Assembly (NCBI GenBank): GCA_965116905.1
Contig: OZ220732.1
Coordinates: forward strand, 3,808,001-3,872,000
DNA from: Longimicrobiales bacterium
Lineage (GTDB): Bacteria; Gemmatimonadota; Gemmatimonadetes; Longimicrobiales; Gaopeijiaceae
Length of the DNA stretch: 64,000 bases
Direction: 5' to 3'
In this document: one piece after another, positions 1 to 64,000 of the stretch
Numbering within the stretch: the first letter of the stretch is position 1
Layout of the letters: each line of letters begins with the position of its first letter
Position numbers and translations under genes: made by a program
Notes under the pieces: model-generated
The model's input: only the letters and a program-made list of their open reading frames with translations
The model's database searches: none
Told to the model about the DNA's origin: nothing

Positions 1-341
1 TCGAAGAAGCGCTCCAGCCGCCCCGGCCCCTGCCCGAGCACGCGGCCCGTGTACGGATCGACGCGGGCGTACCGGTCCCGCCCCTCGTAGACGCGCACGG
101 GCGCACGCATGTCCGCAGAGTAGCGCAGCGAGGTCGCCGCCAGGCCCGCCGCCTCGACGATCACCTCCGGCGCCAGCCGCTCCAGGCCCCCCTCGGCCGC
201 CACGAAATGCCGGCGCTCCGCGAGCCCCGTCACCGCCTCCTCCAGCGACAGGACCACGCCGGTCGCGGCCAGCATGAGAACGACGGCCCCGGCGCCCACA
301 GCCACCGAGAGATGCAGCCGGAAAACGACCGCGCGGATCAT
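1..341 (-). CDS. PepSY-associated TM helix domain protein (N-terminal part; runs off window start)
   Basis: Manual translation from ATG at 341: MIRAVVFRLHLSVAVGAGAVVLMLAATGVVLSLEE...VDPYTGRVLG...LERFF; the LH-TM-TG start and the VDPYTG motif are typical of PepSY_TM proteins. Not in the ORF track because the gene is truncated by the window edge. Confidence 0.8.
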   Translation of the reverse strand, partial: MIRAVVFRLHLSVAVGAGAVVLMLAATGVVLSLEEAVTGLAERRHFVAAEGGLERLAPEVIVEAAGLAATSLRYSADMRAPVRVYEGRDRYARVDPYTGRVLGQGPGRLERFF

Positions 342-419
342 CGCGTCACCATCGGGTTCCCCAACCGCACGGCACTCCACGCCCGCACGGCACTTCCCGA
401 CCCGCCCCGCCGGCCGCCG

Positions 420-1121
420 TCAGTTCAGCGTCACGTAGCGCTCGAACCGCGCGACCTCGTCTTCGTCGACGTACTTCCCGATCTCGCGCCGGAACTGGTC
501 CAGATCGGTGTACGGGCGGTACTCCTCGAACTCGTGCGCCATGCGCTCGGTCATGCCCGGAACCGCCATGATCTCCTCGCGGGTGGCGCTGTTGAGGTCG
601 ATCGGGACGTACACATACTGCGCCAGCCGCGCGACCTCGTCCTCGTCCACGTACTTGCCGATCTCCCTGCGGAACTCGTCCATGCCGTCATACGGCCGGT
701 ACTCCTCGAACTCGTGGGCCATCCGATCCCCCACGCCCGGAATCAGCAGGATTTCGTCGTTCGTCACGTCGTTGAGATTGATCGGCAGCCACAGCGACTC
801 GTAGGCCGCCATCGCCGCGTCATCGCCGATCGCCGCCGACAACGCCCCGTGCACATCCGCCGCGCGCAGGAAGGGCCGCCCGCCGGCAATTGCCGCGGCA
901 GCCTCCGCCGTGATTCCCGGGATCGATGTCAGTTCGTCTTCGCCGGCGAGGTTGGGGTTGAGCAGGGCGGCCATGGCATCGGCGGCGCCCATCTCGCCCA
1001 TGGCCTCCGCCGGCTCCGCGGCGGCGGGTGCAGACTCCGCCGAATCGCCGCCCCCACCACAGCCGGCCGATAGCACCGGGATCATGACAAGGGCGGGCAG
1101 CACGGTGTGATTGCGGAACAT
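420..1121 (-). CDS. Helix-hairpin-helix (ComEA-like HhH repeat) lipoprotein
   Basis: Lipobox LSAGC; three LN-x-A/V-(T/G)-x-E-x-x-x-x-PG HhH-like units; AAGAGGA RBS upstream. Confidence 0.75.
   Translation of the reverse strand: MFRNHTVLPALVMIPVLSAGCGGGGDSAESAPAAAEPAEAMGEMGAADAMAALLNPNLAGEDELTSIPGITAEAAAAIAGGRPFLRAADVHGALSAAIGDDAAMAAYESLWLPINLNDVTNDEILLIPGVGDRMAHEFEEYRPYDGMDEFRREIGKYVDEDEVARLAQYVYVPIDLNSATREEIMAVPGMTERMAHEFEEYRPYTDLDQFRREIGKYVDEDEVARFERYVTLN
447..740. repeat. Intragenic duplication (180-nt / 60-aa period) in the HhH gene
   Basis: RMAHEFEEYRPY..D.FRREIGKYVDEDEVAR occurs twice; DNA copies at about 447-560 and 627-740. Confidence 0.85.
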
Positions 1122-1199
1122 GATTCCTCTTCCTTTCCGATTGCGAATCCAGCTTTACGATAGTGACTCCCCACTGGCCCCGAAAGATTAGAACAAAAA

Positions 1200-1215
1200 T
1201 GAGACTCATTCTCAA
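1200..1215. promoter_or_regulatory. Fur-like 7-1-7 operator (TGAGACT-C-ATTCTCA)
   Basis: AT-rich near-palindrome about 80 bp upstream of the HhH/PepSY genes; a near-identical motif precedes feoA (28241-28256). Confidence 0.6.
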
Positions 1216-1392
1216 TCAATGCAAGGAGCCGCTCGCCGGAGGCCAGGGTAACGAAGTTCCGGGGATCCGCGACCGCGCCCCCCCCCCCGCCAACGAAGAG
1301 CCCGGTCACGGTGTCTTTTCCGATAGCGCCGACATTCCCATGGTAACGGGGCCGGTAGCTTCCCCTACCGCGGTTCAAGGAACCAGAACACG

Positions 1393-3727
1393 ATGAGATC
1401 GATATCAGCCCACTTGCGGGGTTTTGTGCCATCAACGCCGGGTTTTGCGGCCTCGATGCTCCTCGCGACAGCCGTGGCGGCATCCCCAACCGGCGCAACC
1501 GCCCAGACGACCAACGGAGACAACGGGGCGCCGCCGGTACTGGAAGCCGCGGCCCTGCCCGTGGAGGTCCGCATCGACCTCGACGGGCGCATGGACGAAG
1601 ACGTCTGGCAGACCGCCACTCCGATCACCGACTTCAGCCAGCAGGAGCCGGTCGAGGGGGGCGTGCCCTCCGAGCGTACCGAGATCCGGGTCGTCTTCGA
1701 TGAGGACAATCTCTATATCGGTGCGGTCCTCTATGGCGATCCGGCCAATATCCTGGCCTATCAGCGGCAGCGCGACGCGAGCCTGCGAACCGACGACCGC
1801 TTCATGTGGATCCTCGACACCTTCCTGGACGGGCGTACCGGGTACTTCTTCGAGATCAACCCGGCCGGATTGATGGGCGACGGGATCCTGACCGGAAGCG
1901 GCGGCGGTTGGGGCGGCGGCGGCGGTGGCGGTGGCGGCGGGGCCGGCAAGGCCTGGGACGGCATCTGGGAGGCTCGCACGGCCGAGCGTGACGACGGGTG
2001 GTCGGCCGAGATCCGCATCCCGTTCAGGACCCTGAATTTCAACCCCGAACTGGACAGCTGGGGGATCAACTTCCAGCGCACGATTCGTCACCGCAACGAA
2101 GAGATCCTCTGGCGGGGATACCGGCGCAACGAAGGGCTCTTTCGACCTGTGAACGCGGGGCGTCTGACGGGCTTGAGAAACCTCTCACAAGGACTGGGAC
2201 TCGAAGCCAGGCCTTCGGCAGTCACGACCTGGAAGAACGTCCCGGAAAACACCGACCCGACGACCTTCCCGAGTGACATCAGTCTCGACGTCAACTACAG
2301 CGTCACGTCCAGCCTGCGCGCGTCGGCAAGCATCAACACCGACTTCGCGGAGGTCGAGAGCGACGAGCGGCGGGTCAACCTCACACGGTTTCCGCAGCGC
2401 TTTCGCGAGCGCCGCGACTTCTTCCTCGAAGGCTCCGGAGTGTTCACCTTCGCTCCCCGCAGCGGCCCGACACCCTTCTTTTCGCGCCGTATCGGCCTCA
2501 GTTCCGGCCAGCAGATACCCATCCAGTACGGAACGCGGCTGACGGGCCAGGCGGGGGAGTACGAACTCGGCTTCTACCAGATTGGCACCGCGGCCCACTC
2601 CTTCTTCGACGAGGGCAGTCTGGCGGACGTGAGCATCCCGAGGGAGACGTTCACCGTTGCCCGCGTGAAGCGCTCGATCTTCGAGCAGTCTTCGGTCGGC
2701 GCGATCTACACGCGCAGGGCCGCGGCGCCCGGGGCCGAGGGGCTCGTGGTCGCCGACGGACACACGGTCGGCATCGACGCCCAGCTGAACACGCGGCACT
2801 TCTTCGGCGACAAGCGCCTGGAGATGGAGGCCTTCTTCGTCTGGAACTCCAACCCCGACCCCACGGTCGACCGGTCGCTCAACGATCTCACCGCCCGCGG
2901 CCTGCGGATCAACTTCCCGAATGACATCTGGAGCGCCCACATCTCGTACCGCGAGTTCGGGGACGACTACAGCCCCTCTCTCGGCTTCGTGCCCCGCAAC
3001 GGCTTCCGCCGGGTGGAGCCCCGCATCGGCTGGGCACCCAGGCCCGAGAGCATAGACTGGATCCGGCAGTTGGACTTCGCGGTCCAGTTCCGCAACCTGA
3101 CCAATCTCGACACGCGGCGTGCTGGAAGAGCGGGAATGGCAGTTCGACATCTTCGGGATCGACTTCGAGAGTGGGGACAACATCGAGATCGAAGCGACCC
3201 GCGTCCGCGAATACCTGGACTACGGGTACGAGGTCAGCGACGGCATCGACATTCTCCCCGGCGACTACACCACATGGGAATGGGGCTTGCAGGCGCGCAC
3301 GGCGGGGCATCGCCGCGTGTCGATGTTCGGGGGAATCAACCGCGGGGGCTTCTGGGACGGCGACAGGACACGCATGAACGCCCGAGCCTCGTTCAGGCCG
3401 AATCCAGGCGTCAGCATCTCCACCAACTTCGAGCACAACGCGGTGTCGCTGCCCCGGGGTAACTTCACCGCCGACGTCTACGAGATCGAGGGCGAGTGGA
3501 ATCCCAACCAGTGGGTCAGCGTCACCAACCAGGTCCGCTACGACAACGACAGCAACATCGTGGGGCTGTTCGCCCGGCTGCGCTGGATCGTGCGCCCCGG
3601 CAACGACGTCTTCCTCGTGTACACGCACAACTGGCGCAACCTCGGTCTGGACATCCTGAACGACCGCGACCTGATCACCCTGTCGCGGGGCAGCGCGATC
3701 AAGGCGAACTACACGTACCGGTTCTAG
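1393..3727 (+). pseudogene. CBM9-like / DUF5916 outer-membrane protein, frameshifted near 3115
   Basis: IDLDGRMDEDVW, GYFFEINPAG, NTDFAEVESD and VNLTRFP..F.ERRDFFLEG motifs in ORF 1393-3462. Family-like sequence continues in another frame (ORF 3119-3727, ending KANYTYRF). Removing one base at about 3115 gives ...LDT-GVLEEREWQ. May be a sequencing error. Confidence 0.75.
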
Positions 3728-3752
3728 CCGGCAGGGTCGCCGCAACGGCGCC

Positions 3753-5630
3753 TCAGCGCACCACCGGCAGGACGATCCTCGACGGATGTGCCGCCGTCCG
3801 GTGCACCTGGATGGTCGGCGCGGTCGCGGGCAGTTCGATGTTGTCGGCGTCGGCACCCATGATCGTCACGCGGATGCGGTGGCCCGCGTTGAAGATGTTG
3901 GCCGTGGGGAGGAGGTCCATGACCAGCTCGCCGGGCGATCCATCGGGCAGGGGCTGCACATCCTCGGCGAAGCTGCGCTGGAACGGCAGCCCGAGATTGT
4001 CCCACGGTGCCTCGGCGAGCTCGCGGTGCGACGCCCGAAGGACGCCCTCGGAGATGTAGTGGGAGACACCCGTGGCGTCGATCTCCTCGAGCAGGACGAT
4101 CACGTCGGCGTCGTTTGTGGATGACGACACCCACAGCGTCACCACGGGGTGCCCGGTAACGTTCACGTCGGCGTCCAGCGGTGGGGTGGTGTAGGTGAGC
4201 GACCTGGCGTCGTTGGGCGCCAGATCGGGGTAGATCATCAACGGGGCGCCGCCGACAGCGTTGTCCCACCGGGTGGCGATCCCGGTTGTGGTTGTCAGGT
4301 CCACGGCATAGCTGTCCGCCCCGCCGTCACCAGCAGGTGCGTCGGGAGACAGCACGCCGTCGTTGACAGACTCGACGCTTCCCGACGGTCCGCCGGCCAT
4401 GTACCAGACGGCTTCCTCCGCCTCGGGGACGGGCCAGTTGTCTGCCGACGTCCAACTCCACTCGCCGGGGCCGTTCATGACGGCGTAGTGGATCGGCGGC
4501 TCGTCCATGATTCCGTTGTCGATGCTCTTCAGCCAGTAGTCGAACCAGCGAAGCTGCTCCACCGCCGTCAGTTGCGCGCTCTCGGCCATCAGCAGGCTGT
4601 CGGGCATGCCCGCGTGCGACCACGCGCCGATGCCCAGCTTCTGCGGCCCCTGATAGTTCGCCCAGAAGAGCACGGCGTCGAGGACAAAGATGTCGTACCA
4701 GCCGTTCCAGTGATACGCGGGCACCCCGGCCTCCTTCACCTCGTCGAGGACGCCCGAGACCCCGTGCTCGGTCCAGGTCAGCGTCGGGATGTCGTGATCG
4801 CGGAATCGCCCGGCAGCGTATTCGACCGCAACATCCCAGTTGTCCTCGTGGTCGGCGATGGCGGCACTCAGCAGCGACCCGTCGGTGTCTTCGTCGACCG
4901 GTGGCGCGGCCCAGTTGATGTCCAGGTTGCGGGTCAGGCCGCCCCAGTGGTCGATCATGTCCTTGCGGTAGATGCCCCCGGGGTGGAGCTGGTCGTACAT
5001 GTCGAGCCCGGCCACGTTGGGAAAGATGGCCTTGAGCGCGGGATGCATCTCGGAAGCCGCCATGTACTGGGTCATGCCCAGATAGGAGCCTCCGTACATC
5101 CCCACGTTGCCGTCGCTCCACGGCTGGGTGGCGAACCACTCGATCATCTCGCGCGCATCGTCGGTCTCGGCCTCGGAGAACAGGCCTTGATAGGTGCCGA
5201 AGGATGCGCCGCCGCCACGCACCTGCACGGCCGCCACAACGTAGCCGTGCCGCGCCAGGAGCTGGAGATCCTCGCTCGCGTCGACCATCGAGTTGACCTC
5301 GGGCACCTCGACCCCTTCCGGCGTGAAGAACCGCACCAACTCGCCGGGATTCCGGTGGTAGCGGGAGTGCGTCCACACAACGGGAAACGGACCTTGCGCG
5401 GCCTCGCCGGCAATCGCGGGGAAGGTGACATCCACGGCCAGCCTGACTCCGTCTCGCATCTCGACGTACTGCGAGGTGTTGACCCAGCTGTCGTACGCCG
5501 GCTCGGAGTAGCCCTCGTACCGGCCGAATTCGGAGACGCGCCCGTCGTCGGGGGCATCAGCGGAGTCGGTGCATCCTGCAACCAGGGCACCGAACAGGAG
5601 AAGACCGATGCTGCGCGGGAAACGAGTCAT
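3753..5630 (-). CDS. CocE/NonD family hydrolase (lipoprotein)
   Basis: MRDGVRLAVD, GMYGGSYLG nucleophile motif, GWYD, GAWSH and a C-terminal PepX-like domain; lipobox LVAGC; start taken at ATG 5630, downstream of the tRNA. Confidence 0.9.
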   Translation of the reverse strand: MTRFPRSIGLLLFGALVAGCTDSADAPDDGRVSEFGRYEGYSEPAYDSWVNTSQYVEMRDGVRLAVDVTFPAIAGEAAQGPFPVVWTHSRYHRNPGELVRFFTPEGVEVPEVNSMVDASEDLQLLARHGYVVAAVQVRGGGASFGTYQGLFSEAETDDAREMIEWFATQPWSDGNVGMYGGSYLGMTQYMAASEMHPALKAIFPNVAGLDMYDQLHPGGIYRKDMIDHWGGLTRNLDINWAAPPVDEDTDGSLLSAAIADHEDNWDVAVEYAAGRFRDHDIPTLTWTEHGVSGVLDEVKEAGVPAYHWNGWYDIFVLDAVLFWANYQGPQKLGIGAWSHAGMPDSLLMAESAQLTAVEQLRWFDYWLKSIDNGIMDEPPIHYAVMNGPGEWSWTSADNWPVPEAEEAVWYMAGGPSGSVESVNDGVLSPDAPAGDGGADSYAVDLTTTTGIATRWDNAVGGAPLMIYPDLAPNDARSLTYTTPPLDADVNVTGHPVVTLWVSSSTNDADVIVLLEEIDATGVSHYISEGVLRASHRELAEAPWDNLGLPFQRSFAEDVQPLPDGSPGELVMDLLPTANIFNAGHRIRVTIMGADADNIELPATAPTIQVHRTAAHPSRIVLPVVR

Positions 5631-5669
5631 GGGCGCGGTGTCCGGCAGATGACAAATCCTTGGGCGAAG

Positions 5670-5742
5670 TGGAGCCAACCGGGATCGAACCGGTGACCTC
5701 TGGCTTGCAAAGCCAGCGCTCTCCCAGCTGAGCTATGGCCCC
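5670..5742 (-). tRNA. tRNA-Ala (TGC)
   Basis: GGGGCCATAGCTCAGCTGGGAGAGCGCTGGCTTTGCAAGCCAGAGGTCACCGGTTCGATCCCGGTTGGCTCCA: full cloverleaf, TGC anticodon, G3:U70 pair; CCA not encoded. Confidence 0.95.
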
Positions 5743-5828
5743 AGAATCGCTGGCCGCAGCCAGCCGGGGAAAGATAGCCGGCGGACAGCCGGTCCCCAAG
5801 GAGCGTCTCTAGCGGCGCGCCACCCGGA

Positions 5829-6707
5829 TCAGCGTCCCGTCAGCAAGCCGTCGAGGTCCCAGGACGCCAGATCCTGAAGCGCATCGAGATCCGTCGCATC
5901 GTAGCGCAGCGCCGCGATCGTGATCATGCCCTGCATGAACGCGTCGGTGTCGCTGCCGGGCGGAAACGTGTCCTCCGGCGAGATGCGCGGCTGAAACACG
6001 CGCACACCGTTTTCCGGCTCGACCTCCTGGTACCCGAGACGGAGGTAGCTGCCGCCCGTTCCCGCCGCCACAATCCCGGCGACCTGGTCCTCGGATGCAG
6101 CCGGAAAGTTGATCGAGAAGACCGTTCCGGAGCGTGACGGACGCGCACGAAGCTCCTGCACAAACCGTGCGACCACCTCCGCCGGGTAGCCGAAGTTCAT
6201 GGAGCGGCCCCCAAGCGAGGCCGCGACGGCCGGAATGTCGTAGTAGGCGCCCGCCATCGCCGCGCCGACGGTACCCGACATACGCGCGAAATCGCCGGTA
6301 TTGGCGCCCGCATTGATCCCGCTGACGACGAGGTCGAAGCCTCCCTCCGGGGCAAGGGCCTGGGTCGCCAGGATGACCGAGCCCGCCGGGGTGGTGTCCA
6401 CGCAGTGGCCCCACACCTCACCCTCGATCTCATACGGCCGCAGCCTTATCGGCAGGTCCAGCCGCACCGACATGCTGCTGCCGCTGCGCTGGCCGCACGG
6501 GGCCACCACGGTCACCTCGCCCACCGCCCGCAGCGCCTCAGCCAGTTGCTGGATCCCGGGCGACTCGATGCCGTCATCGTTGGTCACCAGAATATGGTAC
6601 GCATCCGCGGACGATCGTGCGGCCTGTCCGGAAGGTGCCGGGTCGCACGCCGAGGCTGACAGCGCAACCGCAAGGAAAACCGAGAATCCGCGACGAGATC
6701 CGCCCAT
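5829..6707 (-). CDS. surE: 5'/3'-nucleotidase SurE-like protein with N-terminal lipoprotein signal
   Basis: ILVTNDDGIESPGI, VVAP, QRSGSS, LVVSGINAGAN and SGTVGAA motifs; LSASAC lipobox; AAGGGGGG RBS before ATG 6707. Confidence 0.85.
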   Translation of the reverse strand: MGGSRRGFSVFLAVALSASACDPAPSGQAARSSADAYHILVTNDDGIESPGIQQLAEALRAVGEVTVVAPCGQRSGSSMSVRLDLPIRLRPYEIEGEVWGHCVDTTPAGSVILATQALAPEGGFDLVVSGINAGANTGDFARMSGTVGAAMAGAYYDIPAVAASLGGRSMNFGYPAEVVARFVQELRARPSRSGTVFSINFPAASEDQVAGIVAAGTGGSYLRLGYQEVEPENGVRVFQPRISPEDTFPPGSDTDAFMQGMITIAALRYDATDLDALQDLASWDLDGLLTGR

Positions 6708-6748
6708 GCCTGCCCCCCTTGTGTCCTGCACGCCGGAGTCGCTGGCAA

Positions 6749-6817
6749 TGGAGCCAACCGGGATCGAACCGGTGGCCTCCGGCTTGCAACGCCAGCGCCA
6801 GTCTGAGCCATGGCCCC
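6749..6817 (-). pseudogene. Degenerate tRNA-Ala copy (pseudo-tRNA)
   Basis: Acceptor and T arms match 5670-5742, but the D-arm is truncated (GCTCAGACTGGCGC) and there are substitutions around the anticodon arm; about 58 bp of upstream flank is also duplicated. Confidence 0.8.
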
Positions 6818-6959
6818 AGAGTCGCTGGCGACGGCCAGTCGGGAAAAGATAGCCGGCGAACGCCGGTCCCCAAGGCGCCTTCCCCGGAACGCCAGGCAAC
6901 CAAGCCTTCCCGAGAACGACGGGCAGCCACTTCCGCGGGCATTCGGGCTATATTGGTTC

Positions 6960-8489
6960 ATGAAACAAATGGCGGTGGGGCTCCGGGTCGCGGTTCCTTC
7001 GCTCGTGATTGCATTCCTGGTCGCGGCTTGCGGCAGCGCCGACGGAATGCCGGAGGGCGGCGCAGCCGTCGACGCGCCGACACCTGAAGAGGCCCTCGAT
7101 GTCGCCGCCGACCCGGCAGCCAGCCCGGAAACCGGCAATCCCTCGATCGGTGCCGACGGCGACGCCCTGGCAGCTCCCGGCGATCCTGATGAGGCTCGCA
7201 CGGCCGCCGGCATCGTCGCCGACACCACCCCGCCCGAGCGCACCTACTTCTTTTTCACGCGGCCCGACCACATTCGCGGACTCTACGTGAACTCGTGGTC
7301 CGCGGGCTCCAGGCGGCGCATGGCGGCCCTGATCGATCTCGCCGAGCGGACCGAGGTCAACACCTTCGTGATCGACATCAAGGACGCCAGCGGTTACGTG
7401 AGCCACCCCAGCCAGGTGCCGCTCGCCCAGGAGACGGGGGCCACCAGCGACATCCGCATTCCCAGCATGTCGTGGCTGCTGGGCCAGCTGGAGACGGCGG
7501 GCATCTACCCCGTGGCCCGGATCGTGATCGTCAAGGACCCGGTCCTCGCGGCGGCCCGTCCCGAGCTGGCCGTGCAGGACACGGCCGGCGGCGTGTGGAC
7601 GGACAACAACGGCGTCGTCTGGCTCAATCCGTTCAATGAGGCCGTCTGGGAGTACCACGTCGATCTGGCTCGCGAGGTGGCCGAGATGGGCTTCCCGGAG
7701 ATTCAGTGGGACTACGTCCGCTTCCCCGATGCGCCCGCCTCCGCACTTGGCCGCGCCCACTTTCCGGGCCGGGACGGACAGCCGCGGACCACGGCGATCC
7801 GCGAGTTCCTGGCGTACAGCCGCGAGGCACTCTCGGACCTCGGGGTGGATGTGACCGCGGACGTGTTCGGCGTCACCACCTCCGCGACAGGCGACGTGGG
7901 AATCGGGCAGGTCTGGGAGTCCTTCATCGATGTCGTCGATGTGGCGCTGCCGATGGTCTACCCGAGCCACTACTGGAAGGGCAGCTACGGAATCGAGGAA
8001 CCCAACGCCCATCCCTACGAGATCGTGCGCAGCGCGCTCGAGGACGCGTTGGAGCGCTCAGACACGCTGGAGGGCGCCGGTGCCACGCGACCGTGGCTCC
8101 AGGACTTCACCCTCGGACCTCCGCGCTACGAAGCCCCCGAAGTGCGCGCACAGATCCAGGCCGCGCACGACCTCGGCATCCTCGAGTGGGTGCTGTGGAA
8201 CCCGGGCAGCCGCTATACGGAGGACGCGCTGGAGCCGGCGGACGGGTTCGAGGCCGAACCCCTGGTGCGCGTCGGCAACCAGGTCGTACCGGTTTCCAGG
8301 CGCTTCGAACTCTTCGACACGACCACCGTCGTGGCACAGCCCGAAGAGGAGGCAGAATCCGGCGACGGCGACCCCGGCAACGCCGAGGCCGGCCCGGAGA
8401 CCGGCGGCACCCCCGAAGCCGACACGCTTCCGGACCCCCGCCCGGCACGGCCGGATACGGTCGGCGCCGGGGCCGGCCGGTCAGGCTAG
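6960..8489 (+). CDS. Putative glycoside hydrolase (DUF4015-like) lipoprotein
   Basis: IRGLYV, NTFVIDIKD, ARIVIVKDP, EIQWDYVRFP, PMVYPSHY, RPWLQDF and WVLWNP motifs; lipobox LVAAC. Confidence 0.85.
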   Translation: MKQMAVGLRVAVPSLVIAFLVAACGSADGMPEGGAAVDAPTPEEALDVAADPAASPETGNPSIGADGDALAAPGDPDEARTAAGIVADTTPPERTYFFFTRPDHIRGLYVNSWSAGSRRRMAALIDLAERTEVNTFVIDIKDASGYVSHPSQVPLAQETGATSDIRIPSMSWLLGQLETAGIYPVARIVIVKDPVLAAARPELAVQDTAGGVWTDNNGVVWLNPFNEAVWEYHVDLAREVAEMGFPEIQWDYVRFPDAPASALGRAHFPGRDGQPRTTAIREFLAYSREALSDLGVDVTADVFGVTTSATGDVGIGQVWESFIDVVDVALPMVYPSHYWKGSYGIEEPNAHPYEIVRSALEDALERSDTLEGAGATRPWLQDFTLGPPRYEAPEVRAQIQAAHDLGILEWVLWNPGSRYTEDALEPADGFEAEPLVRVGNQVVPVSRRFELFDTTTVVAQPEEEAESGDGDPGNAEAGPETGGTPEADTLPDPRPARPDTVGAGAGRSG

Positions 8490-9467
8490 CGGCGCCGACT
8501 CGCTCCCGCCGACGGCCGCCGCATAGCGCCGCACCACCTCGCCCGCCTCCTCGATACGCGAGATCCCGGCGACGCTCTTCCCCGCCTGCCACAACTCCTT
8601 CTCCTCGTCGGTCAGCGAACGTTTCAGCTGCCAGAATGACTTGACGGCGTAGAAGAGCCGCATCCAGTGCCTGGTGCGCTTGCCCCGCAGCAGGCGTTTC
8701 GCGAGGGGACCGGCGGTCAGACCCATGCGTCGCACGTACGCGGTGTTCAGGACGGACACCGGAATCCCCGTCAGCTTCTCCGACAGCACCACGTCGTCTT
8801 CCGCCGCCTCCAGGATCGCCCGCTTGTAGGCGTCCGAGGCCGTGCACTCGCGCGTGGCGATGAAGCGCGTGCCCAGCTGGACGCCCGCGTACCCGAGCGA
8901 CAGAGCGCGCGCGAATTCGCCCGGCGTGCCGACGCCGCCGGCGCACACGACCGGCACCCCCAGGTCCCCCACCTCGTCGAGGAGCGCTTCGACCGCGAGG
9001 GGGCCGGCGTGTCCGCCCGCGCGCCGGTTGACGGCGATGAGACCGTGGACTCCCGACTCGAGTCCCTTGAGCGCCCACTTCCGCTCCGTAACGTCGTGAT
9101 ACACGATCCCGCCATGCGGCGCGACCCGGTCCACCACCCACCGGGGCTTTCCCAGCGAGGTCACGAAGAACCGCACCCCCTCCTCGAGCGCGATGTCGAT
9201 CCACTCCACCATGCGCTCGTGGTACTTCCTGGAGGCCTTCTCGATCAGCGCGTTCATGCCGATCGGCTTCGAGGTCAGCCGCCGCATGTAGCGGAGTCCC
9301 TCGCGGAAGTCATAGCCGTGCACGTAGGTGAGACTGACGGGCTGCAGGATCCCGATGCCGCCGGCCTCCGACGCGGCCGCCACCAGTTCGGGATTGCTGC
9401 ACGGGTACATGGCCCCGCAGATCAGCGGCACCTCGATCCCGGCGTGCTCCGTCAGCGCCGTCCTCAC
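8481..9467 (-). CDS. Nitronate monooxygenase / FabK-like flavin oxidoreductase
   Basis: PLICGAM, LVAAASEAGGIG, AGGHAG, VVCAGG, GVQLGTRFIATREC, WQAGKS. Confidence 0.9.
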   Translation of the reverse strand: MRTALTEHAGIEVPLICGAMYPCSNPELVAAASEAGGIGILQPVSLTYVHGYDFREGLRYMRRLTSKPIGMNALIEKASRKYHERMVEWIDIALEEGVRFFVTSLGKPRWVVDRVAPHGGIVYHDVTERKWALKGLESGVHGLIAVNRRAGGHAGPLAVEALLDEVGDLGVPVVCAGGVGTPGEFARALSLGYAGVQLGTRFIATRECTASDAYKRAILEAAEDDVVLSEKLTGIPVSVLNTAYVRRMGLTAGPLAKRLLRGKRTRHWMRLFYAVKSFWQLKRSLTDEEKELWQAGKSVAGISRIEEAGEVVRRYAAAVGGSESAPLA

Positions 9468-10168
9468 GGCTTCCGCCCCAGCACGGCAATCCTGCGCCGC
9501 AGCAGCGGCACCCAGCGCTGCAGGGTCCGTTCCAGCGCCCTCAGCCCGGGCAGGTGCGACTCGGCGAAGTAGGCGCGCTCGATCCGGAACCCGGCCCCGG
9601 TCATGAGCCCCCTCATGCGCGCCATCGACTTGTAGTCCACATGGCTCACGTCCCGCTTCAGGAGGATGTCGTTGTTCTTCAGCACTTCAAGGATGTGACT
9701 CCGGCACGGCGTCCACACCGCGAACACGCCTCCCGGCGCCAGCACGCGAAACGCCTCCGCCGCGACGGCCTCGGAGTCGTCCGGGTAGAGGTGCTCGAAC
9801 AGGTCGGCCGCGACCACCGCTTCGAACGAGTCCTCCTCCAGCCCCGTGGCCCGCGCGTCGGCGACCTGAAACACCACGTTGTCCACGCCGTGCACGGGCA
9901 CGCGCGCGTTGCACCCCGCGACCGCGCGCTCGGAGAAATCGACGCCGACGACCTCGCGGACCCGCGGGGCGAGCGCGTAGCTGATGGTGCCCCACCCGCA
10001 CCCCATGTCCAGGACCCGGTCGGTCGGCCGTCCCGGGTACAGCTCGGTCACCCTGGCGATCCGGTAGCGCTGGAAGCGGCTTTCGAAGTCGTGCAGGTGC
10101 TCCGCCGCGTCGAAATAGGCGGTCTCGTCGTAGTACGATCTGCCGACTCGCCTGCCCCGTTCCGTCAC
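9464..10168 (-). CDS. Class I SAM-dependent methyltransferase (start uncertain)
   Basis: VLDMGCGWG motif I, VGVDFS, LFEHL, RVLAPGG; stop overlaps the start of the next gene. Confidence 0.85.
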   Translation of the reverse strand: MTERGRRVGRSYYDETAYFDAAEHLHDFESRFQRYRIARVTELYPGRPTDRVLDMGCGWGTISYALAPRVREVVGVDFSERAVAGCNARVPVHGVDNVVFQVADARATGLEEDSFEAVVAADLFEHLYPDDSEAVAAEAFRVLAPGGVFAVWTPCRSHILEVLKNNDILLKRDVSHVDYKSMARMRGLMTGAGFRIERAYFAESHLPGLRALERTLQRWVPLLRRRIAVLGRKP

Positions 10169-10258
10169 TGGTCCATTCGCCTTTCCGCGGCCTCCCGTTG
10201 TAAACTCATCGGTCGCGATCCCCGGCCAAACTACCAGCGACCATCGCACCTTCGAAAC

Positions 10259-10996
10259 GTGTCATCCAATCTGCCCACGCCCGTCCGCCGCTACGGCGAC
10301 AAGGAGGTCAGGCGGCTCCTGCAGCGGGCCGCAGAACTCCAGAAGCAGGAATCGGTCGGCGAATACGGGGACGACGCTGGCGGTCTGACGCTGGCCGATC
10401 TTCAGGAAGTCGCCGCCGAAGCCGGGATCCACCCCCGGTACATTCAGCGCGCCGCGGCGGGCATCGAGGGGTCCGGGCCGTCGGGGCTCGCGGCCAGGCT
10501 TGCGGGCACCGAGTTGACGATCACCGTCGAGCGGATCGTGCCCGGCGAACTTCCGGAAGAGGGATTCGAGCAGGCGATCCTCGAGATACAGCGGGCGTTC
10601 TCCGGCTCCGGGAACCCGTCGATGGTGGGCCGCACGCTGATGTGGAAGTCGGACGCGATGGAACACCAGAGCTCGCTCCAGGTCACGGTCTCATCGCGTC
10701 ACGGCGAGACCCGAATCCGCGCCGAGGAGCGGCTCCACGGAACGGCTGCGGCGGCGCACCTGGGACTTGTCGTGGGCGCCGGCATGGGGGTCGGCCTGGG
10801 CGTCGGCTTCTCGGTCGGACTGGCGGTTCTCGGCTCCGCGCTCTTCGCGACCCTGTTCCCCGTCGGAGCGATCGGCGGGATCTACGCGGGGGTCCGTCAC
10901 TGGATGAAGAAGTTCGGTGTCAAGCGCCGCAGGGAGCTGGAGCGGATGGCGGACCGGATCGCCGGTTACGCGCGCACCGACGAACTACCAGGATGA
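10259..10996 (+). CDS. Hypothetical membrane protein
   Basis: C-terminal part of ORF 9554-10996 from GTG 10259: [19 protein letters not shown]...[16 protein letters not shown], followed by two Gly-rich TM segments. Confidence 0.7.
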
Positions 10997-11290
10997 CTTC
11001 CGGACTCCCGGAATCAGGCCGTGCAGCGACATGTCGCGAAACGCGATGCGTGAGATTCCGAACTTGCCGATGAAGCCCCGGGGACGCCCGGTCATCTGGC
11101 AGCGGTTGCGGTAGCGCACGGCAGCCGAGTCCCGGGGCAGCGCCTGGAGAGTCGCCATCGCCTCGCGCTTGCTGGCGGGCGCGGCGTTCGGATCCTTCAT
11201 GACCGCCGTAAGTTCCTGCCGCCTGGCGGCGTACTTGGCGACCAGCTTCGCCCGGCGGTCGTTCTTCTGCAGTTTGCCCTTCTTGGCCAT
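10985..11290 (-). CDS. rpsN: 30S ribosomal protein S14, long Zn-independent type (101 aa)
   Basis: MAKKG...[23 protein letters not shown]...[11 protein letters not shown]; a single Cys, no CxxC pairs. Confidence 0.97.
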
Positions 11291-11386
11291 CGGCAGTGCT
11301 TTTGGAGGAGTTGTGGGCGGTCGTGCACGGAGCGGCACGGCCTAGCCATTAAAGCTCGCGATACCGAGAGCGGAAATCAAGCGCAA

Positions 11387-11974
11387 CTAATGCGGCCGGT
11401 GTGCCACCACGCGCGACTCGTTCGTCTCGAGGTAGGGCCCCCCGATCAGGTCCACGCAGTCCGGCACGGCGGCGAACACGGCGTCCAGGCACTCTCGCAC
11501 CGCCTTCGGCGACCCCGGCAGATTGATGATCAGCGACGATCCCCGCACGCCGGCGGTCTGCCGCGACAGGATGGCGGTCGGGACATGAGGACGGGACACC
11601 GCGCGCATGGCCTCGCCGAATCCGGCAAGCTCCTTGTCCAGGACCGCGGCGGTCGCCTCGGGGGTGACGTCCCGCGGAGCCGGTCCGGTGCCGCCCGTGG
11701 TGATCACCAGGGAGCACCCTTCATCGTCCACGAGCTCGACCAGCGTGTCCCGCACGAGGCCCACTTCGTCGGGGATCACGCGCGTCGCAGCGCGCCAGGG
11801 TGTCGCGAGCACCTCCGACAGGTACGCGCGCACGGCGGGGCCGCCCCGATCTTCGTATTCCCCGCGGGACGCACGATCCGATACGACGAGGATGCCGATC
11901 CGCACCAACTCGCCGCCAGGGTCGTCCGATCCGGGGGCCGACGGTGTCCGTCCAACTGTGTCGCTGCTGTCCAT
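11387..11974 (-). CDS. mog: Molybdopterin adenylyltransferase Mog
   Basis: VVSDRASRGEYEDRGG, ITTGGTGPAPRDVTPEAT, AILSRQTAG, INLPGSPKA. Confidence 0.95.
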   Translation of the reverse strand: MDSSDTVGRTPSAPGSDDPGGELVRIGILVVSDRASRGEYEDRGGPAVRAYLSEVLATPWRAATRVIPDEVGLVRDTLVELVDDEGCSLVITTGGTGPAPRDVTPEATAAVLDKELAGFGEAMRAVSRPHVPTAILSRQTAGVRGSSLIINLPGSPKAVRECLDAVFAAVPDCVDLIGGPYLETNESRVVAHRPH

Positions 11975-12057
11975 GTTCGACAATATGGGCAGTTTGTGGC
12001 ATTTTTTCACGGCACGGGCGGAGCCGCCGCCCCACGACCCGGCCAACACGACCCACC

Positions 12058-12399
12058 ATGACCGACGACGCCCCGCGCGATGCGGCCACCGCGATGCTCC
12101 CCGCCAGCTACGACGGACTGCGAATCCTGCAGTCGGAGTTCCGGCGGTACCAGGCTGCCGCTTTCCCGGTCCGCCCGCCCCGCTTCTTCGCCCTTGAGCT
12201 GGCCGGTGAAACCGGTGAGCTGGCGAACCTCGAAAAGAAGGTCTGGAAGGGCCGCACCGTCGCCGACGCCGACTTCGAGGACGAGACCGCCGACGTGTGC
12301 ATCGCCCTCATCAACTTCGCCAACAGCCGCGGGATCGACCTCGCACGGGTGGTGGCACGGAAGATGAGCAAGATCGACAGGGGACGGACAGCCGTATGA
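12058..12399 (+). CDS. MazG-like nucleotide pyrophosphohydrolase
   Basis: LELAGETGELAN..KK and EDETADV (ExxE...ExxD) signature; stop overlaps the folE2 start (ATGA). Confidence 0.75.
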   Translation: MTDDAPRDAATAMLPASYDGLRILQSEFRRYQAAAFPVRPPRFFALELAGETGELANLEKKVWKGRTVADADFEDETADVCIALINFANSRGIDLARVVARKMSKIDRGRTAV

Positions 12400-13202
12400 C
12401 GAAGACGATGCACGCAGCGCTCGCGGACGTGCAGGCCGACCCCGACCTGCGCAGGGTCCCCATCGCCAAGGTCGGCGTCCAGAACATCCGTTTCCCGATC
12501 GCGGTGAGGGACCGGAGCAAGACCGCGCAGCACACCGTGGGCTGGATCGACATGTCGGTGGATCTCCCCTCCCACTTCAAGGGGACCCACATGAGCCGGT
12601 TCATGGAGATCCTGAACTCCCACGACGGCGAGATCTCCGTCGAGGCCCTGCCGGCCATCCTGCAGACCATGCGCGAGCGGCTGAACGCCGCGACCGCGCA
12701 CCTGCGCATCTCGTTTCCCTACTTCATGGAGAAGCGGGCGCCGGTCACGGGCGCGTCGGGCCTGCTGTCGTACGAGTGCGTCTTCGACGCGTCCACCGGA
12801 GCCGACGACGACTTCGTGCTTACGGTCAAGGTCCCGGTGACGACGCTCTGCCCCTGCTCGCGCGAGATCAGCGCCAGGGGCGCCCACAATCAGCGCGGGA
12901 TCGTCACGGTGAAGGTCCGCTTCGACGGCGAACTGTGGATCGAGGACCTGGTGGAGCTGGTCGACGAATCGGCTTCGTGCGACCTCTACCCGGTGCTCAA
13001 GCGGTCGGACGAGAAGTGGGTGACCGAGCGGGCGTACGACAACCCGCGCTTCGTGGAGGACCTGGTGAGAGAGGTGACGCTCCGGCTGCGTGACCTGCCC
13101 GGGATCACCTGGTTCAACGTCCACGTGGTCAACTTCGAGTCGATCCACGAGCACGACGCGTACGCCGAGGTGGAAGAGGACCGCCGGGCCGTCAGAGCCT
13201 GA
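12396..13202 (+). CDS. folE2: GTP cyclohydrolase IB (FolE2)
   Basis: KGTHMSRF, VTTLCPCSREIS..GAHNQR, LKRSDEK.VTERAYDNPRFVED, FESIHEHDAYA. Confidence 0.95.
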   Translation: MTKTMHAALADVQADPDLRRVPIAKVGVQNIRFPIAVRDRSKTAQHTVGWIDMSVDLPSHFKGTHMSRFMEILNSHDGEISVEALPAILQTMRERLNAATAHLRISFPYFMEKRAPVTGASGLLSYECVFDASTGADDDFVLTVKVPVTTLCPCSREISARGAHNQRGIVTVKVRFDGELWIEDLVELVDESASCDLYPVLKRSDEKWVTERAYDNPRFVEDLVREVTLRLRDLPGITWFNVHVVNFESIHEHDAYAEVEEDRRAVRA

Positions 13203-13851
13203 CTTCGCCCCGCGCGGGCGTTCGCAGGAAGGCGCGCAGTTCGTGCGTGCCGTGCGCCACCGCAAGGGCCACTCCCAGCCCGTTCAGGTCCGTCCGCACC
13301 GCATCGGGATCGGGGTGGCGGGCGTCGATCCCCGCCAGGGTGACGCCGTGGTCCGGGAGGCCGGCGCAGGGGTGCGGGGTCGCGCCCCAATCGATGAAGA
13401 AGGGGACGATGCCGCGCCGGGGAAGCGGCTCCCGGGGCATGCTCAGCGTCCAGGAGATGCGCTGGCCGCCGGGCGTGGCGCGCGACATGGAGCGGACCGG
13501 GCCGAGGAGGTGGCCGGCGGCGCCGTCCGCGAGGCCGTGCAGGTCGCCCGAGCGGACGGCCCAGGTGACCAGCGCCGGGAGCGGTGCCGCGCCGCGCGCC
13601 AGCCACAGTCCCCCCGGCGGAGGCGGCTGCTCCGGATCGGGACCGACCACCTCCAGGTATACCCGGGGTCCGACCTTCAGGAGAGCGTTTCGGGTGCCGA
13701 GCCCGGGATGACTGCCGCCGGGCGTCAGGGGTACGCCGAGGCGCTCTTCGACTTCGCCGACGCCGGCAGCGAGGTCGGGGACCGCGTAGACGAGGTGATC
13801 GGTGACCGCGGGGAACGAGCCCGCAGGTGCCGGTTGCGGTGAACCGGTCAC
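13192..13851 (-). CDS. VOC / glyoxalase-like domain protein
   Basis: DHLVYAVPDL, GGSHPGLGTRNALL, YLEVVGPDP, PFFIDWG. Confidence 0.85.
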   Translation of the reverse strand: MTGSPQPAPAGSFPAVTDHLVYAVPDLAAGVGEVEERLGVPLTPGGSHPGLGTRNALLKVGPRVYLEVVGPDPEQPPPPGGLWLARGAAPLPALVTWAVRSGDLHGLADGAAGHLLGPVRSMSRATPGGQRISWTLSMPREPLPRRGIVPFFIDWGATPHPCAGLPDHGVTLAGIDARHPDPDAVRTDLNGLGVALAVAHGTHELRAFLRTPARGEVRL

Positions 13852-13872
13852 GCGTCTGCGGCCGACCGCCGG

Positions 13873-14124
13873 CTAGCTGTCCTGGCCGCCGTACCGGCGC
13901 TGGAAGCGCTCCACCCGCCCGGCGCTGTCGAGGAGTCGTTGCGTACCGGTGTAGAACGGGTGCGACGACGACGAGACCTCGAGGGTGACGAGCGGGTATT
14001 CCTTTCCGTCCTCCCACTCTATGGTCCGCTTGGTGGCGACGGTGGAGCGGGTCAGGAAGGAATAGCCCGTCGAGACATCCTGGAAGACGACGGGCCGGTA
14101 TTTGGGATGAGTGTCTTTCTTCAC
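13873..14124 (-). CDS. rpmE2: 50S ribosomal protein L31 type B (Zn-independent)
   Basis: [16 protein letters not shown]...[12 protein letters not shown]...[10 protein letters not shown]; 83 aa, no Cys. Confidence 0.97.
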
Positions 14125-14177
14125 GACTTGCCGTTCCGGGCTGATGCGACGGTCTCCGGGCTGAATGACGACGGTCC

Positions 14178-14237
14178 GGATATCGAGCGGACCGCCCGGG
14201 TATCGAGCGGACCGCCACCGATATGGAGCGACCGCCG
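14178..14237. repeat. About three copies of a 20-bp tandem repeat upstream of rpmE2
   Basis: ggatatcgagcggaccgccc / gggtatcgagcggaccgcca / degenerate third copy. Confidence 0.7.
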
Positions 14238-14255
14238 CCTGGTGTACAGACCTTA

Positions 14256-14285
14256 ATATTACCCAGTCTGGACGATTGCGGTCAA
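14256..14285 (-). promoter_or_regulatory. Putative sigma70 promoter for rpmE2
   Basis: Minus strand TTGACC-N18-TAATAT in the AT-richer divergent intergenic region. Confidence 0.45.
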
Positions 14286-14366
14286 CGGGCTATCTTAATG
14301 GGCGACCGGTTCGAAGTCCCGTGGGCCGGCCACCCCGAACCGGCTGGCGACAGTCAGGGAGAAATC

Positions 14367-14537
14367 ATGGCGAAGAAGTCCGGCAAGGGACCGCGAGTGA
14401 TGGTGAAGATGTCCAGCACGGAGAGCCCCTACCGCTTCACCACCACGAAAAACAAGCGAAACAACCCCCAGCGTCTGGAGCTCCGGCGCTACGACCCGGT
14501 GCTGCGGCGCCACGTCCTGTTCCGGGAAGAGAAATAG
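14367..14537 (+). CDS. rpmG: 50S ribosomal protein L33 (Zn-independent)
   Basis: MAKK...[32 protein letters not shown]; no Cys; GGGAGA RBS. Confidence 0.95.
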
Positions 14538-14565
14538 GCGTTCGGGGTACAAACGGAGGATCACG

Positions 14566-14805
14566 ATGTCCCGCAAGTGCGACATCACCGGGAAACGGCC
14601 CCTGACCGGGCACAACGTCTCCCACGCTCACAACAAGACCAAGAAGCGGCAGTTGCCGAACCTGCAGACGAAACGAATCTTCGTCCCCGAGCTGGACAAG
14701 TCTGTCCGGATCAAGGTCTCCACTTCCGCCCTTCGGTCGATCGACAAGATGGGGTTGGCGGCATTCCTACGGAAGAACGGGCTCTCGCTCAGCGACGTCA
14801 CCTGA
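14566..14805 (+). CDS. rpmB: 50S ribosomal protein L28
   Basis: MSRKCDITGKRPLTGHNVSHAHNKTKKRQLPNLQ; GGAGG RBS; a single Cys. Confidence 0.97.
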   Translation: MSRKCDITGKRPLTGHNVSHAHNKTKKRQLPNLQTKRIFVPELDKSVRIKVSTSALRSIDKMGLAAFLRKNGLSLSDVT

Positions 14806-14822
14806 CAGCCCGCGGCAGCCAT

Positions 14823-16973
14823 TTGCGCTGCCGTCGCCGTGCGCGCGGTCAGGCAGCACGGTCCTGCCGCATCGCCGCCCTCCGGCGCGCGGCCGCAGTC
14901 GCCGCGTCAGTGGTTGCCGCGTCCGCGGTCGCTCCGTTCGTGGTCGCCCAGTTCGCGGTCGCCCCTTCCCTGTTCGGCTCACACCTTCTCGCGCAGGAAG
15001 CCGCGTTCGATACGCCCGCGGTCCTGTCTCTCGTGCGACGGGCGCGCGAGTTGCGCGAGTCCCCGCCCCCGGCGACGGCATCGGCAGCGTACAAGGCGCG
15101 CGCCGAGGGGCACGTCTACTTCTACCTGGACCGCGACGACGGCGGCGAGCCTGTCCCCATGAGGGTCGACCAGGTCGCGGTGGACCTTTTCCGCAGTCCT
15201 GACGGCCGAACACGCCAGGTTATCCGCGGGCTCCGGCGCCAGGAACTGCTGCCGGTACAGGACTTCCGGTACTACATCGACCGGCTGACCGCGGTCCAGA
15301 ACGGCTTCGGCGACCGCATCGCGATCGGCGAGGGCCGCGACGTGCGCGACGTGCCCCACCCTCTCGGTAGCGAGGGCGAGGACACGTATCGCTATCGCAT
15401 CGTGGACTCGCTGACGGTCAGCGCGCCCACGCTGCCGAGGCCGATCAGGGTGTACGAAATCGAGGCGCATCCTCGCGACGAGGCAATGCCGGCCATTGTC
15501 GGGAGCGTGTTCGTCGAGGCGGACACGGGTGCGCTCGTGAGGATGGTGTTCACGTTCACGCCGGCCTCCTATGTCGACCCCCGCAGCGACCGGATCACGG
15601 TGCGGCTGGAACACGCGCTCTGGGAAGAGGCGCTGTGGCTCCCGTACCGACAGGTCGTCGAGGTCCGCCGCGAGATTCCGCAGCTCGACCTCCCGGTGGG
15701 TTCGGTGATCCGCGCGACGCTGCAGGTGACGGGCTACGAATTCGATCCCGTGATCGAGCCCGGGTTCTTTCGGGGACCCCGGGTGACGATGGTGCCCTAC
15801 GGGGCGGCCGACTCGACCGAGTTCCGCACGGGGCTCATGGACCGCATGGCGGAGGAAGGGCTCTCGCCGGTGAGCATGGCCCGGATCGAGGCCGAAGTTC
15901 GGCGCCAGGCCCGCGCCCGCCTGGTCAGCGGACTGCCGCGCGTGCGGGTCTATGCGGACGCCTTCTCCTCCGTCCTCCGGGCCAACCGCGCGGAAGGCGT
16001 GCACTTCGGACTGGGCAGCTCCTTCACCCCACGCGACAGGTTCAGGATGCAGGGGCTCGCCGGGTACCAGTCGGCCCCCGGCACGGTCTCCGGAACGCTG
16101 CGCGGCCGCCTGAGCGCGGAAGACGGCTTGACCACGACCACCTTCGAGCTCTACGCAAGACAGCTGCGGGACGCGGGTCCCCGCACGGCGGCCTCCGGAG
16201 CCGTGAACACACTCTCCACGCTGCTGCGCGGCACCGACTACACCGACCCCTACTTCGCGTCGGGGGTGCGCGTCGGTGTCGATCGCGGGGTCGGCGACGG
16301 GGCATCCGTCACCATCGGTGGCCGGGCGGAGGAGCTGAGCGGGGCAACGGCGCTCTGGGCGCGGGGGCTGGGCTCGAGCGCGGACCGGCGTCCGCTGCGC
16401 CCCGTCGGCGAAGGGGTGTTCGTCGGCGCCGACAGCGAGCTGCGGTACAGATGGACGGGCGTGCCGACATGGGGAGCCGAGGCGGCCGCCGTCGCCACCG
16501 CGGGCAGGTGGGATGGCGGCGGCAATCTGACGCTGGTGGCGCGGCTGGACGCCAGGCTCGCCGCCCGTGACCTCGCGCGGCGCGTCAACCTGAAGGTGGA
16601 GGCCGGCGCGGCATGGGGCGCCCTGCCGCAACAAATGCTGTTCTTCATGGGCGGCCGCGGCACCCTGCCGGGGCACGGCTTTCGCGCATTCGGCGGCCGC
16701 CGTTTCGTCCTTGCGACCGGAGAGGCGGCATTCACCCTCCGTCCGGGATGGCTGACGGCCAGGCTGCTGGCGGGTGCCGGCGCGGTCGGAGCGACCTCCG
16801 ACGCGCTCCGGGAGGACTGGGGGGTTGCGCCCACCGACGGGCTGCGCGCGTACGCCGGTGTCGGCCTCAGCACGCTGTACGACATTCTGCGCGTCGATGG
16901 CGCATGGGGACTGCCTCGCGGTAGCTTCGAGATCATCCTTTCGATCGACCCGAGGCTCCGGCCCTATCTTTGA
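14823..16973 (+). CDS. Hypothetical secreted / outer-membrane beta-barrel-like protein (start uncertain)
   Basis: Hydrophobic N-terminus ending LLAQE; C-terminal half has alternating beta-strands and an FFMGGRGTLPGH motif reminiscent of the Omp85 L6 loop. Confidence 0.6.
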   Translation: MRCRRRARGQAARSCRIAALRRAAAVAASVVAASAVAPFVVAQFAVAPSLFGSHLLAQEAAFDTPAVLSLVRRARELRESPPPATASAAYKARAEGHVYFYLDRDDGGEPVPMRVDQVAVDLFRSPDGRTRQVIRGLRRQELLPVQDFRYYIDRLTAVQNGFGDRIAIGEGRDVRDVPHPLGSEGEDTYRYRIVDSLTVSAPTLPRPIRVYEIEAHPRDEAMPAIVGSVFVEADTGALVRMVFTFTPASYVDPRSDRITVRLEHALWEEALWLPYRQVVEVRREIPQLDLPVGSVIRATLQVTGYEFDPVIEPGFFRGPRVTMVPYGAADSTEFRTGLMDRMAEEGLSPVSMARIEAEVRRQARARLVSGLPRVRVYADAFSSVLRANRAEGVHFGLGSSFTPRDRFRMQGLAGYQSAPGTVSGTLRGRLSAEDGLTTTTFELYARQLRDAGPRTAASGAVNTLSTLLRGTDYTDPYFASGVRVGVDRGVGDGASVTIGGRAEELSGATALWARGLGSSADRRPLRPVGEGVFVGADSELRYRWTGVPTWGAEAAAVATAGRWDGGGNLTLVARLDARLAARDLARRVNLKVEAGAAWGALPQQMLFFMGGRGTLPGHGFRAFGGRRFVLATGEAAFTLRPGWLTARLLAGAGAVGATSDALREDWGVAPTDGLRAYAGVGLSTLYDILRVDGAWGLPRGSFEIILSIDPRLRPYL

Positions 16974-17020
16974 CGGCCGGGGGAAACCCGGGATCAAGGG
17001 TCGGCGAGACTGGAACGGCG

Positions 17021-17707
17021 ATGCGCCCACCGAACGACACAATACGCTTCAGGCCGATGCGGCCGATCTTCCTGCTGGCACTGCTGGTCCTCCTCCCCGG
17101 AGGCGCCCTGGCGGGCCAGGACGAGGATGTGCACGACCTGAACATGGGCTCGATCGTCCGCATCACCGGGGCCACCGTGCTCCGAGGGGGTCCGGCGTCG
17201 CCGCCGCGACTGTTCCCCGTGGTGATCGAGGGCAACGTCGTCGGGTTGCGCGGCGACACGCTGCTCTTCGAGACCGGCAACGAACCGGTGTACTGGATTC
17301 CGCTCAGCGAGCAGCCACTGGTCGAGCGCCGCGCCGCCGTTCGGGACACGAAGCGCTCGGTGCTCGTCATGTCCGTCGTGTCGGCTGCCGCCGGGGCCAC
17401 GTTTGCGTGGGGCTGGCATGATCAGTGCCATGTCAACCAGGAGGCGCTGCAGGTGGGGCTGCAAATCACGACCTGTCCGGACGAAAGCTCCGAGGGGGAG
17501 GCCCTGCTGCGCGGACTGGCGCTGGGCGCCGGCGTCGGCGTGGCGGCGGGCATCGTGCTGAGCCGCTTCGTCAAGCGCCAGGGCTGGGTGCCGCTGACCC
17601 TGGACCGGATTCGATTCCAGGGCATGCCGGGCATCGGGAGCGCCGGCGGCGTCCGGCCGGGCGCATCCGGGCTGACGATCCGCTGGGCGGTCGGCGGGCG
17701 TCCCTAG
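17021..17707 (+). CDS. Hypothetical exported/membrane protein
   Basis: Signal peptide MRPIFLLALLVLLPGGALA (alternative start 17057) and two Gly/Ala-rich hydrophobic segments. Confidence 0.6.
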   Translation: MRPPNDTIRFRPMRPIFLLALLVLLPGGALAGQDEDVHDLNMGSIVRITGATVLRGGPASPPRLFPVVIEGNVVGLRGDTLLFETGNEPVYWIPLSEQPLVERRAAVRDTKRSVLVMSVVSAAAGATFAWGWHDQCHVNQEALQVGLQITTCPDESSEGEALLRGLALGAGVGVAAGIVLSRFVKRQGWVPLTLDRIRFQGMPGIGSAGGVRPGASGLTIRWAVGGRP

Positions 17708-17776
17708 CAGCCGGCGGGCGTCCCCAGCGGCCGGGGGGCGTCCCCAGCGACCGGCGGGCGTCCCTAGCAGCCGGCG
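17692..17776. repeat. Four-copy 20-bp tandem repeat between convergent genes
   Basis: Unit CGGCGGGCGTCCCTAGCAGC; copies 1 and 4 are identical and carry the stop codons of the two flanking genes. Confidence 0.9.
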
Positions 17777-18669
17777 CTCTCGTAGGTGTAGAGGAAGTTG
17801 GTGAAGCCCCGGTCGTAGTCGGAGAGCCCGTTCTGGCCGGTGAGCTTCATGCGGGAATCATACAGCTCCCGCATTGCCGTGGTGAACGCGTTGGGACGCT
17901 GACCAGGGGGGCGAAGACGCCTGAAGTCTTCGAGCACGGTGCCCGAGAGGGGGGTAGCGTCCAGGAGCTCCCCATAGCGCTCGGGATCGTCGCCGTCCAG
18001 CACCCGAAGGTTGCGGTAGACCCGTTCCGCCAGCGCGGCCTGGCGAAGCTGCGGGTCCCTCGAGCCCTCCAGCGCCAGGTACGCCAGCGCCTGCGCTTCG
18101 AGTTCCTTGAGGTAGCCCTTTCGATGGCAGAACTCGTGGGCCAGGATGTGAGGCTCGAAGACCCCCGTGCTGCGAAACACGGCGATGTCCCCCGACAGGA
18201 TGTCGCAGCTGCCGACCGCGAAGGGCATCATGAGGCGCGCCAGGGTCATCTCGCGCACCGAACTGCTGGTCTCGACACGCTGGCCGGTGATGGACGCGAT
18301 ATACGAGGTGAGGCGTTCGTTCACGTCGCCCGCCAGAATGTCCCGTTCGCGCCGCACGGGTTCATGGATTGACATCAGCTCGGCCGAAAAGCGCTCGACG
18401 TCCTCGAAGCGCCGGGCCTCGGGCATCTCGTCCATGTGCTTGATATCGGACCCGAACGTCGCGAGGAAATCGATCTTGCGGACGCCGCGGCGCGACGCCC
18501 AGTCGCTGAGCACGCTGCCCGCGTATGCGCCCGCCGCCGCAGCCTGGACGAGACGGCCCGGGAGGGTAGCTCCCATGAGGAGCCTCGAGGCCAGGGGTGC
18601 CGCGAACATCAGGTCGGTCAGGGAGACCGGCGAGTACGTCGCGCTGTTCGGGATTCGAATCGTCTCCAT
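17764..18669 (-). CDS. DUF3810-like putative zinc metallopeptidase
   Basis: HILAHEFCHRKGYLKELEAQALAYLA (HExxH plus downstream E). Confidence 0.7.
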   Translation of the reverse strand: METIRIPNSATYSPVSLTDLMFAAPLASRLLMGATLPGRLVQAAAAGAYAGSVLSDWASRRGVRKIDFLATFGSDIKHMDEMPEARRFEDVERFSAELMSIHEPVRRERDILAGDVNERLTSYIASITGQRVETSSSVREMTLARLMMPFAVGSCDILSGDIAVFRSTGVFEPHILAHEFCHRKGYLKELEAQALAYLALEGSRDPQLRQAALAERVYRNLRVLDGDDPERYGELLDATPLSGTVLEDFRRLRPPGQRPNAFTTAMRELYDSRMKLTGQNGLSDYDRGFTNFLYTYESAGC

Positions 18670-18780
18670 ATTTCTTCTATCGTGCCGTCGGGTGAGGGAC
18701 TGAGGGTCCTGCAGTCATGACGGGCGTTTATGGAAAAAAGCTTCGCCAGCCGTGCGCCAGCAAGGGGAGGGACCTCGACA

Positions 18781-19941
18781 ATGGACCACATCGACGCATC
18801 CGCAGACGGGATATCGCCCCTGTCGGGGGTGCGCGTCGTCGACTTCTCACAGAACCTCGCAGGTCCCTACGCGGCCCAGATCCTGGGCGACCTCGGTGCG
18901 GACGTGGTCAAGGTGGAGCCTCCGGGCGGGGATCCGGCGCGGCGGTGGGGACCCCCGTTCATCGGCGGGAACAGCCACCTCTTCCAGGCGGTCAACCGCA
19001 ACAAGCGCAGCGTGGTCCTCGATCTCAAGTCCCCGGACGGCCGCGCGCGGGCCCGCGAACTCGCGATTGAAGCCGACGTGGTGATCCAGGCGCTGCGGTT
19101 CGGTGTCGCGGACCGGCTGGGCATCGGGTACGGCCGAGTCCGGGAGGGCAACCCCGAGGTCGTCTACGTGTCGGTGACCTCCCATGGGCCCGAGGGGCCG
19201 CTCAGGGACGACCCCGGCTACGACCCGCTGATGCAGGCACGGTCGGGTCTGATGTCCGTGACTGGAGAGCGGGACGGCAACCCGGTCCGGGTCGGCACGT
19301 CCATCGTCGATCTCGGCACGGGCACATGGACCGCGATCGCGGTGCTGGGAGCCCTCATGGAACGGGAGCACACGGGGCGCGGCTGCCACATCACGACCTC
19401 GCTGCTGGACACGTCGCTCGCGTGGATGTCCTACCATCTGACCAGCTACCTCGCGACCGGCGAGCCTCCCGGGCCCATGGGCACGTCGATCGCCATGATC
19501 GCACCGTACGAAGCGTTCCCGTGCAGCGACGGATCGGTCATGATCGCCGCGGGCAACGACGACATCTTCGGGCGTCTTTGCCGCGCGCTGGATCTGGACC
19601 TCGCGAACGACCCCGATTTTGCTCGGAACGCGGACCGGGTGACCCACAGCCGGCGTCTCGCAGAGATGGTGGCCGCGTCGACGCGGGGCCACTCGGTGGA
19701 CGGCCTCCTCGAGCTGCTGAGCAGCCACCGCGTCCCGGCCGCGCCCATCCACACGGTGGCGTCGGCGCTGGAGGACCCCCAGACCGCCGCGACGGGAATG
19801 CTCCGTTCGAGTGCACACCCCGCCCTCGGGGACTACGTCGACATTCCGATGCCCGTGCGCTGGGACGGCAAGCGTGCCGGCCTGCGCCGCTTCCCTCCCG
19901 GTGCGGGGGAGCACCAGGGCGAACTGTTCCCGGAGGAGTGA
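18781..19941 (+). CDS. CaiB/BaiF family III CoA-transferase
   Basis: PLSGVRVVDFSQNLAGP, LGADVVKVEPPGGD, NRNKRSVVLDLK, GYDPLMQARSGLM, catalytic Asp in SIVDLGTG. Confidence 0.95.
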   Translation: MDHIDASADGISPLSGVRVVDFSQNLAGPYAAQILGDLGADVVKVEPPGGDPARRWGPPFIGGNSHLFQAVNRNKRSVVLDLKSPDGRARARELAIEADVVIQALRFGVADRLGIGYGRVREGNPEVVYVSVTSHGPEGPLRDDPGYDPLMQARSGLMSVTGERDGNPVRVGTSIVDLGTGTWTAIAVLGALMEREHTGRGCHITTSLLDTSLAWMSYHLTSYLATGEPPGPMGTSIAMIAPYEAFPCSDGSVMIAAGNDDIFGRLCRALDLDLANDPDFARNADRVTHSRRLAEMVAASTRGHSVDGLLELLSSHRVPAAPIHTVASALEDPQTAATGMLRSSAHPALGDYVDIPMPVRWDGKRAGLRRFPPGAGEHQGELFPEE

Positions 19942-20059
19942 GGAGTTGCCGCGGCGAGGACGGGCGGGGGGTGGCGCGGGAGCGCCTTCCGGGAAACCTT
20001 CCGGGGGTTCGCACGGTATCGGATATATGGCACGTTCCGACGGCAAGGAGGTTGTGCGC

Positions 20060-21142
20060 ATGTCCGGAAAGCGATTCGCCCGCTGCGCGACGCTGGTCGC
20101 GGCCATCGGGCTGGATCTCGTCTTCTTTCGTCCCACCGGGGGGCCCGCGGAACCCGGGGACGGCCTGCTGGCTTTCGCGCACGGCGATCTGACCGCGGCC
20201 ATGGCGCTCCAGGAGCGGCACAGCCCGGACCTGCTGGATATACCCGGCGTGGCCGGCACCGCCGTCTCGATCGGCCTCGACGGCCGCCCCGTCGTCAAGG
20301 TGTACCTGGCTGCCGCCGGTATCATGGGACTGCCCGCCAGCCTGGACGGGCACGGATACGTGACCGAGGTGACCGGTGCGTTCCGGGCCCTCGGCGACAT
20401 GCCGGCTTCCGGGAGCGATCGGGCGGACCGCGCGGACGAGAACGAGCCGACCGATCCCAGGCAGTCCTTCCCCCGGCCCGTCCCCATCGGCGTTTCGACC
20501 GGACAGATCGACGTGACCGCGGGGACCATCGGCGCACGGGTCGTTTCGGGCTCGACCGTCTACGCGCTCAGCAACAACCACGTCTACGCCAACCGCAACG
20601 CGGCCAAGCTCGGCGACCACGTCCTGCAGCCGGGCACGGTCGACGGAGGCGTCAACCCCACCGACGCCATCGGCACACTGCACGACTTCGAACCCATCAG
20701 GTTCTGCGCACCGTTCCCGACCTGTCCCGCCAACCGGATCGACGCGGCCATCGCCACGACCACCGTCGAACAACTCGGCAACGGCACGCCGGACAACGGG
20801 TACGGGACGCCGCGCAGCGAGACGGTCAAGGCCCGGCTGGGCATGGAGGTGCAGAAGTATGGACGCACCACCGGGCACACGAAGAGCCGGATCAGCGGCA
20901 TCAACGCGACGATGAACGTGGGCTTCCGCGACAACACCGCACGCTTCACGGGACAGATCGTGATCTCGAGCAACAACTTCTCCGGCCCCGGCGACTCGGG
21001 TTCACTGATCGTTTCGGCGGGCAGCGACGAGGAAGCGCGCCACCCCGTCGCACTGCTTTTCGCCGGCAGCCAGACCAGCACGCTGGCCAACCCCATCGAT
21101 CTGGTGCTGGAGCGGTTCGACGTCACGATCGATGGCAACTGA
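20060..21142 (+). CDS. Trypsin-like (S1-type) serine protease with N-terminal prodomain
   Basis: LSNNHV (His), IDAAIA (Asp), GRTTG, PGDSGS (Ser), ALLFAG; AAGGAGGT RBS. Confidence 0.85.
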   Translation: MSGKRFARCATLVAAIGLDLVFFRPTGGPAEPGDGLLAFAHGDLTAAMALQERHSPDLLDIPGVAGTAVSIGLDGRPVVKVYLAAAGIMGLPASLDGHGYVTEVTGAFRALGDMPASGSDRADRADENEPTDPRQSFPRPVPIGVSTGQIDVTAGTIGARVVSGSTVYALSNNHVYANRNAAKLGDHVLQPGTVDGGVNPTDAIGTLHDFEPIRFCAPFPTCPANRIDAAIATTTVEQLGNGTPDNGYGTPRSETVKARLGMEVQKYGRTTGHTKSRISGINATMNVGFRDNTARFTGQIVISSNNFSGPGDSGSLIVSAGSDEEARHPVALLFAGSQTSTLANPIDLVLERFDVTIDGN

Positions 21143-21398
21143 AGCCGTGGACGATTCCGAAGCGATGGACGATCCCGAAGCCGTGGACGATTCAGTGGAG
21201 CGGGCGCGCAGGCAGGTCACCCGGAAGGTGATGGGGATGAAGGGCGTGGTGGGCACGGCCATCGGCCTGCGGCAGGGCAAGCCGTGTATCAAGGTCTACC
21301 TGGAGACGGACGACGAGGGGTTGCGCCGTCGGCTGCCACGCAGCGCCGGCGGTGTGCCGGTGGATGTCGAGGTGACCGGCGGGATGCGCAGGCTGTAA
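21132..21398 (+). CDS. Small protein resembling the protease prodomain
   Basis: MGMKGVVGTAIG...IKVYLE...LPRSAGGVPVDVEVTGGMRRL aligns by eye with LDIPGVAGTAVS...VKVYLA...LPASLDGHGYVTEVTGAFRAL; N-terminus has three 18-bp repeats (21141-21194). Confidence 0.7.
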   Translation: MATEAVDDSEAMDDPEAVDDSVERARRQVTRKVMGMKGVVGTAIGLRQGKPCIKVYLETDDEGLRRRLPRSAGGVPVDVEVTGGMRRL

Positions 21399-21457
21399 AC
21401 GGGACGCAGTCCGCTCGCGGCCGTTCGCCAGCGCTTGAGGCGCCCCGAGCCGGCGGG

Positions 21458-23239
21458 CTACCGCCGCAGACGCCAGAACCTGGATTCGTAGCTGAACACC
21501 GTGTACGCCAGCAGTCTCCCGGTTGGATCGTACGCCGGCTGCGTCTTCCGCGTCGGATCCGTCGTCAGCTGCTCCGAGGGTCCGCCGCCCAGGGGGACCC
21601 GGTGCACCTGGAAGAAGCCGTCCCGTCCGGGACCGATGTACGCCACCCACGCACCGGCCGGGGACACCGCGATGCCCGAATGAACCTGGTCGGACTTCCA
21701 TTCGTGGAAGCGCTCAGGCGTGCCGCCCGAACGCTCGACCAGGTAGAGCGCCTTGTTCCCGGCGCCTTCCGCCGCTTCGAAGACCAGAGCCCGGGAGTCC
21801 GGAGTCCACTCGGCCTGTAGCGCATCGTGGGGGAAGTCCCCCATGTCCACGATTTGCTGCGGCCGCGTCTCACCCGTTTCCAGGTCCACGGGGATGACGT
21901 AGAGAAAGCTCTTTCTCGCCCCCGCGGCGTCGCGCGTGTAGCTCGGGAAGGAAACCCACCTGCCGTCCGGAGACCAGCGGGGCCAGCCGGTTTCGTGGCC
22001 GTGCTCCGATATCAGGCGCGGCGACGACGGGTCGCCGGCCGGAATGAGATAGATGTCGTCCGTGCCGTCGATGTGGCTGTGGTAGGCGATCCAGCGGCCG
22101 TCGGGCGACCAGTGCATGCCCTGATCCTCCGAGTACGAACTGCGCACGACCCTGTCCGGCCCCGTCTTCGGCAAATCCGAAGAGATGTCGACAATCCCGA
22201 TATGCTGGTCGATATCGGGGTAGTTCACGTCATCGGTGGCAACGCGCCAGCGTCCGAAGGTGAAGGACAATTCGTCGCCCGCCGGGCTCCAGGTCGGAGT
22301 CTCGGACTGGAAGGCGGTGATCGGGGTGACGTCGCCGCCGCCGGCCGGGACGGCGGACAGCGTCACCATGTAGTATTGACTCCGATACACGACGTCGCCG
22401 TCGGTCGTGACGCCGGGACCGTACACGTCCCGCTCGGCGGTGGCGAGACGCTCCGCGGGGCCTCCACCCACCGGCCGGACCCACAGTTCCAGGACGCCGC
22501 GTCCGTCGGGGGCCGCGTAGTAGATCTCGGAGCCGTCCGGAGAGAACGCCACGTGGCCATACGGCTCGTGTCCGTCCAGCCAGGTGACGGCTTCCTCTCC
22601 GCAGGGGTACCGGAGGCGCTGCACCCCCTGCTCGCGTTCGATGCAGGCGGCCTCGCCCGCCGGAGAGACGACCGGCAGGAAGAGCCTGCCGCCCGTCGCG
22701 ATGATCTCGCCGGAATCGCCGGCCGCGCCGATCCTCCATACCCGTGACCCGTCCAGCCCCCGCACGACGCCTACGACCGACGAGCCGTCGGGCGCCCAGG
22801 TGAGTTCGAGCAACGCGTCGCGGGGCGGGAGACCGGTCATGTATCCGTTCGCCCAGAGCGTCTCCTTGGCGCCCGATGTCACGTCGTACAGGAACCAGTC
22901 CTGCCTGCGGCGGTCGAACGAGCGTTCGTGCACGAGGAGGCGCCGGCCGTCCGGGTGCCAGGTCAGGTAGCGCACCTGACTCGGCGCGAGGCCCAGGCTC
23001 CGCACTTCGTCTCCGTCCAGGTCGCGGACGAGCACTTCCCTGCCCTGGGTATACGCCAGCAACCGCCCGTCCGGCGACACGGCCCCGGCAGGATCGCGGT
23101 ATGCGACCGGTCCCATCTGGTGCGCCGTCGCAAGGTGCTCGGGATCCGGCGCGCGCGACTCGCAGCCAGCGGCCGCCAGGCAAACGGCCCCCAGGGCGAA
23201 GGCGGACACGGCCAGCCGCCGGGCACGCGCGGCGGCCAT
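21458..23239 (-). CDS. TolB-like PD40 beta-propeller lipoprotein
   Basis: Multiple SPDG/WSPDGRW repeats; lipobox AAAGC; GGAGG RBS before ATG 23239. Confidence 0.85.
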   Translation of the reverse strand: MAAARARRLAVSAFALGAVCLAAAGCESRAPDPEHLATAHQMGPVAYRDPAGAVSPDGRLLAYTQGREVLVRDLDGDEVRSLGLAPSQVRYLTWHPDGRRLLVHERSFDRRRQDWFLYDVTSGAKETLWANGYMTGLPPRDALLELTWAPDGSSVVGVVRGLDGSRVWRIGAAGDSGEIIATGGRLFLPVVSPAGEAACIEREQGVQRLRYPCGEEAVTWLDGHEPYGHVAFSPDGSEIYYAAPDGRGVLELWVRPVGGGPAERLATAERDVYGPGVTTDGDVVYRSQYYMVTLSAVPAGGGDVTPITAFQSETPTWSPAGDELSFTFGRWRVATDDVNYPDIDQHIGIVDISSDLPKTGPDRVVRSSYSEDQGMHWSPDGRWIAYHSHIDGTDDIYLIPAGDPSSPRLISEHGHETGWPRWSPDGRWVSFPSYTRDAAGARKSFLYVIPVDLETGETRPQQIVDMGDFPHDALQAEWTPDSRALVFEAAEGAGNKALYLVERSGGTPERFHEWKSDQVHSGIAVSPAGAWVAYIGPGRDGFFQVHRVPLGGGPSEQLTTDPTRKTQPAYDPTGRLLAYTVFSYESRFWRLRR

Positions 23240-23398
23240 GGAGGACCTCCGGCGACGATTCCACGGCGTTGTCTGCATGCTTGTACGATAGAAGATCACC
23301 GCGCTACTTGGCTATCACGCGCCCCACGGCGCACATTGGATACGCGTCGGCCCCGCCCGACCGGAAGAACAGGACCCCGACCCCGAGGAAGCACACTA

Positions 23399-25906
23399 AT
23401 GTCGATACGAGAACACCGTCCGCCAACGACCGAACTGCAACGTGACCGCCTCGAAGCAGCGGGGGTGCCCGCGCTCCTCGCGCTGGCGGCCTTCACGTTC
23501 CTCGCCCCAGCGCACACCGACGCGCAGACCGACGCCGATTCGGGTTCGCCAGTCCCCATTGCCGCCGCGGTTACCGCGTTCTCGGCCACCGTCGCGGTCG
23601 CAGACGGCAACATCTACGTCGGCCGGCCCGGAGTCCTCCCGCTCTTCCCCATGCCGGGCAACCGGCAGGGCGGCGTCCACGTGTTCAGCCGCGCGGCAGG
23701 CTCGTGGACGGAAACCGCGTCGCTGGCCCCGGACGAGACTCGGTCGGCGATCGGGTACGGGGAGGGTCTGGCCGCCGCGGGCGACGTGATGGTGGTGGGC
23801 GCGCCCGACGACGGAACGGGCGCCGTGTACGTCTACCGGCGAGCATCGGGCGAATGGCGCCTTCAGCAGCGCCTGACGTGGTCCGCAGCCGGCGCGGACG
23901 ACCAATTCGGCGCGGCGGTCGCCACCAACGGCCGCGACATCGTCGTCGGCGCTCCCGGGGCGGATGCGGGAACGGGCGTCGCCATCGTCTTCGTGGGGGA
24001 CGAGACGGGGTACTCGGAAGCCGCGACGTTGCGTCCCGGCGACGCGCCCCCCGGGGCCGGATTCGGCACCGCGATGGACCTCGAGGGCGACCTGCTCGCC
24101 ATTGGCGCGCCCGGCGGCGGGATCGCCCTGATCCCGGGCACCGGAGCGCCCAACTTCCAGCCGGGCGCGGTCCACCTGTTCGCCGGCGGAGACGGGACCT
24201 GGTTTCCGGACGGCAGCCTCACGCCCCCCGATCCCGGACCGGCATCGCTGGGTGCGGGCGTCGCCGTGTCGGCGGGCGAGATCTTCGCGGGGGCACCCCT
24301 GAGCGCCCAGTTCACCGGCACGGTGTTCCACTTCACGCGTTCCGCGGAGGGCGGCACCGGGGATTGGACGATCGCCAACGCCATCCGTCCCGAATCCCCC
24401 GCTCCCATGTCCGGCTTCGGTATGGCGGTTGCCGCTTCGGGCGACGACATCGTGGTCGGGACGCCGCTGGCCGGCGGCGGCATCGGCGGCGGTTTCGCGT
24501 TTCGCCGGAACGGGTCCGGCGACTGGGGACAGGTCGCCACCTTCGGGCCGGGCACCTCCTTCGCCTTCTACGGCATCGCGGTCGCGATCGAGGGCGATGT
24601 CGCCGTCGTGGGTGCCCCGGGCGCCGACTTTTTCGAGGGCACCGGATTCGTGTTCCAGCGCACCGCCGACGGCTGGGAGGCCGAGGGAACGATCATCGAC
24701 GACGCGGACGGCCTCGACGCCGTTCTCGGCGACGCGAGCGAGTGCGAAGATGGGTCCGCCGCCGGATTCGCGTGCAGCGAGATCGACCTCGTCGCCTTCG
24801 TGCCGACAGGGGACCTCGGGGGCGAGCGCGGGATGATCGCCAACGACCTGTGGGGCTGGACCGACCCGGAGTCCGGGCGGGAGTATGCGATCATGGGCCG
24901 CGCCGACGGCACGACCTTCGTGGACCTGAGCGATCCGGGCAATCCCGTGTACCTGGGTGAAATGCCCCTGACCGAAGGCGCGACCGCCAACATGTGGCGG
25001 GACATCAAGGTCTATGACAACCATGCCTATGTGGTCGCGGACAACGCCGGGGCCCACGGCGTCCAGGTGTTCGACCTGACGCAGCTGCGAGACGTGACGG
25101 ATGCGCCGGTGACCTTCGAGCCCACCTTCCTCTACGACGGCATCAACTCCGCCCACAATATCGTGATCAACGAGGAGACCGGCTTCGCCTACGTGGTCGG
25201 GGCGTCCGGCGGAGGCGAGACCTGCGGCGGGGGCCTGCACATGATGGATCTGAGCGACCCTGGGAGTCCCACCTTTGCCGGGTGCTTTGCCGACGCCAAC
25301 ACGGGCGGGGCGGGCACCGGGTACAGTCACGACGCGCAATGCGTCCGCTACCACGGTCCGGACACCGAGTACGTCGGACGGGAGATCTGCCTGGGCGCAA
25401 ACGAGAACGCGCTCTCGATCGCGGACGTCACGGACAAGGACGCCACCGTAGCGCTGTCGGCATCCTCCTACCCGAACACCGGCTATCTGCACCAGGGCTG
25501 GATTACGGACGACCACCGCTACTTCTACATGAATGACGAGACCGACGAACTGGGTGGCAACGTGTCCAGGACGCGCACGCTGGTGTGGGACATTCAGGAT
25601 CTGAACGACCCGATCCTGGTCAAGGAGCACTTCGGCACCACCGCGTCGTCGGACCACAACCTGTACGTGATCGGTGACCTGATGTATCAGGCCAACTATC
25701 TCAGCGGACTGCGGATTCTCGACATCTCCGATCCGGAGTCGCCCGAGGAAATCGGTTTCTTCGACACGGTGCCCTTCGGCGACGACAACCCCGGGTTCGC
25801 GGGAGCGTGGAGCGTGTACCCGTACTTCGAGAGCGGCGTGATCATCGTGTCCAGCATCAAGGAGGGACTGTTCGTCCTGAGGAAGCAGCCGCCGCGCGTG
25901 TCGTAG
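23399..25906 (+). CDS. Choice-of-anchor B family protein with N-terminal FG-GAP repeats
   Basis: FG.AVA....IVVGAP repeats, then NDLWGWTDP, WRDIKVY, SAHNI, YSHDAQCV, YLHQGW, SDHNLYV and GAWSVYPYF. Confidence 0.9.
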   Translation: MSIREHRPPTTELQRDRLEAAGVPALLALAAFTFLAPAHTDAQTDADSGSPVPIAAAVTAFSATVAVADGNIYVGRPGVLPLFPMPGNRQGGVHVFSRAAGSWTETASLAPDETRSAIGYGEGLAAAGDVMVVGAPDDGTGAVYVYRRASGEWRLQQRLTWSAAGADDQFGAAVATNGRDIVVGAPGADAGTGVAIVFVGDETGYSEAATLRPGDAPPGAGFGTAMDLEGDLLAIGAPGGGIALIPGTGAPNFQPGAVHLFAGGDGTWFPDGSLTPPDPGPASLGAGVAVSAGEIFAGAPLSAQFTGTVFHFTRSAEGGTGDWTIANAIRPESPAPMSGFGMAVAASGDDIVVGTPLAGGGIGGGFAFRRNGSGDWGQVATFGPGTSFAFYGIAVAIEGDVAVVGAPGADFFEGTGFVFQRTADGWEAEGTIIDDADGLDAVLGDASECEDGSAAGFACSEIDLVAFVPTGDLGGERGMIANDLWGWTDPESGREYAIMGRADGTTFVDLSDPGNPVYLGEMPLTEGATANMWRDIKVYDNHAYVVADNAGAHGVQVFDLTQLRDVTDAPVTFEPTFLYDGINSAHNIVINEETGFAYVVGASGGGETCGGGLHMMDLSDPGSPTFAGCFADANTGGAGTGYSHDAQCVRYHGPDTEYVGREICLGANENALSIADVTDKDATVALSASSYPNTGYLHQGWITDDHRYFYMNDETDELGGNVSRTRTLVWDIQDLNDPILVKEHFGTTASSDHNLYVIGDLMYQANYLSGLRILDISDPESPEEIGFFDTVPFGDDNPGFAGAWSVYPYFESGVIIVSSIKEGLFVLRKQPPRVS

Positions 25907-25915
25907 CGGCCGGCG

Positions 25916-27859
25916 CTACAGGACGGCGTTGGCGACCCACGCCCCCGCGTAGGCGAGGAAGAGCATGTAGCAGAACTGCAGGACGGGCCAGCGCCAGCCT
26001 CCCGTCTCGCGCCGCATGATGGCCACGGTGGACATGCACTGGAGCGCGAACACGAAAAAGATGAGGAGCGCCACGGCCGCACCCAGGTCGAGATCCTGTT
26101 GCAGCGCCGCCTGGAGCTCGAACGCCTCCTCGTCCTCGTTCTCGACCCCGTAGATCGTGCCCAGCGTGCCGACGATCACCTCGCGGGCCGCCAGCGACGT
26201 CACCAGGCCGATGCCGATGCGCCAGTCGAAACCCAGCGGCTCGATCACGGGCTCGAGGACCTGGCCGGCCTGTCCGAGTGCGCTGTCGCCGATCGGCGGA
26301 GCCGCGCCGCCGGGCGTCCTGGGGAATTGCGTGAAGACCCAGAGGACCACGGTGACGGTCAGGATGATCTTGCCCGCGCGGCGGAGAAAGACCTTCGTGC
26401 GGTCCAGCAGCCGGGTCAGAATCGACTTCGCCGTGGGCAGGCGGTAGGGGGGCAGTTCCATCACGAACGGTGCGGAGCGTCCGCGGAGCAGTGTGCGCTT
26501 GAGGAGCGCCGCGGTCACGATGGCCGCCACCACCCCCATCAGGTACAACCCGATCAGTACCGCCGCGCGCGTTCCCAGGAACGGTCCCAGCAGGGGTTGG
26601 GCCGGAATGAACGCGGCGATCAGCAGCGCGTAGACGGGCAGGCGTGCCGAGCATGTCATGAAGGGGGCGACGAAGATCGTGGCGATGCGGTCCCGTTCGT
26701 CTTCCACCGTGCGGGCGGACATGATCGCGGGCACCGCGCAGGCATAGGCCGACAGCAGCGGCAGGAAGGACTTGCCCTGGAGACCGACGCGGTGCATGAG
26801 GCGGTCGGCGATCACCGCCGCGCGAGCCATGTAGCCCGAGTCCTCCAGGATCGCGATGAAGAAGAAGAGGATCAGGATCTGGGGCAGGAAGACCATCACG
26901 GAGCCGACACCGGCCCACACGCCGTCGAGAAGAAGCGAACGGAACCAGCTCTCGGGAAGGACCGAGCCGAGGTAGTTCCCGGACGCGGCGATCGCGGCTT
27001 CCGTGCCGTCCATCAACGGCACCGCCCAGGCGAAGATCGACTGGAAGACGAGAGCCACGACGCCCACGAAGACCAGGACTCCCCAGAATCGGTGCAGCAC
27101 CAGGGCATCGAGCCACTGGGTCATGCGCGAAGGGCGCGGAGCCTGGAATCCGGCGGACCGACCAAGCTCCCGGGCGCGCTGACGGCGCTCCGCAAACAGG
27201 TCGATCATCGGAAGGACGCGGCGGCCGCCCCTTCCCTCGGCGTGCTCGGCCACCCCGACGATGGGACACGCGCGGATCTCCTCACCGCCCGTGTGGAGCG
27301 CCTCCAGGAAGGCACGCACCGGCTGCAGCGTCGCGACGTCGCGCGCGTTGACCAGCGCCACCTCCACGCCCAGCTCCGTCGACAGGCCCGAACCACGAAG
27401 CACCCCGTCCCGCCGGTCCAGCTCGTCGGCCATGGTGAGCACCACCAGGGTCGGGATGCCCAGGCTCAGGACCGGTTCGGCGATCATCAAGTGCGATTTC
27501 AGGCGCGTGGCGTCCAGAACCAGCACGACCGCGTCAGGCTGCCGGCCGTCCCCGAATTCGCCCAGAAGCACGTCGCGGGTGACCCGCTGGTCGAGACTGC
27601 GCGCCGAAAGGCCGTGGATGCCCGGCAGGTCGATCAGTTCCACCTCCCCGGCCGGCAGCCTGACCGTGCCGGATCTGCGCTCCACCGTCACGCCCGGGTA
27701 GTTGGCCACGCGCTGGCGGAGCCCGGTGAGATGGTTGAAGAGGGTGGACTTGCCCGAGTTGGGGGGACCTACGACGGCCACCAGCGGGGTCCCGTCATCG
27801 ACCACGGCCCCCTGCGCCGAACCCCGGGCTAGCGCGGCCGACCCGGCTCCTCCGTTCAA
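25916..27859 (-). CDS. feoB: Ferrous iron transporter FeoB (start uncertain: TTG 27859 or a downstream GTG)
   Basis: GPPNSGKS, VANYPGVTVE, DLPG, EDSGYMARAA, CAVPAIMSAR, PFMTCSARLP, MELPPYRLP. Confidence 0.97.
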   Translation of the reverse strand: MNGGAGSAALARGSAQGAVVDDGTPLVAVVGPPNSGKSTLFNHLTGLRQRVANYPGVTVERRSGTVRLPAGEVELIDLPGIHGLSARSLDQRVTRDVLLGEFGDGRQPDAVVLVLDATRLKSHLMIAEPVLSLGIPTLVVLTMADELDRRDGVLRGSGLSTELGVEVALVNARDVATLQPVRAFLEALHTGGEEIRACPIVGVAEHAEGRGGRRVLPMIDLFAERRQRARELGRSAGFQAPRPSRMTQWLDALVLHRFWGVLVFVGVVALVFQSIFAWAVPLMDGTEAAIAASGNYLGSVLPESWFRSLLLDGVWAGVGSVMVFLPQILILFFFIAILEDSGYMARAAVIADRLMHRVGLQGKSFLPLLSAYACAVPAIMSARTVEDERDRIATIFVAPFMTCSARLPVYALLIAAFIPAQPLLGPFLGTRAAVLIGLYLMGVVAAIVTAALLKRTLLRGRSAPFVMELPPYRLPTAKSILTRLLDRTKVFLRRAGKIILTVTVVLWVFTQFPRTPGGAAPPIGDSALGQAGQVLEPVIEPLGFDWRIGIGLVTSLAAREVIVGTLGTIYGVENEDEEAFELQAALQQDLDLGAAVALLIFFVFALQCMSTVAIMRRETGGWRWPVLQFCYMLFLAYAGAWVANAVL

Positions 27860-28149
27860 TTGGAGCCGAGAACCCCCGCGGCTTCCAGCGAGCTGCGCAC
27901 GCAGAGGCAGGATGCCGTTTCCTTGCGCAGCGCGACCAGCGCACCGTCCACGCGGTAGACCGTGGGACCCCCCGCCGGAGCGTGCCGCACCGGACAAAGC
28001 GTGCATCCGGGCACGATGCCCCGCTCGAGCAGCGGTTCAACGTCCTCTCCGGCCACGTCGATCCGGACCAGGACAACCTCCTCTTCCAGGGGAACGTCCG
28101 CCAACATGCGATCGGCAGGCTTCTGTGCTGCTTCTGGCAGGCGCTTCAC
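27856..28149 (-). CDS. feoA: Ferrous iron transport protein FeoA
   Basis: LLERGIVPG...RHAPAGGP.VYRVDG..VALRKETA; directly upstream of feoB; GGAGG RBS plus GTG. Confidence 0.85.
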   Translation of the reverse strand: MKRLPEAAQKPADRMLADVPLEEEVVLVRIDVAGEDVEPLLERGIVPGCTLCPVRHAPAGGPTVYRVDGALVALRKETASCLCVRSSLEAAGVLGSN

Positions 28150-28232
28150 GCTTCCTCCCGACACGCTTCCTCCTGACGGCACACGGACGAACGACCCGTT
28201 TTCGGGGCCCCAAAGATGCTTCGGTGGGAACC

Positions 28233-28257
28233 GTTGAGATTGAAACTGATTCTCAAC
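28233..28257. promoter_or_regulatory. Fur-like operator upstream of feoAB
   Basis: GTTGAGATTGAAACTGATTCTCAAC, with core TGAAACT-G-ATTCTCA at 28241-28255. Confidence 0.65.
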
Positions 28258-28349
28258 CGGTCCCGCACGGTATTAGAGTAAGGTGGTGTTCGGGAAATGG
28301 AAAGCCCGCGTCGCTTCCCGGACCTACACGACCTGCCAGGAGCCAGGGC

Positions 28350-28967
28350 TTGGACGACCCCTATCCGGTGCCGCGCGCCACTGCACGGTTCGAGGAAGTG
28401 ATCCGGCGCAGCCGCTTCGTCACCCATGTGGGACGTGCGGATTCGCGCGAGTCCGCGCTCCGGTTCGTCCAGTCCGTGAGAGACCGGTTGCCGGGGGCGA
28501 CCCACTACTGCTGGGCGTTCAATGCAGGGCCTCCCGGCTCCACCGCCCAGGTCGGGGCCAGCGACGACGGCGAGCCGCGTGGCACGGCGGGCAGGCCCAT
28601 GCTCACGGCCGTGTTGCACTCCGGGTTGGGCGAGGTGGTCGTCGTCTGCGCCCGCTACTACGGCGGAGTGAAGCTAGGCATGGGCGGGCTCGCCCGTGCC
28701 TACGCGAGCGGCGCGAAGGTTGCCCTCGCGGCCTGCCCCACCGAGCGGCAGGTGGACCGCGTTCCGGTCGTGGTCACCGTCCCCTACGAGGCGTCCGGCA
28801 GGATCGAGCCCATCCTCCGCGACCTGGATGCAAAGATCCTCGCCCGGGAGTTCGGAGCCGACGTTCTCTATCGGATCCGGATACCGGCGGTCAGCCGGTC
28901 AGACCTGTCTGCGACTGTCGCGGGCGCAACAGGGGGCCGTGGGCGCGTAGAAGACTCCCACGAATAG
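28350..28967 (+). CDS. yigZ: YigZ / IMPACT family protein
   Basis: IRRSRF, ATHYCWAF, SDDGEPRGTAG.PML, RYYGGVKLG.GGLARAY; AGGAG RBS plus TTG. Confidence 0.9.
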   Translation: MDDPYPVPRATARFEEVIRRSRFVTHVGRADSRESALRFVQSVRDRLPGATHYCWAFNAGPPGSTAQVGASDDGEPRGTAGRPMLTAVLHSGLGEVVVVCARYYGGVKLGMGGLARAYASGAKVALAACPTERQVDRVPVVVTVPYEASGRIEPILRDLDAKILAREFGADVLYRIRIPAVSRSDLSATVAGATGGRGRVEDSHE

Positions 28968-29077
28968 CAGAAACCCGGCGACCGGAAATCGGTCCGGTCG
29001 CGCGCGGGGATGCAGGCGCGCGGATACGGCCTGCGTTGCTCCAGCCGAAAAGGCTGGTCAGATGGCGCCTGCGGACG

Positions 29078-29115
29078 CGGCGCCGGCCCGTGTGGTCAGG
29101 GGCCGACGCCGCGAA
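29078..29115. terminator. GC-rich hairpin between the convergent yigZ and csp genes
   Basis: cgcggcgccggccc...gggccgacgccgcg inverted repeat just past the csp stop; no clear U-tract. Confidence 0.35.
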
Positions 29116-29127
29116 TCCACCAGTGGT

Positions 29128-29331
29128 CTATTCCACTCGAACGACGTTTTCGGCCGCCGGCCCCTTCGCGCCGTCGACCACATCGAATTCGACTTTTTCG
29201 CCCTCGGCAAGGCTTCTGAAGCCATCGGCCTGGATGGCGGAGAAATGGACGAAGCAATCCTGTCCATTGTCGGCTCTGGAAATGAAGCCAAAGCCCTTTT
29301 GGTCGTTGAACCATTTGACGGTTCCCTGCAT
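29128..29331 (-). CDS. Cold-shock protein (CspA family)
   Basis: [17 protein letters not shown]...[22 protein letters not shown]...KGPAAENV. Confidence 0.97.
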
Positions 29332-29614
29332 ACGCACGTTGCTGCTCTCCCTCATGTCGCGGGGCAGTCTGCTGATCCCGGGACCGGCTACACAAACATC
29401 GTGTGGCTACGGCGGGATACTGCGGAAAGAAAGATGACGGGCTTCCTCTGTCGAGGTCTCGCCCTTCGTGGATGGTACTGACCGTGCAGACTTGCTCCTG
29501 ATTGGTAAGGGCGAAAACTGACAGCAAATGTCGCCGGGGTCAACATCCCGGCGAACGGCAGCCCTCCTGGAGTCGTGCGCGGGGGGCCCGTTCCCCCTGG
29601 CATTCCACGAGCCG

Positions 29615-30328
29615 CTACACCGGGATTCCGGCCGCCCGAAGCGCCAGTGCGGTTGCGAGCGGCACCACCAGATTGTCGTCCAGACCCGTCGGAAGCACCT
29701 CGAGGGTCGCGGCCGCCGCCGCGGCGAAAAGCGCCGCCGTCCATCCGACGATCGGTGTCAACACGGCGGCGGCAACGAGGAAGAACACGCACGTGCCTTC
29801 CCACGTGCCCTTCCCCAACGGGCGCTTCCCCCACAGGCGCCCGGTCACGCTCGCCGCCGGATCGGCGAACGCGAGCACCAGAATCGCGGGCACGAACAGC
29901 TGCGGCGCCGCCAGCAGCACAGCCAGCGCGCCGACCAGGAACCACGTCGAGGATGCGACCCGGTCGGCTTCCCGCGGAGAAGCGAGGCGCGAGAACAGGC
30001 GGAAGAAGGCCGTGTTCGCCTCGGCCGAGCGCAGGCGCAGCCGATCCAGGATCAGGGCTGCGGCCAGGGCGCCGCCGATACAGGTCACTGCCGCCGTCGA
30101 CTCGGCGCCCACGACGTGGACGAACACGGCGAGGGTGACACCGCCGGCCGAGTGGAACAGGCGCCGCCACGGCTGGACGCCCCGGGTCGCACCTACCGCG
30201 GCCTCAAGTCGGGCGTCGCCGCGATCACCGCCGTGTGCGGGTTTCACCGCCAGTCTGCCGGCGCCGGACGCGTGGCTAGCGCCGGGGGCGCCTTCCCGGG
30301 TCCCTCGCGCTGCCGCCGATGGGGTCAC
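29615..30328 (-). CDS. Phytol/dolichol kinase-like (cytidylyltransferase-family) membrane protein (true start possibly about 30247)
   Basis: RRLFH, FADPAASVTGRLWG, KGTWEGT, GLDDNLVVP; multiple TM segments. Confidence 0.8.
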   Translation of the reverse strand: MTPSAAARGTREGAPGASHASGAGRLAVKPAHGGDRGDARLEAAVGATRGVQPWRRLFHSAGGVTLAVFVHVVGAESTAAVTCIGGALAAALILDRLRLRSAEANTAFFRLFSRLASPREADRVASSTWFLVGALAVLLAAPQLFVPAILVLAFADPAASVTGRLWGKRPLGKGTWEGTCVFFLVAAAVLTPIVGWTAALFAAAAAATLEVLPTGLDDNLVVPLATALALRAAGIPV

Positions 30329-32903
30329 CGGGGGGAAGCGTTAGCGACGGGCCCGGCGTCGTGTTTTCGATCCGATCCTGCCAGCGGCGAATGTCCGCCG
30401 CGACCAGTCGCTCGTGCGGCGACGGATCCACCGCGGCCTCCAGCCGCCCCGCCAATCCGGCGAGCCGGTCCGACAGCACGGCCCGCGCCTCCGTCATGGT
30501 GTTGGCGCTCCCGGCCTCCTGCATCATGCGGTCGACCACGGCGCGCTGAATGGCGTGCTGCACCCGGCGGCGGTACTCGTTGCCCTCGCGGGGAGCGCCC
30601 CAGGTCGCCGCGACCAGCCGGTCGGCCACCTCTTCCAGATCCGGGTAGTCGCCCATGCTGCCATAGACGACCAGGCGCGCCATCCGCGCCGGGTGCAGGA
30701 TTTCGCCGACCGTGAAGTCGGCGGCCGCCTCGGCAGCGCCCAGCGGGTCGAAGAGCAGCTCCGTGTGGCCCGCGAAGACCTCGCCCTCCTCGTAGCGGAA
30801 CGCCGGCGGGGGAATCATCCCGACCACCTCCTCCGGCAGCGCCAGGAAGTCGACGGTGAGCGCCGAGAGGATGGTCTCCAGCGCATCCCGCTGCTCTTCA
30901 CCGGGTACGATGGTGACCGGTGTCTGGCCGTCGCCCTTCACCGCGTAGGCGTAGTCGGCACCGCCCAGCGACTGCGCCGCGGCGCGAAGCTGGAACCGGT
31001 GGTGCATGTACAGGGGCAGCAGCACGAACTCGAGGTCCGAGAGGGGCCGGCCGGTGCGGATCATCGAAGTCCCGAAGTTCTCCATTCCGATATTGCGCAC
31101 CCGGATTTCATGCTTGAGGTGGTCCACCAGGTTCGCGCCGTTGTCCCAGACGCCCGCGTAGGGGTGTCCGGCCCCGATGAAGTTGTTGTTGGAGTGGGCC
31201 ATGAAGATCAGCCCGTCACGGATGCCCTGCATGACGATCTCTTCGAGCGCCGCGGCTTCGTCGGTCCCCTCCGGAAACTCCCGGTAGAGCCAGTTGACCG
31301 AGAGCTTGTCGTATTCGCCGATCCGCTGCACGTAGGCATTGGACAGATCCAGGTTGCCGTTGCCGTCGATTTCGACATACGGCGCGGGATAGTCCATCAC
31401 GCTCTCGCGCCCGTAGGTGCTGGAGAGGTAGTTGTGGGGGAATCCGATGGTATGGCCGACCTCGTGCGCGGACAGCTGGCGGACGCGCGCCAGCGCCATC
31501 TCTACGGCGTCCGAGTTTTCGGACACCTGGGCCAGGTACTCGAAGTCGGGAGCCGCCGCGAGGAGGCACGCCGCGCCGTGGCCCGAATGGTCGCCGGCTC
31601 CCCACCACAATCCGCCGGCGGCTGGCTGACCGTCCTGCCCGCCACCCCCGACGGTGCCCGCGAACGGCGCGACCATCCCCTGACCGTGCAGGTAGTCCTG
31701 CCTCAGTCTGAGGCTGCCGAGGTTGACCACGCCCCGGATGATCTCACCCGTGCGCGGATCGGTGACGGTGTTGCCGTAGGAGTATCCCCGGGTCCGCCTG
31801 TGGGTCCAGTGGATCATGTTGTAGCGGATATCCTGCGGATCGATCCCCTCCGGCAGGACCTCGACGCGGTAGGCGTCGATGAACCCGGCGGCCTCGAAGG
31901 CTTCCTCCCACCAGGCGGCTCCGTCGACCAGCGCGCTGCGAATGGGTTCGGGGGTGCCGGGGTCCACGTAATAGACGATCGGCTCCACGGGCTCGGAGGG
32001 CGCGGGTCCCGGATTGCGCTTCTGCAGTCGGTGGCGGGCGGTCAGGCGCAGGCGCAGATCGGCGTCGATCGGCGTCGCGTAGTCGAAGATCGTGGGGCCG
32101 TTCACACCGATCCGAGGGTCGGCGACCCGGGGGCGGTATCCGTCGTCGGGGAGACGGATGAACGAGTGGTGCTGCCGCAGGGTGACCGCCTCGGGGTTCA
32201 CGGCCACGCCGCGCACCAGTCCCCCCGGGTCGTCGCCGGTGAAGGTGAGCAGCGACTCGACCTCGGTGTTCTCCGGGAACGACCTGGTGGCCGGCATGTG
32301 GATCGCCGAACGCGACGCGTCCAGCCGGAACGTGCCCTGGCCGCGCTGTGCGATCTGGCCGATCGCGTTTCGCGCGTCCCGGATGAAGAACGGGGTGGCG
32401 TCCACGAGCACGCGGTCGCCCGTCCGCGCGGCGATGTCGAAGCCCCAGTACACCGAAGGCGCAAAGGCGTCGCGCACGGCCTGCACCTCGGTGGCGTTGT
32501 CGCTCCGGGCCTGGAACTGGTAGTTGGGCTCCATGAGGAGCACGCGGGGCCCAACGCGCTTCGCCTCGAGGATATGGGTGCCGCGCAGCTGTCCCCGATC
32601 GATCCCCACCGGGTTGGAGCCCAGGCCGGAGCCCATCGAGATCTGATACAGGAACTCGCCCCCCGCGAGATCGAGTTCCCAGTAGAGCGCTCCCGCGCCA
32701 TCGTCCCAGTACATGTTGAAGAACCCCTCCATCGCCGTCATGCCGGCGGTCCTCTCGGCGATCGTGGGGGGCGTGGGGGGCGCCTGCTGCGCATTGGCCG
32801 GGGCCGTGCCGGGCCGCGTGAAGGCCGCTGCCGCGACGAGCAGCGGGAGGACCGGCGCGAGCGCGTTGCGGAGGGATCGTGTTCTGGCTGATGAAGCGGA
32901 CAT
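30276..32903 (-). CDS. Secreted zinc metalloprotease (Met-zincin, DUF5117/DUF4953 type)
   Basis: AHEVGHTIGFPHN, SVMDYP Met-turn, PIVYYVDPG, DPRTGEII; signal peptide. Confidence 0.92.
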   Translation of the reverse strand: MSASSARTRSLRNALAPVLPLLVAAAAFTRPGTAPANAQQAPPTPPTIAERTAGMTAMEGFFNMYWDDGAGALYWELDLAGGEFLYQISMGSGLGSNPVGIDRGQLRGTHILEAKRVGPRVLLMEPNYQFQARSDNATEVQAVRDAFAPSVYWGFDIAARTGDRVLVDATPFFIRDARNAIGQIAQRGQGTFRLDASRSAIHMPATRSFPENTEVESLLTFTGDDPGGLVRGVAVNPEAVTLRQHHSFIRLPDDGYRPRVADPRIGVNGPTIFDYATPIDADLRLRLTARHRLQKRNPGPAPSEPVEPIVYYVDPGTPEPIRSALVDGAAWWEEAFEAAGFIDAYRVEVLPEGIDPQDIRYNMIHWTHRRTRGYSYGNTVTDPRTGEIIRGVVNLGSLRLRQDYLHGQGMVAPFAGTVGGGGQDGQPAAGGLWWGAGDHSGHGAACLLAAAPDFEYLAQVSENSDAVEMALARVRQLSAHEVGHTIGFPHNYLSSTYGRESVMDYPAPYVEIDGNGNLDLSNAYVQRIGEYDKLSVNWLYREFPEGTDEAAALEEIVMQGIRDGLIFMAHSNNNFIGAGHPYAGVWDNGANLVDHLKHEIRVRNIGMENFGTSMIRTGRPLSDLEFVLLPLYMHHRFQLRAAAQSLGGADYAYAVKGDGQTPVTIVPGEEQRDALETILSALTVDFLALPEEVVGMIPPPAFRYEEGEVFAGHTELLFDPLGAAEAAADFTVGEILHPARMARLVVYGSMGDYPDLEEVADRLVAATWGAPREGNEYRRRVQHAIQRAVVDRMMQEAGSANTMTEARAVLSDRLAGLAGRLEAAVDPSPHERLVAADIRRWQDRIENTTPGPSLTLPPGDPIGGSARDPGRRPRR

Positions 32904-33085
32904 GTGGCTGCCTTACCCGGAGCTTTGCCGGCGAGCGAGTTGCTTGGCCCGTCGTCGTCCTCGGATGGACGAGCGGTCGTGCGTCAGGAGACTGGAAAGC
33001 GCGACCGCCGGACGCAAGGACACCGCGCCCGGTGCCCCCGTGGGCGCCCCCGTGCATCGACCCGTCCCATGGTCACACGGTCAGG

Positions 33086-34717
33086 CTAGCGTGCCTCCGC
33101 CTCCAACTCCGGCGGGACGCGCGCCAGGGTCGCCCGTTCCAGGTCGTACGCGTACGCCAGGAGATCGGCGTCGGTCCACAGGTCCCCTATGAAGGCCGCC
33201 ACGAACGGGGTGCCGTCGTCGTAGTACCCGAAGGGCACGGTGACGGTCGGCAGGCCGATGTCGTTGACGATGTTGCTCGGCAGCTCCGCGTGGTTGTTGG
33301 GCCGGTAGTCCGGGCGCTCCGGGTCCTCCACCAGTGGCCGGATGGGCTCGCCGGCCTGGGGGAAGAACAGCCCGTCGAGCGCGTTCTCGCGCAGCACCGC
33401 CCTGAACAGGGCACGGATCTCCATCCGCCACGCCTGGAACGCGTCGCCCTCCTCGGTGGCGGTGGGCGCGGCGGGTGGACGCGCGCGGCGACCGCGACGG
33501 AACTCGCGTCCAGTGAGCGCCTCCCACTCCTCGACGCTGTGGAAGGCCGCGTCGGCCCCCAGACCCAGGAGGTATACGAGCAGGTCGTGGCTGCCGACCG
33601 AGGGGACCGACGGCCGATCCTCGTACAGCTCGACCCAGCCTCGACCCGCAAAGGGGTCCTCCACGACGCTCGCGCCGCGGCTCTCGAGCACGGCGACGGC
33701 CTCGCGGTACCGGGCCTCTGTTTCGGGAGCCAACGGCAGGTACGACTCCCGCCATCCCGGGCCCACGAGGCCGAAGCGTTTGCCGGCGAGCGCCGTGGCG
33801 CTCAACGCGGCCGCGTAGCCGTCCTCGGGGATGTGTCCCACCGCCGCGTAGGTCGCGCGGTCCTCGGGCGTCGGGCCCGCGATCACGTCCAGCGTGAGGG
33901 CGGCGTCCCGCACCGTCCTGGCGATCGGACCGACGACGTCCCGGTACGTGGCGTCCATCGGCACCGTACCCTCCAGCGGGACCAGGCCGAAGGTGGGCTT
34001 GACGCCGACCAGGGCCTGCGCGGCGGCAGGGTTCTGGATCGAGCCGCCCGTTTCGGTTCCCAGACCCAGCACCGCGAAGCTGGCGTTGACCGCGGTCGCC
34101 GTGCCGCCACTGGACCCCCCGGGTACGCGGTCCACGGCGTATGGGTTGAGCGTCTCGCCCGCGACCGAACTCCGGGTCCGGGTGCCGTGCCCGGCGAAGT
34201 CGGGCATGTTGGTCTTGCCGAGGACGACCGCGCCGGCTTCCCTGAGGCGCTCCACGGCCGCGGCGTCGTCGCCGGGAATCATGTCCACGCCGCCCGTGGC
34301 CGCACTGAAGCCGTCGAAGCCCGCCGTGGTGACCAGTCCCGCGTGGTCCAGATTGTCCTTGATGACGACCGGGACGCCGTGCAGGGGCCCTCGCGGACCC
34401 GTCGTGCGGAGTTCCTCGTCGAGCGTCGCGGCGGTGGCCAGCGCGTCCGGGTTCATCGAGATGAACGCGTTGTAACGGTCCTCGTAGCGGTCGATCCGGG
34501 CCAGGAAGGCCTCCACCAGCTGGACGACCGTGTACCGGCCGGCGCGGAGATCCTCGCCGACCTGTACCGCCGTGAGCTCCACGACGTCGATGCCGGGCCC
34601 GCCGCTCGCGCCGCGGGACGCACCCGGCGCCTGGGCATGGGCATGGGACGGACGGGGCCCCCATTGCGCCGTGGCCACCAGGGCCAGAATCAGGCAGGTC
34701 CGTCGGGTGTGCGTCAT
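33086..34717 (-). CDS. Amidase signature family enzyme (secreted)
   Basis: GPLHGVPVVIKDN, VLGKTNM, PGGSSGG, GTETGGSIQNP; signal peptide. Confidence 0.92.
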   Translation of the reverse strand: MTHTRRTCLILALVATAQWGPRPSHAHAQAPGASRGASGGPGIDVVELTAVQVGEDLRAGRYTVVQLVEAFLARIDRYEDRYNAFISMNPDALATAATLDEELRTTGPRGPLHGVPVVIKDNLDHAGLVTTAGFDGFSAATGGVDMIPGDDAAAVERLREAGAVVLGKTNMPDFAGHGTRTRSSVAGETLNPYAVDRVPGGSSGGTATAVNASFAVLGLGTETGGSIQNPAAAQALVGVKPTFGLVPLEGTVPMDATYRDVVGPIARTVRDAALTLDVIAGPTPEDRATYAAVGHIPEDGYAAALSATALAGKRFGLVGPGWRESYLPLAPETEARYREAVAVLESRGASVVEDPFAGRGWVELYEDRPSVPSVGSHDLLVYLLGLGADAAFHSVEEWEALTGREFRRGRRARPPAAPTATEEGDAFQAWRMEIRALFRAVLRENALDGLFFPQAGEPIRPLVEDPERPDYRPNNHAELPSNIVNDIGLPTVTVPFGYYDDGTPFVAAFIGDLWTDADLLAYAYDLERATLARVPPELEAEAR

Positions 34718-34848
34718 TGGACGTCCTCTGCAAACCGGTGGAAGATTCGGCCAGCCCACAAAGATACGCGGTCGCCCTTCGCAACGCGCGCCGTGCGCCG
34801 CGTTGCGACCGTTTCGCCACCGAAGCCATTGCACTACCATCAGGGACC

Positions 34849-35730
34849 ATGGCCCGCTCAACCCAAGCCCTCATCCAACTGCTCGACCTGGAGCGCATCG
34901 AAGACAACATCTACCGGGGTCACAACCGGGACATCGGCTCCGGCCGGATCTTCGGGGGACAGGTGCTGGCCCAGGCGCTGGTGGCTGCGCGGCGCACCAT
35001 CGAGCAGGAAGACCGCGCGGCGCATTCCCTTCACGGCTACTTCATTCTCGAGGGCGATCTGGATATCCCCGTCGTGTACTTCGTGGACTGCCTGAGGGAC
35101 GGCAAGAGCTTCACCACGCGCAACGTCACCGCGATCCAGCACGGCAGGGCCATCTTCACCCTGTCGGCGTCCTTTCACCGCACGGAGACGAGCCTGTCCC
35201 ACCAGGCGGCGATGCCCGATGTACCGCCGCCGGAGGAACTGCGCTCCGAACTGGAGATCGTGCGCGAGGCACCGGAGAGGATCCCGGCGCGCCTGCGGGA
35301 CGTGCTCGTACAGGATCGGCCGCTGGACTTCAGGCCGGTGGACCCGTACCACCCCTTCGACCGGGAAGCACGGGCGCCGGTTCGCCGCACATGGGTCAGG
35401 TCATCCGGCTCGCTGGGCGACGACCCCGCGCACCACCAGGCCGCGCTTGCCTACGCTTCGGACTATGGCATTCTGTCGACAGCCCTCCAGCCTCATGGCC
35501 GAAACGTCCGGGACAGGGATCTGATGGCCGCCTCTCTCGACCACTCGATGTGGTTTCACCGCCCCTTCCGGGCGGACGAATGGCTCCTGTATGTCGTCGA
35601 GAGTCCCGTCGCACATGGAGCCAGGGGATTCGCGACGGGGAGCTTCTTCACACGCGACGGCAAGCTCGTGGCTTCGGCCGCGCAGGAGGGCCTGCTCCGC
35701 GTCATCACCCCAAGGAAGGACCGCCGCTAG
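34849..35730 (+). CDS. tesB: Acyl-CoA thioesterase II
   Basis: IFGGQVLAQAL, HSLHGYF, RDGKSFTTR, LAYASD, ASLDHSMWFH, AQEGL. Confidence 0.95.
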   Translation: MARSTQALIQLLDLERIEDNIYRGHNRDIGSGRIFGGQVLAQALVAARRTIEQEDRAAHSLHGYFILEGDLDIPVVYFVDCLRDGKSFTTRNVTAIQHGRAIFTLSASFHRTETSLSHQAAMPDVPPPEELRSELEIVREAPERIPARLRDVLVQDRPLDFRPVDPYHPFDREARAPVRRTWVRSSGSLGDDPAHHQAALAYASDYGILSTALQPHGRNVRDRDLMAASLDHSMWFHRPFRADEWLLYVVESPVAHGARGFATGSFFTRDGKLVASAAQEGLLRVITPRKDRR

Positions 35731-35765
35731 GCGATCCCAGGCAATTGCCCAACCCGGACCGGCCC

Positions 35766-36305
35766 ATGCGCAACCGATTCGAATCCGCCCTCCCCTTCCC
35801 CGCCTACCTTGAGACCGTCCGCCGGAACGAGGAACTCTGGCACGGACTGTACGACCGGGTCCGGGTTCCCGCGGGCGCCGTCGACGACGCGCGCTCCATT
35901 CCCGGCACCTGGCACCTGCTCGCCCTCAGCGAGGACTGGTGCGGGGACGCGATCAACATCCTGCCGGTGCTGGCCCGCCTGACCGAGGGCGTCGACCACA
36001 TGGACCTGCGGGTCCTGACCCGCGACGACAACCTCGACATCATGGACGCGCACCTGACCAACGGGACGAGCCGGTCCATCCCGGTGGTGATTCTTCTGGA
36101 CGAGGAGTACAGGGAGCGCGGGTGGTGGGGCCCGCGGCCCACCGATTTGCAGAAGTGGGTGATGGAGGAGGGCATGAAGATGGACCCGGGGCCGCGCTAC
36201 GCACGCGTCCGCCGCTACTACGCGCGTGACAAGGGGAAGGCGATACTGAAGGAAGTGCTCGACCTGATCCGCTCCGGAGGCGCGTCCGGAACCGCGGCTC
36301 GCTAA
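35766..36305 (+). CDS. Thioredoxin-fold protein (WCGD, Thioredoxin_9-like)
   Basis: LSEDWCGDA, RDDN.DIMD.HLTNG..SIP, WGPRP. Confidence 0.85.
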   Translation: MRNRFESALPFPAYLETVRRNEELWHGLYDRVRVPAGAVDDARSIPGTWHLLALSEDWCGDAINILPVLARLTEGVDHMDLRVLTRDDNLDIMDAHLTNGTSRSIPVVILLDEEYRERGWWGPRPTDLQKWVMEEGMKMDPGPRYARVRRYYARDKGKAILKEVLDLIRSGGASGTAAR

Positions 36306-36411
36306 CCTCCGCCGTTCAGATGGCGTCCTCGCCGCAACGCCCGGCCGGATTTTGCGTCGAATCCACGCGCATCTTAATGTCAGTACTGCAAATACCCTCT
36401 CCCGGCCCTCG

Positions 36412-37263
36412 ATGAGACCACTCACCCGCACTCCACTCACAGCGGTCGCCGCAGCGTGCACGGTCCTGGCGATTCCAGGATCCGGTGCATCGCAGGTCCC
36501 CCTCGGGATCCGCACCGCGAGTGGTCTGACGGTCACACCCGTCTACGAGGGCTGGTACGAAAACCCCGACGGGACGCTGAGCCTTTCGTTCGGCTACTAC
36601 AACCGGAACTTCGAAGAGATCGTCGAGCTGCCGCACGGCGCGGCCAACCACCTGGAGCCCGCGGCTTTCGACGGCGCGCAGCCCACCCGCTTCCACCCGC
36701 GGAGGCATTGGGGCGTCTTCACCGTGACGGTCCCGGCGGACTTTGGCGACCAGGCGGTCGTGTGGACCATCGATTTCCGCGGCGAGCGCAACTCGATACC
36801 GGGCCGCCTCCATCTGGACTGGCGGATCGATGCGCTCGATGGCGAGGCCGAGACCGGCAATACGCCGCCCATGCTGGCCTTTTCGGAGGACGGGGCGAGA
36901 GGCGCCGGGCCCGGAGGCCCGTGGGGCAAGCCGGTCGAGGCCGTGGTGGGCGAGTCCGTGCCGCTGACCGTCTGGGCCTGGGACGACGGCCGTTCGCGGG
37001 GCAGTGTGGTCAGGGCGGGACGCACCGGCGTTCCGGTCACGCTGACCTGGTTCAAGCACCACGGGCCGGGTGACGTGACGTTCGACGAGGACACGGCGAG
37101 GGTGCCGGTCGAGGGAGGCATGGCGACGACCAGCGCCACGTTCATGGAACCCGGCGACTATGTGATTCGCGTGAGAGCAAACGACGCATCGGGTGTGTCC
37201 ACTGCGGGCCACTCCCAGTGCTGCTGGACCAACGGATTTGTACGGGTGACCGTGACCCGCTGA
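36412..37263 (+). CDS. Conserved-looking secreted hypothetical protein with C-terminal Ig/PKD-like domain
   Basis: Signal peptide; VTPVYEGWYENPDG..SFGYYNRN, QPTRFHPRRHWGVF, ATFMEPGDYVIRVRAND, QCCWTNG. Confidence 0.7.
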   Translation: MRPLTRTPLTAVAAACTVLAIPGSGASQVPLGIRTASGLTVTPVYEGWYENPDGTLSLSFGYYNRNFEEIVELPHGAANHLEPAAFDGAQPTRFHPRRHWGVFTVTVPADFGDQAVVWTIDFRGERNSIPGRLHLDWRIDALDGEAETGNTPPMLAFSEDGARGAGPGGPWGKPVEAVVGESVPLTVWAWDDGRSRGSVVRAGRTGVPVTLTWFKHHGPGDVTFDEDTARVPVEGGMATTSATFMEPGDYVIRVRANDASGVSTAGHSQCCWTNGFVRVTVTR

Positions 37264-37277
37264 CCGAAAGAGAAACG

Positions 37278-38666
37278 ATGCACCGACATCACCGCCTGTT
37301 CCGGAATGCCGCGGCAAGTGGCGTGCTGGTGGCCGCCGCCATGTTGATCGCACGCGCGCACGCTGCGGCCCAGGATCATCCCACCTTCGCCCGCGACGTG
37401 GCCCCGATCATTCAGCAGAACTGCCAGGTCTGTCACCAGCCCGGCTCGATCGCGCCGATGTCGCTCACCAGCTATGAGGCGGTCAAGCGGTACGCCCCCC
37501 GAATCCGCGAGAAGGTGGCGGCCCGCATCATGCCCCCGTGGCACATCGACCGTTCCGTGGGAATCCAGGAGTTCAAGAACGACCGGGGCCTGAGCGATGA
37601 GGAACTCGAGACGCTGGTCACCTGGCTCGACGGCGACATGCCCTTCGGCGACGAGGCGGACATGCCTCCCCCGCCGGTGTTCCCGGACGGGAGCGAGTGG
37701 CAGTACGAGGCGCAGTTCGGCCCGCCCGACCTGGTCGTCCGGTCAGACCCGTACACTTTGCCCGCGCAGACCCAGGACAAGTGGTTCCGGCCCGAGACTC
37801 CGACCGGCCTGACCGAGGAGCGCTGGGTCAAGGCGATAGAGATCCGGCCGTCCTGGCCCGACGGACGGCGGATCGTCCATCACACGCTGGCGTACCTGGT
37901 GCAGGACGAGGACCCGGACGCCATGACCGCCGAGACCGCGGCGCTCAGCACGAGCAGCCGGGCGATGGGCGGGCCCGGGCTCTTCATGGAGTGGGCCGTC
38001 GGCAAGGTCGGCGAGATCTTCCCCGACGGTGCCGGGAAGCTCATGCTGCCGGGTTCGAAGATCCGGTGGGAAGTTCACATGCACGCGATCGGCCAGGAGG
38101 TGAAGGACAGTTACGTGGAACTCGGCATCTGGTTCTACCCGAGGGACCAGATCCCCCAGAACCGGACGCGCCTGGCGTTTTTCGACGCGACCGGTGACGA
38201 TCTCGACATCCCGCCGGGCGAGATCGCGGTCACCCAGGACTTCCACGTGCTCAAGTGGCCTTCCCGGCTGGAGAACTACCAGCCCCACATGCACATGCGG
38301 GGCAAGGCCATGGCCATGGAGGCCATCTACCCGGACGGCCGCAGGGAGATCCTGAGCCAGGTCAACAACTTCCAGTGGCAGTGGCACATCAACTACATCT
38401 ACGCCGAGCACGCGGCGCCCCTCCTCCCCGCGGGCACCACGCTGGTCTTCACCGCGTGGCACGACAACACGGCCGAGAACCCCAACAACCCCGATCACAC
38501 CCAGTGGGTCGGCTGGGGCGACCGGACCGTCGACGAGATGGCCCACGCCTGGGTCGACGTGACCTACCTCACCGAAGAGCAGTACGCCGAGGCTGTGGCC
38601 GACCGCGAGGCGGCCAGGGCCGACGACGAAACGAAGGACGGGCCGAAGGACGGGACGCACCGGTAG
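37278..38666 (+). CDS. Cytochrome c plus copper type II (PHM/DBH-like) monooxygenase-fold protein
   Basis: Signal peptide; CQVCH heme motif; MPPW; IVHH, VHMH, PHMHMRGK and DEM candidate copper-ligand motifs. Confidence 0.75.
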   Translation: MHRHHRLFRNAAASGVLVAAAMLIARAHAAAQDHPTFARDVAPIIQQNCQVCHQPGSIAPMSLTSYEAVKRYAPRIREKVAARIMPPWHIDRSVGIQEFKNDRGLSDEELETLVTWLDGDMPFGDEADMPPPPVFPDGSEWQYEAQFGPPDLVVRSDPYTLPAQTQDKWFRPETPTGLTEERWVKAIEIRPSWPDGRRIVHHTLAYLVQDEDPDAMTAETAALSTSSRAMGGPGLFMEWAVGKVGEIFPDGAGKLMLPGSKIRWEVHMHAIGQEVKDSYVELGIWFYPRDQIPQNRTRLAFFDATGDDLDIPPGEIAVTQDFHVLKWPSRLENYQPHMHMRGKAMAMEAIYPDGRREILSQVNNFQWQWHINYIYAEHAAPLLPAGTTLVFTAWHDNTAENPNNPDHTQWVGWGDRTVDEMAHAWVDVTYLTEEQYAEAVADREAARADDETKDGPKDGTHR

Positions 38667-38693
38667 GGTCCTCCCCTCCGCGCATAGATCCCC

Positions 38694-40244
38694 ATGGCGG
38701 TCGAACGACAATCGACCTCGAAGGGCCGCGCGCTCGGCCTCTGGCTCGGCCTTGGCGCCTTCGTCCTTCTCCTCGTGTTCCCCGTGGACGCCACGAACGT
38801 GCCCGCCAGCCGCCTGGCCGCGGTGGCCCTTCTCATGGCGATCTGGTGGGTCACCGACGCGATTCCGCTGTTTGCGACCGCACTGCTGCCCCTGGTCCTG
38901 TATCCGCTGCTCGGCATCATGTCCGGAGGCGACACCGCCCCGATCTACTTCAACAGCACGATCGTGCTCTTCCTGGGCGGCTTCATGATCGCCCTGACGA
39001 TGGAAAAGTGGAACCTGCACCGGCGCATCGCGCTCAACATCATCCACGCGGTCGGGGGCGGACCGGCGCGAATCGTTCTCGGATTCATGGTCGCGGCCGC
39101 GTTCCTGTCGATGTGGATTTCGAACACCGCGACCGCCGTCATGATGGTGCCGATCGGCCTCGCCATCTGCCTGCAGATCGAGAGCGAGGCAGGCCGCGAC
39201 GGCGCGCGCCACCTGTCGGTGGGCCTGATGCTGGGGATCGCGTACGGCTGCACGGTGGGCGGGCTCACGACGCTGGTGGGCACGCCTCCCAACCTGTCCT
39301 TCGTGCGCATCTTCGAGATCCTTTTCCCCGACGCGCCACCGATCGCCTTCGGACAATGGCTCATCATGGCGTTCCCGGTGGGCCTGATCATGCTGATCGT
39401 GTCCTGGTTTCTCATCACGCACGTGCTTCACCGCGTCCCGGAGGGCGTGACCATCGATCACGGGGTGGTGGAGAGGGAGCGTCAGGGCCTGGGGGCCATT
39501 TCGTTTGAGGAGCGCGCGGTGCTGGGGGTCTTCGCGGCCACGGCGCTGCTGTGGGTCTTCCGGGTCGACCTGCAGCTGGGCTTCCTCACGGTTCCGGGCT
39601 GGTCGCGCATCCTTCCCGACCCGGGCATGATCGATGACGGAACCGTTGCGATCACGCTCGCGTCCCTGCTCTTCTTCATCCCCGCGAAGAACCGGAAGAA
39701 GGGCGCGACGCGCGTCATGGGACCCGACGTGATCCCGCGCCTGCCCTGGAACATCGTGCTGCTCTTCGGCGGCGGTTTCGCGCTGGCGGCGGGCTTTCAG
39801 GAGACCGGGCTCGCGCAGCTCATCGGCAGCCAGTTCGAGGTGCTCGGCAGCCTGCCCGTATTCGTGATGATCTTGCTGGTGTGCGCGGCGCTGACCTTCC
39901 TCACGGAGTTCACCAGCAACACGGCCACGACCGAGATGGTCCTGCCGATCCTCGCGTCGGTGGCCGTGGTGACCGGCACCCATCCCCTCGTGCTGATGAT
40001 CCCCGCCACCCTGTCCGCGTCGTGCGCGTTCATGATGCCGGTGGCGACCCCGCCCAACGCGATTGTCTTCGGCAGCGACCGGATCACCGTGGGCGAGATG
40101 GCGCGCGCGGGCATCTTCCTCAACCTGATCGGCGTGCTGGTCATCGCGACCGTCGTCTTTACGGTGGGCCTGCACGTCTTCGACATCGACCCTGCAATGG
40201 TGCCGGAGTGGGCGCGGTCAATGGCGGAGGGGGCGCACGAGTAG
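38694..40244 (+). CDS. SLC13/DASS family sodium:dicarboxylate/sulfate symporter
   Basis: LSMWISNTATA, TLVGTPPN, LTEFTSNTAT, AFMMPVATPPNAIVF. Confidence 0.95.
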   Translation: MAVERQSTSKGRALGLWLGLGAFVLLLVFPVDATNVPASRLAAVALLMAIWWVTDAIPLFATALLPLVLYPLLGIMSGGDTAPIYFNSTIVLFLGGFMIALTMEKWNLHRRIALNIIHAVGGGPARIVLGFMVAAAFLSMWISNTATAVMMVPIGLAICLQIESEAGRDGARHLSVGLMLGIAYGCTVGGLTTLVGTPPNLSFVRIFEILFPDAPPIAFGQWLIMAFPVGLIMLIVSWFLITHVLHRVPEGVTIDHGVVERERQGLGAISFEERAVLGVFAATALLWVFRVDLQLGFLTVPGWSRILPDPGMIDDGTVAITLASLLFFIPAKNRKKGATRVMGPDVIPRLPWNIVLLFGGGFALAAGFQETGLAQLIGSQFEVLGSLPVFVMILLVCAALTFLTEFTSNTATTEMVLPILASVAVVTGTHPLVLMIPATLSASCAFMMPVATPPNAIVFGSDRITVGEMARAGIFLNLIGVLVIATVVFTVGLHVFDIDPAMVPEWARSMAEGAHE

Positions 40245-40250
40245 GGGAAC

Positions 40251-40300
40251 TTGACAGCGTGCGACTCGCCCCCGCACTTTGTTCGGCAACCGAACAAAGT
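40251..40300 (+). promoter_or_regulatory. Sigma70-like promoter (TTGACA-N18-CACTTT) overlapped by a palindromic operator ACTTTGTTCGG-CAA-CCGAACAAAGT (40276-40300)
   Basis: Perfect 11-3-11 palindrome; an identical element occurs on the opposite strand at 51827-51876; a ROK regulator gene lies in the locus. Confidence 0.85.
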
Positions 40301-40373
40301 CAGGGAAGTGGTGCTCCGGGACTCAAGGCATCGGGCGGTCCCCGGAGGTATCCGCTCAACGCGGGATGGAAAC

Positions 40374-42326
40374 ATGACAGCGAGCGCCTCAGATCGGCCG
40401 ACAGTCGCGCCCCGGTCAACCTACGGCGGAATGCGCGTCGCCATTCGAGCGGCCGTGCCGGTCATGGTCCTCATCGGCGCCGCCAGCTGTGAACGGGATA
40501 TCGCCACGCTCGATCCTGCTCCGTTTCCCCCGGAAGCGGAGGTCTTCTACGACGGCTTCGGTCCCGGAGTGCAGTTCTCGGCCTTTGGCGGCTCCAAGGT
40601 CGACGCCCTGGCCATTGAGCACGACGAGGTCTACCGCGGGACCGCCGCACTCAAGTTCACGATACCCGCGCCCACGGATCCCTCCGGCGGCTACGCCGGC
40701 GGCGTCTTCTACTCCGAGGTGCCCCGCGACCTCACCGGCTTTGACGCGCTCACCTTCTGGGCCAGGGCAAGCACTGCGGCCACGGTCAACACCATCGGGA
40801 TCGGCAACGACAACACCGGCGGTTCGCGCTATCCCGCCACGATCGAGGGGCTTCCTTTCTCCACGCGCTGGACGAAGTACGTCGTCCCCTTTCCGCTTCC
40901 GTCCAGGTTGGGCCAGGAGACCGGCCTCTTCCTGATCGCGGAGGGTTCCGAGTACCCGGTCGGCTACGACATCTTCTTCGACGACGTGCAGTTCGAGCGG
41001 CTCGGGACGATCATCAACCCGAGGCCCGCCATCGCGACACAGACGGTAAACGGTGAAGTGGGAGGGACGCTGTCGGTCGGCGGCACGCAGGTGACCTTCG
41101 ACGTCGGCGGCAAGGACCAGACGGTTCTTGCGGCTCCGGCCTACTTCACCTTCACCTCTTCCAATTCGGGAGTGGCCTCGGTGACCCCGGACGGCTCGAT
41201 CTCGCTGATTTCGTCGGGCACCGCCACGATCACCGCCACTCTGGGCTCCACCGCCGCCGCGGGTGCGGTCACCGTCAACGTCACGGCGCCCCCCACGGGC
41301 GCGCCTCCCACTCCCGCGCATCCGGCCGGAGACGTGATCTCCCTGTTCAGCGACGCCTACGATGATGTCCCGGTCGACACCTGGTCGGCGGTCTGGGACC
41401 AGGCGGACGTCGAGGACATCCGGGTCGCCGGCAACCCGGTCAAGAAGTACACCAACCTGGCCTACGCCGGCATCGAGTTCACCTCGCAGCCGATCAACGC
41501 AGCGTCCATGACCGAACTCCACGTCGATCTCTGGACCAACGATCCTTCCGCTTTCCGGATCAAGCTGGTCGACTTCGGAAGCAACGGGGTCTTCGGAGGC
41601 GGCGACGACACGGAACACGAGATCACCCTCGATCAGGGCTCGATGCCACCCATCGCCGCCGGAGCCTGGAACACCCTCGACATCCCGCTCTCGGCCTTTA
41701 CGGGTCTCCTGAACCGGGGCAACCTGGCGCAGATGATCATCTCCGGATCCAGCCCGACCGTCTACCTGGACAACATCTACTTCTTCACCACCAAGCCGCC
41801 TCCGCCGAGCGCGCCCAGCGAGGCCGCCCCGACGCCGACGCACGCCGCGACCGACGTTGTGTCGCTCTTCAGCGACGCCTACAAGGACGCGGCCGTCGAT
41901 ACGTGGTCGGCTTCCTGGGACCAGGCCGATGTCGAGGATGTGCAGATCGCGGGCGACGCCGCCAAGAAGTACAGCAACCTGGTCTTCGCCGGCATCGAGT
42001 TCACCTCGGCGACGCTCGACGCCACCGGGATGACGCACTTCCACATGGATCTCTGGACGCCGGATCCAACGGCAGACCCGTCGGCCTTCCGGATCAAGCT
42101 CGTCGACTTCGGTCCCGATGGCGGCTTCGGCGGAGGGGACGACACCGAACACGAATTGACGTTGAATGCAATGTCCGATCCGCCGCTGGCGACGGGAATG
42201 TGGGTGAGCTACGACATTGTCCTGACGGCGTTCACGGGGCTGACGACACGCGGGCACCTTGCCCAGATGATCATCTCCGGTGATCCGAACACGGTGTTTA
42301 TCGACAACGTGTACCTGCACAAGTAA
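40374..42326 (+). CDS. Carbohydrate-binding lipoprotein: CBM-like domain, Ig-like (Big_2) domain, two tandem CBM-like repeats
   Basis: Lipobox AASC; DLTGFDALTFWARA; FTSSNSGVASV...GTATITAT; two repeats of about 174 aa (VISLFSDAY...YAGIEF...FRIKLVDFG...DNIYF). Alternative start 40430. Confidence 0.8.
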   Translation: MTASASDRPTVAPRSTYGGMRVAIRAAVPVMVLIGAASCERDIATLDPAPFPPEAEVFYDGFGPGVQFSAFGGSKVDALAIEHDEVYRGTAALKFTIPAPTDPSGGYAGGVFYSEVPRDLTGFDALTFWARASTAATVNTIGIGNDNTGGSRYPATIEGLPFSTRWTKYVVPFPLPSRLGQETGLFLIAEGSEYPVGYDIFFDDVQFERLGTIINPRPAIATQTVNGEVGGTLSVGGTQVTFDVGGKDQTVLAAPAYFTFTSSNSGVASVTPDGSISLISSGTATITATLGSTAAAGAVTVNVTAPPTGAPPTPAHPAGDVISLFSDAYDDVPVDTWSAVWDQADVEDIRVAGNPVKKYTNLAYAGIEFTSQPINAASMTELHVDLWTNDPSAFRIKLVDFGSNGVFGGGDDTEHEITLDQGSMPPIAAGAWNTLDIPLSAFTGLLNRGNLAQMIISGSSPTVYLDNIYFFTTKPPPPSAPSEAAPTPTHAATDVVSLFSDAYKDAAVDTWSASWDQADVEDVQIAGDAAKKYSNLVFAGIEFTSATLDATGMTHFHMDLWTPDPTADPSAFRIKLVDFGPDGGFGGGDDTEHELTLNAMSDPPLATGMWVSYDIVLTAFTGLTTRGHLAQMIISGDPNTVFIDNVYLHK

Positions 42327-42387
42327 CCCGCCCGGCCGAACGGCTGCGCGAGGCCGGGGACGAGCTGGCGGCAAGGAGGCCGGCGAC

Positions 42388-43605
42388 ATGGAGGAGACGA
42401 GATCGGTACGGGCTGCCCCCCCTGCCTCGGACGGGAACCTTGCGACCACGGTCCTCAACCTCGTATGGAAACGTCGCGAACTCTCACGTGCCGAGATCGC
42501 CCGCCACACCGGGCGCTCGCGTTCCACGATCTCCGAAGTCGTCGCGCGGCTGCTCGACACCGGGCTGGTCGAGGAGGTGGGCAGCGGGGAGAGCAGGGGC
42601 GGACGGCGCCCCATCCTGATCGGGTTCCGGGACGGCGCCGGGGTCATTCTCGGCGTCGACCTGGGCGCGACCCACGTCTCCGTCATCCTGACCGATCTGC
42701 GGGGATCGGCGCTGGCGTGGCACGACCGAGCCTACCCGGTGCGCACCGATCCCGGCGGCGCGGGGAAGCTCGTGGTGGAACTGTGCCGCGACTGCGTTAC
42801 GGAGTGGAACGGGGACAGCCGACTGTTGATGGGCATCGGGGTGGCCGTGCCAAGTCCGGTCGATCCGGAATCTCCGGATCGCGTGCTGGAGCGCATCCAC
42901 CCGGCATGGCGGGGGCGCGCAATCCTGGACAGGCTCGACGCATCCTTCGGCGCACCCGTTTTCGTCGACAACGACGCCAACCTCGGTGCGGTGGCCGAAC
43001 GCTGGTGGGGCAAGGCGCAAGGCGTGGACGACTTCATCTACCTGAAGGTCGCCACCGGGGTAGGTGCCGGTCTCATGATCGGCGGGGAGATATACCGCGG
43101 CTCGACGGGAGTGGCCGGCGAGATCGGCCACATCGTGGTCGACCCCAGCGGCCCCGAATGCGTGTGCGGGAGTCATGGCTGCCTGGCCACATTCGTGGGC
43201 ACCGGGGCCTTGGTCGAAAGGACCAGGGACCTTCTCCGAAGCTCGCCCCCAAGCACCCTGGCCGGCATGGACCTGAACATCAGGATCATCGAAGAAGCGG
43301 CGCTGCGGGACGATCCGGTGGCTCTCCGGGTCGTGCACGAAGCAGCTCATCACCTGGGCATCGCCCTGGCGGGCCTGCTCAATCTGCTGAATCCCGGATC
43401 AGTTGTAGTTGGGGGCAGCCTCGCCCGCGCCGGAGACCGGCTGCTGCTTCCGCTACGCGAGGCCGTGCTTCGGCGCACCCTCGTCACTTCGGCAGCCGCC
43501 GCCGAAATCGTCGTGAGCGAACTGGGGCCTCGCGCCACGGCATTGGGCGCGGCGACACACGTCCTGGTCGCCGCCCTCGCCGACCCCAGCCTCTTTCCGA
43601 AGTGA
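42388..43605 (+). CDS. ROK family transcriptional repressor
   Basis: N-terminal HTH LSRAEIAR.TG.SRSTIS, GGRRP, GVDLG, DNDANLGA.AE, AGEIGH, CVCGSHGCL; AAGGAGG RBS. Confidence 0.95.
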   Translation: MEETRSVRAAPPASDGNLATTVLNLVWKRRELSRAEIARHTGRSRSTISEVVARLLDTGLVEEVGSGESRGGRRPILIGFRDGAGVILGVDLGATHVSVILTDLRGSALAWHDRAYPVRTDPGGAGKLVVELCRDCVTEWNGDSRLLMGIGVAVPSPVDPESPDRVLERIHPAWRGRAILDRLDASFGAPVFVDNDANLGAVAERWWGKAQGVDDFIYLKVATGVGAGLMIGGEIYRGSTGVAGEIGHIVVDPSGPECVCGSHGCLATFVGTGALVERTRDLLRSSPPSTLAGMDLNIRIIEEAALRDDPVALRVVHEAAHHLGIALAGLLNLLNPGSVVVGGSLARAGDRLLLPLREAVLRRTLVTSAAAAEIVVSELGPRATALGAATHVLVAALADPSLFPK

Positions 43606-43611
43606 ATTGGC

Positions 43612-44466
43612 ATGATCGCCATCCAATCCGAACGGTGCCGCGGCCTCCGTGATCCGGGGGGCCCGCGCGGTCTGGTCATTGTTCCTTTGCTCGGTATGGC
43701 TCTGACCGCCTGCGACGATGGCACGACCGTAAACGAGGTTTCCTGGGAACTTGCCTGGAGCGACGAATTCGAGGGTCCCGCCGGCCAGCTTCCCGACCCG
43801 GCCAAGTGGGCCTTCGACATCGGCACCGACTGGGGCAACGCCCAGCTGGAATTCGACACCGACCGGCCCGAGAACGTGTCTCTGGACGGGAGCGGCAACC
43901 TGGCCATCACCGCACGCCGGGAATCCTATCAGGGCAGCGCGTACACGTCCGGCCGGATCAAGACGCAAGGGCTCTTCGAGCAGGCGTATGGCCGTTTCGA
44001 GGCACGGATCCGGCTCCCCACCGGGCAGGGTATCTGGCCCGCCTTCTGGATGCTCGGCAACGACATCGACGCGGTAGGCTGGCCGCAGTGCGGCGAGATC
44101 GACATCATGGAATACCGGGGTCAGGAGCCGAGTCTGGTGCTCGGCACCGTGCACGGACCCGGCTACTCCGCGAGTGCGGGAGTCACCGGCCGCTACGCCC
44201 TGTCCGGAGCGCGCTTCGACACCGGCTTCCATGTTTTCTCGATCGAGTGGACGGACGAGGACATCAAGTGGTTTGTCGACGGTGAGCACTACCACACCGT
44301 GGGTCCCGGCGACACCGGCGGCGAATGGGTCTTCGACCATCCCTTCTTCATCCTCCTCAATGTCGCGGTGGGCGGTGGCTTCGTGGGACCGCCCAACGAA
44401 TCCACGTCCTTCCCCCAGACCATGCTGGTCGACTGGGTGCGCGTCTACCAGAGCGACCGGGAATGA
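43612..44466 (+). CDS. GH16 laminarinase-type endo-beta-1,3-glucanase (lipoprotein)
   Basis: WSDEF, YTSGRIKT, YGRFEARI, WPAFWMLG, WPQCGEIDIME catalytic motif, LNVAVGG; lipobox LTAC. Confidence 0.93.
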   Translation: MIAIQSERCRGLRDPGGPRGLVIVPLLGMALTACDDGTTVNEVSWELAWSDEFEGPAGQLPDPAKWAFDIGTDWGNAQLEFDTDRPENVSLDGSGNLAITARRESYQGSAYTSGRIKTQGLFEQAYGRFEARIRLPTGQGIWPAFWMLGNDIDAVGWPQCGEIDIMEYRGQEPSLVLGTVHGPGYSASAGVTGRYALSGARFDTGFHVFSIEWTDEDIKWFVDGEHYHTVGPGDTGGEWVFDHPFFILLNVAVGGGFVGPPNESTSFPQTMLVDWVRVYQSDRE

Positions 44467-46571
44467 CCTCTCGCGGCGACACCCGGCCCCGGGACCGCAT
44501 ATCATTCCCGCACAAGGTCGCCTATGGGATTGGCGGGTTCGTCAACAACCTGCTGGCCTCGGCGATCGGCGGGATGACGATCATACTCACTCTGGCTTTG
44601 GGTGTCAGTCCCGCGCTCGTCGGACTGTTGGGGGCCCTTCCACGCATCTTCGACGCGATCACCGATCCCCTCGTGGGATTCATTTCCGACAACACGAAGT
44701 CGCGCTGGGGGCGCCGGCGGCCCTACATCTTCGCCGGGGCCATCTTCACCGGGATCGTGTTTGCGCTCCTCTGGCAGATTCCCGCCCCGGCACAGTTTCG
44801 CCTCAAGCTCGTGGACTACGGCGCGGACGGCATCTACAGCGGTCCACACGCGGTCCAGGAAACCGAGACGGTGGGTGTCGCACAGGCCGTTCGAGGCCGA
44901 ATGGGGGGTGCCCGGCGAATGGACGATGTCGAGCACGAGGTGACCATAATCCCCCCGACCCTTGTCACGGGCCAGTGGGTCGGCATCGACGTCCCCCTGG
45001 CAAGCTTCGACCAGTTGACCACGCGCGACCACCTCGCCCAGATCCTGATCTCGGGCGATCTGGAAAACGTCTACGTCGACAACATCTATCTCTACCGGGA
45101 AGAAGATGCAGGAGAGGGCGCGGCCGCGCCGGCGCTCGAAGACGTAGAGGGAGCGACGGAGCCGACGACCGCCGCGCCGGAGCCCACGCGACCGGCCGAG
45201 GACGTCATTTCCTTCTTCAGCGACGCCTACGACGATGTCCCGGTCGGGTATTTCTCCACGGACTGGGACCGGTCGGACGTGGAAGACGCGTTCGCGGGCG
45301 GCGATCCCGTCAAGCACTACTACAACCTTCGCTTCGCAGGGATCGACTTCGGCGAGCAGACGGTGGACGCCACCGCAATGACGCACGTGCATCTCGACAT
45401 CTGGACGCCCGACGCGACGCCCGAGGGCCGGAGCGACATGTACTACTTCTGGTACTTCCTGATCGGGTCGCTGATCTTCTTCCTGGGCTACACGGTCTTT
45501 GCCACGCCCTGGGTTGCGCTCGGCTATGAGCTGACGCCCGACTACAACGAGCGCACGCGGCTGATGGGCGTCCAGAACTTCATCAGCAACTTTGCGTTCA
45601 TCATCGCTCCGTGGTTCCTGGTGATCATGACGAATCCGGACTGGTTCCGTAACCAGATCGACGGCGCCAGGTTCCTCGCACTGATGATCTGCATCGCGAC
45701 GGTCGCCCTGGGCGTCCTTCCCGCCGTCTTCCTGCGCGAACGCCTTGCGCCGACGCCCGAAGCCACCCGGGCTCGAGCCGACGCGCCAGCCGGAAGCAAG
45801 GGGCTCGGCGCGAACGTCACCGAGTTCCTGTCAGGCCTGTTGAAGACCGTCAAATCCGGGCCGTTTCTGCTGCTGTGCCTCGCGACCTTCCTGATCTTCA
45901 ACAGCTTTATCATGATCTCGTCGTTCCAGATCTTCGTGTTCATCTACCACATTTCCGAGGGAAGCCAGGTGAACGGCGCCTGGCTCGCCGGCATAGTGGG
46001 TACGGTGGGGATGGTGGCGGGTTTCGGGGCCATCGTTGTGGTCACCTGGCTGGGCACCAGGATCGGAAAGCGGAGGGCGTTCTTCGTCTCGACGGCCATT
46101 TCCATGCTCGGCTACGCGTTGAAATGGTTCTGTTACCGCCCCGAGTACCCCATGCTGGCTCTCGTGCCCGCGCCCTTCCTCGCGTTCGGCCTGAGCGGAC
46201 TCTTCACCCTGATGGGTTCGATGATCGCGGACGTGGTGGATCTGGACGAACTCGGGAACATGGACGCCCAGGGACGAAGCCAGCGACGGGAAGGGATGTT
46301 CGGCTCCATCTACTGGTGGGTCGTCAAGGTCGGTCAGGCGGCAGCGATCGGACTCGGCGGACTCCTCCTGGTCGCAACCGGATTCGATGTCGACCTGGGA
46401 GCCAACCAGGGGGCGCAAACGCTCGTCCTGATGCGCGTCTTCGACGCCTTCATCCCCCTGGCCGCATCCGGTCTCGCCATCTACGCGATCGCCAGGTTCC
46501 CGATCACGGAACAGATGGCGCTCCGGACACGCGAGGAACTGGAGCGGCGGCGGGCGGGCGCGGCGGCGTAG
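44463..46571 (+). CDS. GPH-family MFS sugar transporter with an inserted CBM-like domain
   Basis: KVAYGIG, RIFDAITDPLVGFISD..KSRWGRRRP, ELTPDYNERTRL, SMIADVVD, RREG; insertion of about 210 aa after TM3. ATGA overlap with the GH16 stop. Confidence 0.9.
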   Translation: MTSRGDTRPRDRISFPHKVAYGIGGFVNNLLASAIGGMTIILTLALGVSPALVGLLGALPRIFDAITDPLVGFISDNTKSRWGRRRPYIFAGAIFTGIVFALLWQIPAPAQFRLKLVDYGADGIYSGPHAVQETETVGVAQAVRGRMGGARRMDDVEHEVTIIPPTLVTGQWVGIDVPLASFDQLTTRDHLAQILISGDLENVYVDNIYLYREEDAGEGAAAPALEDVEGATEPTTAAPEPTRPAEDVISFFSDAYDDVPVGYFSTDWDRSDVEDAFAGGDPVKHYYNLRFAGIDFGEQTVDATAMTHVHLDIWTPDATPEGRSDMYYFWYFLIGSLIFFLGYTVFATPWVALGYELTPDYNERTRLMGVQNFISNFAFIIAPWFLVIMTNPDWFRNQIDGARFLALMICIATVALGVLPAVFLRERLAPTPEATRARADAPAGSKGLGANVTEFLSGLLKTVKSGPFLLLCLATFLIFNSFIMISSFQIFVFIYHISEGSQVNGAWLAGIVGTVGMVAGFGAIVVVTWLGTRIGKRRAFFVSTAISMLGYALKWFCYRPEYPMLALVPAPFLAFGLSGLFTLMGSMIADVVDLDELGNMDAQGRSQRREGMFGSIYWWVVKVGQAAAIGLGGLLLVATGFDVDLGANQGAQTLVLMRVFDAFIPLAASGLAIYAIARFPITEQMALRTREELERRRAGAAA

Positions 46572-46578
46572 GTCGGCG

Positions 46579-48498
46579 TCAGCGCGGCCCGGCGCCCCGC
46601 CGCTCCTGTCGCGGTCGCAGTGTCTCGCCTCGGACCGCCAGCCCATGGCCCCGGGGAAAGAGGATGTTCTCCCCGCCCGGCCCGGCACCGTTGCCGGTCG
46701 GGTCCGTCGGTGTTCTGCCCGGCCAGGTGGACGACAGCCGCCCCGTGAACTCGTGGTCGCCGAAGAGCACGTCGGCCACGCCCGCGCCCTCCGAGCCAGG
46801 CAGCCACGCCGCGACGAAGGCCGCCGATTCGGCGAGTTCCGCGTCCACCACGAGGGGGCGGCCCGAAATGAGGACCGTGACCACGTGTATGCCGCGCGCT
46901 GCCAGTCTGCGAATGGTGGCGAGGTCCTCGGGGTGCAGGGTGGCAAGCTCCAGGGTCTGTCCATACGGCATGAGCACACCAGGACCTGCGGGCAGGTGGT
47001 TGGCGCCGGGGCGAACGGGGCTCGGGTCCCGGATGTCACCCACCCCCTCGGCGTATGGACGCTCGCCGATGACCACCACAGCCGTATCGAAGTCGTCGGC
47101 CTCGGCGACTGCTCCACCGTTACCGCAGAGCACAGACCCCGGCGCCACATCCCGAATACCCTCCCAGATCGAGGTGCCGCCCGGAACCCTCTCGTTGCCC
47201 GAGATGCCCTGCCATTCGACGGTGAAGCCGCCGCACTGCCGCCCGCGGTCGTGCGCGTTGCGGCCCGTGACCAGAATGCGCGCGCCGCGGCGGAGGGGCA
47301 GGGCGCCGCCCTCGTTCTTGAGGAGCACGAGGGACTTGCGCACCGCTTCCCGGGCGACCTCGCGGTGCTCGCGTGACCCGAAGCCCGCGCCGTCGGCCCT
47401 CCCGCGCAGCGCCGGGCGCGCCTTGTCGAACAGGCCGCTCGCGAGCTTGACCCGCAGGATCCTCGTCACCGCGTCGTCGATCCGCTCGATGGGCACTGCG
47501 CCCCGTTCGACCTGTGAGATCAGCCCCGAGATGAGCTCCCGCCACGTCTCCGGCACCATGAACATGTCGACGCCCGCGTTGACCGCCATCGCCGCGGCCT
47601 CGCCGTAGTCGTCCGCCAGCGGATCGACGCCGTTCCAGTCCGAGACGACGAAGCCGGCAAAGCCCAGTTCACCCTTCAGCACGTCCCGTATCAGGTATCG
47701 GTGTGCGTGGCACTTCGAACCGTTCCAGCTGCTCAGCGAGGCCATCACCGTGAGGACGCCGGCATCGAGCGCGGGGAGGTAGGGTGCGACATGGAGGCGG
47801 CGCAACTCCACCTCGTCGGCGAGCGTGTCGCCCTGGTCCACGCCGGCATCGGTGCCGCCGTCTCCGACCCAGTGCTTGGCGCAGGCCAGAACGCTGTCCG
47901 GACCCGGTCCCGCGAGGCCGTCTCCGCGGCCCGCCTCCTGCAGTCCACGCACGATCCGCGCCGCGTACTCCGCCACCAGCGCGGGATCCTCCGAGTAGCT
48001 CTCGTAGGTGCGCCCCCAGCGCGGATCGCGCGCGACGGCAAGCGTGGGCGCGAAGGTCCAGTCCACGCCGGTGGCCAGCACTTCCAGCGCCGTGACCCGC
48101 CCGATCCGTTCGACGAGATCCGGGTCGCCCGCCGCCCCCAATCCGATGTTGTGTGGGAAAACCGTCGCGCCGAGGACGTTGGCGTTGCCGTGGATCGCAT
48201 CGACCCCGTAGAGGATCGGTATCGCCATGTGGTCCTCGTCCTCTTCCATCGAGGCCGACCAGTACGCGTCGTTCATCGCCACCCAGTCGGCCGGGCGGTT
48301 GCGGCCCGGGCACGAACCGCCGCCGCTCAGCACCGAACCGATGTGGTACGCCTTGACCTGCGCGGGGCTGACGTGCTGCCGTTCCGGCTGCGTCATCTGC
48401 CCGATCTTCTGCGCAAGCGTCATGCGCACGACCAGGTCGCCGGCACGCTCCGCGATCTCGGCCGTGTGGCCGTGGGCGACGCTTGTGAACCCGTTCAC
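46579..48498 (-). CDS. GH3 beta-glucosidase (exo-beta-1,3-glucosidase-like), no signal peptide
   Basis: QKIGQMTQ, GVDAIHG, FPHNIGLGA, RDPRWGRTYES, CAKHWVGDG, FVVSDW nucleophile, SLVLLKN, AAWLPGSEG. Confidence 0.95.
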   Translation of the reverse strand: MNGFTSVAHGHTAEIAERAGDLVVRMTLAQKIGQMTQPERQHVSPAQVKAYHIGSVLSGGGSCPGRNRPADWVAMNDAYWSASMEEDEDHMAIPILYGVDAIHGNANVLGATVFPHNIGLGAAGDPDLVERIGRVTALEVLATGVDWTFAPTLAVARDPRWGRTYESYSEDPALVAEYAARIVRGLQEAGRGDGLAGPGPDSVLACAKHWVGDGGTDAGVDQGDTLADEVELRRLHVAPYLPALDAGVLTVMASLSSWNGSKCHAHRYLIRDVLKGELGFAGFVVSDWNGVDPLADDYGEAAAMAVNAGVDMFMVPETWRELISGLISQVERGAVPIERIDDAVTRILRVKLASGLFDKARPALRGRADGAGFGSREHREVAREAVRKSLVLLKNEGGALPLRRGARILVTGRNAHDRGRQCGGFTVEWQGISGNERVPGGTSIWEGIRDVAPGSVLCGNGGAVAEADDFDTAVVVIGERPYAEGVGDIRDPSPVRPGANHLPAGPGVLMPYGQTLELATLHPEDLATIRRLAARGIHVVTVLISGRPLVVDAELAESAAFVAAWLPGSEGAGVADVLFGDHEFTGRLSSTWPGRTPTDPTGNGAGPGGENILFPRGHGLAVRGETLRPRQERRGAGPR

Positions 48499-48534
48499 AA
48501 TTCGAATTGACGAAGGCGGCAGCCGGTCGTCCCG

Positions 48535-51500
48535 CTACATCCCGATGTGCAGGTAGGTCCGAATCTCCCACTCGCGTCCGTTCTCGCCGCCGAGGTCGGG
48601 GTTGCACTCCATCCTCCCGAAGTCATCGGGCGAGAGCCCCGGACAGTAGCGGGGCGAGAACTCGTTGAGGGTGCGCATCGCAGCCCGTACGCCGAAACGG
48701 GTCTGCGGCATGTCGAACCACTCGGGAGGACCGAGGGTGTACGAGACGTCGCCCACCAGCTGCAGCGGGAAGGTGTGGTTGAAGTCGCGGTGGTAGTCGT
48801 ACGGGCCCCAGTCGTTGATCCGCGCCATCGACTGGAACTTGATCGAGCCGGCGATCAGACGCAGGTCCAGCCCGGCCCGGTTGATCACGCGCTCGTCGCT
48901 GCCGTTGGGTTCTCCCTTGCCCACGAAGACGTTGGCGACAACCCCTGCCGCGGCCGAGCGCTTCGAGACGATCCGCGCCTTGACCTCCCACAGGTCGCGC
49001 GCAGGAGGTGCACCGGGGAACGCGAAGGTCGAGCGGCCGTCGGCGAAGATTCCGATCCCGGCGTCCTGGGTGGTGGGGAAGCTGTAGTACACGAAGCCGA
49101 ACGAGGTCGCGAAGCGCGCGTCCTCGCGAATGTCGCTGTCCCAGGTGTACATCCAGGTGGCGGGGGTCGGGTCGTAGGTGAAGAGGATTTCGGCCGCGCG
49201 GGTCTCGCGGTTGCCCCGGACGGCAAAGGGGTCGTCCAGGATGTTGCGGGGACGTCCCGGGGCCGGGGCATCGGCCGGCACCGGACCCACCAGAGGTTTC
49301 CGCCACAGGAAGTTCGGCGCGACCTGCCAGTTGCCCGAGGTGATCGCGAACCCGGTGATGACGTTGCGCTGGTTGCCGTGCCCCGTGTCCTTCAGCGTCC
49401 ACCCGGTGAAAGTCTGAGTCTGGGTGAAGCCGCCGTCGGCCACGAGGCCCATCGCCGCACCCTGCAGATACCAGCTCAGCCGCCCCCGGGTGAGCGTGAT
49501 CCTGGCCTTCGCCCCCAGTGCGTCCGACGGCTTGATCTCGTCGTGGAGCACCCGGTAGCTGCCGGGCGATCCGTCGACGACCTGGAAGGGCTGCCCTTCC
49601 TTGGTGCTCCCCGACCAGATGCCGCCGACATCGACGATCATGTTGCCGCGGGTCGCGGTCATGTGCAGGGTCGCCTTGCGCGTCGGCGGGAGCGGAATGG
49701 CGAACGAGCTGGCCGCCTTCCCCGCCGCGGCCAGGTCTTCCTGGTAGATGGCCGTCGTCTCGAAGGGCCCGATATTCGTCTGGTACTTGGCCAGGATCGC
49801 CGGGTTGGCTCCCCACCAGAGCTCCGGGCCAATCGCCACCTTCCACCCGCTGAAGGAGCGCTTGCCGGTGATCTCCATCCCGACCGGCGCAACCCCGTTG
49901 TAGATGTCCATGTTGGGCCCGTAGTTGGCCTCCGGGTACAGCCCGAAGAAGTCGCCCTCGTAGCCCCAGTGGTAGTGGCCGGTGCGGTAGAAGCCCTCGA
50001 GGTTGAACCAGCGGTCGTCCCACGAAAAGCTGGCGTTGTAGACCTTGAGCCGCTCGATGTCCTGGAGCTGGAAGGTCTCGCCGTTGTCGGCCTCGATGAC
50101 GCGCGAGCGGCCCCTGTTCTCGTAGAAGAGTTCGTCGATCGGATTCTGGGGAACGTCGCCGAGGATGTTCAGAGAGACGTTCGCGACCATGCTCTGGACG
50201 GGCCTGGCGGCCATGTCCGCATAGAACGACTGCATCTTGTCGAAGCCCCGGTGACTGGGGAAGGAGCGGTTCCGTTCCGGAGCCTCCTCGGGCGTGCTCA
50301 CCAGGCGGCCGCCGGTGCTGAAGGTCTCGAGTTCCGCCCGGATTCCACTCAGGTGAACGCGGTCGCGCGCGGTGGCCAGCAGGGCGGCGCGGTCGCCCAG
50401 GGCCTGCAGGGCGACGTTGGCTGGCTGGATCGAGGCGAAGTGCTGCCGGATGGCCGCAACATCCGTTCCCGGCCCGTACGGATCGAGCCTGTACGCTTCC
50501 TGCAGCGCGTAGTAGGCGGCGCGCGGGTAGAGTTCGTAGAGGTTGTTGTGGTCGGTGGGGCCCTTGGCGACGATCCCCCACCACTCCTCGTTCATGTTGT
50601 TGTCGCCCTCGACGAAGTCCTCCGGATAGGCGTCGTTCGCCCACGAGGCGTTGGTGTCCTGGATGTCCAGCCGGTCCTCCTGGCCGAACTTCCACCACCC
50701 GTCGGTCCACTGGAAGGTGAGACCCCCGATCGAGTTGCCCACGCCCCCCTTCCCGGCGGATTCCTCGTAGATCTCGCGCCACTGCTCGATCAGGTACTTC
50801 GCCTGCGTGACCTGGTCCTCGCGCATGTTCTTCGCGTCCCAGACATCCGCGCCGAACTCGGTGAACATGACGGGGCGGTCGAGCTTGTCGTGCACCTCCT
50901 GGAAGAGGTCCCTGAAGGAGATGCCGCGGTAGACGTTGGTGCCGAAGACGTCCAGGTCGGGGATCTCCTCGGCGATGATGTCGATGTACTGGAGGTCGCC
51001 GTTGGCCATCGCGATCGGGCGCGTGTCGTCCATCTCCTTGATGCGGGCAGCCACATCGCCGAAGAGCGAGTACATGTAGCGCGCGCGCACGGCGTCCGCC
51101 TCGCCTGCGGGCAAGTCCTCGGTCTCGGCCGAACTCCACACCAGTCCGTAGTTGTTCTCGTTGCCCAGCAGCCACATCAGGACGCCGGGAGTGTCCTTGA
51201 AGGCGCTGACCATCTCCTCGATCTCGCCCATCACCACCGCGCGGGCCCGCGGATCCGAGTAGTCCGTGTTGGGGTTGAAGACGCCGCCCACGGTCACGCC
51301 GTAGCGCGCGACCGCGTGGTTCAGGACCGTGTAGATCCCGTACGTCTCGTAGATATGCCGCACCCACTTCGGCGTGATCCCCACATAGGCGCGGATCGCA
51401 TTCCCGCCCATCGCCTTCAGCAGCGACATCTCGCGTTCGAGCGCCGCCTCGATGATGTGGTCGGGCTCGGTCCAGAAGTTGTAGTTGTAGGTGGTGCCGC

Positions 51501-51795
51501 GCGGGAAGTAGTCCCAGTTGACGCCGAGCACCATGATGTCGTCGCCGTCCACCTGGAGACGGGTGCCCGAGTCGTCCGTGACGAGCTCGATGACCGGCAT
51601 GTCGGGCTCGGCGTCCTGCGCCGCACCGGGCGTGGCGGGTGCGAGCGCGAGAACGAGCGCCAGGGCGAGCGCCAGGGCGAGCGCCAGGGCGGAGGCAAGA
51701 GCCGGCGATTCCATCAAGCCGCGCGCGGTGAGCCGCCTCCCCGCGGCTGCGAGCCCGCTGGCGACTCGGGTGATCGGATGGCGGATCGAACTCAT
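48535..51795 (-). CDS. Clan GH-A (GH2-TIM-like) glycosidase fused to a large C-terminal beta-strand-rich (probable beta-barrel) domain
   Basis: Signal peptide; GVNWDY, NAIRAY, LGNENNY (acid/base) and FTEFGAD (nucleophile); C-terminal ~600 aa of amphipathic strands ending WEIRTYLHIGM; GGAGGAG RBS. Confidence 0.8.
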   Translation of the reverse strand: MSSIRHPITRVASGLAAAGRRLTARGLMESPALASALALALALALALVLALAPATPGAAQDAEPDMPVIELVTDDSGTRLQVDGDDIMVLGVNWDYFPRGTTYNYNFWTEPDHIIEAALEREMSLLKAMGGNAIRAYVGITPKWVRHIYETYGIYTVLNHAVARYGVTVGGVFNPNTDYSDPRARAVVMGEIEEMVSAFKDTPGVLMWLLGNENNYGLVWSSAETEDLPAGEADAVRARYMYSLFGDVAARIKEMDDTRPIAMANGDLQYIDIIAEEIPDLDVFGTNVYRGISFRDLFQEVHDKLDRPVMFTEFGADVWDAKNMREDQVTQAKYLIEQWREIYEESAGKGGVGNSIGGLTFQWTDGWWKFGQEDRLDIQDTNASWANDAYPEDFVEGDNNMNEEWWGIVAKGPTDHNNLYELYPRAAYYALQEAYRLDPYGPGTDVAAIRQHFASIQPANVALQALGDRAALLATARDRVHLSGIRAELETFSTGGRLVSTPEEAPERNRSFPSHRGFDKMQSFYADMAARPVQSMVANVSLNILGDVPQNPIDELFYENRGRSRVIEADNGETFQLQDIERLKVYNASFSWDDRWFNLEGFYRTGHYHWGYEGDFFGLYPEANYGPNMDIYNGVAPVGMEITGKRSFSGWKVAIGPELWWGANPAILAKYQTNIGPFETTAIYQEDLAAAGKAASSFAIPLPPTRKATLHMTATRGNMIVDVGGIWSGSTKEGQPFQVVDGSPGSYRVLHDEIKPSDALGAKARITLTRGRLSWYLQGAAMGLVADGGFTQTQTFTGWTLKDTGHGNQRNVITGFAITSGNWQVAPNFLWRKPLVGPVPADAPAPGRPRNILDDPFAVRGNRETRAAEILFTYDPTPATWMYTWDSDIREDARFATSFGFVYYSFPTTQDAGIGIFADGRSTFAFPGAPPARDLWEVKARIVSKRSAAAGVVANVFVGKGEPNGSDERVINRAGLDLRLIAGSIKFQSMARINDWGPYDYHRDFNHTFPLQLVGDVSYTLGPPEWFDMPQTRFGVRAAMRTLNEFSPRYCPGLSPDDFGRMECNPDLGGENGREWEIRTYLHIGM

Positions 51796-51826
51796 GGCTG
51801 CACTCCTCCCCGGCGGGCCCCGAATT

Positions 51827-51876
51827 ACTTTGTTCGGTTGCCGAACAAAGTGCGCGGCGGTTCGGGTCTCTGTCAA
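51827..51876 (-). promoter_or_regulatory. Second copy of the TTGACA-N18-CACTTT promoter plus 25-bp palindromic operator (51827-51851)
   Basis: Reverse complement reads TTGACA gagacccgaaccgccgcg CACTTTGTTCGGCAACCGAACAAAGT; the operator is identical to 40276-40300. Confidence 0.85.
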
Positions 51877-51940
51877 GAAGGGGGAGTTCAGAACGTCAAG
51901 TCCCGTTACTTGGAAAAATCGGTCTCGCCGTCGCGCCCAC

Positions 51941-53314
51941 TCAAGAGCGTGTTCGGCACATCGCCCCAGGCGGATGCCTGATCTGGGCTCTACCAGCCGC
52001 TGTGATGCGGAAACGCTGCTTCGGGCTGCGTGGCTTTTCGGGGGTCGTCATCTCTATCCAACCTGCGCCCAGGCACGGATCCAAGTACCGCTCCTTAAGG
52101 TTCCCCCGACTTCTGAGACCCAAGGCAGCAAGGATATCCTTTCGCGTCATCTCCCCGGACATCTCACGGAGCAGTCGCATGGGCAACTCCCCAGGGACGG
52201 GCCCGTCTGCCTGGGATACATAGCCGGGTTCCGAGACACTCTTGTGGTCGCTTTCCGTCGGCACACCCTCTCGGACGGCGGATACACCTGGACCGGCTTC
52301 GTGCTCGGAAGCGAAGAGCGGCAAATCGTCAGTCGGCTCGATGGGCCTCGAAACCGGTGATTCGTCGTAGCACAGGAGCGCTTGGAGTTCAGATGGATCC
52401 TTCGGCTCCGGCCAAGGACGAGCGTCCCGCTCAACCAGCGCATCAAGTCCCGCGCACGGCTCTCCACCACGCCGGACATATACCGGCACGTAACCAAGCT
52501 TGTCCAGCTGCTCGGTCGCCCCCGTCCAGGTGCCACCATGCCCATGATCCGATTTCACAACCAGCGCCGCGTCCGCCAGCGCATAGATCTGCTTGTTGCG
52601 TTCCATCGCCTGCCAACCCCGGAACCGGACTGCCGGATCGAAGGAAGAGACCATCACCAGGCGCCCGTCCATCAGGGGCTCTCGATTCCCTCGGTGCAGC
52701 GCCGCACGCTCCAGGCCATTCCCCAGTACGCCGACCGCGCGGCCACCCTCCTTCAAGGATCCTCGCATCGCAGCCTGATCGACGCCTCGGGCGCCGCCCG
52801 ACACGATCGGCACATCCGCCTCAGCTGCCAATTGCCCAATGCGCTCCGCGTAGTCAACGAGCTCATCGTTCACGTTTCTCGAGCCCACGACCGCGAGCCC
52901 GCCCTCGTCCAGGCAACCCCGTTCGCCGCAGCCGTACAGGACCGGTGGCGCCTTTCCCTTCATCTTCCTCTTCAGCCGACTTGGATAATCGTCATCGGCC
53001 CTCGTGACCACCCAGATCGCACGTGCACCCCAACGCTCCAGCGCATGAGCCACTAGAAAACCCCGGTCAAGCAGTCGATAAACATCTTCCAGGGTTCGCC
53101 TGATCCCCAACCTGGACCACGAGTTGTCCAGCTCCCTCAAACCTTCGGAATGAAGAAGATCCGCGGGCTGCATGTGGGCGTCGCGAAGGTGCCGCACCAG
53201 ACTGTTGTAGGCACCCAGGGGCAGGGGCTTCACGGAGGTCGGGGATCTGCCGACCAGGAGCGGCGCCGTCAGGAGAAGGATCGCCTGGCCGTTGGCACTG
53301 AGTCCGCCGTTCAT
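51941..53314 (-). CDS. DprA/Smf-domain protein (RqlI-like) with C-terminal winged-HTH
   Basis: YPSRLK..APPVLYGCG, LAVVGSR, IVSGGARGVD, AMERNKQIYALAD, GGTWTGA; C-terminal ILAALGL...RYLDPCL.AGWIEMTTPEKPRSPKQRFRIT. Confidence 0.85.
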   Translation of the reverse strand: MNGGLSANGQAILLLTAPLLVGRSPTSVKPLPLGAYNSLVRHLRDAHMQPADLLHSEGLRELDNSWSRLGIRRTLEDVYRLLDRGFLVAHALERWGARAIWVVTRADDDYPSRLKRKMKGKAPPVLYGCGERGCLDEGGLAVVGSRNVNDELVDYAERIGQLAAEADVPIVSGGARGVDQAAMRGSLKEGGRAVGVLGNGLERAALHRGNREPLMDGRLVMVSSFDPAVRFRGWQAMERNKQIYALADAALVVKSDHGHGGTWTGATEQLDKLGYVPVYVRRGGEPCAGLDALVERDARPWPEPKDPSELQALLCYDESPVSRPIEPTDDLPLFASEHEAGPGVSAVREGVPTESDHKSVSEPGYVSQADGPVPGELPMRLLREMSGEMTRKDILAALGLRSRGNLKERYLDPCLGAGWIEMTTPEKPRSPKQRFRITAAGRAQIRHPPGAMCRTRS

Positions 53315-55647
53315 CAGCTACGCCCTAAAGTCGAGAGTGCGAATGGCCAGACCGTGCCGCCACCGTTTTTGCGCAACAACCAAGCCCCGACCGTCAGGGT
53401 CCAGCGCGAACTGACTATGTCGTCCACGAGCAGCACCGGAGTTGGTCGAACGTGTGGAGCAGAGACCGCGACGGAGTCGTCGACGTTCCGGGCCTGTTGC
53501 ACGGTGTTCTCCATTTCCTTCTGCGGACGACGATCCTCGGTTTTGACGAGAACCGGACGAAACGGCAACTCGAGCTTTCTCGCCAGTCGCTCTGCGAAGT
53601 CGGGCACCAGGTTCGGATTCCGGCGTGATGGAATGCAGGTTACCCAGGTTGGCCGCGGATTCGGACCCCAGCGACTCACCAGCGAAGCGCTTGCGTCAAC
53701 GAGCTCGTCGGCGAATCGTCGGTCCTCCTGTTTACCGCGCTTTACCATCTCTCCCCATCCTCCGTCTCCCCACCGGCACAGTGCTCTTCCGGCTTCGGCT
53801 CGCAATTCCTCCGGAATCTGACCTTCAACGTCGTAGCCCGACAACCCGCCTGTTGGCCACCTCAACCTTGGTTGAATCGGCAGATCGAGGCGGCGCAGAA
53901 AGGCCAGAGCGTCGAGCTCGGTTTGCTGGCTGACCTCGGTTGGAAGCAGTGGCAGCCCCTGAGACCCAATCCCCTCTGGGTCACCGTCGAGTGCACGAAT
54001 CAGAAACTCCATGTGACCGCGTTCCAAGCGCACATACTCCTGCATCTGGCGCTGCTCGTCATAGCGCAGATCGGTCAGACGTTTCACTCGCTCCCAGAAC
54101 GTACTCCTCAGATCGGCAGCAGTCAGCTTCCAATTCGCACCATCCTTCACAATCGGAGGCGGCCGCTCCAGAGACAGCAGCTTCAGAGTAATCGCGATGC
54201 GACCGCTGGTCATGTTCACCTGGTGCTGAAGCCCGTACCGTGACAAACCGTCAGAAGTCGTCTCCAGCGCTCCGATCAGCTGTTTCACCTCTTGGGGCGT
54301 GGGAAACGAGCTAGTGATGAAGTAGTCGGTGATGTCGGTTTCCTCGTCGCCGCTCAACAGGACGCCATAGGCATTATCGAGCGCCCGGCCGGCACGACCC
54401 ACCTGTTGATAGTATGCCACCACGGACGCTGGTGTCTGGTAGTGGATGACAAAGCCCAGGTCTGGCTTGTCGAAACCCATCCCCAGAGCGACGGTGGCGA
54501 CGAGGGCTTTCACACGGTTGTCTAGCAGTTCCTGCTCAAGCTGTTCGCGTTCCTCTGGCTCCATTCGCCCGGTATATGCTTTGGCATCGATGCCTCGCGA
54601 CTGGAGCCAGTCCGCAACCTGTTCGGCATCGCCCACGGTCAGCGCGTAGATGATTCCGTGACCGGGAATCCGAGGGAGTTGCTCGGCCAGCCACGCCAGC
54701 CGCTGGGCCTGCGGTGGCAGACGTATGGTCTGTAGGGTAAGCGACGGACGCGCCAGGGGCCCCCGCTGGACCCTTAGATCGCGTCCAAGCAACTCGTGCA
54801 GGTCGGCCATCACGCGGTTGGTGGCCGTGGCCGTAGTTGCCAGCAGTCGCATGTTCGCCGGCAGTGCCCGGGCCGCACGCTCTATGAGTTGATAGTCCGG
54901 CCGGAAGTCGTGTCCCCAGTCCGATATGCAGTGACATTCGTCGATCACAAGCAGGGAGATGCGGCCGGCAATCCCCGCAAGTACCTGGTCTCGAAAGCGC
55001 TCATTGGCAAACCGTTCCGGCGCGATGAGCAGGATGTCGACCTCGTCGCGGTCCAATCCGGCCTCGACCTCAGGCCACGCTTCCGTGTTGTCCGATGTAA
55101 TTCTGGCCGCACGGACTCCCATTCGCTCAGCGGCCAGAATCTGGTTGCGCATCAAGGACAGCAACGGCGAGACGAGCAGGGCCGGACCTCTCCCCGCTTC
55201 CCGAAGAAGCCTGGTCGCAATGAAATAGACGAAGCTTTTTCCCCACCCTGTCCTCTCCACAACCAGCAATCGGCCTCGGCCGTCTACCACATGGCGGATC
55301 GCCTCTTCCTGGCCGGGGCGGAAGCTGGCATCCGCAATGCCGGTGCCCCGCCGCAGGAGGTCGAGGGCTCGCAACGGACGGTAGGTCACCGGCTTGCTGC
55401 CAGCGATGCTACGGAGAGCTTGCTCAATGTCGCGAATGTCGTCGGATGACAATTCGCTGGGCAGCGCCTCGAGGTTGGGCCGGACGACCCGTTTCAGGAA
55501 GGTTGCGATCCTCGCCTCGGACGCGACCACCAGACGGACCCTGTCCTCCGGCACCGAGCCCTGCCAGCGGTCCGAATGAACGATCAGGCCCAGCGTACGA
55601 TGGCGACCCACCCAGTACTCGTGTCCGTCAATCTCTACCCCTTGCAT
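53314..55647 (-). CDS. RecQ-family helicase with C-terminal phosphoribosyltransferase-like domain (RqlH-like)
   Basis: FRPGQEEAI, RTGWGKS, DECHCISDWGHDFRPDY, ATTATA, ALGMGFDKPD, YYQQVGRAGR; C-terminal LLVDDIVSSRWTL. Confidence 0.9.
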   Translation of the reverse strand: MQGVEIDGHEYWVGRHRTLGLIVHSDRWQGSVPEDRVRLVVASEARIATFLKRVVRPNLEALPSELSSDDIRDIEQALRSIAGSKPVTYRPLRALDLLRRGTGIADASFRPGQEEAIRHVVDGRGRLLVVERTGWGKSFVYFIATRLLREAGRGPALLVSPLLSLMRNQILAAERMGVRAARITSDNTEAWPEVEAGLDRDEVDILLIAPERFANERFRDQVLAGIAGRISLLVIDECHCISDWGHDFRPDYQLIERAARALPANMRLLATTATATNRVMADLHELLGRDLRVQRGPLARPSLTLQTIRLPPQAQRLAWLAEQLPRIPGHGIIYALTVGDAEQVADWLQSRGIDAKAYTGRMEPEEREQLEQELLDNRVKALVATVALGMGFDKPDLGFVIHYQTPASVVAYYQQVGRAGRALDNAYGVLLSGDEETDITDYFITSSFPTPQEVKQLIGALETTSDGLSRYGLQHQVNMTSGRIAITLKLLSLERPPPIVKDGANWKLTAADLRSTFWERVKRLTDLRYDEQRQMQEYVRLERGHMEFLIRALDGDPEGIGSQGLPLLPTEVSQQTELDALAFLRRLDLPIQPRLRWPTGGLSGYDVEGQIPEELRAEAGRALCRWGDGGWGEMVKRGKQEDRRFADELVDASASLVSRWGPNPRPTWVTCIPSRRNPNLVPDFAERLARKLELPFRPVLVKTEDRRPQKEMENTVQQARNVDDSVAVSAPHVRPTPVLLVDDIVSSRWTLTVGAWLLRKNGGGTVWPFALSTLGRS

Positions 55648-55691
55648 CCAATTACTCCGAAGGGGAGAACCAGGTCGCTATCCCACACCCC

Positions 55692-57980
55692 TCAGAACGC
55701 CTTCATGTACGTCAGCTTTACCACGCCGGTCCGCCGCTGCCAGCGCTCCGTCCTGGGGTCCAGCAGGTCCCCTGTCAGGTACCCCGTGTCGAACACCACG
55801 AAGAGGTCGCTGCCGGGCGTGTGGATCCAGTTGATCCGGACGTTGGCCTGGACCTGGTTCGAGACGTCGTCGTACTGGACCAGGGCGTTGGCAAAGAGCG
55901 ATCGGCTGACCGCGGCCAGGACGGTCAGGCTGAAGAGGCTGGTGGTGAAATCGCCGTCCTCGACGGGGAGGCTGATGTCGTTGCGCGTGTAGTCGCCGCT
56001 GAGCGTGAGGTAGGGCCCCGTCTTCCACATGCCGCCGACCGCCACCTCGGTCCCCGTGCCTCCCCAGAATCCGCCCCTGGAAAAGCCTCCGCGGGCCGAG
56101 AACTCGCGGCTGTCGTTGGTGTTGAACCGGATCTGGGCTCCGCTGAACACGTAATCGCCGGGAGCCAGCTCGCGTCCCTGAATCCGCACCGGCTGGTGGA
56201 GAACCTCTCCCCGGCGGGTGATGTTGAGCATCATGCGGTCGCCGCTGTCGAAGGTCAGCATGTTGTGCGACAGGAGGAAGGTGCTCTGCTTCTCCCCGTC
56301 CATCCCGGCGATGTGGTCGCCGCTCACGACCGTGATCAGCTGGCGCGCCCAGTCGCTCTGCTCGAAACGGGGGAACACGGCGACGGAACCCGAACGCGTG
56401 CGGATGTCGCGGCGGCGCACGAAGCCCAGCGCGGGGTTGAATCCGCCGGGCACCTGCGCGAAGCTGCCTCCCGCCGAGAGCAGATCGTTGCGCAGGTCGA
56501 CTTCGATCGTCCCGGCCGTGGCGCCGCCCGCCGAGGTGCCGCCGCCCGCCGAGGTGGCGCCGCCCGCCGAGTTGCCGCCGCTCCCGGACGACATGCTGGC
56601 GCTCTCCGTCGACATGCTGCCGCTCTCCGTCGACCGGGCCATCCATCCCCTCACGGTGGACCCGCCGAACCGGATCTGCATGTCGCCCCCGACGACTCTG
56701 CTGGCGCCGTCGTCCGTGTCCAGCGACGTGAAGATGCCGCCGACGGTCGTCCGCGGGAACGGGTCGGCGCGCAGCCGCAGCACCGAGTTGAGGCCGCCGG
56801 CGATGAGCTGGCCCCGGGCGTCCCGGGCGTCGTCGGTAAAGAGGCTGAGCGCGCCCACCGAAATCGGGCCGGCCTGACCCGTCAGCCGCGTGCCTCCCGC
56901 AATGTCGTTCGTGATCCCGATTCGGCGGCTGAAGAACACCTGCGTCTCCTCCGGGTCGCCGAAGTCGAAGAGCCCGGCCCGCTCCAGGAAGAACTCCCGC
57001 TTCTCGGGGAAGAAGAGGCCGAAGCGCGTCAGGTTGATCTGGACGTTGTCGGCCTCCACCTGGGCGAAGTCCGGGTTGAGGGTCGCATCCAGCGTCAGAT
57101 TCGAGGTGATCGAGTACTTGAAGTCCAGCCCGAGGTCGTTCAGCGTCTCGGTGCCGCCATCCGCCTCGCCCTGCCGTCCCGTCACCGAGCGGCCCGTGAT
57201 CGCGAACGGCTTCACCTCCATGTAGCGGCCGCGGCGCAGCCCCTCCAGTCCGGTCAGCGTGGCGTACTGCGACACCTGGCTGAGCGCGCGGCTGAACTCC
57301 TGGCCGATGTGCGGGAAGTACACCATCTCGTTCTTTCGCCGGATGGTGCGCTCCATGAGGATCCCCATCTCGAGCGCGTCCGCGTCGTCGAAGCGGATCG
57401 TCGTGAACGGGACGGCGGCCTCGACCACCCAGCCCTCGTCCGTAATCCGCGCCTGACTCTCGTAGACCCCCTCCCACCACCAGTCCGAGAGCGTCATGGA
57501 CTCGTCGGTGATCAGCGCGTCGCCCTGGGTCCCGAACGGGTTGATCTCGAAGATGTAGGCGTTGCGCCGGTCGTGGTACGTGTCCAGGCCGATGCGGATG
57601 TTGTCGTCCTGATCGATCCGTCCCTCACGGTGCAGGATGCTGCGCCGGATCCCGGACGGGTCCGAGTCGTGGAGCACGACGGCGAAGTAGAGGTTGTTGT
57701 CGTCGAACGCGACCCTCAGTTCGGTGCGCTCCGACGACGGGGCGCCGTCGACGGGGACGCGCTGGCGGAAGTCGGTGACGGGCTCGATTTCGAGCCAGAA
57801 CGGCTCGTCGAGTATCCCGTCGATGGTCGGCGGCTCGCTGGCGCGTACGGCCCGGACCGTCGGGTCGTCGAGCACCGCGGCCTCGGCCGACTGGCCGGAA
57901 GCAGCGCTCTGCCCGTGGACGAGGCCGTGGAGCAGGGCGGCGCCAAGGGCCGCCAGACACACCGGGCGGACTACGCGCAC
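55692..57980 (-). CDS. CBM9-like / DUF5916 outer-membrane protein (second paralog)
   Basis: PTIDGILDEPFW, AYIFEINPFGTQ.D, NPDFAQVEAD..QINLTRF.LFFPEKREFFLE, FFSRRIG; ends KLTYMKAF. Confidence 0.88.
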   Translation of the reverse strand: MRVVRPVCLAALGAALLHGLVHGQSAASGQSAEAAVLDDPTVRAVRASEPPTIDGILDEPFWLEIEPVTDFRQRVPVDGAPSSERTELRVAFDDNNLYFAVVLHDSDPSGIRRSILHREGRIDQDDNIRIGLDTYHDRRNAYIFEINPFGTQGDALITDESMTLSDWWWEGVYESQARITDEGWVVEAAVPFTTIRFDDADALEMGILMERTIRRKNEMVYFPHIGQEFSRALSQVSQYATLTGLEGLRRGRYMEVKPFAITGRSVTGRQGEADGGTETLNDLGLDFKYSITSNLTLDATLNPDFAQVEADNVQINLTRFGLFFPEKREFFLERAGLFDFGDPEETQVFFSRRIGITNDIAGGTRLTGQAGPISVGALSLFTDDARDARGQLIAGGLNSVLRLRADPFPRTTVGGIFTSLDTDDGASRVVGGDMQIRFGGSTVRGWMARSTESGSMSTESASMSSGSGGNSAGGATSAGGGTSAGGATAGTIEVDLRNDLLSAGGSFAQVPGGFNPALGFVRRRDIRTRSGSVAVFPRFEQSDWARQLITVVSGDHIAGMDGEKQSTFLLSHNMLTFDSGDRMMLNITRRGEVLHQPVRIQGRELAPGDYVFSGAQIRFNTNDSREFSARGGFSRGGFWGGTGTEVAVGGMWKTGPYLTLSGDYTRNDISLPVEDGDFTTSLFSLTVLAAVSRSLFANALVQYDDVSNQVQANVRINWIHTPGSDLFVVFDTGYLTGDLLDPRTERWQRRTGVVKLTYMKAF
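56520..56635. repeat. In-frame minisatellites (18-bp and 21-bp units) in the DUF5916 gene
   Basis: Encodes STESGSM-STESASM-SSGSGG and NSAGGA-TSAGGG-TSAGGA. Confidence 0.8.
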
Positions 57981-58016
57981 ACGCCGGGCACGGTGGCAGA
58001 GCCGTCCCGCACCGGC

Positions 58017-58349
58017 TTATTCCTCATCCGCCTCGATTTCACATGTGTCCTGGTCGCAGCACGGCTCGGCCGACTTCCGCACCTGACAGCGACAGCCGCC
58101 GCACGTGCAGCCACACGGCGCGCTGGCGCGGTCGCCGGAGTCATCCTCGGGGCAACCCCAGGAACTCCCACCGGTGCCGCAAGACCAGATCCAGCAGCAG
58201 GACTTCGAACAGGACTTGCCGGACCCTTTCCGACGCAGCCAGCAGATGAGAAGGATCACCAGCAGGATTTGCGGGAGGCCGATCCGGATGGCCGAACTCC
58301 AGAACTCTCCGAGAGAGGTCAGGTAGAAGCTGAAGAAGTCTCCCAACAT
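58017..58349 (-). CDS. Small Cys-rich protein with N-terminal TM segment
   Basis: GGAGG RBS plus ATG; 110 aa; hydrophobic segment, then RRK, then CC/CxCxC clusters (14 Cys in total) and an acidic tail. Confidence 0.7.
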   Translation of the reverse strand: MLGDFFSFYLTSLGEFWSSAIRIGLPQILLVILLICWLRRKGSGKSCSKSCCWIWSCGTGGSSWGCPEDDSGDRASAPCGCTCGGCRCQVRKSAEPCCDQDTCEIEADEE

Positions 58350-58436
58350 GGCGTCCTCCGTGTAATGTCTTGCTCCGTCCATGAAATGTACTGTCCCGCG
58401 GCCCTCATTGTTTCGCGCGCGCCGGGTCGGGCGAAT

Positions 58437-59876
58437 TCACTCCTCGCCGTCCGCCCGGTTTCTCACCAGGGCAATCCTCGCACCGTCGGGGCTCACCGCG
58501 ATGCGCGAAATGTCGCCCGAGCCCGCGCCCAGGTCCGCGATTTCCCGCCATCCGGTGTCCTCGGACCACGCAAACAGCACGGCCCCGTCGCCCATCAGGA
58601 TGTCGCCGGCGGGGGTCCACGCATGGTCCTCGCGAGCCGGCAGCGTCCGCACGATGCGCTCGCTGTGGCCCGACGCGGGATCCAGGCGCTCGATCCACCA
58701 TTCCTCGTCGTCGACCTTGCGGACGAAGGAGATCTCGCCCGATCCGGGAATCCGGTGGATCGAACGGCCCGGGTTCTCGGCCACGACACGGATCTCGCCG
58801 GAGAGCGCGTCGCCGACCTGGAGCGTCGGCGGACTGCCGAGGATGAACATCGCCACGGTCCGCTCGTCCGCCCACGCGTGGTATCCGACCGGCTCGGCCG
58901 TGGCGAAGATCGGCCCCAGCTCGGACCCGTCGGCGCCGTACCGCCACAGGTACTGGAAGCCGTTCCTCTCGTGGATGGCCGAAAACGCATCCTGTGCGGG
59001 AATGGGCGTGGGCGAAAACTCGCTGGCGTCGGGCGTATGCGTGACCCGTTCCGTCGTGCCGTCCTCCGCCCGGTGGCGGAAGGTGTCCGTCTGCGTCGAA
59101 TCCATCGCGGCCGTGTAGTACAGGGCGTCTCCGGCGGGGTCGAAGGCCGGCTGATTGTCGTAGCCGTCGCGGTCGGTGGCGTTCGCGAGACCGCTGACGA
59201 CGAGGTTGCCGTGCTCGTCCCGGTCGAGCCGGCCCAGCCAGATGTCGGTGGACGGGGCCCCGGCCGCAGTGGGCACATGGTCGGGCGGAGCGGGACCGAT
59301 CGGCGGGAACGTGCCGTCGGCGGGCGTCGCCGCGAAGGGATCTCCGGTGTCGTGTGCAGGGTCCGGGGCCGCGTCGCCCGTGCACCCGAGCGCGAACGCG
59401 AGCATGAGCAGCAGTGCCGGGCCGGCCGTGGGCGTGGCCCCCACCGCGTCGGAGTCGTCGTCGGGTTGAGGGGCCAGCGCAGCCGCGAGGGCGTCCTCCG
59501 CCAACCCCCACTCCTCCAACGCCTGCCGTGACGATGCGTCGCCGGCACGCGCCACGCCCAGGAGGAGGTGGCTGCTGGTGGTCGCGCCCCCACCCGATTC
59601 GGACGCCGCGGTGACCGCAGCGGCGAGCACTTCGTGGGCGTCCGGTGTGAAGGGGAGGTGTCCGTGATAGGTCTCGGGCAGGTCGCGCATGTCCTCCGGG
59701 AGGGCTTCGAGTTCCAGTCCCAGCGGATCGAGAAGCTCCAACAGTCCGGGGGCGCGCTGAGACACGACCCCCGCCAGGATGTTGTGCGGCGAAATCGCTT
59801 CCGCCCCATCCCGGGCGGCCGCAGCGGAAGCGCGGTTCAGCGCGTGGACGGCGTCATCGGCTAGGTTAATGCTCAT
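58437..59876 (-). CDS. Clp N-terminal-like domain fused to a TolB/PD40-like beta-propeller
   Basis: Two Clp_N-like repeats (ALNRASAAA...ISPHNILAGV; LPFTPDAHEVL..A...TSSHLLLGV), then a hydrophobic ALLLMLAFALGC, then TDIWL...GYDNQPAF...SEFSPTP...VGYHAW. Confidence 0.7.
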   Translation of the reverse strand: MSINLADDAVHALNRASAAAARDGAEAISPHNILAGVVSQRAPGLLELLDPLGLELEALPEDMRDLPETYHGHLPFTPDAHEVLAAAVTAASESGGGATTSSHLLLGVARAGDASSRQALEEWGLAEDALAAALAPQPDDDSDAVGATPTAGPALLLMLAFALGCTGDAAPDPAHDTGDPFAATPADGTFPPIGPAPPDHVPTAAGAPSTDIWLGRLDRDEHGNLVVSGLANATDRDGYDNQPAFDPAGDALYYTAAMDSTQTDTFRHRAEDGTTERVTHTPDASEFSPTPIPAQDAFSAIHERNGFQYLWRYGADGSELGPIFATAEPVGYHAWADERTVAMFILGSPPTLQVGDALSGEIRVVAENPGRSIHRIPGSGEISFVRKVDDEEWWIERLDPASGHSERIVRTLPAREDHAWTPAGDILMGDGAVLFAWSEDTGWREIADLGAGSGDISRIAVSPDGARIALVRNRADGEE

Positions 59877-59928
59877 GGTGAAGCAATCTGTACGCGGTTC
59901 GGACCATCGTTCAAGGCCCCGGCGCCGG

Positions 59929-60348
59929 ATGCCGTTGCGGCTGACCCGCTGCGCGGCGCAGTTCGCATGCCTGCTCGCCCCCGCGCTCTTCGCGTGCGTC
60001 CCGACGCCCACGCGCAATCTCGAGGAGCTGATCATCCGGGACAGCACCTATCTCGATCCGGCCTCGATGCTGCCCTATTCGGGCCGGGTCGTCCGCCACT
60101 TTCCGGGGGAAGACAGCCTCCTGCAGCTGGAGGCCAGTCTCCGCGACGGCACCTGGGAGGGCGAGTTGACGGTGTATCACGAGAGCGGCCGCGTGCGGTA
60201 CCAGGGCGAGATGTCCGGTGGCGCGCAGTGCGGCGGCTGGATCGAGAACGAGAATCCGGCGGAGCCCGAGACCGTCTACCAGGCGATCACCGAGGACCTG
60301 GAGTCGCTGGTCATCTATCCGGAGTGCCCGCGCGCAGCCAGGCGATGA
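59929..60348 (+). CDS. Hypothetical lipoprotein with MORN-variant-like repeats
   Basis: Lipobox LFAC; PYSGRVVRHF...LRDGTWEGELTVYHESG. Confidence 0.6.
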   Translation: MPLRLTRCAAQFACLLAPALFACVPTPTRNLEELIIRDSTYLDPASMLPYSGRVVRHFPGEDSLLQLEASLRDGTWEGELTVYHESGRVRYQGEMSGGAQCGGWIENENPAEPETVYQAITEDLESLVIYPECPRAARR

Positions 60349-61219
60349 GGCGCCCCCCGATCCTGTCCGGGTCGAACGCCGGCACGTGGGCGCCCTGCTC
60401 GATGGTCCACAATTCGACGGTGACCCCTGCAGCGCATCCCGCACGGTAGCGGAGCGGCTGCGTTTCCGGGCCCGACAGCGTGAAGTCGAGGTCGATCGGT
60501 TCCAGCATTTCCGCGGCGGCGAGATCGCACCCGGCGCGGGCAGCCCACCGGCGGACGGTCTCCTCGGCGCCCGGGTAGTGGGTGTCGCCCGTGTTGCTGC
60601 TGCCGCCGCCGTACTGGATCACGACGTCACCAGTGCCGTGAATGTGAAGCACCGAGACGGGCGCGGCCCCTGCACACCGCTCCGGATCGTCGAACGTGGT
60701 GCCGGCGACCGCTACGATTCCGCGCAGCCCCGGCATCGATTCGCAGGCCATGCGGTAGGACATGAAGGCGCCGTTGGAGAGCCCGACGAGATAGACTCCG
60801 TCCGCGACGACGTGCTCGCCCGCCTCGACCACGAGCTCGTTCAGGTACGCGACGTCGTCCACGCCGGTGCCCCAGAAGTCGCAGCAGTAGTCCGTCGCGT
60901 TCCAGAAGTTGGCGCCCTCGGGGTTGCGGGTGCCGTTGGGCAGGATCAGCGCAAACCCGTCCTGCGTGACGCGTTGCGACAGTCCGAAATACCGATTGGT
61001 GTTGGCGGAATTGCTGGTGTAGCCGTGGAGCGCGATCACGACGGGAAGAGGAGTGCCGGCCGTGTAGTCCAGGGGACGGACGAGGGTCGCCGGACGATCG
61101 CCGCCGATGATGAAAACGGACGGGGCGGCCGGCGTCTCGCTCGAGGAGTCGGTGGACGAGGCGTCGCATGCGGCCGCGCCCAGCGCGAGGAATGCCAGTA
61201 GCCGGGCTGGTCGAGTCAG
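60311..61219 (-). CDS. PHB-depolymerase / LpqC-like alpha/beta esterase lipoprotein (probable CTG start)
   Basis: VIALHG, WNA..CC, DDVAYL, GLSNGAFM nucleophile elbow, LHIHGTGD; the frame is open upstream to a CTG at 61219 that adds a signal peptide with lipobox AAAC. Confidence 0.8.
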   Translation of the reverse strand: MTRPARLLAFLALGAAACDASSTDSSSETPAAPSVFIIGGDRPATLVRPLDYTAGTPLPVVIALHGYTSNSANTNRYFGLSQRVTQDGFALILPNGTRNPEGANFWNATDYCCDFWGTGVDDVAYLNELVVEAGEHVVADGVYLVGLSNGAFMSYRMACESMPGLRGIVAVAGTTFDDPERCAGAAPVSVLHIHGTGDVVIQYGGGSSNTGDTHYPGAEETVRRWAARAGCDLAAAEMLEPIDLDFTLSGPETQPLRYRAGCAAGVTVELWTIEQGAHVPAFDPDRIGGRLIAWLRAGTPDR

Positions 61220-64000
61220 AAGTCCCCTCCGTCCCCGTTGTAGGACACGCGCGCCTGCTCGCGGGTCACGAAGCCGTCGACCACGTCTTCCTCGACTTTC
61301 TGCGGGTCGCGCCGGCGCGGATCTCCCAACCCCCCGCCTCCAGGCGTCTCCAGAACGATCCGGTGGCCGGGCGGCACCACCTCGCGACCCTTGACCCGCA
61401 TCTCGCCGGCACCGGGAACGTAGACCCTGCCTCGGGATCCCTCGCCACCCCCTTCCCTGCCCCGCGCTGCGTTGCGGACGCGTTCGAACATCTTGGACAC
61501 GGCAAAGGGTGCGCCCTCGGCGTGCGAGATCTCCATGACCTGGCCCAGGCCTCCGCGATACTCGCCCGCACCGCCGGAGTCGGGAATGTACTCCTTACGC
61601 CAGAAAATGAGGGGCGATACGGTCTCGGTGATCTCGATCGGCGTACTGCGCACGCCCGACGGGAACGAGGTCGCGGAGAGCCCGTCCTTCCCCGGCCGCG
61701 CGCCGGTGCCGCCCGTGTGGAACGGGTTGACGACGAAGGGTTCCGCGTCGCCGTACGGATGGGATCCCGTGAGCCCCGGCCCTCCCATGAGCACCGGATT
61801 CCACAGGCACGAAGCCCCTTCGGCCGGCACGGATCCCGGGGGCATCGCCTGGGCCAGGCACCCGAGCACCACATCGGGGAGCATCTGGCCGATCGAATGG
61901 CGCGCGGACACGGCAGCCGGAGGCGGCGCGTTGAGGAGGGAGCCCGACGGAGCGGTGACCTCGATCGTGTCCAGCGAGCCCGCGTTGTTGGGGACTTCGG
62001 AGCCCACCACGCAGCGCACGCCGAACGACGCGTATGCGCGGGTGTACGTCTCGGGGACGTTGATCCCCCAGGGCGACATGGGCGAGGTGCCGTCGAAGTC
62101 GATGCGGATGCCGTCCGGAGTCACCGTGAGCGCACACACCAGCTCCAGGTCGTGGTCGTAGCCGTCGATCGTCATGCGGTGCCTGTACGTGCCGGGCCGC
62201 AATGCGCGAATCCGCTCCACCATGGCGCGGCGGGACGCGACCACGATCATTTCGGCCAGTTCGTCCAGCGAGTCCAGGCCGAACTCGGTCATCATCGCGA
62301 TCAGGCGGTCGCAACCGGTGCGATTGCACGCCGCCAGCGAGTACAGGTCGCCCTGCGCCACGTCCGGTTCGCGCACGTTGGCCCGCACCATGCGCATCAG
62401 CGTGCCGTCCACCTCGCCGGCGCGGATGAGGTAGCCGATCGGGATCCGGAGTCCCTCCTCGTACACCTGGTTGGCGTCGGCGCCGAAGCCGCGCCCGCCG
62501 ACGTCCGCGATGTGGCTGGTGGCCGCGAAGAGCGCCACCGGACGGCCCTTGAGGAAGGCCGGGGTGACGACGGTGAAGTCGTTGAGGTGGCCCGTGCCCT
62601 CCCACGGATCGTTGGTCACGAGCACGTCACCCTCTTCCAGGGTCTCCACGGGGTGGTCGCGCAGGAAGAAGCCGACCGAGGCCGCCATGGCGTTGACGTG
62701 TCCCGGCGTGCCGGTCACCGCCTGCGCCAGCATGCGTCCCGAGAGGTCAAAGACGCCCGCGGAGAGGTCGCCCGCCTCGCGCACCGGCGTCGAGAAGGCC
62801 GTGCGCACGAGCGTCCGGGCCTGTTCCTCGACCACCGAGAGCAGGCGGCTCCACATGATCTGGTCCTGCAGCGCCGAGATCCCCGCGGAGGCGACTTCCC
62901 GGCCGCGGCGTTCCGCCAGCAGATGGCCACCGGGCAGCACCCGCGCCTCCCATCCGTCCGGGATCACCGTGGTGGTCTGGGTTTCGGCGATGAGCGCGGG
63001 GCCCCGGACGCGGGTGCCCACAGCAAGGGTGCGGCGCTGGTGAACCGCGGCGCTCGAGACTCCGTCGCCGGTGCCGTCGAAGAGTTCGGCGCGTGCCACG
63101 GGACTGGGGGTCGGCGAGGCCTGCACCGGGTCGGGGACCGCCGAGGCCGCCAAGGTCTGCGCCGGGTCCGGCGCCGGCGTCGCGGCTGCCACCGGCGGGC
63201 GCACCGGGGCCGAGACCACCAGCGTCCAACTGAGCACCTCCACGTCCAGTCCCGGAATCGTGCGGCCATACACGGCGTGGTAGGCGCGATCGAACGCGGC
63301 GCGCAGGGCAGCCGCCGGATCGCCGCCGGCCCGGCCATTCGCCCCGTGTGGCGAAGCGCCCCCGGCGGTCCCCGCCATCACCTCCGGCGGCAGCTCCACT
63401 CCGATCTCGTGTCCCTGTCCCACGTACCGCATGTAGGCGTGGGCCCGTTCCGTAGTGGCAATGCCCGGGGCGCCTTCCGCGACCACGGCCACCGCCTCCT
63501 CTCTCATGCCGGCGAGTACATCGCCCACGAGGTCCGCATCGAACCCGGACAGTCGCATGTACCGGCTGCGAACCACCTCGTACGCGATCGGCGCCAGGAG
63601 GAACCCCACCGCCGAGCCCACGCCCGCGTCGCCCGGCACGATAAAGCGGTCCAGTTCCAGCTTGTCGGCCAGCCGCGCGGCGTGAATCGGCGCGGACCCA
63701 CCGAACGCCACGATGGTGCGGCCCGCAAGCCCCTTGCCCCACTCGATCGCGTGGGTTCGGGCGGCGTTGGACATGTTCTCGTCCACCATCTCGCTCACCC
63801 CCAGCGCGGCCAGGCGGGCGTCGAGCCCCAGCTCCGCACCCACGCGGCCGCGGATCGCCGCCTCGGCCCTGCCCCGGTCCAGCGCGATCGCGCCATCGGC
63901 GAACAGCTCCGGCTCGATCCGCCCCAGCACCACGTCCGCATCGGTCACGGTGGGCTGGTCCCCCCCCCGCCCATACGCCGCCGGACCCGGCTCCGACCCC
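61216..64000 (-). CDS. Hydantoinase/5-oxoprolinase A+B fusion (N-terminus outside the window)
   Basis: GPAAYGRGG.QPTVTDAD, AFGGSAPIHA, MRYVGQGHE, then AFSTPVREAGD, NDPW.GTGHLND, HIADVGG, YEEGLRIP, ETPGGGGLG. Confidence 0.92.
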   Translation of the reverse strand, partial: GSEPGPAAYGRGGDQPTVTDADVVLGRIEPELFADGAIALDRGRAEAAIRGRVGAELGLDARLAALGVSEMVDENMSNAARTHAIEWGKGLAGRTIVAFGGSAPIHAARLADKLELDRFIVPGDAGVGSAVGFLLAPIAYEVVRSRYMRLSGFDADLVGDVLAGMREEAVAVVAEGAPGIATTERAHAYMRYVGQGHEIGVELPPEVMAGTAGGASPHGANGRAGGDPAAALRAAFDRAYHAVYGRTIPGLDVEVLSWTLVVSAPVRPPVAAATPAPDPAQTLAASAVPDPVQASPTPSPVARAELFDGTGDGVSSAAVHQRRTLAVGTRVRGPALIAETQTTTVIPDGWEARVLPGGHLLAERRGREVASAGISALQDQIMWSRLLSVVEEQARTLVRTAFSTPVREAGDLSAGVFDLSGRMLAQAVTGTPGHVNAMAASVGFFLRDHPVETLEEGDVLVTNDPWEGTGHLNDFTVVTPAFLKGRPVALFAATSHIADVGGRGFGADANQVYEEGLRIPIGYLIRAGEVDGTLMRMVRANVREPDVAQGDLYSLAACNRTGCDRLIAMMTEFGLDSLDELAEMIVVASRRAMVERIRALRPGTYRHRMTIDGYDHDLELVCALTVTPDGIRIDFDGTSPMSPWGINVPETYTRAYASFGVRCVVGSEVPNNAGSLDTIEVTAPSGSLLNAPPPAAVSARHSIGQMLPDVVLGCLAQAMPPGSVPAEGASCLWNPVLMGGPGLTGSHPYGDAEPFVVNPFHTGGTGARPGKDGLSATSFPSGVRSTPIEITETVSPLIFWRKEYIPDSGGAGEYRGGLGQVMEISHAEGAPFAVSKMFERVRNAARGREGGGEGSRGRVYVPGAGEMRVKGREVVPPGHRIVLETPGGGGLGDPRRRDPQKVEEDVVDGFVTREQARVSYNGDGGDF

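What the first reader, a model, noticed from the sequence alone, without database searches (positions are those of the whole stretch)
40251..51876. Self-contained beta-glucan utilisation locus without SusC/SusD, built from two convergent co-regulated operons
Seen: the + operon (CBM lipoprotein, ROK, GH16 lipoprotein, CBM-MFS) and the - operon (GH-A/barrel fusion, cytoplasmic GH3) converge at 46571/46579. Both start from identical promoter-operator units, and no TonB-dependent receptor, SusD or ABC component lies in between. Established: GH16 (EIDIME) together with GH3 is the usual laminarin degradation pair. Inference: a complete route of surface binding, endo-cleavage, outer-membrane passage, CBM-assisted MFS import and cytoplasmic hydrolysis, which would be an alternative to the Sus paradigm.
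Basis: partly seen in the sequence, partly recalled or inferred. Interest (0 to 1): 0.75.

Follow-up and report, generated by a model that had tools for sequence, protein, structure and literature searches.

The report
Glucanase-barrel glucan uptake locus, no SusC/D
Six genes behind two matching operator sites in a marine Gemmatimonadota bacterium encode beta-1,3-glucan-type enzymes and a sugar carrier but no SusC/SusD importer; a glucanase fused to a predicted 24-stranded outer-membrane barrel, with a partner lipoprotein, likely brings the sugar into the cell by a route not yet described.

Summary
Observation confirmed. The six genes are real and converge at 46571/46579. Both operons start at TTGACA plus an identical 27-nt palindromic operator, found only twice in the 4.2-Mb genome and before none of 36 TonB-receptor ORFs. 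The operator accompanies the ROK gene in 23 of 23 loci. The 'GH2' protein is a GH157/GH158-like barrel enzyme with intact catalytic glutamates, fused to a predicted ~24-stranded outer-membrane barrel. The lipoprotein has CBM folds, co-occurs with the barrel in 45 of 47 loci, and docks on it with weak support (0.53 vs control 0.00). The symporter carries a circularly permuted lipoprotein repeat in a predicted periplasmic loop. A probable Formosa orthologue (inferred from size and gene order) is 196-fold laminarin-induced in published membrane proteomes, but Formosa also induces SusC/D pairs. Transport through the barrel is untested. The scan noted both the fusion and the symporter insert earlier on other DNA. 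Verdict: new variant of a glycan-utilisation locus with an undescribed outer-membrane module; interest 0.72.

The parts
40251..40300 (+). Promoter-operator of the + operon: TTGACA (40251-40256), then a palindromic operator ACTTTGTTCGG-N3-CCGAACAAAGT (40276-40300) overlapping the predicted -10 box
   Evidence: same TTGACA-to-operator spacing (25-27 nt) in homologous loci
40374..42326 (+). Lipoprotein (lipobox AASC, Cys codon at 40488): CBM8/CBM30-like beta-sandwich, Big_2 Ig domain, two tandem ~170-aa CBM-fold repeats (about 41289-41798 and 41814-42323); predicted partner of the barrel
   Evidence: pLDDT 93; Z 13.2/12.6 for the N-domain, 11.6-11.8 for the repeat
42388..43605 (+). ROK-family repressor (winged HTH + ROK), inferred to bind the operator
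43612..44466 (+). GH16 laminarinase-type endo-beta-1,3-glucanase with a lipobox-like LTAC; EIDIME motif intact; the only GH16 found in the genome
   Evidence: (3atg E 1.3e-76)
44463..46571 (+). GPH/MelB-family symporter, 702 aa
44787..45425 (+). Insert (residues 109-321) in the loop after the third predicted helix of the symporter: circularly permuted copy of the lipoprotein repeat (second half, linker, first half), predicted periplasmic
   Evidence: 40% identity, E 1.4e-41, collinear with the repeat1-repeat2 junction
46579..48498 (-). GH3 exo-beta-glucan glucohydrolase of the ExoP / barley ExoI type; no signal peptide visible, so predicted cytoplasmic
   Evidence: 3usz E 7.8e-155
48535..51795 (-). 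Secreted 1086-aa fusion: signal peptide, clan GH-A TIM barrel related to GH157/GH158 (about 50419-51603), linker helix, predicted ~24-stranded outer-membrane beta-barrel (about 48541-50358)
   Evidence: (pLDDT 80.8, pTM 0.74)
51827..51876 (-). Promoter-operator of the - operon: TTGACA (51876-51871) and the identical 27-nt operator stretch (51853-51827)

Best explanation
This is a six-gene locus behind two identical operators that likely imports and digests beta-1,3-glucans such as laminarin, with a glucanase-barrel fusion and its lipoprotein predicted to do the outer-membrane job that SusC/SusD do in Bacteroidota. Steps: (1) the ROK protein represses both promoters by covering the -10 box until a glucan-derived sugar releases it (sites shown, binding inferred). 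(2) The CBM-fold lipoprotein docks on the barrel and captures glucan (fold predicted, docking weakly supported, binding and surface exposure inferred). (3) The GH16 lipoprotein cuts chains (family and motif shown, location inferred). (4) Oligomers pass the ~24-stranded barrel, whose conserved aromatic loops would form the filter, and meet the fused GH157/158-like domain on the periplasmic side (barrel predicted; transport and side inferred). (5) The symporter, helped by its permuted CBM-fold domain in the periplasm, imports short oligomers (architecture shown, function inferred). (6) The cytoplasmic GH3 releases glucose (family shown). I put the beta-1,3-glucan locus at about 0.9 and the channel role at about 0.55-0.6.
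For: Regulation: operator only twice in the genome. Of 47 loci with >=9.9 kb downstream, 23 of 23 with ROK have the promoter-operator and 20 of 24 without ROK lack it; reversed-sequence control 1 of 80 (kin are not independent). Enzymes: GH157 Z 27.9 (rmsd 3.0, 311 aligned) and GH158 Z 26.7 (rmsd 3.1, 291 aligned), Foldseek ranks 1-10 all GH157/158; the two glutamates in the NE and TEFG motifs align with GH158 and are invariant in 96 of 96. Barrel: 24 long strands, mostly amphipathic; 9 of 11 even turns are 6 residues or shorter while odd loops are 7-37 residues; loops 5, 7 and 21 are 0.85-0.92 conserved. Partnership: lipoprotein in 45 of 47 loci; in 40 relatives both genes occur in the same 16 genomes, duplicated together in 2. 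Predicted complex 0.53, best of 3 controls 0.00, runs share >=63% of contacts, partner pLDDT >=86; the mark was reached by 116 of 157 solved and 2 of 215 mismatched pairs, but at <=0.60 by only 18 of the 157 and both mismatches, so this is weak. TonB receptor in only 1 of 80 loci, with 4 of 4 SusC controls detected. Formosa FORMB_24670 (117 kDa, signal peptide, BOMP 1), first gene of SusC/D-free PUL 2: 1.19% of the membrane proteome on laminarin vs 0.006% on glucose; the two laminarin TonB receptors reach 0.46 and 0.45% (PMC6246565 supplements). Bacteroidota homologues here are 117-118 kDa, followed by a 49-52 kDa lipoprotein in 8 of 9 loci examined, then GH16.
Against: No transport, binding or activity measurement exists for any protein here. 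I could not see model coordinates, so the side on which the enzyme domain sits rests on strand parity and the general rule for N-terminal domains; a 19-residue helix precedes strand 1, as in autotransporters. GH2 and GH5 structures score within 1-2 Z of GH157/158, so fold does not fix the substrate. The genome holds 36 TonB-receptor ORFs and 14 SusD-like hits that could import glucan without this operator. Formosa B induces two SusC/D pairs on laminarin as well, so the module coexists with Sus there. The Formosa link is by size and gene order only; I did not see its sequence, and the paper's predictors call FORMB_24680 neither lipoprotein nor signal-bearing. The 80 loci are the best of at least 598 and flanks stop at 10 kb. 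The two operons put the barrel and its presumed partner in different transcripts here.
Confidence: 0.55

Rival explanations
1. The barrel is an anchor or secretion pore that displays the glucanase on the cell surface (autotransporter-like) and holds the lipoprotein; the products enter through general porins or an unlinked TonB receptor.
For: A 19-residue helix (399-417 of the model) links enzyme and strand 1. Many TonB receptors and SusD-like genes exist elsewhere. Covariation did not place the enzyme domain on either side.
Against: About 24 strands is twice a classical autotransporter barrel (12; recalled). Outer loops are as conserved as the enzyme (mean 0.67 vs 0.69, three loops 0.85-0.92), more than an anchor needs. 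The probable Formosa orthologue partitions between membrane and extracellular fractions like the TonB receptors (0.67/1.19 vs 0.22/0.46), so there is no sign of a released passenger.
Confidence: 0.2
2. The barrel is a real but auxiliary passive porin for short oligomers that works beside SusC/D; high-affinity uptake still depends on a TonB receptor under other control.
For: Formosa B induces PUL 2 together with two SusC/D PULs. No energy coupling is evident for this barrel, and dissolved glucan at sea is dilute (general knowledge).
Against: In this genome no TonB receptor shares the operator and the single GH16 lies in this locus. Only 1 of 80 loci has a receptor within the fetched flanks.
Confidence: 0.15
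3. Same machinery, different substrate or direction: mixed-linkage, fungal or host beta-glucan rather than algal laminarin, or export and trimming of a self-made glucan.
For: No GH30 found in the genome and no match to one GH17 query, so the usual laminarin debranching set seems absent. GH16 laminarinase relatives include 1,3(4)-glucanases, and the GH3's best match is a 1,3/1,4 exo-enzyme.
Against: No synthase among the six genes. Bacteroidota versions sit with GH17, GH30 and MFS genes, and the probable Formosa orthologue is laminarin-induced. A catabolic ROK repressor and an importer-type symporter fit uptake.
Confidence: 0.1

Closest known systems
Formosa sp. Hel1_33_131 laminarin PUL 2 (FORMB_24670-24750; PMC6246565) and the syntenic Muricauda laminarin PUL (PMC13188888)
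   Same: No SusC/D among the nine listed PUL 2 genes; begins with a 117-kDa 'GH2/hypothetical' protein, a 49-kDa hypothetical, then GH16; contains an MFS transporter; laminarin-induced. The same sizes and order occur in Bacteroidota loci that carry true homologues of the fusion.
   Different: Those papers, in the parts I read, treat the first gene as a GH2 or hypothetical protein and name no barrel. They carry GH17, GH30, GH149 and a LuxR-type regulator; this locus has ROK, GH3, a CBM-fold insert in the MFS and two convergent operons. Orthology inferred, not aligned.
Bacteroidota SusC/SusD beta-1,3-glucan loci (e.g. B. uniformis locus with GH16, GH158, GH3, SGBP-B; Flavobacteriia variants A-D, PMC6298971)
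   Same: Endo-GH16 plus GH3, a GH158-like enzyme, a multi-CBM surface-binding-type lipoprotein, co-regulation, one outer-membrane barrel plus lipoprotein.
   Different: No 22-stranded TonB-dependent barrel with plug, no alpha-helical SusD. The barrel here has ~24 predicted strands with an enzyme at its N-terminus; the lipoprotein is all-beta; final hydrolysis is predicted cytoplasmic after MFS import.
GH158 (9oro, 6pal) and GH157 (9fz9) endo-beta-1,3-glucanases
   Same: Clan GH-A TIM barrel, aligned catalytic glutamates, top structural matches.
   Different: Only 18-22% identity; sequence hit to GH158 is E 6.9e-6 over 157 residues; the C-terminal module is replaced by a ~600-residue membrane barrel.
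GPH/MelB symporters; Formosa MFS-GH17 fusion
   Same: MFS_2 core, related to MelB and MFSD2A; a soluble carbohydrate-related domain joined to a laminarin-locus MFS has precedent in Formosa.
   Different: Here the extra domain is a non-catalytic, circularly permuted CBM-fold repeat inserted in a predicted periplasmic loop, seen in 8 of 39 MFS homologues in the loci, all Gemmatimonadota MAGs.
SGBP-B type surface glycan-binding proteins, including the Christiangramia laminarin SGBP (bioRxiv 2023.09.07.556657)
   Same: Lipoprotein with Ig-like domain and tandem, internally duplicated beta-sandwich modules in a laminarin locus.
   Different: Starts with a CBM-fold domain before the Ig domain; the repeat profile has no meaningful PDB sequence match; not SusE-positioned.

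Membership tests
Bacteroidota-type PUL (SusC/SusD) | Tandem susC/susD pair in the locus | tested here: not met
   No such family in the six proteins; TonB receptor in 1 of 80 related loci with 4 of 4 SusC controls detected
Bacteroidota-type PUL (SusC/SusD) | Co-localised, co-regulated CAZymes, transporter and regulator | tested here: met
   (co-regulation shown by shared sites, not by expression)
TonB-dependent transporter | 22-stranded barrel with N-terminal plug domain | tested here: not met
   No PF00593 match at this position among 38 genome matches; model gives ~24 strands preceded by a TIM-barrel enzyme
Outer-membrane beta-barrel protein | Signal peptide, even number of amphipathic strands, short/long alternating loops | tested here: met
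   Atlas neighbours are unnamed clusters and DUF6029 at 0.93; predicted, not solved
Outer-membrane glycan channel | Substrate passage through the lumen | not testable with these tools
   needs conductance or uptake assays
Clan GH-A hydrolase | (beta/alpha)8 fold with acid/base (NE) and nucleophile glutamates | tested here: met
   (96 of 96 invariant)
GH158 / GH157 | Family-level sequence similarity over the catalytic domain | tested here: inconclusive
   GH158 E 6.9e-6; Z 27.9 (GH157), 26.9 (GH2), 26.8 (GH5), 26.7 (GH158) are near ties; no CAZy profiles available
GH158 / GH157 | endo-beta-1,3-glucanase activity | not testable with these tools
   enzyme assay needed
GH2 | Full multi-domain GH2 architecture / curated cut-off | tested here: not met
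   Only the TIM-barrel Pfam domain matches; beta-galactosidase models score 15-26 bits against cut-offs near or above 1000
GH16 laminarinase type | Jelly-roll domain with ExDxxE motif, closest to beta-1,3-glucanases | tested here: met
GH3 beta-glucan exohydrolase (ExoP/ExoI type) | GH3 N and C domains, SDW nucleophile motif, closest to ExoP/ExoI | tested here: met
Carbohydrate-binding module | Beta-sandwich CBM fold | tested here: met
   (CBM8 Z 13.2 rmsd 2.9/139; CBM30 Z 12.6; CBM11 Z 11.6 for the repeat)
Carbohydrate-binding module | Membership of a named CBM family | tested here: inconclusive
   CBM30 profile hit E 0.06; no meaningful hit for the repeat; Atlas 0.85-0.87, leads only
Carbohydrate-binding module | Demonstrated glycan binding | not testable with these tools
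   binding assay needed
ROK repressor (NagC/Mlc/XylR type) | N-terminal HTH plus ROK domain and a palindromic operator over the promoter | tested here: met
   below the NagC and Mlc equivalog cut-offs, so not those proteins
GPH symporter | MFS_2 12-helix core related to MelB | tested here: met
   TIGR00792 144.6 bits is under its 231 cut-off

The most novel reading that the evidence does not exclude
The glucanase-barrel fusion and its lipoprotein are the founding members of a widespread, TonB-independent class of outer-membrane glycan importer in which a ~24-stranded pore delivers beta-1,3-glucan straight onto a fused periplasmic hydrolase, so cleavage drives uptake. It has been sitting, labelled 'GH2', among the most laminarin-induced membrane proteins of bloom Flavobacteria, and here feeds a symporter with its own binding domain.
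Probability: 0.4. Interest if true: 0.88.

Novelty: new variant of a known kind. Interest (0 to 1): 0.72.

Why it matters
Laminarin-type glucans are a major marine carbon pool, and their uptake by Gram-negative specialists is ascribed to SusC/D or other TonB receptors; loci without them are set aside as 'CAZyme clusters' (PMC10108472). A conserved barrel family with at least 5016 homologous proteins and at least 598 genomic hits across Gemmatimonadota, Bacteroidota, Krumholzibacteriota, Ignavibacteria and others would be a second route that such surveys miss. It is directly testable in cultured carriers (Algoriphagus confluentis, Neolewinella lacunae, Flavilitoribacter nigricans; Flavobacterium species). 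This window gives a minimal six-gene version with its operator defined.

Tried and rejected
1) Operator before a distant TonB receptor: none. Two loose TTGAC-plus-5-mismatch hits were not among the top 15 matrix scores. 2) A wider regulon in relatives: G015, G027, G020 and G011 hold 8-15 operator-like palindromes. I fetched the 11 extra sites of G015 plus 2 regions each of G019 and G024; none had a TonB receptor within 4 kb, most lie in or beside unrelated genes, and only one shows a TTGACA upstream, at non-matching spacing. G027, G020 and G011 sites were not examined. 3) Fold search for the barrel: the enzyme domain filled both lists, so the barrel's fold relatives were not tested; it was not folded alone. 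4) Covariation on 358 homologues (Neff about 140) did not recover strand neighbours, so it says nothing on where the enzyme sits; only a Cys992-Cys1005 pair stood out. 5) Expression: one sponge metatranscriptome holds 0.08 of the words; its contigs are mostly under 95% alike, come from mixed relatives and are not shown to be transcripts: no evidence. 6) Repeat = CBM102: no PDB sequence hit, no paper by that term; whether that structure is in the library was not checked. 7) Generic promoter/terminator scan missed both promoters and found no terminator at the convergence. 8) Naming distant homologues by cluster look-up gave no Formosa or Muricauda record. 9) Literature: nine searches found no paper describing the barrel, the barrel-lipoprotein pair or the symporter insert; the library lacks most subscription journals and bioRxiv supplements were not available.
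Full report
Setting. The window lies in a single-contig 4.21-Mb genome, 97% complete. The nearest named relatives of its proteins are Longimicrobiales and Candidatus Palauibacter MAGs (66-91% identity), so the host is a Gemmatimonadota bacterium, probably marine (inference). Flanking genes (a sodium:sulfate symporter upstream, DprA-like and helicase genes beyond 51876) are unrelated.

Plus strand: lipoprotein 40374-42326, ROK 42388-43605, GH16 43612-44466, MFS 44463-46571 (ATGA overlap with GH16). Minus strand: fusion 51795-48535, GH3 48498-46579. The gap at the convergence is 7 nt. Each is followed by the same 27-nt stretch holding a perfect 11-3-11 palindrome; the spacers differ.

The operator is real and private to this locus. 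Only these two sites lie within 5 mismatches in the genome. A matrix from 68 homologous sites scores them 44.8 bits; the next genomic site scores 12.9 and shuffles reach 7.0-20.5. The best score near any of 36 TonB-receptor ORFs is 3.2, against a training minimum of 27.9. The unit TTGACA + 25-27 nt + palindrome recurs in Gemmatimonadota, Krumholzibacteriota, Eisenbacteria, Ignavibacteria and Myxococcales loci, in 52 of 80 loci against 1 of 80 reversed. Among the 47 loci with at least 9.9 kb downstream (33 shorter ones left out), all 23 with the ROK gene have it and 20 of 24 without ROK lack it. Kin are not independent, but three Gemmatimonadota loci (L008, L009, L016) lack both. The palindrome overlaps the predicted -10 box, the usual geometry of repression (inference).

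The enzymes point to beta-1,3-glucan. GH16 is closest to solved beta-1,3-glucanases (E 1.3e-76) and is the only GH16 found in the genome. GH3 is closest to Pseudoalteromonas exo-1,3/1,4-glucanase and barley ExoI and shows no signal peptide. The 'GH2' domain is a clan GH-A barrel: best sequence hit GH158 (E 6.9e-6), Foldseek ranks 1-10 all GH157/GH158, VIA Z 27.9 for GH157 and 26.7 for GH158, but GH2 and GH5 tie at 26.9 and 26.8. Both catalytic glutamates are invariant in 96 of 96 homologues. No GH30 was found, nor a match to one GH17 query.

The C-terminal 600 residues are a predicted outer-membrane barrel. The AlphaFold2 model (pLDDT 80.8, pTM 0.74) has 24 long strands by my count, most with one hydrophobic face. 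Nine of 11 even-numbered turns are 2-6 residues and odd-numbered loops are 7-37, the pattern of a barrel with periplasmic N- and C-termini; that would put the enzyme under the pore (inference). Three outer loops rich in W, Y and H are 0.85-0.92 conserved. No Pfam family covers the domain; Atlas neighbours are unnamed clusters and DUF6029. It matches 469 cluster representatives, the long ones mostly 1000-1100 aa. Its fold relatives were not tested because the enzyme filled the fold-search lists.

The lipoprotein is the barrel's constant companion. Its model (pLDDT 93) shows a CBM8/CBM30-like domain, an Ig domain and a CBM11-like repeat (Z 13.2, 11.2, 11.6), i.e. a surface-glycan-binding-type protein rather than SusD. 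It is present in 45 of 47 loci, ahead of GH16 (43), MFS (30), ROK (23) and GH3 (22). In 40 relatives both genes occur in the same 16 genomes and are doubled together in two. In Bacteroidota it is the next gene after the fusion. The predicted complex of barrel and lipoprotein residues 1-270 scored 0.53 with best control 0.00, at least 63% shared contacts and partner pLDDT at least 86. The tool calls this weak: the mark was reached by 116 of 157 solved and 2 of 215 mismatched pairs, but at 0.60 or under by only 18 of the 157 and both mismatches; no interface was given. The prior from co-occurrence was high, so I count it as modest support.

SusC/D is absent from the cassette generally. One TonB receptor was found in 80 loci (40 with both 10-kb flanks complete), while the same queries detected 4 of 4 Bacteroidota SusC controls. 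These loci are the best 80 of at least 598. The genome itself has 38 receptor matches in 36 ORFs and 14 SusD-like hits, so the host does use Sus-like pairs for other cargo.

The symporter insert. Residues 109-321 align at 40% (E 1.4e-41) with the second half of lipoprotein repeat 1 followed by the first half of repeat 2: a circular permutation cut from the tandem array. It follows the third predicted helix by alignment with MelB/MFSD2A and is acidic (41 D+E, 13 K+R), consistent with a periplasmic loop. It is in 8 of 39 MFS homologues in the loci, all Gemmatimonadota MAGs, and in all of the 120 best database homologues, with W172, Y256, Y286 and W314 at 98-100%.

Published data on a probable orthologue. 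In PMC6246565 (passages, section 13, supplement search, file 9 part 1, file 4 part 2), Formosa B PUL 2 lists nine genes without SusC/D and begins FORMB_24670 ('GH2'/'hypothetical', 117 kDa), FORMB_24680 (49 kDa), GH16, PKD protein (83 kDa), GH149 (131 kDa), GH17, GH30, MFS, GH17. Named Bacteroidota loci with true homologues give 117, 52, 31, 89, 130 kDa (L074) and 118, 50, 31, 130 kDa, GH17, GH30, MFS (L066). FORMB_24670 is 1.19% of the membrane proteome on laminarin, 196-fold over glucose, more than either laminarin TonB receptor (0.46, 0.45%); FORMB_24680 is 0.74% and undetected on glucose. Against: orthology is not aligned, the paper's predictors do not call 24680 a lipoprotein, and Formosa induces two SusC/D pairs too. 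PMC13188888 (passages, section 5) describes the syntenic Muricauda PUL with a 'GH2', and 'SusC' occurs there only in the reference list.

Other papers. Passages only: PMC11316326 (GH16_3 common in marine Gemmatimonadota), PMC11345257, PMC6298971, PMC13543919, PMC10108472. Parts 1-2 of 6: bioRxiv 2023.09.07.556657. Nine searches found no description of the barrel, the pair or the insert; subscription journals are largely missing. Strand numbers of autotransporters and the CBM102 name are recalled; the 22-strand TonB barrel is.

Verdict. A beta-1,3-glucan utilisation locus under a ROK repressor is well supported (about 0.9). That the barrel is the uptake channel is the best reading (about 0.55-0.6) but untested; surface display of the enzyme (0.2) and an auxiliary porin beside Sus (0.15) remain. 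It works like a PUL but fails the SusC/D membership test. The cluster type is probably in print under a 'GH2' label, while its outer-membrane module is not described in what I could search. Earlier AI notes of this scan reached the same readings on other genomes; they are not counted as evidence.

Noticed in passing
G015 (L085-L095); also G027, G020, G011: A sub-group of same-genus genomes carries 8-15 operator-like palindromes, many inside unrelated coding genes (a methyltransferase, a gamma-glutamyltranspeptidase, a molybdopterin enzyme), against 0 for the reversed control. Where the window's genome could be aligned it has ordinary GC-rich codons there, so the sites arose by several substitutions in that lineage. 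Possibly dispersed binding sites for the ROK protein or another DNA-binding factor; unexplained.
   Followed up: partly
G014 (L098), G015 (L096-L097), G025: The two operons stay convergent but are separated by inserted DNA (operators 20, 36 and 31 kb apart); in G015 the insert includes PD-(D/E)XK nuclease and LPD38 genes. The convergence point looks like an insertion site.
   Followed up: partly
L001-L080 lipoprotein genes: Length after the lipid cysteine ranges from about 430 to 1290 aa through a variable number of tandem repeats, while the N-terminal domain stays single; some loci have a second repeat-only or PKD-repeat gene.
   Followed up: partly
L047:1319-4723 (-): One open frame holds both the MFS and a GH3 match, a possible transporter-glucosidase fusion in an Ignavibacteriaceae MAG, recalling the Formosa MFS-GH17 fusion.
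   Followed up: no
L058, L067, L072, L076 upstream of the fusion: Bacteroidota loci have a Y_Y_Y/propeller regulator (with a weak LuxR-type HTH hit in L058 and L076) next to the fusion in place of ROK and its operator.
   Followed up: partly
window 51941-55647 (-): DprA/SLOG-like protein with a Fic-like C-terminal domain and a DEAD-box helicase, in a stretch of lower GC (0.62-0.63 vs 0.68), directly beyond the locus; may be an acquired island.
   Followed up: no
window 55692-57980 (-) and 1393-3462 (+): Two CBM9-like/DUF5916 proteins, another carbohydrate-binding-domain-plus-large-C-terminus design; no operator near them.
   Followed up: no
P0151, P0159, P0160, P0182, P0192, P0193, P0203, P0207, P0214: Distant 560-615 aa homologues match most of the barrel with only 10-120 residues before it: possible stand-alone barrels without the enzyme, or truncated records.
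   Followed up: no

Follow-up and report, generated by a model that had tools for sequence, protein, structure and literature searches.

A circularly permuted repeat of predicted carbohydrate-binding-module fold in the TM3–TM4 loop of a GPH-family symporter from Gemmatimonadota

The 64,000 nt stretch of a Longimicrobiales genome that was analysed (the window) contains an open reading frame for a 702 amino acid cation:sugar symporter of the GPH family. The symporter sequence displays an insert at aa positions 107–321, in the loop between transmembrane helices 3 and 4 (TM3 and TM4). This insert is the 168 aa repeat of a neighbouring lipoprotein in exact circular permutation, and the repeat is, by structural modelling, a beta-sandwich of the carbohydrate-binding-module (CBM) fold that resembles CBM11 and CBM30. 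The permuted module putatively binds beta-1,3-glucan chains or oligomers near the transporter entrance and would be accessory to uptake, a reading to which we assign a probability of roughly 0.55. A wider proposal stands a little below even odds: in one subfamily of bacterial symporters for glucan oligosaccharides, loop 3-4 may be a graft site where separate lineages repeatedly captured glycan-binding modules from adjacent genes, one of them in permuted form, which would give single-chain secondary transporters with a built-in putative capture domain. The features of the window are as follows.

40278–40298, no strand assigned: palindrome TTTGTTCGG-N3-CCGAACAAA before the left operon, likely a ROK operator
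40374–42326, plus strand: lipoprotein-like protein with a lipobox-like GAAS-C motif, an Ig-like domain and, twice, the unpermuted repeat (41289–41789 and 41814–42323)
42388–43605, plus strand: ROK-family repressor
43612–44466, plus strand: GH16 glucanase-like lipoprotein with an EIDIME motif; its stop overlaps the transporter start
44463–46571, plus strand: GPH-family (MFS_2) cation:sugar symporter with insert, 702 aa, 12 predicted TM helices (Pfam, structure model)
44781–45425, plus strand: TM3–TM4 loop insert, aa 107–321, in place of the 2 aa loop of insert-less orthologues (alignments)
44787–45098, plus strand: C-half of the repeat, repeat positions 86–166, five predicted strands, placed first (alignment, model)
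44838–44918, plus strand: extra segment of about 27 aa in the GGGDD loop, absent from the lipoprotein repeats, low model confidence
45099–45158, plus strand: acidic, variable linker, the equivalent of the junction between repeats (old C-terminus to old N-terminus)
45159–45413, plus strand: N-half of the repeat, repeat positions 2–85, placed second and predicted to form four strands; contains W268, F291, G293 and D295 as candidate cleft residues
46579–48498, minus strand: GH3 beta-glucosidase-like enzyme, convergent
48535–51876, minus strand: protein of 1,100 aa that combines a GH2-type TIM barrel with about 600 C-terminal residues that have no assignment
51829–51849, no strand assigned: second copy of the palindrome, before the opposite operon

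The transporter is a single open frame. Pfam MFS_2 covers it in two stretches (E = 2e-52) around an unannotated block; the best stretch picks up again at residue 322, which is profile position 92, and the match has 178.5 bits against a curated cut-off of 27. The full-length model displays a 12-TM MFS fold (pLDDT 80.5, pTM 0.79) with MFSD2A and MelB as top fold matches, in agreement with the earlier naming of the protein as an MFS sugar permease. Fold searches with the full model gave MFS matches only, and the insert was thereby untouched by them. A paralogue of the transporter was not found elsewhere in the genome. Insert-bearing transporters at three loci (L050, L051 and L052) also have a longer central cytoplasmic loop.

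The cation site of MelB, which we take to consist of D55, N58, D59, T121 and K377 on TM2, TM4 and TM11, aligns with D64, T67, D68, T344 and K622 of the window transporter. Each of these is invariant in all 94 aligned members, i.e. the query and 93 homologues, 27 near-duplicates or partial proteins having been left out. T67, at the N58 position, is a Thr as in MFSD2A. The galactoside site, presumably D19, D124, W128 and R149 of MelB, is occupied in the alignment by N29, A347, V351 and N372. This suggests a substrate that is not melibiose-like, and identity with the MelB melibiose permease was rejected on these positions. By inference the protein would carry out cation-coupled sugar uptake and resemble in its action a symporter that has a binding module tethered to it; read from the locus, its substrate appears to be beta-glucan-derived.

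The 19 named genome loci are all from Gemmatimonadota, mainly Longimicrobiales or Palauibacter; one, L019, breaks off inside the insert. All 19 have the GH16 gene directly upstream of the transporter together with repeat proteins, and the ROK and GH3 genes are each present in 17. The two palindromes are the only matches to the 21 bp sequence in the genome at two or fewer mismatches. A beta-glucan locus is supported, with GH16 and GH3 genes under a likely ROK operator, and it is conserved. Marine Gemmatimonadota are described, in the accessible part of one paper, as encoding extracellular GH16_3 enzymes for laminarin (PMC11316326).

The palindrome recurs before the same operons in many related loci. 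The GH2-barrel protein, the true start of which is probably below 51829, is conserved in most loci. A sodium:sulfate symporter-family gene (38694–40244, plus strand) lies directly upstream of the locus here and in many relatives. The number of repeats per protein varies between loci from one to several (L001–L019 and L050–L069), and some of these loci have two separate repeat clusters. Many other repeat proteins carry T9SS tails or Ig domains. Retention of the GH16 lipoprotein at the inner membrane by an Asp at position +2 was considered and rejected; the residue varies across loci.

An extra block of about 210 aa between TM3 and TM4 had been noted at 44784–45419, and alignment refines this to 44781–45425. 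Residues 109–321 of the transporter are colinear with residues 391–568 of the lipoprotein (40% identity, E = 1e-46), which comprise the C-half of repeat 1, the linker and the N-half of repeat 2. At the nucleotide level, 70% identity to the lipoprotein gene is left over 226 nt, and a shared 30-mer is located at 45216 and 41346 with one difference. The halves are swapped relative to the lipoprotein repeat, as had been claimed: they cover 161 of the 168 repeat positions (86–166 and then 2–85) with no overlap and a cut at 85/86. Their first approximate limits, 44796–45095 and 45160–45413, move slightly to 44787–45098 and 45159–45413. The natural order in the repeat family is N-half then C-half, and 718 of 738 domain matches are near full length. 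The lone match in permuted order among 199 proteins is a fragment of the insert-bearing transporter family. No further copy of the repeat was found in the genome beyond the lipoprotein and the transporter, and the insert alone matches no Pfam family.

The permutation itself therefore stands. It had been reasoned that a segment over the junction of two tandem repeats gives a permutant with adjacent new termini. Permutation was perhaps not needed to bring the ends together, since covariation pairs the N-terminal region of the natural repeat with its last strand and a second lineage has an unpermuted module in this loop.

The segment of about 27 aa within the C-half is present in all 94 aligned members and is conserved in length and variable in sequence. 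A membrane-anchoring amphipathic helix in this segment was rejected; it is significant in 53% of the 94 homologues and the window copy has p = 0.93.

In the established MFS topology the N-terminus and loop 2-3 are inside and loop 3-4 is outside. The insert is thus predicted to be periplasmic, as had been reasoned before, and loop charges agree: the N-terminus and loops 2-3, 6-7 and 8-9 are rich in Lys and Arg and the insert is acidic (41 vs. 13). The charge check is supportive rather than complete, as loops 4-5 and 10-11 show no basic character.

The model of the unpermuted repeat has a pLDDT of 96.7 and shares its nine strands with the insert. In a Foldseek search with the unpermuted repeat, CBM11 (6r3m, E = 5e-7, TM 0.58), CBM30 (1wzx, TM 0.64) and CBM8 are on top, and there is also a resemblance to the module of the GH50 agarase Aga50D (4BQ2, unclassified). 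The same search lists non-glycan proteins as well, i.e. a complex I assembly factor and ciliary proteins. Although the modelled fold is shared with these CBMs and the 4BQ2 module, identities are 12%–17%, there is no family match, and the window module differs in being permuted and inside a membrane transporter. Membership of CBM11 or CBM30 was rejected, as none of 88 repeats matches either profile at E = 0.1. In other proteins there are only short CBM_11 matches, summed over arrays. The repeat has no Pfam family; sequence searches of the PDB returned no significant match to the insert, the repeats or the repeat profile, and Atlas matches to the repeat are unnamed clusters and weak CBM_11/CBM_4_9 leads.

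Between TM3 and TM4 the full transporter model has nine strands, which follow the permuted order; the strand blocks are mostly at pLDDT 80–95, and residues 127–154 and 216–221 are at low confidence. A beta-sandwich over a 12-TM MFS had been expected from structure prediction, and the nine strands and the MFS helices are both modelled. Covariation among 718 free domains shows 17 of the 60 top pairs crossing the cut; thus the halves interlock in the free repeat, and within the transporter they would likewise pack as one domain.

The transporter occurs in 37 of 401 genomes of the phylum. Both kinds of homologue are found, as a search proposed at the outset was meant to establish: 25 have the insert, 11 have a loop of 2 residues and one (G259) is unscored. 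The insert-less orthologues lie in operons of the same kind, and repeat proteins are still in the fetched locus of 8 of these 11 genomes. In a quick tree (68 rows) computed from the transporter core after removal of the insert, a single branch with SH-aLRT 100 unites the 26 insert-bearing rows; it lies within insert-less rows and spans two families. Reversion, i.e. loss of the insert, was not seen among the 120 best homologues listed. Insert length is 200–251 aa across the 94 aligned members. The permuted insert thus has one old origin within Gemmatimonadota.

Counts pooled over pairs of related sequences give dN/dS values for the insert beta core of 0.107 in six close sequences (transporter core, 0.092) and 0.24 in 13 other sequences (transporter core, 0.138). 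The linker has 0.44–0.66, and linker and variable loops together 0.31–0.66. The insert beta core is under purifying selection. The window repeats match the insert halves with 71 and 117 bits, and repeats in other proteins with 90 and 130 bits. Because better matches to the halves exist in other proteins, the graft appears old; the donor is the repeat family and not demonstrably the lipoprotein gene of the window. A recent copy from the adjacent lipoprotein gene is accordingly unsupported, as the window repeats are not the best match to the halves.

Loop 3-4 is filled in other lineages also. Among 63 transporter representatives in which both halves are present, the loop has 1–4 residues in 59 and a large insert in four. 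The four are the permuted-repeat family, a WD40 propeller of about 360 aa (P0248, a single sequence) and a module of about 170–180 aa in one or two copies (P0252 and P0253). This second module is found in 38 transporters, 34 of them with both flanks visible, and in four other proteins (42 matches). In the four non-transporter carriers it is unpermuted and lies at the C-terminus of secreted enzymes with a GH50 catalytic domain (E = 4e-34). Atlas leads for the second module are to CBM30/Exop_C and are all below 0.9. Profile comparison of the two insert families shows no homology (probability 0.05%), and the permuted repeat and the GH50-type module may share a remote fold. Two uncharacterised CBM-like families are defined, the permuted-insert repeat and the GH50-type module.

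A GH50-type insert is carried by 15 of 42 metagenome loci, some of which are near-duplicates, and locus L084 has the operon of the window with a GH50-type insert. A GH50-like gene is divergent beside the transporter in four of the 42 loci, two of these four being insert-less. The two insert families are parted by insert-less rows in a quick tree of 43 rows (LG+G4), and a single origin of both as one clade is rejected (p-AU = 1.3e-27). By these sequence comparisons loop 3-4 is a repeated insertion site that was filled independently. Repeated insertion favours a function, yet it would equally be expected of a permissive site. The second-module transporters are P0252, P0253 and P0394–P0432, with loci L070, L072, L075, L084 and L088; two of these transporters are named Planctomycetota by their source.

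From conservation and covariation, W268, F291, G293 and D295 would form a cleft. In free repeats W268 is conserved at 95% and F291 at 88%, whereas 30 of the 94 inserts have lost both. An Asp replaces Glu63, which is near-invariant in the repeat, in 93 of the 94 inserts, and several further near-invariant repeat positions differ in inserts. The window copy keeps W268, F291 and G293, and W264 is Phe in this copy. One weak coupling places W268 by the cut, and in that position the residue would be near the membrane. Polar residues of surface type are near-invariant among the 94: K115 (89), E157 (94), E159 (93) and Q193 (82).

The proposed course of events is that the transporter gene received a copy of an ancestral stretch over two tandem repeats from a repeat-lipoprotein gene in the locus, and that the copied halves refolded as one domain with links of a few residues to TM3 and TM4. 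The GH16 enzyme would then cut glucan, the module would hold the substrate or product close to the pore, and the permease would import short gluco-oligosaccharides with a cation. The presence of insert-less orthologues in the same operon indicates that the module is accessory and non-essential. Glucan capture is favoured by the CBM-type fold, the array-forming donor family, the GH16 fusions, the locus, the selection on the insert and the second capture of a CAZyme module. Against it are the non-glycan proteins with this fold, the insert-less sisters (11 of 37), the WD40 case and the erosion of the candidate cleft; also, no characterised sequence relative of the repeat family was found in the PDB or Pfam.

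Alternatively, loop 3-4 may take any folded close-ended domain, the insert having come from local recombination and being kept mainly because the stability of the transporter depends on its folding, while glycan binding decays or is lost. Such a permissive site fits the presence of three unrelated inserts, a WD40 propeller included, at a single position, as well as donor-type genes that are neighbours, the joint loss of the candidate cleft aromatics, an insert dN/dS above that of the core in the second clade, and widespread insert-less orthologues. We consider this unlikely, however, because the one branch persists over two families with no reversion among the 120 best homologues, the surface-type polar residues are near-invariant and the second lineage duplicated its module.

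A lower probability is given to a docking scaffold, in which the insert would recruit a periplasmic protein, either the co-translated GH16 lipoprotein or another one, and thereby bring hydrolysis to the pore. The overlap of the GH16 stop with the transporter start, a fold common to protein-interaction domains and an extra segment kept throughout the alignment are consistent with docking. The GH16 of the window has no module of its own, whereas 8 of 199 repeat-bearing proteins fuse both. There is also a precedent in PepT1 and PepT2, whose extracellular domain binds trypsin according to the available portion of the report (PMC4597091). However, the donor domain forms long tandem arrays on surface proteins, as is typical of glycan-binding proteins, and GH16 is equally present in insert-less loci. 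Quite improbable is a ligand-controlled gate, where glucan on the module would shift TM4, which is part of the cation site, and so regulate or sense rather than concentrate. The links to TM3 and TM4 are few residues long and highly conserved, and T344, a TM4 residue, falls on the cation site of MelB in the alignment, but the same site accepts unrelated domains of 160–415 aa, and Pfam found no signalling output domain.

That the insert is an assembly chimera or a recent pseudogenising accident, as leftover DNA similarity to a gene 3 kb off might suggest, is refuted by homologues and contigs: the order TM3, C-half, N-half, TM4 is found in 120 of the 120 best homologues listed, a contig from another study spans both junctions, GC3 of the insert is 0.83, like the flanking transporter core, and selection is purifying. 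Read coverage of the junctions had been called for; single contigs from two studies span both, and the raw-read run X17 contributed 0 reads and has no weight either way. Record 2 of contig run X1, possibly the window's own source, covers 44636–46700 and both junctions with 0 differences, and record 12 of run X3, from the other study, covers 44300–45566 and both junctions with 92 substitutions and no gaps. In run X2 each junction is crossed, but by separate contigs.

Binding proteins serve ABC, TRAP and SusC/D systems; MFS symporters, to our knowledge, normally have no binding-protein partner. If the glucan-capture reading is correct, a single chain does here what binding proteins do in those systems, and capture would be a convergent route to better scavenging of laminarin-type carbon in marine and sponge-associated bacteria. 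Capture is directly testable, because near-identical insert-less orthologues are natural controls. The locus also offers a clean natural example of circular permutation via tandem duplication, in which donor family, cut point and empty site are all visible, and it marks loop 3-4 as a tolerant fusion site in MFS proteins.

The preliminary description knew of no account of this architecture, and no published account of an MFS symporter with such a loop 3-4 module was found in the open-access literature that was searched. MelB and MFSD2A belong to the same family of GPH symporters (MFS_2), to which the window transporter and its insert-bearing homologues add a domain of 200–251 aa in loop 3-4. 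The surface glycan-binding protein of Christiangramia forsetii (Cf-SGBP) carries laminarin-binding CBMxx repeats, and the accessible text of the preprint makes no mention of MFS (bioRxiv 10.1101/2023.09.07.556657). As far as that text describes it, Cf-SGBP is similar to the window lipoprotein: in a lipoprotein of a laminarin locus, Ig-like domains precede beta-sandwich repeats in tandem, and there is a remote likeness to the 4BQ2 module. No sequence or fold-search match to its CBMxx module was obtained from the searched libraries, in which the presence of the module is unconfirmed. CBMxx is presumably the family later named CBM102.

The PepT1/PepT2 domain, in the part of its description that is available, is likewise a beta-sandwich inserted in an MFS fold on the outer side. 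It differs in being eukaryotic, Ig-like, located in another loop, trypsin-binding and dispensable for transport, transport being retained when the extracellular domain of PepT2 is removed (PMC4597091). FbGH17B of Formosa is an MFS-GH17 fusion with a 12-TM MFS, encoded in a laminarin locus (PMC6246565). From the available excerpt, the likeness is that a CAZyme-type domain is joined to a 12-TM MFS in such a locus; the Formosa domain is catalytic and appended C-terminally, whereas the window insert is non-catalytic, permuted and within a loop. A distant relative of the window transporter, P0277, has a C-terminal GH17 domain, which matches the Formosa type of fusion.
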